In this document: positions 1 to 64,000 of the stretch, piece after piece
Layout: every line of letters starts with the position of its first letter
Position numbering within the stretch: the first letter of the stretch is position 1
Assembly: GCF_035084215.1 (NCBI RefSeq)
Contig: NC_090364.1
Span: 4,340,001 to 4,404,000 of the forward strand
Length of the DNA stretch: 64,000 bases
From: Heptranchias perlo
Taxonomy: Eukaryota
Direction: 5' to 3'
Position numbers and translations under genes: made by a program
Notes under the pieces: generated by a model
Database searches by the model: none
Seen by the model: the letters and a program-made list of their open reading frames with translations, nothing else
What the model was told of the DNA's origin: nothing

Positions 1-16300: not shown

Positions 16301-17128
16301 AGTTGATTATGACAGTGACATTTTGGTTTAATTCGGTTTAATTGCTATGATTGGGTGTGCCACAAGAAAAAATTCTTACAGCACTTGAATAGGTTTTCGG
16401 GGTCCCTGACACTGGGGCTCAAAGACCCATTGGAAAAAAAGAGAAACTCAGTGTCTCCTTCTTGTTCAATTAAAAGAGTAACATTGAGACAATGGCACCG
16501 AGGGACTGGATAGCATGCTCGTAGTGGAAGGAATATTTTTTATTGAAGAGAGTGACTCAGGCTGACTGAAGCACAGGGACATGGACACACAGGCTGCAGA
16601 CTGCACAGTGTTACAAGGGGGCATGGGAATGGGTGGGATTCTGGGGAATGGGGGAGATGGGGAGAAAAGAACAGAACAAATGAGGAGCAGGGGGAGAAAT
16701 CCTTAGAAAGAGAGTTTAAAAAACAGACAGGTCACAGAATAAAAACAAACAGCAGGTTAAAATGAAGTGAAGAAACTTATGAAATAGAACAAGAGAAGAG
16801 ATTGAATGAAAAGAAGATCCTAAAGATATTGGTTTTTTTTTCCTTTCTGCTCAGCTCAGGAGTGTGGGATGGAAGAGCAGCCAGGTTTTTTTGTGTTTTT
16901 AGGCCCCCCCCACTTTTTTTAGGGGGCGGGGTTCGGGTTTTTTTCCATTCGTGTGATGAGAAAGCAGCTATTTGATTGGCCTGCCAAACATTCATCATCA
17001 GTGTTGTCACGTCCTGTAATTAAAGATGGGTTGTGTCTGAAAGAATAAATATAGCAGCTTAGGTTAGGAATCTTTATGTTCATATTATTTGCAGTCATTT
17101 GCTGGTCTATTAAAAAAAAGTAGTTAGG

Positions 17129-20100
17129 ATGGTTTCTCAAGTGTGTCAGAACTACCACAAGGAGTGTGAGGATGGTGTTAACCAGCAGATCAATATGGAG
17201 CTCTATTCCTCCTATGTTTATCTTTCTATGGTGAGTTTTGGGTTTCTTTGGGTATTTGGTCTTATTAACTAATGTAGACTTACTGAATTGTAGTGAATTA
17301 AACTTTTAAATTCAGTAAAATAATTTAATTTGCTGTTCTAATATTTCTTTTAACTATCTTTATAGTTGTGATGTTTCATTATCCTTTCAAATGGGTTGTT
17401 TGGGTCCTTTTTTTTTTAGTTTCCATGTTGGAGTTTAAATTGAGACTGTGAAATGCATTCCCCACCCCCCAAAAAAAAAAGCCTATTCAGTACATTGGCC
17501 AGTGAGTGTCTTTTGAGTTACAGGTGACTTGCCCATAGTTGGGGTCTCAAACACCTGTGGTGAAATCTTTAGTCAAAACACAAATCCATGGGCATTCTTA
17601 ACCATAGCTACATACTCTTGATCTTGTAACCTGTCTTTTCCAGCCAAAAGCTTAATTGAACTTCTCAAAGTTTCTAAAATCAAATTGGGAATTTTCAAAA
17701 TGGGTGGAGTTTCTTGCTTAATGAAGGGAGTTTTGTTCAGGTTTGGGATGGAGTGTAACCCTTGTCTGTACAATAGCAAGAAACTTGTAATTGATGGAAT
17801 GTATAGAACACAGTGGAGAAATGTGTGCCTCTTTTAATCAAGTAAGGCTGACATTGGGTTGCTCTCTGTTGTTATCAGGAAAGTGCCCAATTGCTACAAA
17901 ACTATGAACATAAAGCCTAATTTAAGCAAAAACAAAAGGAAATTTATATCTCTCTTCACTGGTGCCTACTGGTCATGGAAGGTCTCAAATGAGTGTACTT
18001 GTGGACACTGCATGCTCCCTCTCCTGGACCACAGGGGACTGGGCAAGACCATGAAAGAAGCAGGTAACCCCTCCTTTGGGATGTGCTCATCCTTGACATG
18101 TGAATAGAGGGTGGGGGTTTGTGGTGAGTTCAGATTATTGATTTGGAGAAGCTGTTTCAGATGTCAAATGTACATCTAAATTTTCCCCAATTTAGTGATC
18201 TGAACTAATTGAGTTTTATCCTATTTTACATTGTTTGTCTCTGTTACAACTTATTTTCTTGGAACTTCAAGTTCTGATCTAGTACACAGACCCTCTAAAA
18301 GGAGGAGACTCCCATTGCATGAGTTAATTGACTAATTGTGCACCCTGGTCTTTCTGAATCACTTGTGGTTGAACAGGTAGCTTTCGGCACCTTGGTCACA
18401 GTATCCAACACTGAAGGAGGACCTGTCATGTGACTTCCTGGTTAATGCTTTGTATAAATTGAGATGTGGGCAGGAGGTACCGGAATGGCCAAGTAGCTCA
18501 AGCTTGGGTTTAAGTTGAGTTGCTCAGTGTGGTCAAAGACTGAGGTGATTCCATTCTCCACTGGCAACCTGTTGTCTACTTTCACCAGGTGAACTGAGTT
18601 AGGAGATATGAGTACTCTTTAAAAATGATCAAACTCCTTGGTTCCCTGATCCATTGTGAAATCACTGTACTGATGTTTGTTCTCTATCTTAATTTGGTAT
18701 GATGGTTTAATTGACTCTTGTGCCTACAGTCCTATTACTTTGACCGGGATGATGTTGCCCTGTGTCACTTTGCTGAGTTCTTCAAGGAGCAGTCACATGA
18801 GGAACAGGAGCACGCTGAGAAACTGCTGAAATTCCAGAATCAGCGTGGGGGACGCATTGTCCTGGAGGACATCAAGGTTTGTTCATAGAATCATAGGCCA
18901 TTTGGCTCATCGTGTCTGTGCTGGCTCTTTGAAAGAATATCCAATTAGTCCCTCGTGCCCTGCTCTTTCCCCATAGAGCTGCAAATTTTTCCTTTTCCCA
19001 AATCTCTGTATAAAATTCTGTTCTGACAGCTGCTATTGATTCAGCTTCCCTTTCAGGCATTGCATTCCAGATTGTAACAATTCACTTTATATATGAAATC
19101 TCCATCTTCCCTCTGGTTCTTTTGCCCATTATCTTCAATCTGTGTCCTCTGGTTAATGACCCACCTGCCAGTTGTTGAGTTCATGACTGGACCAAATGTC
19201 ATTTATTGAGGCTTACTTTCATATTGAATGATTAGTCCCCAGTGCAGCCTCTATCCAGCTTTCAGAATGTGGAAAATTTCTCCACAGCAGAGAAGATGTT
19301 TTCTCATTAATGAGCCACATGTTCTGAATTATAACTGAACAGAGTACTTGTTGCTAACATCAGGGCAAAAATCAATTTTCTTCCACTCTCCAGTCATCCT
19401 CTTGTTTCAGGCTAGTTTGAGATTAATACTACATGGGATGCAGAAGGGAGCTTGAGCATTTTGTGACTTGAAAGACTTCCCTTTTCAGAAGCCAGAGCAG
19501 GATGAGTGGAGCAATGGTCTGGAGGCAATGCAGAGAGCTCTGCAGATGGAGAAGAATGTGAACCAGAGTCTGCTGGATCTCCACAAACTGTCCACTGAGA
19601 GGACCGACCCTCATGTAAGTTGTTAATGCATCACTGGCATTAACTTTTGGGGTTTATTTTTAATTTGGGATTGTGTAATTTAGCACTGTCCTTTAAAATC
19701 ACATCAGACTGAATGCAGCTCAATACTTTTCATTTCTAAATCTTGAGGTTTTTTAAATCTACTGAAGATGAGCATTAAAATCTGTCAAGGGTTGCGATAT
19801 CTTGGGCTTGAAGGAAACCTCCAAATGGATACTGACTAAGTGAGGGACTGGGGCAGGACAGCATTTATTTTCAACACCAGTGGCTGGGAGGGGGAGGAGT
19901 TAGATCTAGTCGTCTCTTTGCCATATTTTGTAATGAGACCTTGAGTATTTCCCAGGAGGGAAGTGAGATTAAAGGAACCTAATGATTCAAGTAGCTGGCT
20001 TGATTTTTATTTTTCCCTTTCCCAGTTGTGTGACTTCCTGGAGACCCACTACTTGGATGGACAAGTGAAGATGATCAAGAAGCTTGGAGATCACATCACC

Positions 20101-20178
20101 AACCTGAAGAGACTGGGAGCCCCTGAGACTGGCATGGGAGTGTACCTGTTTGACAAGCTCACCCTGGGGGAGGAGTGA
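17129..20178 (+). CDS. Ferritin H/M-type subunit G4 (divergent introns, EEQEH, E140G, C-terminus GEE), 175 aa
   Basis: Exons 17129-17230, 18730-18876, 19489-19614, 20026-20178. GT-AG introns; AATAAA at 20311. Confidence 0.92.
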
Positions 20179-22159
20179 CTGGACTGTTGTCCATGTTGCA
20201 GATATTCAACTTGTGTATTGAAGTTTTATGTTGCCATCTCTGAACTGGGAATGGAATTCCAAGTCTAAGATTAAGTTTCAAACATTGTAGTTGAGTGTTC
20301 TTGCTGCTGCAATAAAACTTTGATGTTGAACTGGTTCCTTGTTTCTTCTCGGTAACTGAGCACATTGTGTCAAATAAAAACTATTTCTACTAAGAAATAG
20401 ATTCTCACCTTGATAAAATCTGATTTGCTTGGGCACAGGGGTGTTTTAACCCCTTCCCCTCCAGAAGGGTTAATTGGGTTTTATAGCCGCCCTGGATGGC
20501 CATAGCAATATGTCTAATTTTGGCCTTTAACAGCTTTTAATGTTTGGTCTTCTGTAGAAGAGATTGAAGTGTAATCTGATTACAGTAAGACCTCTTTCTC
20601 CACACCTTCCCCATATGCTTAAATCCCTTTTGGAGAGTGTGCATTTTTTTTTACTATTTGTTAATGGGATGTGGGCATCAATGGTGATTACAGTAGTTAA
20701 CCTTCTGAATAAACAACCCCATGAATTGCTGCTGACTTGTCCATTGTAGGACATGAGGGAAGTGTTCCCTGGAGCAGGTATTCAAATTTAAGTAGTTACA
20801 AAAATCCTGGAGCAAAATAAGACCAAATCTCCAGTTGTTCCTGCTATGGTTATCTGGCTCTTTCCTCCATCTTTTTCTTCCTGTGCAGAACTTTGGTCCA
20901 GCTCCTGCTATTTGTTTCAATCTGTTTTTATTTTCCAGTCTCTGTTCACCTCACTCACCTCTTATATCCTGGACCCCATAGCCTCCAACATACTTCTATT
21001 TGCTGTTGCAAATCTAAGAGCCCCTCCAACTTTCCCTTGCTGGGTTCTGCTGTTTCGTTAAGTAATTCTTGCCCCATTCCCCTCTTGCGCATACAATCTT
21101 CGTGTAATCTTATTTGGCCTGGAATCTAATAACACTAGATCCCAATTGCTGAAACTGCCACTTATAAGTCTACTGAAGCGTTGGAGAATAGAGCCATCTA
21201 ATTATAAGATAAACCACCAACTACTTGGTCTATTTAAAACTTTAACTGAATTTGCACTAGTGATGTTCAGGTTATTCTCACACAGGGATCACAATCAGAT
21301 CAGCCATCGACCCCACTTTTCGTTGCTTCATCCTTCACTAGGTTCCACCTTTGATTTTTTTTTTTTTAGCCTGCTGTTTCTTGTTGATCCGACAGTATTC
21401 TGATGTGATCGGATCCGGAACACAAGATATCCATGGAGCCCCATCCTTCCCTGACCGGATTTAGGGAAATATCAGGAACTCTCATTTCGAAGAAGAAAAT
21501 TCACCACTTGCCTCTTTCCACTTGGTGTTTGACTGTCCAGGCAAAAAGTACAAGAGATTAATCATTGAAATAAGGAGTTACCAAACCCTGGAACTACTAG
21601 ATAGTCTGTTCACCACTGTGGGTCGCTGTCTGTACAACCAACACTACACACAGTGTTTGCCTCTCATCGCAATCCCTCCCAACACCAAACCCCCACCTCC
21701 CCCCCCCACCGCAATTCCTTCAGTCAATGGTCCACAGTCTCTTCCCCGTGCACTGCTCTGCATTTTATTGCTTGTAAAATTTAATGATGACAAAACAAGA
21801 ACTCAACATGCCGTGGTCCCCTTCACTTTCCAGCCGATGTGTGTACAGATGCTCACTGACCCTAGAATTGATGGAGTATCAAAGAACGTGTGTTTGACAC
21901 ATTCATCACACCCACTTTCCATTCGCCTGACTCGCTGTTGGTTGCTGTTCACAGGCTCTGATCTGTTTGGATGTTGCCTCAAACCCGCAGCTACCTGCCA
22001 AATAATCAACTCACGGACCCATCCAGAATTATTCAAAGACACTGACCCGCAAACAACAATTAAACCTGTGGTTCTGGATCTTTGAACCGTCACTATCAGT
22101 GACCATAACCGATGGGATGGGGCAGATCCACCAATTGACAATTTGGTCCATTATGGTCA

Positions 22160-22710
22160 AGTGCCCGGGTGGCCCTGGAGAGAGAGCATGTGGTGTCCAC
22201 CGTTACGCTTGATGCCTTCCGCGACCGGTGGGCACCGTAGGGTATAGACTGTCTTGTGGACATCAATAATAGAATCCTGATTTAATTGGGAAAGTATCCT
22301 GTTGTTTTTGGTGGCACTTGATGCTTATTTTGGCATCTTTTCAGTTTGATTGGACCATCCAATATTAGTGGTGCCCTGAGAGGGCCACTTGTGATGGTTT
22401 ATGTTTGGTGACCCTGGGGCAACCCAGAGTCTCCCTTATTGGTCCATCAAAGAAATGTCAATTATGGTCAATAATCTGGTCACTATCAGATTTTTTTTTC
22501 TTTGGAGTGTGGGATGGATGAGCAGCCATGTTTTTTTTTTCTTTTTCTTTTTTTGTGTTTTAGGCCCCCCTTTTATAAGAAGGGGAGGGGGGTTTGGTTG
22601 TGTTTATGTGCAGTAAATCAATAAACCCAAAATAAGTGTCATATTATAATGTTATTACATCGATCCAGGATGCACTCCAGTCCCTGCTGTGCCCACTGGT
22701 CACGGAAACA
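22160..22710. mobile_element. Tail-to-tail Tx1-like 3' fragments upstream of class-B promoters
   Basis: Plus-strand ARVALEREHVVSTVTLDAFRDRWAP at about 22162-22240, and a minus-strand FRD.WA.QGLECIL plus tail at 22540-22707. Repeated at about 27520, 38487, 49848 and 55208. Confidence 0.65.
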
Positions 22711-22759
22711 GATTTTACAGTTTGAGGAAAGTCAGAGCAATTGGATCTTTATTGAATTG

Positions 22760-22929
22760 TCAGCCAATGATGCTCCTCCTTCAAAGTTCTGACTGGCTCT
22801 GGATGTCATCTCCCCTCCTCCCTTTTCTTGATTGCTGTTCTGAGAGAGGATGTAATTTCTGATTGGGTATTGCCAACTGTCACTCATCATCTAGGCTGCC
22901 ACGCCCCGGATTAACCAGCAGTATAAATA
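22760..22929 (+). promoter_or_regulatory. G5 class-B proximal promoter (CCAAT, GC-box-like CCACGCCCC, TATA)
   Basis: TATAAATA at 22922-22929. Equivalent TATA boxes at 28247 (G6), 39258 (G8) and 55978 (G11); mutated at 50605 (G10). Confidence 0.65.
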
Positions 22930-23003
22930 TGGAGCTTTGGGTAGCTGTTTTTCACCTTGTTGTTTCAACAGAGTTATTTAGACTTGTTAAAGTTAATTTA
23001 AAG

Positions 23004-25278
<2,275 letters not shown>

Positions 25279-28200
25279 CTGGACTGCAGTCTACATTGCA
25301 GAAGCATTATATTGTCATCAATCTGAACTAGGAATTAGATTCCGAGTCTAACATTAACTTAGAAACATTCTAGCTGAAATAAAAACTTTTTGGTGTTGAA
25401 TTGATTACTTTTTTTTTCTTCAGTTAAGTAACTGAGCACATTTCAGATCAATGATGGTGTCCTTGCATCAAACAAGAATGACTTCTGATAAGAAATAGAT
25501 TGGTCTTGATGAAACATGATTTGCTTGGGCATATGGTTGTTTTAACCCTTTCATCTCCAGAATACTGAAGTTGGCTCAGTGGCAGCCTGGGATAGTCTTA
25601 GCTGCAAGTCTAATTAGCCTTTTAACTGGTTCTACGATTTGGTGCACAGTAGAAAATAAACTTGCTTATAATCTGGTTAAAGTAAAACCTTACCTCTCAT
25701 AATTGATTATCTTTTCCAAGAATGTGCTGTTACAGTACTGGCTGCTTGTTGTGAAAAGGTAATCTGCCACATTACTGCTGTTAACTGTTCTATTCTAACT
25801 GCCAGGATCTGAGGGGTGACTAAGGCCAATGGTTCAACAGGGTACATTTTAGTCTTGCTCCCCTTTTGGAAAAATTTAAATGGAAGTTCTTAAATCTAAA
25901 TTTCATTATTCACACTAACAGACAGTCAATTTGTGGATCTGCAACCTTCCCATCAGTATTGTACAACTAAAACCTGCCATTAAAATTCCAAATACCAGGG
26001 GGTAGTGGGAGCTGAGGTTTTTTTCACAATAGGTGTGGAATTTTATCCTGCACCATCTCCCTCTCTGTGGTCTTCAAAGGTGCCTTGTTTCAAGCTGTTG
26101 TAGGGGTACAGTAGTCCAGTACTTGTTACTAGACGAGTAATCCACGCAATTAATTCAAATTTTTGAAATTAGAAAGCTGGTATAAAGTGACTATGAAGCT
26201 GTTGGATTATTAAAATTCCACCCCGTTCACTAATCTTTTAGGGGAAAGGAAACCTGCCATCCTTACCCAGTCCAGCATCGAGGTGAATCCATTCACAGAC
26301 GAATGTAGTTGTCTCTTCGCTGCTCTCAGAAGTGGCTCAGTAAGCCAGTTGGTTAGATCGAACCCACTATGAGCACCTTCACAAAGGTTGCAGTGCAAGG
26401 TACTCCTGCCCATCACCTTAGCAGGAGCCGGAGCTCCATCCTTCCCTGACCGGATTTAGAGAAACGTCAGTAATTCTGATCTCGGAATCATTTCCAATGG
26501 ATAAGTTTCACCATTCTCCCCGTCTCTTTCCATTTGTACTTTTTGCCTGGACAGTGAAACAGCAAGAGAGATTAATCATTGAGACAGGGGGTTACCAAAC
26601 ACAGAAAATATCAGATAGTCTGTTCACAACTGTGGGTCAATATCTACACAATCAGCGTTACACAGTGTTTGCCTCTCACTGCAATCCCCCCACCCAATCC
26701 ATTCAGCTTGACTCAAACATCCTGCCCTTTAACCTCTGGCGGATAGACCAGACTTATCACAGCACTTGTAAACTACGTTGAATATACTCGACTTTTCAGG
26801 GGTGAGGCAAAGGGAAACGAAGGGATCTGGATAGGTGGGGAAGGTGGGCTGCTGAGTGGATAATAGCATTTAATGTGGGAAAATTCAAGGGAATGAGACT
26901 GAGGAATATGGACTGTCCTGTCCACAGTGGGAATATAATCTAAATGGCTTGAGGACACAAGCCACCAACAGGGGAGATGAGTCTGGGGATACTGGAGGAA
27001 GATAACGTGGGGAATGTACAGATGACTGAGATAAATATTTGCTAGAGTGGCTGACTGAGAGCTTTCAGTTTTAGGGATCAGTCAATGGTCCACAGTCTCT
27101 TCCCCGTGCACTGCTCTGCAATTTATTGTTTGTAAAATTTCATGATGACAAAACAAGAACTCAACATGCCGTGGTCCCCTTCACTTTCCAGCCGATGTGT
27201 GTACAGATGCTCACTGACCCTAGAATTGATGGAGTATCGAAGGACTTGTGTTTGACACATTCATCACACCCACTTTCCATTCGCCTGACTCGCTGTTGGT
27301 TGCTGTTCACAGGCTCTGATCTGTTTGGATGTTGCCTCAAACCCGCAGCTACCTGCCAAATAACCAACTCACGGACCCATCCAGAATTATTCAAAGACAC
27401 TGACCCGCAAACAACAATTAAACCTGTGGTTCTGGATCTTTGAACCGTCACTATCAGTGACCATAACCGATGGGATGGGGCAGATCCACCAATTGACAAT
27501 TTGGTCCATTATGGTCAAGTGCCCGGGTGGCCCCGGAGAGGGAGCATGTGGTGTCCACCGTTACGCTTGATGCCTTCCGCGACCGGTGGGCACCGCAGGG
27601 TATAGACTGTCTTGTGGACATCAATAATAGAATCCTGATTTAATTGGGAAAGTATCCTGTTGTTTTTCGTGGCACTTGATGCTTATTTTGGCATCTTTTC
27701 AGTTTGATTGGACCATCCAATATTAGTGGTGCCCTGAGAGGGCCACTTGTGATGGTTTATGTTTGGTGACCCTGGGGCAACCCAGAACCTCCCTTATTGG
27801 TCCATCAAAGAAAGGTCGATTATGGTCAATAATATGGTCACTATCAGATTTTTTTTTCTTTGGAGTGTGGGATAGAAGAGCAGACATGTTTTTTTAACTT
27901 TTTTTTTCCTTTCTTTTTTTGTGTTTTAGGCCCCCCCTTTTATAAGAAGGGGAGGGGGGTTGGGTGTGTTTATGTGCAGTAAATCAATAAACCCAAAATA
28001 AGTGTCATTTTATAATTTTATTACATCGATCCAGGATGCACTCCAGTCCCTGCGGTGCCCACCGGTCACGGAAACAGATTTTCCAGTTTGAGGAAAGTCA
28101 GAGCAATTGGATCTTTATTGGCTCTGGGTGTCATCTCCCCTCCTCCCTTTTCTTGATTGGTGTTCTGAGAGAGGATGTAATTTCTGATTGGGTATTGCCA

Positions 28201-28328
28201 ACTGTCACTCATCATCTAGGCTGCCACGCCCCGGATTAACCAGCAGTATAAATATGGAGCTTTGGGTGGCTGTTTTTCAGTTTCTTGTTTCAACAGAGTT
28301 GTTTAGTTTTGTTAAAGTTAATTTAAAG

Positions 28329-30949
<2,621 letters not shown>

Positions 30950-32719
30950 ACTGACTGCAGGGATAAAGCTGATTGTTTAGTTCTCCTGTTTATATAGTCA
31001 AGAACCCCTATCCTGTAGCAATGGTGACTTTGTACAAAGAGCTGTGAGACCTAGACTCTTGATGTGAAAAGTAATAGTAACTGGAAATAAACTGTTACAG
31101 AAGACTGGGTTTTGGCTCCTTGTAAATTGAGTGATTGCTTATTTTTCAGATTAACATAATTCAGTTGTTATAACAAATTGCATTGGGCTGTGTATTGGCT
31201 TTATGGTGAGATTCTGCCCTGTGAATTTTTTTTCTTCTGGGGTGTGTGGGGCCACTGTGTCTACCTTGAGTGTAAATTGTATTTATGCAGCTCAATGATT
31301 ACTGCTGATTTCAATGCAAAGAACAATACAGTAACACAAGTTCCTGTTCCTACTGGTACTGCATATTATCAGCTGTTTAACTCATCACTGGTGCAAAATC
31401 AGCTGCTGTAACATTTTGTTACAACACAAGGAAAGTAAACTAGTAATTTCAGTCCAAGGGGCAATCTTATTTTAAGAATAGTATCTGCCAGTGGAAAAGC
31501 AGTCTTGATGCTTTTCTTTTCAAAGGAAGAGGCTACTGACCTCAGGGGTTAGCTGGGGTAGCTTATGAAATCACTCATTACTGCTCCTAAAAGACTGTTA
31601 GTTTGTCATCAAAGGGGTCTCTGATGGGGCAGTGTAGATTCCCGGTCGGGAGGGGATAGGATTGACTGACAACTTCTTCGTCTATTTCCCTTTATTGTCT
31701 TCACCACCCCCACTTCTAACCCCCTATTAAGCTCCCACATGAATAATACATTGGGTAAAGTACTGGAATACCTCAAACTAAACTCCAGCAAAAAATGTTT
31801 TCCTCCTGGAAGATGTAATAAATGCACAAAACAAATAACTTTAAACATTGTTAAATAGGTAAGGCTCTTAACCTCTTCCATACTGCTATTGTTCCATCAA
31901 TTCATAAACCAATACAATCAGCTCCTCTATGAATTTGTATTGATCCCATTGTGCAGTTAATACAAATTACAATTTGACTGGATCACCGTTTCATTGAAAC
32001 AAAGTTAAATAGATATTTTGCCTGAAACTCCACGTCCCTGTTCCATCAATTAATAAACACAATACAATCAGCTCCTCCATAAATGTATCAATTTGCCTGT
32101 AGTTCTATTGTGTTCCATACCAAATTGTAATCATCTTTTCCAAATCCTATTTGTTCTCCCTTTGTCTCTTTCACACCTATGAATGGATCAAATGTTGATG
32201 CTGTAATTACCCAGTGTTTACAAGTGAAGTTTAGGAGCTGTGTGATTGAATTGCAGTCTTCAGTCATTCCACGTTAATATCTTTACATGGAGTAAATAAG
32301 GGGAAACTGTTTCCAGTGGCAGACCAGTTAGTAACCAGCAAACACAGATTTAAGGTGATTGGTAAAAGAACCAGAAGTGACAAGAAACTTTATTTTCCCA
32401 GTGTTCTGATCTGGAATGCATTGCCTCATCGGGTGGTGGAAGCAGATTTAATAATTTTCAAAAGGAAATTTGATTATTACTTGAAGGGGGAAAGAGCAGG
32501 GGAGTGGGACTAATTGGATAGCTCTTTCAAAGAGCCAGTATAGGCACGATGGGCTGAATGGCCTCCTTTTGTGCTGTAATACTAGGATACTATGATCTCT
32601 AAAGGCACTTTTGGGGTATCAATGTCACCACATTTCATACGTTGTTGAGCCACAATTTTACGAGTCAGTGTGGATTATCTGATAGCTGTGACTGCTGCAT
32701 CGGTCGAACCTTTGAGGTG

Positions 32720-33085
32720 TAGTCACTGTTGTAATGTAAGAAATGCAGCAGTCAATTTGCCTCCAGCAAGGACCCAAAAACAGCAATGAAATATTGACCT
32801 GATAATCTGTTTTAGTGATGTTAGTTGAGGGATAAATATTGGTCCAGACATTGGGGAGAACTCCCCTGCTCTTCCTTGAAATAGTGCTGTGGGATCTTTT
32901 ACATCCACATGAGAGGGCAGATGAGGCCTCGATTTAATATCACATCCAAAAGACGGCACCTCTGACAGTGCAGCACTCCCTTAGTCAGTCTAGACTTTGT
33001 GCTCAAGTCTATGGATTGGGACTTGAACCCACAACCTTCTGACTCTGAGGTGAGAGTGCTGCCACTGAGCCACAGCTGACACAAA
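32720..33085 (-). mobile_element. SacSINE1/DeuSINE-like SINE upstream of G7
   Basis: Reverse complement of the SINE at 3897, inserted at the same position relative to the conserved block. Confidence 0.75.
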
Positions 33086-33389
33086 TGGAGATGTTTGTGT
33101 GGGTGACATTGAATTCAGTAATCTTCACTCCCTCTCATTCTCGCTGAATATCCTGAATTTTACCAAACAACATTTCATGAGAATCAAAACTAAAAATGAC
33201 ACATCCCACAATGCTTTGCCCAGTTGATGCCCCCATGCTGCCAATCCTCAGACACACCCATTCTCTATATTAGAACTGGGGACGATTCACACCATCCATG
33301 GGATGGAATTTCCATTTCTCTGTCCAATGGTTGGTTTGCAAATTCACTCAAGACTACTTGATTCCTCTGAATATTGTCTCAGCGTCACA
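33081..33389 (+). promoter_or_regulatory. Highly conserved upstream block of class-A genes (candidate enhancer)
   Basis: Near-identical copies at 3590-3898 and 12012-12321 (inverted), 44094-44402 and 60798-61106. Contains TGGAATTTCC, TTGCAAAT and TCCCACAATGC. Confidence 0.5.
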
Positions 33390-33539
33390 ATTACTTACAA
33401 GTAATAAACTTGACCAGATTATGAAAAGCCACTTCGGTGAAAATATCAAATTATGATCAAATAATTCAAAGTTGTCATTCCGAGAGATTGAAACAAAGAG
33501 AAACTTTCAAATTTGAGGGAAGTCAAAGACCCCAAAAGC

Positions 33540-33720
33540 AGTGACATCACCGAGACTGATTATCCAAATCGGCCTTTATTCCAAACCTCTGATTGGCTCT
33601 GGGTATCAACCCCTCCCCACACTGCCTCTCTGTTAATTGGTTAAATGGACGATTCCTGATTGGCGATCATTGGTGCTGTCATTGCTGACCAAAATGCAGG
33701 CCGTCCCAGTAGTATAAATA
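33540..33720 (+). promoter_or_regulatory. G7 class-A proximal promoter
   Basis: TGACATCA at about 33542, inverted CCAAT (ATTGG) motifs, TATAAATA at 33713-33720. Equivalents at 44742 (G9) and 61447 (G12). Confidence 0.65.
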
Positions 33721-33799
33721 CAAAGAGCTTGTGAGTGAAGAGGTTAGTTCTAGAACTTTTTGAGCAATAGTTGAAAGTGTTAATATTGAAATAGTGACA

Positions 33800-36145
<2,346 letters not shown>

Positions 36146-39100
36146 CTGGACTGTTGTCCATGTTGCAGATATTCAACTTGTGTATTGAAGTGTTATGTTG
36201 TCATCTCTCTGAACTGGGAATGGAATTCCAAGTCTAAGATTAACTTCCAAACATTGTAGTTGAGTATTCTTGCAGCTGAAATAAAACATTTTGATGTTGA
36301 ACTGGTTCCTTTTTTTTCTTCTCAGTAACTGAGCACATTGTAACACCAATGCATATGGCCTTGTGTCAAATAACCTATTTTCTTACCAGAAACTTTTTTT
36401 TGTCACCTTAATAAAATCTGATTTGTTTGGGCGCATGGGTGTTTTAACCCCTTCCCCTCCAACAGGCTTAATTGGGTTTTGTAGCAGTCTCGGATGGCCA
36501 TAGCGACAAGTCAAATTTTGGCCTTCAACAGCTTTTATTATTTATCCTTCTGTAGAAGAGACTGGAGTGTAATCTGATTACAGTAAGACCTCTTGCTCCA
36601 CACCTTCCCTGTATGCTTGAATCCCTTTTGGTGTGTGTTTTTTTTATTTGTTTGTTAGATGTGGGTGTTGCTGGTGATTACAGTAGTCAACCTTCTGAAT
36701 AAACAACCCCACTAATTACGGCTGACCCTTCCATTGTAGCACATGAGGAAAGTGTTCCCTGTAGCATGTATTCAAATTTAAGTATTTACAATAATCCTAG
36801 AGCAAAATAAGAAATCTCCAGTTTTTCCTTCTATGGTGACCTGGCTCTATCTTCCATTTTCAGCTCATACTATTTTGTTTCAATCTCCTTTCCCAGCCTC
36901 TCTCTGCTCACTTCACCCACCTCTTACAGCCTGGACCCCACAGCCTCCAAAATACTTCCATTTGCTACTGCAAATCTGGGCCCTCCTCTAGGTCTCCCTT
37001 GCTGAATTCTGCTGTTTTATTAAACAGTTCTTGCCCCATTCCCCTCTTGCTCCTTGTGTGTACGGTCTTCATGTAATCCTATTTGGCTTAGAACCAAATG
37101 ACACTAGATCCCAATTGCTAAAGCTGCCACTTAGAAATCTATTAGAGAACAGAGTCAGCTAATTATAGGATAAACCACCAACTACTTGGTCTGTTTAAAG
37201 CTTTATCTGAATTTGCACTAGTGATGTTCAGGTTATTCTCACACAGGGACCACAATCAGATCAGTCCATCAACCCCACTTTTCGTTGCTTCATCTTTCCT
37301 TCACGAGGTTCCACCTTTGACATGTTTTTTTTTTAGCCTGTTTCTTGTTGATCCGACCGTATTCTGATGTGATGTGATCTGGAACACGCTATCCACTGAG
37401 CCCCATCCTTCCCTGACCGCATTTAGGGAAATATCAGTAACTCCCCTTTCTAATGAGAAAATTCACCACTCGACTCTTTCCACTTGGTGTTTGACTGTCC
37501 AAAAAGTACAAGAGATTAATCATTGAAACAAGGGGTTACCAAACCCAGGAAATACCAGATAGTCTGTTCACCACTGTGGGCCACTGTCCAAACAACCAAC
37601 GCTACCCACAGTGTTTGCTTCTAACTGCAATCCCTCCCAACACCAAATCCCCACCAACCCCCCAATCCCTTGCACTTCACTCAGACATTCTGCCCTTTGA
37701 CCTCTGGCGGATAGACCAGACTTATAACAGCTCTTGTAAATTACATGGAATGTATTAGGCCATTCAGGGGTGAGGCAAAGGAAATACGAAGGGATCTGGA
37801 TAGGTGGGGAAGGTGGGCAGCTGAGTGGAAAATAACATTTAATGTGGGAAGATTCAAGGGACTTAGACTGGGGAATATGGACTGTCCTGTCCGCAGTGGG
37901 AATATAATCTAAATGGCTCGAGGCCACGAGCCACCAACAGGGGAGATGAGTCTGGGGATACTGGAGGAAGATAACGTGGGGAATGTACAGATGACTGAGA
38001 TAAATATTTGACAGTGGCTGACTTGGAGCTTTCAGTTTTAGGGATCAGTCAATGATCCACAGTCTCTTCCCCGTGCACTGCTCTGCAATTTATTGTTTGT
38101 AAAATTTCATGATGACAAAACAAGAACTCAACATGCCGTGGTCCCCTTCACTTTCCAGCCGATGTGTGTACAGATGCTCACTGACCCTAGAATTGATGGA
38201 GTATCGAAGAACTTGTGTTTGACACATTCATCACACCCACTTTCCATTCGCCTGACTCGCTGTTGGTTGCTGTTCACAGGCTCTGATCTGTTTGGATGTT
38301 GTCTCAAACCCGCAGCTACCTGCCAAATAATCAACTCACGGACCCATCCAGAATTATTCAAAGACACTGACCCGCAAACAACAATTAAACCTGTGGTTCT
38401 GGATCTTTGAACCGTCACTATCAGTGACCATAACCGATGGGATGGGGGCAGATCCACTAATTGACAATTTGGTCCATTATGGTCAAGTGCCCGGGTGGCC
38501 CTGGAGAGGGAGCATGTGGTGTCCACCGTTACGCTTGATGCCTTCCGCGACCGGTGGGCACCGCAGGGTATAGACTGTCTTGTGGACATCAATAATAGAA
38601 TCCTGATTTAATTGGGAAGGTATCCTGTTGTTTTTGGTGGCACTTGATGCTTATTTTGGCATCTTTTCAGTTTGATTGGACCATCCAATATTCGTGGTGC
38701 CCTGAGAGGGCCACTTGTGATGGTTTATGTTTGGTGACCCTGGGGCAACCCAGAGTCTCCCTTATTGGTCCATCAAAGAAAGGTCGATTATGGTCAATAA
38801 TATGGTCACTATCAGATTTTTTTTTCTTTGGAGTGTGGGATAGAAGAGCAGACATGTTTTTTTAACTTTTTTTTTCCTTTCTTTTTTTGTGTTTTAGGCC
38901 CCCCCTTTTATAAGAAGGGGAGGGGGGGTTTGGTTGTGTTTATGTGCAGTAAATCAATAAACCCAAAATAAGTGTCATTTGATAATTTTATTACATCGAT
39001 CCAGGATGCACTCCAGTCCCTGCGGTGCCCACCGGTCACGGAAACAGATTTTCCAGTTTGAGGAAAGTCAGAGCAATTGGATCTTTATTGAATTGTCAGC

Positions 39101-39339
39101 CAATGATGTTCCTCCTTCAAAGTTCTGACTGGCTCTGGGTGTCATCTCCCCTCCTCCCTTTTCTCGATTGGTGTTCTGAGAGAGGATGTAATTTCTGATT
39201 GGGTATTGCCAACTGTCACTCATCATCTAGGCTGCCACGCCCCGGATTAACCAGCAGTATAAATATGGAGCTTTGGGTGGCTATTTTTCAGTTTCTTGTT
39301 TCAACAGAGTTGTTTAGTTTTGTTAAAGTTAATTTAAAG

Positions 39340-41962
<2,623 letters not shown>

Positions 41963-43734
41963 ACTGACTGCAGGGATAAAGCTGATTGTTTAGTACTCTT
42001 GTTTATATAGTCAAGAACCCCTATCCTGTAGCAATGGTGACTTTGTACAAAGAGCTGTGAGACCTAGACTCTTGATGTGAAAAGTAATAGTAACTGGAAA
42101 TAAACTGTTACAGAAGACTGGGTTTTGGCTCCTTGTAAATTGAGTGATTGCTTATTTTTCAGATTAACATAATTCAGTTGTTATAACAAATTGCATTGGG
42201 CTGTGTATTGGCTTTATGGTGAGATTCTGCCCTGTGAATTTTTTTTCTTCTGGGGTGTGTGGGGCCACTGTGTCTACCTTGAGTGTAAATTGTATTTATG
42301 CAGCTCAATGATTACTGCTGATTTCAATGCAAAGAACAATACAGTAACACAAGTTCCTGTTCCTACTGGTACTGCATATTATCAGCTGTTTAACTCATCA
42401 CTGGTGCAAAATCAGCTGCTGTAACATTTTGTTACAACACAAGGAAAGTAAAGTAGTAATTTCAGTCCAAGGGGCAATCTTATTTTAAGAATAGTATCTG
42501 CCAGTGGAAAAGCAGTCTTGATGCTTTTCTTTTCAAAGGAAGAGGCTACTGACCTCAGTGGTTAGCTGGGGTAGCTTATGAAATCACTCATTACTGCTCC
42601 TAAAAGACTGTTAGTTTGTCATCAAAGGGGTCTCTGATGGGGCAGTGTAGATTCCCGGTCGGGAGGGGATAGGATTGACTGACAACTTCTTTGTCTATTT
42701 CCCTTTATTGTCTTCACCACCCCCACTTCTAACCCCCTATTAAGCTCCCACATGAATAATACATTGGGTAAAGTACTGGAATACCTCAAACTAAACTCCA
42801 GCAAAAAATGTCTTCCTCCTGGAAGATGTAATAAATGCACAAAACAAATAACTTTAAACATTGTTAAATAGGTAAGGCTCTTAACCTCTTCCATACCACT
42901 ATTGTTCCATCAATTCATAAACCAATACAATCAGCTCCTCTATGAATTTGTATTGATCCCATTGTGCAGTTAATACAAATTACAATTTGACTGGATCACC
43001 GTTTCATTGAAACAAAGTTAAATAGATATTTTGCCTGAAACTCCACGTCCCTGTTCCATCAATTAATAAACACAATACAATCAGCTCCTCCATAAATGTA
43101 TCAATTTGCCTGTAGTTCTATTGTGTTCCATACCAAATTGTAATCATCCTTTCCAAATCCTATTTGTTCTCCCTTTGTCTCTTTCACACCTATGAATGGA
43201 TCAAATGTTGATGCTGTAATTACCCAGTGTTTACAAGTGAAGTTTAGGAGCTGTGTGATTGAATTGCAGTCTTCAGTCATTCCACGTTAATATCTTTACA
43301 TGGAGTAAATGACGGGAAACTGTTTCCAGTGGCAGACCAGTTAGTAACCAGCAAACACAGATTTAAGGTGATTGGTAAAAGAACCAGAAGTGACAAGAAA
43401 CTTTATTTTCCCAGTGTTCTGATCTGGAATGCATTGCCTCATCGGGTGGTGGAAGCAGATTTAATAATTTTCAAAAGGAAATTTGATTATTACTTGAAGG
43501 GGGAAAGAGCAGGGGAGTGGGACTAATTGGATAGTTCTTTTCAAGAGCCAGTACAGGCACGATGGGCTGAATGGCCTCCTTTTGTGCTGTAATACTAGGA
43601 TACTGTGATCTCTAAAGGCACTTTTGGGGTATCAATGTCACCACATTTCATACATTGTTGAGCCACAATTTTACGAGTCAGTGTGGATTATCTGATAGCT
43701 TTGACTGCTGCATCGGTCGAACCTTTGAGGTGTA

Positions 43735-44097
43735 GTCACTGTTGTAATGTAAGAAATGCAGCAGTCAATTTGCCTCCAGCAAGGACCCAAAAACAGCAAT
43801 GAAATAAAGACCAAATAATCTGTTTTAGTGATGTTAGTTGAGGGATAAATATTGGTCCAGATATTGGGGAGAACTCCCCTGCTCTTCCTCGAAATAGTGC
43901 TGTGGGATCTTTCAAGTCCATCTGAGAGAGCAGATGAGGCCTCGATTTAGTATCACACACAAAAGACGGCACCTCTGACAGTACAGCACTCCCACAGTCA
44001 GCCTGGACTTTGTGCTCAAGTCTCTAGATTGAGACTTGAACCCACAACCTTCTGACTCTGAGGTGAGAGTGCTGCCACTGAGCCACAGCTGACACAA
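43735..44097 (-). mobile_element. SacSINE1/DeuSINE-like SINE upstream of G9
   Basis: Paralogous copy of 32720-33085. Confidence 0.75.
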
Positions 44098-44818
44098 ATG
44101 GAGATGTTTGTGTGGGTGACATTGCATTCAGTAATCTTCACTCCCTCTCATTCTCGCTGAATATCCTGAATTTTACCAAACAACATTTCATGAGAATCAA
44201 AACTAAAAATGACACATCCCACAATGCTTTGCCCAGTTGATTCCCCCATGCTGCCAATCCTCAGACACACCCATTCTCTATATTAGAACTGGGGACGATT
44301 CACACCATCCATGGGATGGAATTTCCATTTCTCTGACCAATGGATGGTTTGCAAATTCACTCAAGACTACTTGATTGCTTTGAATATTGTCTCAGTGTCA
44401 CAATTACCAGCAAGTAATGAACTTGACCAGATTATGAAAAGGCAACTCAGTGAAAATAGCAAATTATTATCAAATAATTCAAAGTTATGATTCCAAGGGA
44501 TTTAAACAAAGAGACACTTTCAGATTTTTTTTTCTTTACCAGTGACATCACCAAGACTCATCACCCAAACCGGCCCCTGTTCCAAAGCTCTGATTGGCTC
44601 TGGTTATCAATCCCTCCCCCACACCGCCTCTCCTTTTTTAATTGGTGCCTGGATTCATGGAAGATTCCTGAGTGGCTATCGGGGATTGTCAATCATCATT
44701 GGTGATGTCATTTGTCGTTTCAATGCAGGCTGTCCCAGTAGTATAAATACAAGAGCTTGTGAGGGTTAAGGGTAGTTTTAGAGCAACAGTAAAAAGTATT
44801 GATAGAGGAATAGTGAAG

Positions 44819-47569
<2,751 letters not shown>

Positions 47570-50500
47570 CTGGACTGTTGTCCATGTTGCAGATATTCAA
47601 CTTGTGTATTGGAGTATTATGTTGTCATCTCTCTGAACTTGGAAAGGAATTCCAAGTCTAAGATTAACTTCCAAACATTGTAGTTGAGTGTTCTTGCAGC
47701 TGAAATAAAACATTTTGATGTTGAACTGGTTCCTTTTTTCTTCAGTAACTGAGCACATTGTAACACCAATGCATATGGCCGTGTCAAATACAAAGTTTCT
47801 GGTAAGAAAATAGGTTGTCACCTTGATAAAATCTGATTTACTTGGGCACATGTTTTAACCCCTTCCCCTCCACCAAGCTTAATTGGGTTTTGTAACAGCC
47901 TCGGATGGCCATAGCGACAAGTCAAATTTTGGCCTTTAACAGCTTTTAATGTTTAGTCTTCTGTAGAAGAGATTGGAGTGTAATCTGATTACAGTAAGAC
48001 CTCTTCCTCCACACCTTCCCCATATGCTGGAGTCCCTTTGGGTGTGTGTTTTTTTAAAATATTTTTTCATTAGATGTGGGTGTTGCTGGCAATTACAGTA
48101 GTCAACCTTCTGAATCAACGACTCCACTAATTACAGCTGACTCTTCCATTGTAGCACATGAGGAAAATGTTCCCTGTAGCAGGTATTCAAATTTAAGTAT
48201 TTACAATAATCCTAGAGCAAAATAAGAAATCTCCAGTTTTTCCTTCTGTGGTTACCTGGCTCTTTCCTCCATTTTGTTTCAATCTCATTTTCCAGCCTCT
48301 CTCTGCTCACTTCACCCACCTCATACAGCCTGGCCCCTACAGCCTCCAAAATACTTCCATTTGCTACTGCAAATCTAGGCCCTCCTCTAGGTCTCCCTTG
48401 CTGAATTCTGCTGTTTCATTAAACAGTTCTTGCCCCATTCCCCTCTCGCTCCTTGTGTGTACGGTCTTCATGTAATCCTATTTGGCTTAGAACCAAATGA
48501 CACTAGATCCCAATTGCTAAAGCTGCCACTTAGAAATCTATTAGAGAACAGAGCCAGCTAATTATAGGATAAACCAGCAACTACTTGGTCTGTTTAAAGC
48601 TTTATCTGAATTTGCACTCGTGATGTTCAGGTTATTCTCACACAGGGACCACAATCAGATCAGTCCATCAACCCCTTCCTTCATTAGGTTCCACCTTTGA
48701 TATGTTTTTTGTTGATCCGACAGTATTCTGATGTGATCTGGAACACAAGATAACCACGGAGCCCCATCCTTTCCCTGACTACATTTGGGGAAATATCAGT
48801 AACTCCCCTTTCTAATGAGAAAATTCACCACTCGACTCTTTCCACTTGGTGTTTGACTGTCCAAAAAGTACAAGAGATTAATCATTGAAACAAGGGGTTA
48901 CCAAACCCAGGAAATACCAGATAGTCTGTTCACCACTGTGGGCCACTGTCCATACAACCAACGCTACCCACAGTGTTTGCCTCTCATCGCAATCCCTCCC
49001 AACACCAAACCCCCATCCCCCACAATCCCTTCAACTTCACTCAGACATCCTGCCCTTTGACCTCTGGCGGATAGACCAGACTTATAACAGCTCTTGTAAA
49101 TTACATGGAATGTATTAGGCCATTCAGGGGTGAGGCAAAGGAAATACGAAGGGATCTGGATAGGTGGGGAAGGTGGGCTGCTGAGTGGAAAATAACATTT
49201 AATGTGGGAAGATTCAAGGGACTGAGACTGGGGAATATGGACTGTCCTGTCCGCTGTGGGAATATAATCTAAATGGCTTGAGGCCACAAACCACCAACAG
49301 GGGAGATGAGTCTGGGGATACTGGAGGAAGATAACGTGGGGAATGTACAGATGACTGAGATAAATATTTGCTGGAGTGGCTGACTGAGAGTTTTCAGTTT
49401 TAGGGATCAGTCAATGGTCCACAGTCTCTTCCCCGTGCACTGCTCTGCAATTTATTGTTTGTAAAATTTCATGATGACAAAACAAGAACTCAACATGCCG
49501 TGGTCCCCTTCACTTTCCAGCCGATGTGTGTACAGATGCTCACTGACCCTAGAATTGATGGAGTATCGAAGGACTTGTGTTTGACACATTCATCACACCC
49601 ACTTTCCATTCGCCTGACTCGCTGTTGATTGCTGTTCACAGGCTCTGATCTGTTTGGATGTTGTCTCAAACCCGCAGCTACCTGCCAAATAACCAACTCA
49701 CGGACCCATCCAGAATTATTCAAAGACACTGACCCGCAAACAACAATTAAACCTGTGGTTCTGGATCTTTGAACCGTCACTATCAGTGACCATAACCGAT
49801 GGGATGGGGCAGATCCACCAATTGACAATTTGGTCCATTATGGTCAAGTGCCCGGGTGGCCCTGGAGAGGGAGCATGTGGTGTCCACCGTTACGCTTGAT
49901 GCCTTCCGCGACCGGTGGGCACCGCAGGGTATAGACTGTCTTGTCATCAATAATAGAACCCTGATTTAATTGGGAAAGTATCCTGTTGTTTTTGGTGGCA
50001 CTTGATGCTTATTTTGGCATCTTTTCAGTTTGATTGGACCATCCAATATTAGTGGTGCCCTGAGAGGGCCACTTGTGATGGTTTATGTTTGGTGACCCTG
50101 GGGCAACCCAGAACCTCCCTTATTGGTCCATCAAAGAAAGGTCGATTATGGTCAAGAATACGGTCACTATCAGATTTTTTTTTCTTTGGAGTGTGGGATG
50201 GAAGAGCAGCCATGGTTTTTTTTCTTTTCCTTTTTATGTGTTTTAGGCCCCCCTTTTATAAGAAGGGGAGGGGGGTTTGGTTGTGTTTATGTGCAGTAAA
50301 TCAATAAACCCAAAATAAGTGTCATATTATAATGTTATTACATCGATCCAGGATGCACTCCAGTCCCTGCGGTGCCCACCGGTCACGGAAACAGATTTTC
50401 CAGTTTGAGGAAAGTCAGAGCAATTGGATCTTTATTGAATTGTCAGCCAATGATGTTCCTCCTTCAAAGTTCTGACTGGCTCTGGGTGTCATCTCCCCTC

Positions 50501-50686
50501 CTCCCTTTTCTTGATTGCTGTTCTGAGAGAGGATGTAATTTCTGATTGGGTATTGCCAACTGTCACTCATCATCTAGGCTGCCACGCCCCGGATTAACCA
50601 GCAGAATAAATATGGAGCTTTGGGTGGTTGTTTTTCAGCTTGTTGTTTCAACAGAGTTATTTAGACTTGTTAAAGTTAATTTAAAG

Positions 50687-52963
<2,277 letters not shown>

Positions 52964-55900
52964 CTGGACTGCAGTCTACATTGCAGAAGCATTATATTGT
53001 CATCAATCTGAACTAGGAATTAGATTCCGAGTCTAACATTAACTTAGAAACATTCTAGCTGAAATAAAAACTTTTTGGTGTTGAATTGATTACTTTTTTT
53101 TTTCTTCAGTTAAGTAACTGAGCACATTTCAGATCAATGATGGTGTCCTTGCATCAAACAAGAATGACTTCTGCTAAGAAATAGATTGGTCTTGATGAAA
53201 CATGATTTGCTTGGGCATATGGTTGTTTTAACCCTTTCATCTCCAGAATACTGAAGTTGGCTCAGTGGCAGCCTGGGATAGTCTTAGCTGCAAGTCTAAT
53301 TAGCCTTTTAACTGGTTCTACGATTTGGTGCACAGTAGAAAATAAACTTGCTTATAATCTGGTTAAAGTAAAACCTTACCTCTCATAATTGATTATCTTT
53401 TCCAAGAATGTGCTGTTACAGTACTGGCTGCTTGTTGTGAAAAGGTAATCTGCCACATTACTGCTGTTAACTGTTCTAATCTAACTGCCAGGATCTGAGG
53501 GGTGACTAAGGCCAATGGTTCAACAGGGTACATTTTAGTCTTGCTCCCCTTTTGGAAAAATTTAAATGGAAGTTCTTAAATCTAAATTTCATTATTCACA
53601 CTAACAGACAGTCAATTTGTGGATCTGCAACCTTCCCATCAGTATTGTACAACTAAAACCTGCCATTAAAATTCCAAATACCAGGGGGTAGTGGGAGCTG
53701 AGGTTTTTTTTTTCACAATAGGTGTGGAATTTTATCCTGCACCATCTCCCTCTCTGTGGTCTTCAAAGGTGCCTTGTTTCAAGCTGTTGTAGGGGTACAG
53801 TAGTCCAGTACTTGTTACTAGACGAGTAATCCACGCAATTAATTCAAATTTTTGAAATTAGAAAGCTGGTATAAAGTGACTATGAAGCTGTTGGATTATT
53901 AAAATTCCACCCCGTTCACTAATCTTTTAGGGGAAAGGAAACCTGCCATCCTTACCCAGTCCAGCATCGAGGTGAATCCATTCACAGACGAATGTAGTTG
54001 TCTCTTCGCTGCTCTCAGAAGTGGCTCAGTAAGCCAGTTGGTTAGATCGAACCCACTATGAGCACCTTCACAAAGGTTGCAGTGCAAGGTACTCCTGCCC
54101 ATCACCTTAGCAGGAGCCGGAGCTCCATCCTTCCCTGACCGGATTTAGAGAAACGTCAGTAATTCTGATCTCGGAATCATTTCCAATGGATAAGTTTCAC
54201 CATTCTCCCCGTCTCTTTCCATTTGTACTTTTTGCCTGGACAGTGAAACAGCAAGAGAAATTAATCATTGAGACAGGGGGTTACCAAACACAGAAAATAT
54301 CAGATAGTCTGTTCACAACTGTGGGTCAATATCTACACAATCAGCGTTACACAGTGTTTGCCTCTCACTGCAATCCCCCCACCCAATCCATTCAGCTTGA
54401 CTCAAACATCCTGCCCTTTAACCTCTGGCGGATAGACCAGACTTATCACAGCACTTGTAAACTACGTTGAATATACTCGACTTTTCAGGGGTGAGGCAAA
54501 GGGAAACGAAGGGATCTGGATAGGTGGGGAAGGTGGGCTGCTGAGTGGATAATAGCATTTAATGTGGGAAAATTCAAGGGAATGAGACTGAGGAATATGG
54601 ACTGTCCTGTCCACAGTGGGAATATAATCTAAATGGCTTGAGGACACAAGCCACCAACAGGGGAGATGAGTCTGGGGATACTGGAGGAAGATAACGTGGG
54701 GAATGTACAGATGACTGAGATAAATATTTGGCAGAGTGGCTGACTGAGAGTTTTCAGTTTTAGGGATCAGTCAATGGTCCACAGTCTCTTCCCCGTGCAC
54801 TGCTCTGCAATTTATTGTTTGTAAAATTTCATGATGACAAAACAAGAACTCAACATGCCGTGGTCCCCTTCACTTTCCAGCCGATGTGTGTACAGATGCT
54901 CACTGACCCTAGAATTGATGGAGTATCGAAGGACTTGTGTTTGACACATTCATCACACCCACTTTCCATTCGCCTGACTCGCTGTTGGTTGCTGTTCACA
55001 GGCTCTGATCTGTTTGGATGTTGTCTCAAACCCGCAGCTACCTGCCAAATAATCAACTCACTGACCCATCCAGAATTATTCAAAGACACTGACCCGCAAA
55101 CAACAATTAAACCTGTGGTTCTGGATCTTTGAACCGTCACTATCAGTGACCATAACCGATGGGATGGGGCAGATCCACTAATTGACAATTTGGTCCATTA
55201 TGGTCAAGTGCCCGGGTGGCCCTGGAGAGGGAGCATGTGGTGTCCACCGTTACGCTTGATGCCTTCCGCGACCGCTGGGCACCGCAGGGTATAGACTGTC
55301 TTGTGGACATCAAAAATAGAATCCTGATTTAATTGGGAAAGTATCCTGTTGTTTTTGGTGGTACTTGATGCTTATTTTGGCATCTTTTCAGTTTGATTGG
55401 ACCATCCAATATTAGTGGTGCCCTGAGAGGGCCACTTGTGATGGTTTATGTTTGGTGACCCTGGGGCAACCCAGAGCCTCCCTTATTGGTCCATCAAAGA
55501 AAGGTCGATTATGGTCAATAATATGGTCACTATCAGATTTTTTTTTCTTTGGAGTGTGGGATGGAAGAGCAGACATGTTTTTTTAACTTTTTTTTTCCTT
55601 TCCTTTTTTTGTGTTTTAGGCCCCCCCTTTTATAAGAAGGGGAGGGGGGTTGGGTGTGTTTATGTGCAGTAAATCAATAAACCCAAAATAAGTGTCATTT
55701 TATAATTTTATTACATCGATCCAGGATGCACTCCAGTCCCTGCGGTGCCCACCGGTCACGGAAACAGATTTTCCAGTTTGAGGAAAGTCAGAGCAATTGG
55801 ATCTTTATTGAATTGTCAGCCAATGATGTTCCTCCTTCAAAGTTCTGACTGGCTCTGGGTGTCATCTCCCCTCCTCCCTTTTCTCGATTGGTGTTCTGAG

Positions 55901-56059
55901 AGAGGATGTAATTTCTGATTGGGTATTGCCAACTGTCACTCATCATCTAGGCTGCCACGCCCCGGATTAACCAGCAGTATAAATATAGAGCTTTGGGTGG
56001 CTGTTTTTCAGTTTCTTGTTTCAACAGAGTTGTTTAGTTTTGTTAAAGTTAATTTAAAG

Positions 56060-58671
<2,612 letters not shown>

Positions 58672-60439
58672 ACTGACTGCAGGGATAAAGCTGATTGTTT
58701 AGTACTCTTGTTTATATAGTCAAGAACCCCTATCCTGTAGCAATGGTGACTTTGTACAAAGAGCTGTGAGACCTAGACTCTTGATGTGAAAAGTAATAGT
58801 AACTGGAAATAAACTGTTACAGAAGACTGGGTTTTGGCTCCTTGTAAATTGAGTGATTGCTTATTTTTCAGATTAACATAATTCAGTTGTTATAACAAAT
58901 TGCATTGGGCTGTGTATTGGCTTTATGGTGAGATTCTGCCCTGTGAATTTTTTTTCTTCTGGGGTGTTCGGGGCCACTGTGTCTACCTTGAGTGTAAATT
59001 GTATTTATGCAGCTCAATGATTACTGCTGATTTCAATGCAAAGAACAATACAGTAACACAAGTTCCTGTTCCGACTGGTGCTGCATATTATCAGCTGTTT
59101 AACTCATCACTGGTGCAAAATCAGCTGCTGTAACATTTTGTTACAACACAAGGAAAGTAAAGTAGTAATTTCAGTCCAAGGGGCAATCTTATTTTAAGAA
59201 TAGTATCTGCCAGTGGAAAAGCAGTCTTGATGCTTTTCAAAGGAAGAGGCTACTGACCTCAGTGGTTAGCTGGGGTAGCTTATGAAATCACTCATTACTG
59301 CTACTAAAAGACTGTTAGTTTGTCATCAAAGGGGTCTCTGATGGGGCAGTGTAGATTCCCGGTCGGGAGGGGATAGGATTGACTGACAACTTCTTCGTCT
59401 ATTTCCCTTTATTGTCTTCACCACCCCCACTTCTAACCCCCTATTAAGCTCCCACATGAATAATAAATTGGGTAAAGTACTGGAATACCTCAAACTAAAC
59501 TCCAGCAAAAAATGTCTTCCTCCTGGAAGATGTAATAAATGCACAAAACAAATAACTTTAAACATTGTTAAATAGGTAAGGCTCTTAACCTCTTCCATAC
59601 CACTATTGTTCCATCAATTCATAAACCAATACACTCAGCTCCTCTATGAATTTGTATTGATCCCATTGTGCAGTTAATACAAATTACAATTTGACTGGAT
59701 CACCGTTTCATTGAAACAAAGTTAAATAGATATTTTGCCTGAAACTCCACGTCCCTGTTCCATCAATTAATAAACACAATAAAATCAGCTCCTCCATAAA
59801 TGTATCAATTTGCCTGTAGTTCTATTGTGTTCCATACCAAATTGTAATCATCCTTTCCAAATCCTATTGGTTCTCCCTTTGTCTCTTTCACTCCTATGAA
59901 TGGATCAAATGTTGATGCTGTAATTACCCAGTGTTTACAAGTGAAGTTTAGGAGCTGTGTGATTGAATTGCAGTCTTCAGTCATTCCACGTTAATATCTT
60001 TACATGGAGTAAATAAGGGGAAACTGTTTCCAGTGGCAGACCGGTTAGTAACCAGCAAACACAGATTTAAGGTGATTGGTAAAAGAACCAGAAGTGACAA
60101 GAAACTTTATTTTCCCAGTGTTCTGATCTGGACTGCATTGCCTCATCGGGTGGTGGAAGCAGATTTAATAATTTTCAAAAGGAAATTTGATTATTACTTG
60201 AAGGGAGAAAGAGCAGGGGAGTGGGACGAATTGGATAGTTCTTTTCAAGAGCCAGTACAGGCACAATGGGCTGAATGGCCTCCTTTTGTGCTGTAATACT
60301 AGGATACTGTGATCTCTAAAGGCACTTTTGGGGTATCAATGTCACCACATTTCATACGTTGTTGAGCCACAATTTTACGAGTCTGTGTGGATTATCTGAT
60401 AGCTTTGACTGCTGCATAGTTCGAACCTTTGAGGTGTAG

Positions 60440-60800
60440 TCACTGTTGTAATGTAAGAAATGCAGCAGTCAATTTGCCTCCAGCAAGGACCCAAAAACAG
60501 CAATGAAATATTGACCTGATAATCTGTTTTAGTGATGTTAGTTGAGGGATAAATATTGGTCCAGATATTGGGGAGAACTCCCCTGCTCTTCCTCGAAATA
60601 GTGCTGTGGGATCTTTCAAGTCCATCTGAGAGAGCAGATGAGGCCTCGATTTAGTATCACACACAAAAGACGGCACCTCTGACAGTACAGCACTCCCACA
60701 GTCAGCCTAGACTTTGTGCTCAAGTCTATGGATTGGGACTTGAACCCACAACCTTCTGACTCTGAGGTGAGAGTGCTGCCACTGAGCCACAGCTGACACA
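60440..60800 (-). mobile_element. SacSINE1/DeuSINE-like SINE upstream of G12
   Basis: Paralogous copy of 32720-33085. Confidence 0.75.
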
Positions 60801-61533
60801 AATGGAGATGTTTGTGTGGGTGACATTGCATTCAGTAATCTTCACTCCCTCTCATTCTCGCTGAATATCCTGAATTTTACCAAACAACATTTCATGAGAA
60901 TCAAAACTAAAAATGACACATCCCACAATGCTTTGCCCAGTTGATGCCCCCATGCTGCCAATCCTCAGACACACCCATTCTCTATATTAGAACTGGGGAC
61001 GATTCACACCATCCATGGGATGGAATTTCCATTTCTCTGTCCAATGGTTGGTTTGCAAATTCACTCAAGACTACTTGATTCCTCTGAATATTGTCTCAGC
61101 GTCACAATTACTTACAAGTAATAAACTTGACCAGATTATGAAAAGCCACTTCGGTGAAAATATCAAATTATGATCAAATAATTCAAAGTTGTCATTCCGA
61201 GAGATTGAAACAAAGAGAAACTTTCAAATTTGACGGAATTCAAAGACCCCAAAAGCAGTGACATCACCGAGACTGATTATCCAAATCGGCCTGTATTCCA
61301 AACCTCTGATTGGCTCTGGGTATCAATCCCTCCCCACACTGCCTCTCTGTTAATTGGTTAAATGGACGATTCCTGATTGGCTATCGGGGATTGTCAATCA
61401 TCATTGGTGCTGTCATTGCTTACCAAAATGCAGGCTGTCCCAGTAGTATAAATACAAAGAGCTTGTGAGTGAAGAGGTTAGTTCTAGAACTTTTTGAGCA
61501 ATAGTTGAAAGTGTTAATATTGAAATAGTGACA

Positions 61534-63878
<2,345 letters not shown>

Positions 63879-64000
63879 CTGGACTGTTGTCCATGTTGCA
63901 GATATTCAACTTGTGTATTGAAGTGTTATGTTGTCATCTCTCTGAACTGGGAATGGAATTCCAAGTCTAAGATTAACTTCCAAACATTGTAGTTGAGTGT

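Follow-up and report, generated by a model that had tools for sequence, protein, structure and literature searches.

When iron is low, binding of IRP to a cap-proximal iron-responsive element (IRE) blocks ferritin translation (PMC11719527). In salmon, IREs are present in every H and M mRNA, and intron-containing vertebrate ferritin genes are presumed to be IRE bearing, with the element used to tell true genes from pseudogenes (PMC4117605). The features required of an IRE, as listed by Volz, are a C14-G18 pair, AGU at positions 15 to 17, a pyrimidine at position 19, a bulged C8, and a five-pair helix; in the same source, C8>U deregulates human FTL and deletion of N19 abolishes function (PMC8466369). 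In the SIREs scheme, CAGAGH is classical motif 2 (PMC2896125), and in SIREs 3.0 the combination of U8 with CAGAGN constitutes motif 21, U8 being allowed only by motifs 20 to 22 (PMC12230718).

Both IRE-less ferritins and shark ferritin arrays are already known. FTHL17 is intronless and is not known to carry an IRE. Its germ-line, multicopy, ferritin-like genes are mammalian and X-linked, unlike those described here, and share with them a substitution: E62K, which abolishes ferroxidase activity in FTHL17, matches the E58K of the present array (PMC7760355). FTMT, a vertebrate ferritin outside IRE/IRP control, arose as a retrocopy without introns; it has a mitochondrial presequence but neither a TATA nor a CCAAT box (PMC7760355). 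The genes studied here, by contrast, contain three introns and have both TATA and CCAAT boxes, and their products lack a presequence. The likeness to FTMT proposed in a preliminary description of this locus is therefore weak. The yolk ferritin of snails (Biomphalaria and Lymnaea) is the better analogue, because a shark ferritin cluster has already been reported with ovary-specific expression; it has a 5' UTR without an IRE and serves egg provisioning, but a single gene encodes it, and the secreted protein has both a signal peptide of 18 aa and an insert of 42 aa (PMC10799875). The proteins of the present array have 175 to 176 aa and neither signal peptide nor insert.

Tandem expansion of ferritin genes in fish is exemplified by the 14 fthl27 copies of a hadal snailfish, which differ in being recent, expressed in most tissues, and read as a defense against ROS; the term "IRE" does not occur in the article text (PMC10746142). 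Sahm et al. (bioRxiv 10.1101/2024.09.09.611499) report ferritin clusters in the white shark and the Greenland shark, the largest Greenland shark cluster showing ovary-specific expression; they describe the shark array as ancient and name its copies FTH1 and FTL. The word "iron" does not occur in their main text, which thus holds nothing on IRE status. The literature searched, which was mainly open access and was assessed by record listings and the openings of abstracts, yielded no report of IRE loss in shark ferritin arrays ("ferritin" does not occur in a second Greenland shark preprint or in the Squalomix preprint).

Ferritin array in Heptranchias perlo

We identified 12 tandem ferritin genes in the window (i.e., the whole 64-kb stretch of Heptranchias perlo DNA analyzed), each with four exons and three GT-AG introns, using the exons of G6 as queries. 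G1 to G3 lie on the minus strand and G4 to G12 on the plus strand.

560..2673, minus strand: G1, ferritin gene; class-A UTR, without IRE
6821..10833, minus strand: G2, ferritin gene; class-A UTR, without IRE; E58K
13470..15319, minus strand: G3, ferritin pseudogene; frameshifts, with 2 nt lacking from exon 2 and again from exon 3, and a stop at codon 7; without IRE
17129..20182, plus strand: G4, ferritin gene; UTR class of its own with a 15-codon upstream ORF; without IRE
23004 to about 25280, plus strand: G5, ferritin gene; relic variant at 22957..22975; E58K and H61D
28329..30949, plus strand: G6, ferritin gene; exons 28329-28430, 29758-29904, 30320-30445, and 30794-30949
33800..36149, plus strand: G7, ferritin gene; class-A UTR, without IRE; E58K
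39340-41962, plus strand: G8, ferritin gene; relic at 39293..39311
44819..47573, plus strand: G9, ferritin gene; class-A UTR, without IRE
50687 to about 52965, plus strand: G10, ferritin gene; relic variant at 50640..50658; E58K and H61D
56060-58671, plus strand: G11, ferritin gene; relic at 56013..56031
61534..63882, plus strand: G12, ferritin gene; class-A UTR, without IRE; E58K

Eleven of the 12 genes are intact, with predicted proteins of 175 to 176 aa, and the mean pN/pS over their 55 pairs is 0.23; these 11 genes are under purifying selection. The proteins align from residue 1 with a 176-aa M ferritin, without presequence or insert, and reading from the predicted transcription start site (TSS) revealed no N-terminal extension.

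We take the ferroxidase ligands, in bullfrog M numbering, to be E23, Y30, E57, E58, H61, E103, and Q137. The full set is present in 6 of the 11 intact genes, including G6 (176 aa, all ligands kept). In the other five (G2, G5, G7, G10, and G12), as well as in pseudogene G3, residue 58, which corresponds to E62 of human H, is K, and G5 and G10 additionally have H61D. By analogy with FTHL17, the E58K subunits, including those with H61D, are likely to be ferroxidase dead and L-like. Of the 25 Heptranchias array proteins compared, 5 have K58; none of the 82 from other sharks does, these being samples of larger clusters and not a census. The exons concerned are as follows.

9828-9974: exon 2 of G2, with E58K
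24075-24221: exon 2 of G5, with E58K
34644-34790: exon 2 of G7, with E58K
51759-51905: exon 2 of G10, with E58K
62377-62523: exon 2 of G12, with E58K

Position 140 (bullfrog M numbering), a site near the ferroxidase center, is Met in all 11 intact genes and nearly all array proteins; the single-copy M-type protein and fth1a have Ala or Ser there. A 14.5-kb block containing G5, G6, and G7 (21720-36265) is repeated 27.7 kb away as G10, G11, and G12 (49407-63998) with 98.5 to 98.8% identity, representing either a recent duplication or an uncollapsed haplotype.

Relationship to other ferritins

The database proteins closest to exon 2 are ferritins of Heptranchias perlo itself (86 to 92% in the best single-domain matches). 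In protein trees built with named references only, the window proteins and other Heptranchias proteins fell inside a clade of shark array ferritins (support, 100/99; 100/100 once four ray proteins were added), which also includes a Carcharodon protein and is separate from both fth1a and the conserved single-copy M-type gene. The window genes are thus members of an elasmobranch ferritin cluster. Like the clusters of Sahm et al., they form a tandem array of a kind common to distant sharks, and they share a clade with a white shark protein, which suggests orthology with that cluster; in contrast to the FTH1/FTL naming, the present trees place them in a separate clade outside fth1a.

The parent of the cluster was addressed with an AU test, in which neither grouping with M (p 0.38) nor grouping with H (p 0.30) was rejected; in free trees, the cluster falls outside the H clade. 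The single-copy M-type gene and array proteins are on contigs of identical length, apparently the same contig, in five species (Scyliorhinus canicula, S. torazame, Heterodontus, Chiloscyllium plagiosum, and Pristis), with fth1a on other contigs where listed. Read as linkage, this apparent sharing of contigs hints at an M-type origin of the cluster. P0094, P0061, and P0263, which are ferritins of vertebrate type but come from short contigs recorded under bacterial names, are most likely contaminants.

A probable IRE relic upstream of five genes

The 19-mer TTCTTGTTTCAACAGAGTT occurs at 28282-28300 (G6), 39293-39311 (G8), and 56013-56031 (G11), and its one-base variant TTGTTGTTTCAACAGAGTT occurs at 22957-22975 (G5) and 50640-50658 (G10). 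The preliminary description had placed identical copies at 28282, 39293, and 56013, as confirmed here, and related copies at 22961 and 50644, both of which lie inside the variants. It had compared them with a 5' half of the ferritin IRE that agrees with published sequences: the final 18 nt of that half open a 28-nt ferritin IRE probe used for EMSA, the source of our 18-mer and whole-probe comparisons (PMC4642350). Volz Table S1 has the same 18-mer in its FTL entries for human, mouse, and rat, and by eye the relic resembles the FTL entries of that table more closely than the FTH1 entries (PMC8466369). The match to this 5' half is 16/18 nt in G6, G8, and G11 and 15/18 nt in G5 and G10.

28282..28300, plus strand: G6 relic, 5' lower and upper stem plus loop; C8>U at 28288, U17>A at 28297, C14 at 28294
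28301..28328, plus strand: remainder of the G6 UTR and place of the IRE 3' arm; T rich, with one fitting G, in register with N19 deleted
21720-23170, 27078-28430, 49407-50853, and 54767-56224: shared promoter/UTR blocks, 97 to 99%

The earlier claim that the 3' arm is gone holds, since only 1 of the 10 G6 bases past the 18-mer matches without gaps. With N19 deleted, TTG fits and is followed by one match in eight. This pattern looks like a single deletion or replacement beginning just after the loop.

The promoters of the five relic-bearing genes are 97 to 99% identical over about 1 kb, but their first introns are only 69 to 76% alike between G5/G10 and G6/G8/G11, suggesting promoter exchange; conversion or unequal crossing-over are conceivable routes. 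With a common promoter recently copied to five genes, the five relics represent one event. At 12893, a further site has a 13-nt core in common with the relic, but it lacks a TATA box, gene context, and any flanking alignment and was set aside as a chance match.

Promoter and predicted transcript start

The relic is on the sense strand between the TATA box and the ATG, near the predicted TSS. Three features of G6 define this setting.

28097..28246, plus strand: proximal promoter with four inverted CCAAT (ATTGG) boxes; 0 of 2,000 shuffles reach four
28247..28254, plus strand: TATA box
28277-28282, plus strand: initiator-like TCAGTT, predicted start near 28279

With the TATA box at 28247 and TCAGTT at 28277, the start is predicted at about 28279, which would put C14 of the relic about 16 nt from the cap. 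This is close to a fitting position for an IRE, the zebrafish fth1 RefSeq row of Volz Table S1 having position 19 (PMC8466369). All 12 genes keep a TATA-like box 70 to 88 nt upstream of the ATG. The 150 nt above each TATA box contain, over the 12 promoters, 32 ATTGG and no CCAAT, and the ATTGG counts of 9 of the 12 promoters, which are related copies, exceed shuffles (reached in at most 32 of 2,000). A TATA box combined with inverted CCAAT boxes is typical of oocyte promoters. CPE-like motifs were found in the 3' UTRs of only 2 of the 12 genes, leaving oocyte-type polyadenylation control unsupported.

Statistical assessment of the resemblance

Over both strands of the window, the 18-mer was matched with two or fewer mismatches at three sites (0.01 expected) and with three or fewer at five (0.10 expected). 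Because the five copies are not independent, the fair test is one made per UTR. In dinucleotide shuffles of the gene's own UTR, the ungapped score was reached in 2 of 20,000 for G6 (16/18) and in 5 of 20,000 for G5 (15/18). Gapped local alignment with the whole 28-nt probe, which eliminates the choice of IRE half, gave scores reached by 2 to 9 of 5,000 shuffles for G6, G8, and G11, by 31 to 64 of 5,000 for G5 and G10, and by 570 to 4,922 of 5,000 for the remaining seven. With the four UTR classes taken into account, this test gives a P of only about 0.002 to 0.007, and G5 and G10 by themselves are weaker. Since the match exceeds UTR shuffles, the preliminary reading of a fossil IRE is probably right, and we consider it very likely, on this sequence evidence, that the G6-class sequence is a true, decayed ferritin IRE relic.

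When the 67-nt G6 UTR was searched against Rfam, IRE_I (RF00037) was the sole plus-strand family among 4,227 (28278-28301; 11.2 bits; E, 5.1). The alignment uses the 5' arm and puts AACAG on the 3' arm instead of in the loop, and no such match was obtained with 201-nt and 64-kb queries or with the G5 and G7 UTRs; given this misplacement and the loss of the match with longer queries and G5, its support is weak.

A similar relic in the class-A genes (G1, G2, G7, G9, and G12), suggested by eye, was rejected: neither the 18-mer nor the whole probe gave scores above those of shuffles. The 12/18 match of G1, which adjoins the ATG, was reached by 31 of 4,000 shuffles and, with the whole probe, by 570 to 1,003 of 5,000. 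When the G6 UTR and exon 1 were translated in frame and used as a query, no model from another species clearly covered the relic; the two long alignments (P0001 and P0018) were low-complexity hydrophobic matches.

Predicted structure of the relic

The C14-G18 cross-loop pair is kept in G6 (C at 28294 and G at 28298), with a predicted pairing probability of only 0.03. Positions 15 to 17 of the loop read AGA, which departs from the Volz definition and agrees with SIREs loop motifs 2 and 21; position 8 is U, not the bulged C, in all five copies. U follows the loop at position 19, but the sole register with any pairing deletes N19. The upper helix has one of five pairs in register and at best three of six with a 3' bulge, short of the five pairs and the n7-n25 pair, and the preliminary conclusion that the stem cannot form stands. 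The pairing probability in the IRE register is at most 0.03 in G6, whose UTR folds no better than shuffles (z, +1.0). A 3-bp CAA/UUG stem, available with N19 deleted, has a probability of 0.03 in G6 and 0 in G5. The Rfam score on the 67-nt G6 UTR (11.2 bits) lies below the gathering cutoff of 34 bits. No inverted repeat was found around the relic, and alternative hairpins in the G6 and G5 UTRs were no more stable than those of shuffles.

All five relics match motif 21, yet they fail for want of a stem under a SIREs-type rule that we re-implemented from the published core rule. The substitutions at the bulged C and in the loop noted earlier (U8 and A17) are real, but a CAGAG loop is not disqualifying under SIREs; as CAGAG with U8 is an accepted motif there, the missing stem is the decisive loss. 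The relic resembles the ferritin 5' IRE (RF00037; FTL/M type) in 16 of the 18 nt compared in the 5' half, in C14-G18, and in its predicted cap-proximal place in a ferritin 5' UTR and differs from it in C8>U, U17>A, the lack of an upper or lower helix and of the 3' arm, and its bit score. By its predicted folding, it fails the structural definition and would be unable to work as an IRE; it is not a member of the IRE family and is likely the remnant of one.

Absence of IREs from the predicted UTRs

UTR extents were predicted from the TATA boxes. The 12 UTRs form four classes that are not detectably homologous to one another. As the preliminary description had proposed, they were scanned with Rfam and the SIREs-type rule, and none of the 12 predicted 5' UTRs contains an IRE. 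Rfam gave no hits at the gathering score in the 64 kb and no IRE at E values up to 10, and none of the 12 TATA-to-ATG regions passes the SIREs-type rule. The same rule passes at three plus-strand sites (4255, 23965, and 51649) and eight minus-strand sites of the window, all outside the predicted UTRs. The CAGTGA hairpins at 23965 and 51649, which pass with one mismatch and one wobble, are unlikely to matter because they lie in intron 1 of G5 and G10. With Rfam at zero and the three plus-strand passes outside the UTRs, the window also offers no source for an upstream exon carrying a canonical IRE, the possibility that would have told against the earlier account. That account had further held the class-A, G3, and G4 UTRs to have no CAGTGN hairpin; none passes the rule, although G1 does have a CAGTGA, stemless, at ATG-8.

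Since the UTR classes cannot be aligned, "loss" in the other seven genes is argued from the ancestral vertebrate state and not from the relic. Gene models extended too far upstream provide a further view: a translated IRE trace was seen in 15 of 23 N-terminally over-extended H-chain models of bony vertebrates, which served as a control. Of 151 named elasmobranch array proteins, 9 had over-extended models, and none of these showed such a trace; 2 of the 9 share an extension, and some possibly have spurious exons. Three of the nine visibly follow the G4 or class-A upstream sequence of the window. These comparisons tentatively suggest that IRE loss may be cluster-wide. In P0017, a Pristiophorus model, the N-terminal extension spans the TATA box and has AST, which is one frame of the IRE 5' half; its spacing differs from that in G6, and the case is ambiguous.

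Origin and meaning of the relic

The reading we prefer, with a probability of about 0.7 for the whole, is that loss of the IRE in these genes freed their ferritin output, most likely ovarian, from the iron-sensing block. The cluster would derive, probably, from the linked single-copy M-type gene, whose ancestral mRNA would have borne a cap-proximal IRE. In the class comprising G5, G6, G8, G10, and G11, deletion or replacement of the 3' arm immediately past the loop, together with substitutions at C8 and U17, may have left a 5' half that is recognizable but presumably unfoldable, with nothing detectable apparently kept in the other three UTR classes. IRP1 and IRP2 would be unable to bind the stemless relic productively, so that the mRNAs would escape the iron-sensing translation block; without an IRE, translation would proceed whatever the state of IRP, that is, independently of IRP and iron, and output would follow transcription, driven by the TATA box and several inverted CCAAT boxes, and gene dose. 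Iron could possibly act on transcription of the array. The purpose would most likely be the loading of oocytes or ovary with ferritin; in zebrafish follicles, ferritin mRNA is abundant (PMC1488847). As to why the element might have been lost, ferritin made in mass would lower labile iron and activate IRP, shutting off IRE-bearing messages, and many such messages would also titrate IRP.

A purely neutral history, in which the IRE decayed after duplication where IRP control was irrelevant, without selection or special purpose, is compatible with the sequence part of this account and differs only in cause. The divergence of the UTRs is in its favor (88% between G5 and G6, with 95% in the CDS and 97 to 99% in the promoter, and classes that cannot be aligned), as is the one pseudogene among 12 genes; we regard it as less likely than not. 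No intact IRE is found in the 12 genes or the 9 extended models from other species, and the sharp 5'/3' asymmetry favors one disabling event over even decay, but both observations are compatible with neutrality. Chance resemblance in a T-rich UTR, which would leave genes without an IRE and an 18-mer of other derivation, is improbable. A single event copied five times, the 1/10 match of the 3' arm, an Rfam score of 11.2 bits that is lost with longer queries, and the unrelated 12/18 match of G1 (31/4,000 shuffles), by which moderate matches are seen to occur, all speak for it, but the composition-matched shuffles (2/20,000 and 2 to 9/5,000), the sense-strand position in a ferritin UTR at the expected cap distance, and the continuation of the match upstream into the 5' arm of the Rfam consensus speak against it.

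Two further alternatives are less probable still. The relic region, as a pyrimidine tract plus CAG, could be a 3' splice site to which an upstream noncoding exon, possibly with an IRE, is joined: AG 28295-28296 scores 5.4 bits in a matrix from the window's own acceptors, which puts it at the 96.6th percentile of the 4,055 AGs on the plus strand, the weakest real acceptor scoring 2.7. Set against a leave-one-out median of 13.4 bits for real acceptors, a TATA-like box in 12/12 genes while this AG is not kept, and the lack of a canonical IRE in 64 kb, where genes lie a few kilobases apart on both strands, this is very improbable. The least credible alternative is a noncanonical but working IRP site exerting weak iron control. 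Position 8 and the loop fit motif 21 exactly in 5 of 12 genes, C14-G18 is intact, and the CAA/UUG stem is possible in G6 with N19 deleted, but SIREs still demands a 5-bp helix, which fails here, the 3-bp stem has the low probabilities given above, and C8, U17, N19, and the helix are all required according to Volz (PMC8466369).

Under the preferred reading of IRE loss, an old, intact, intron-bearing ferritin family without an IRE would be a clear exception among vertebrates, with the relic documenting the route of loss; the surprise is limited, as FTMT, the IRE-less snail yolk ferritin, and the array itself were known. It would also offer a testable reason for the abundance of ferritin genes in elasmobranchs, namely, egg provisioning rather than somatic iron defense. 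In its absence of IREs and its likely egg role, the array probably works like molluscan yolk ferritin. A bolder extension, which we hold only tentatively and at less than even odds, is that a vertebrate counterpart of yolk ferritin (i.e., an IRE-free cytosolic array for oocyte stockpiling) arose before the shark/ray split, that the loss permitted amplification, and that an H/L-like split between ferroxidase-active and ferroxidase-dead E58K subunits was reinvented in the window/Heptranchias lineage.

Upstream reading frames

An ATG in the TATA flank of G6, in frame with its start, opens a stretch of 25 mostly hydrophobic codons (28254-28328); by eye, G5, G8, and G10 keep this frame open and G11 has lost it. 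The frame is probably incidental, because it begins upstream of the predicted TSS and T-rich DNA yields hydrophobic codons. In the G4 UTR (17076-17123), an out-of-frame ORF of 15 codons starts at an upstream ATG, at position -53, and could dampen G4 translation. A peptide like that of this ORF forms the in-frame N terminus of the Heptranchias models P0208 and P0214.
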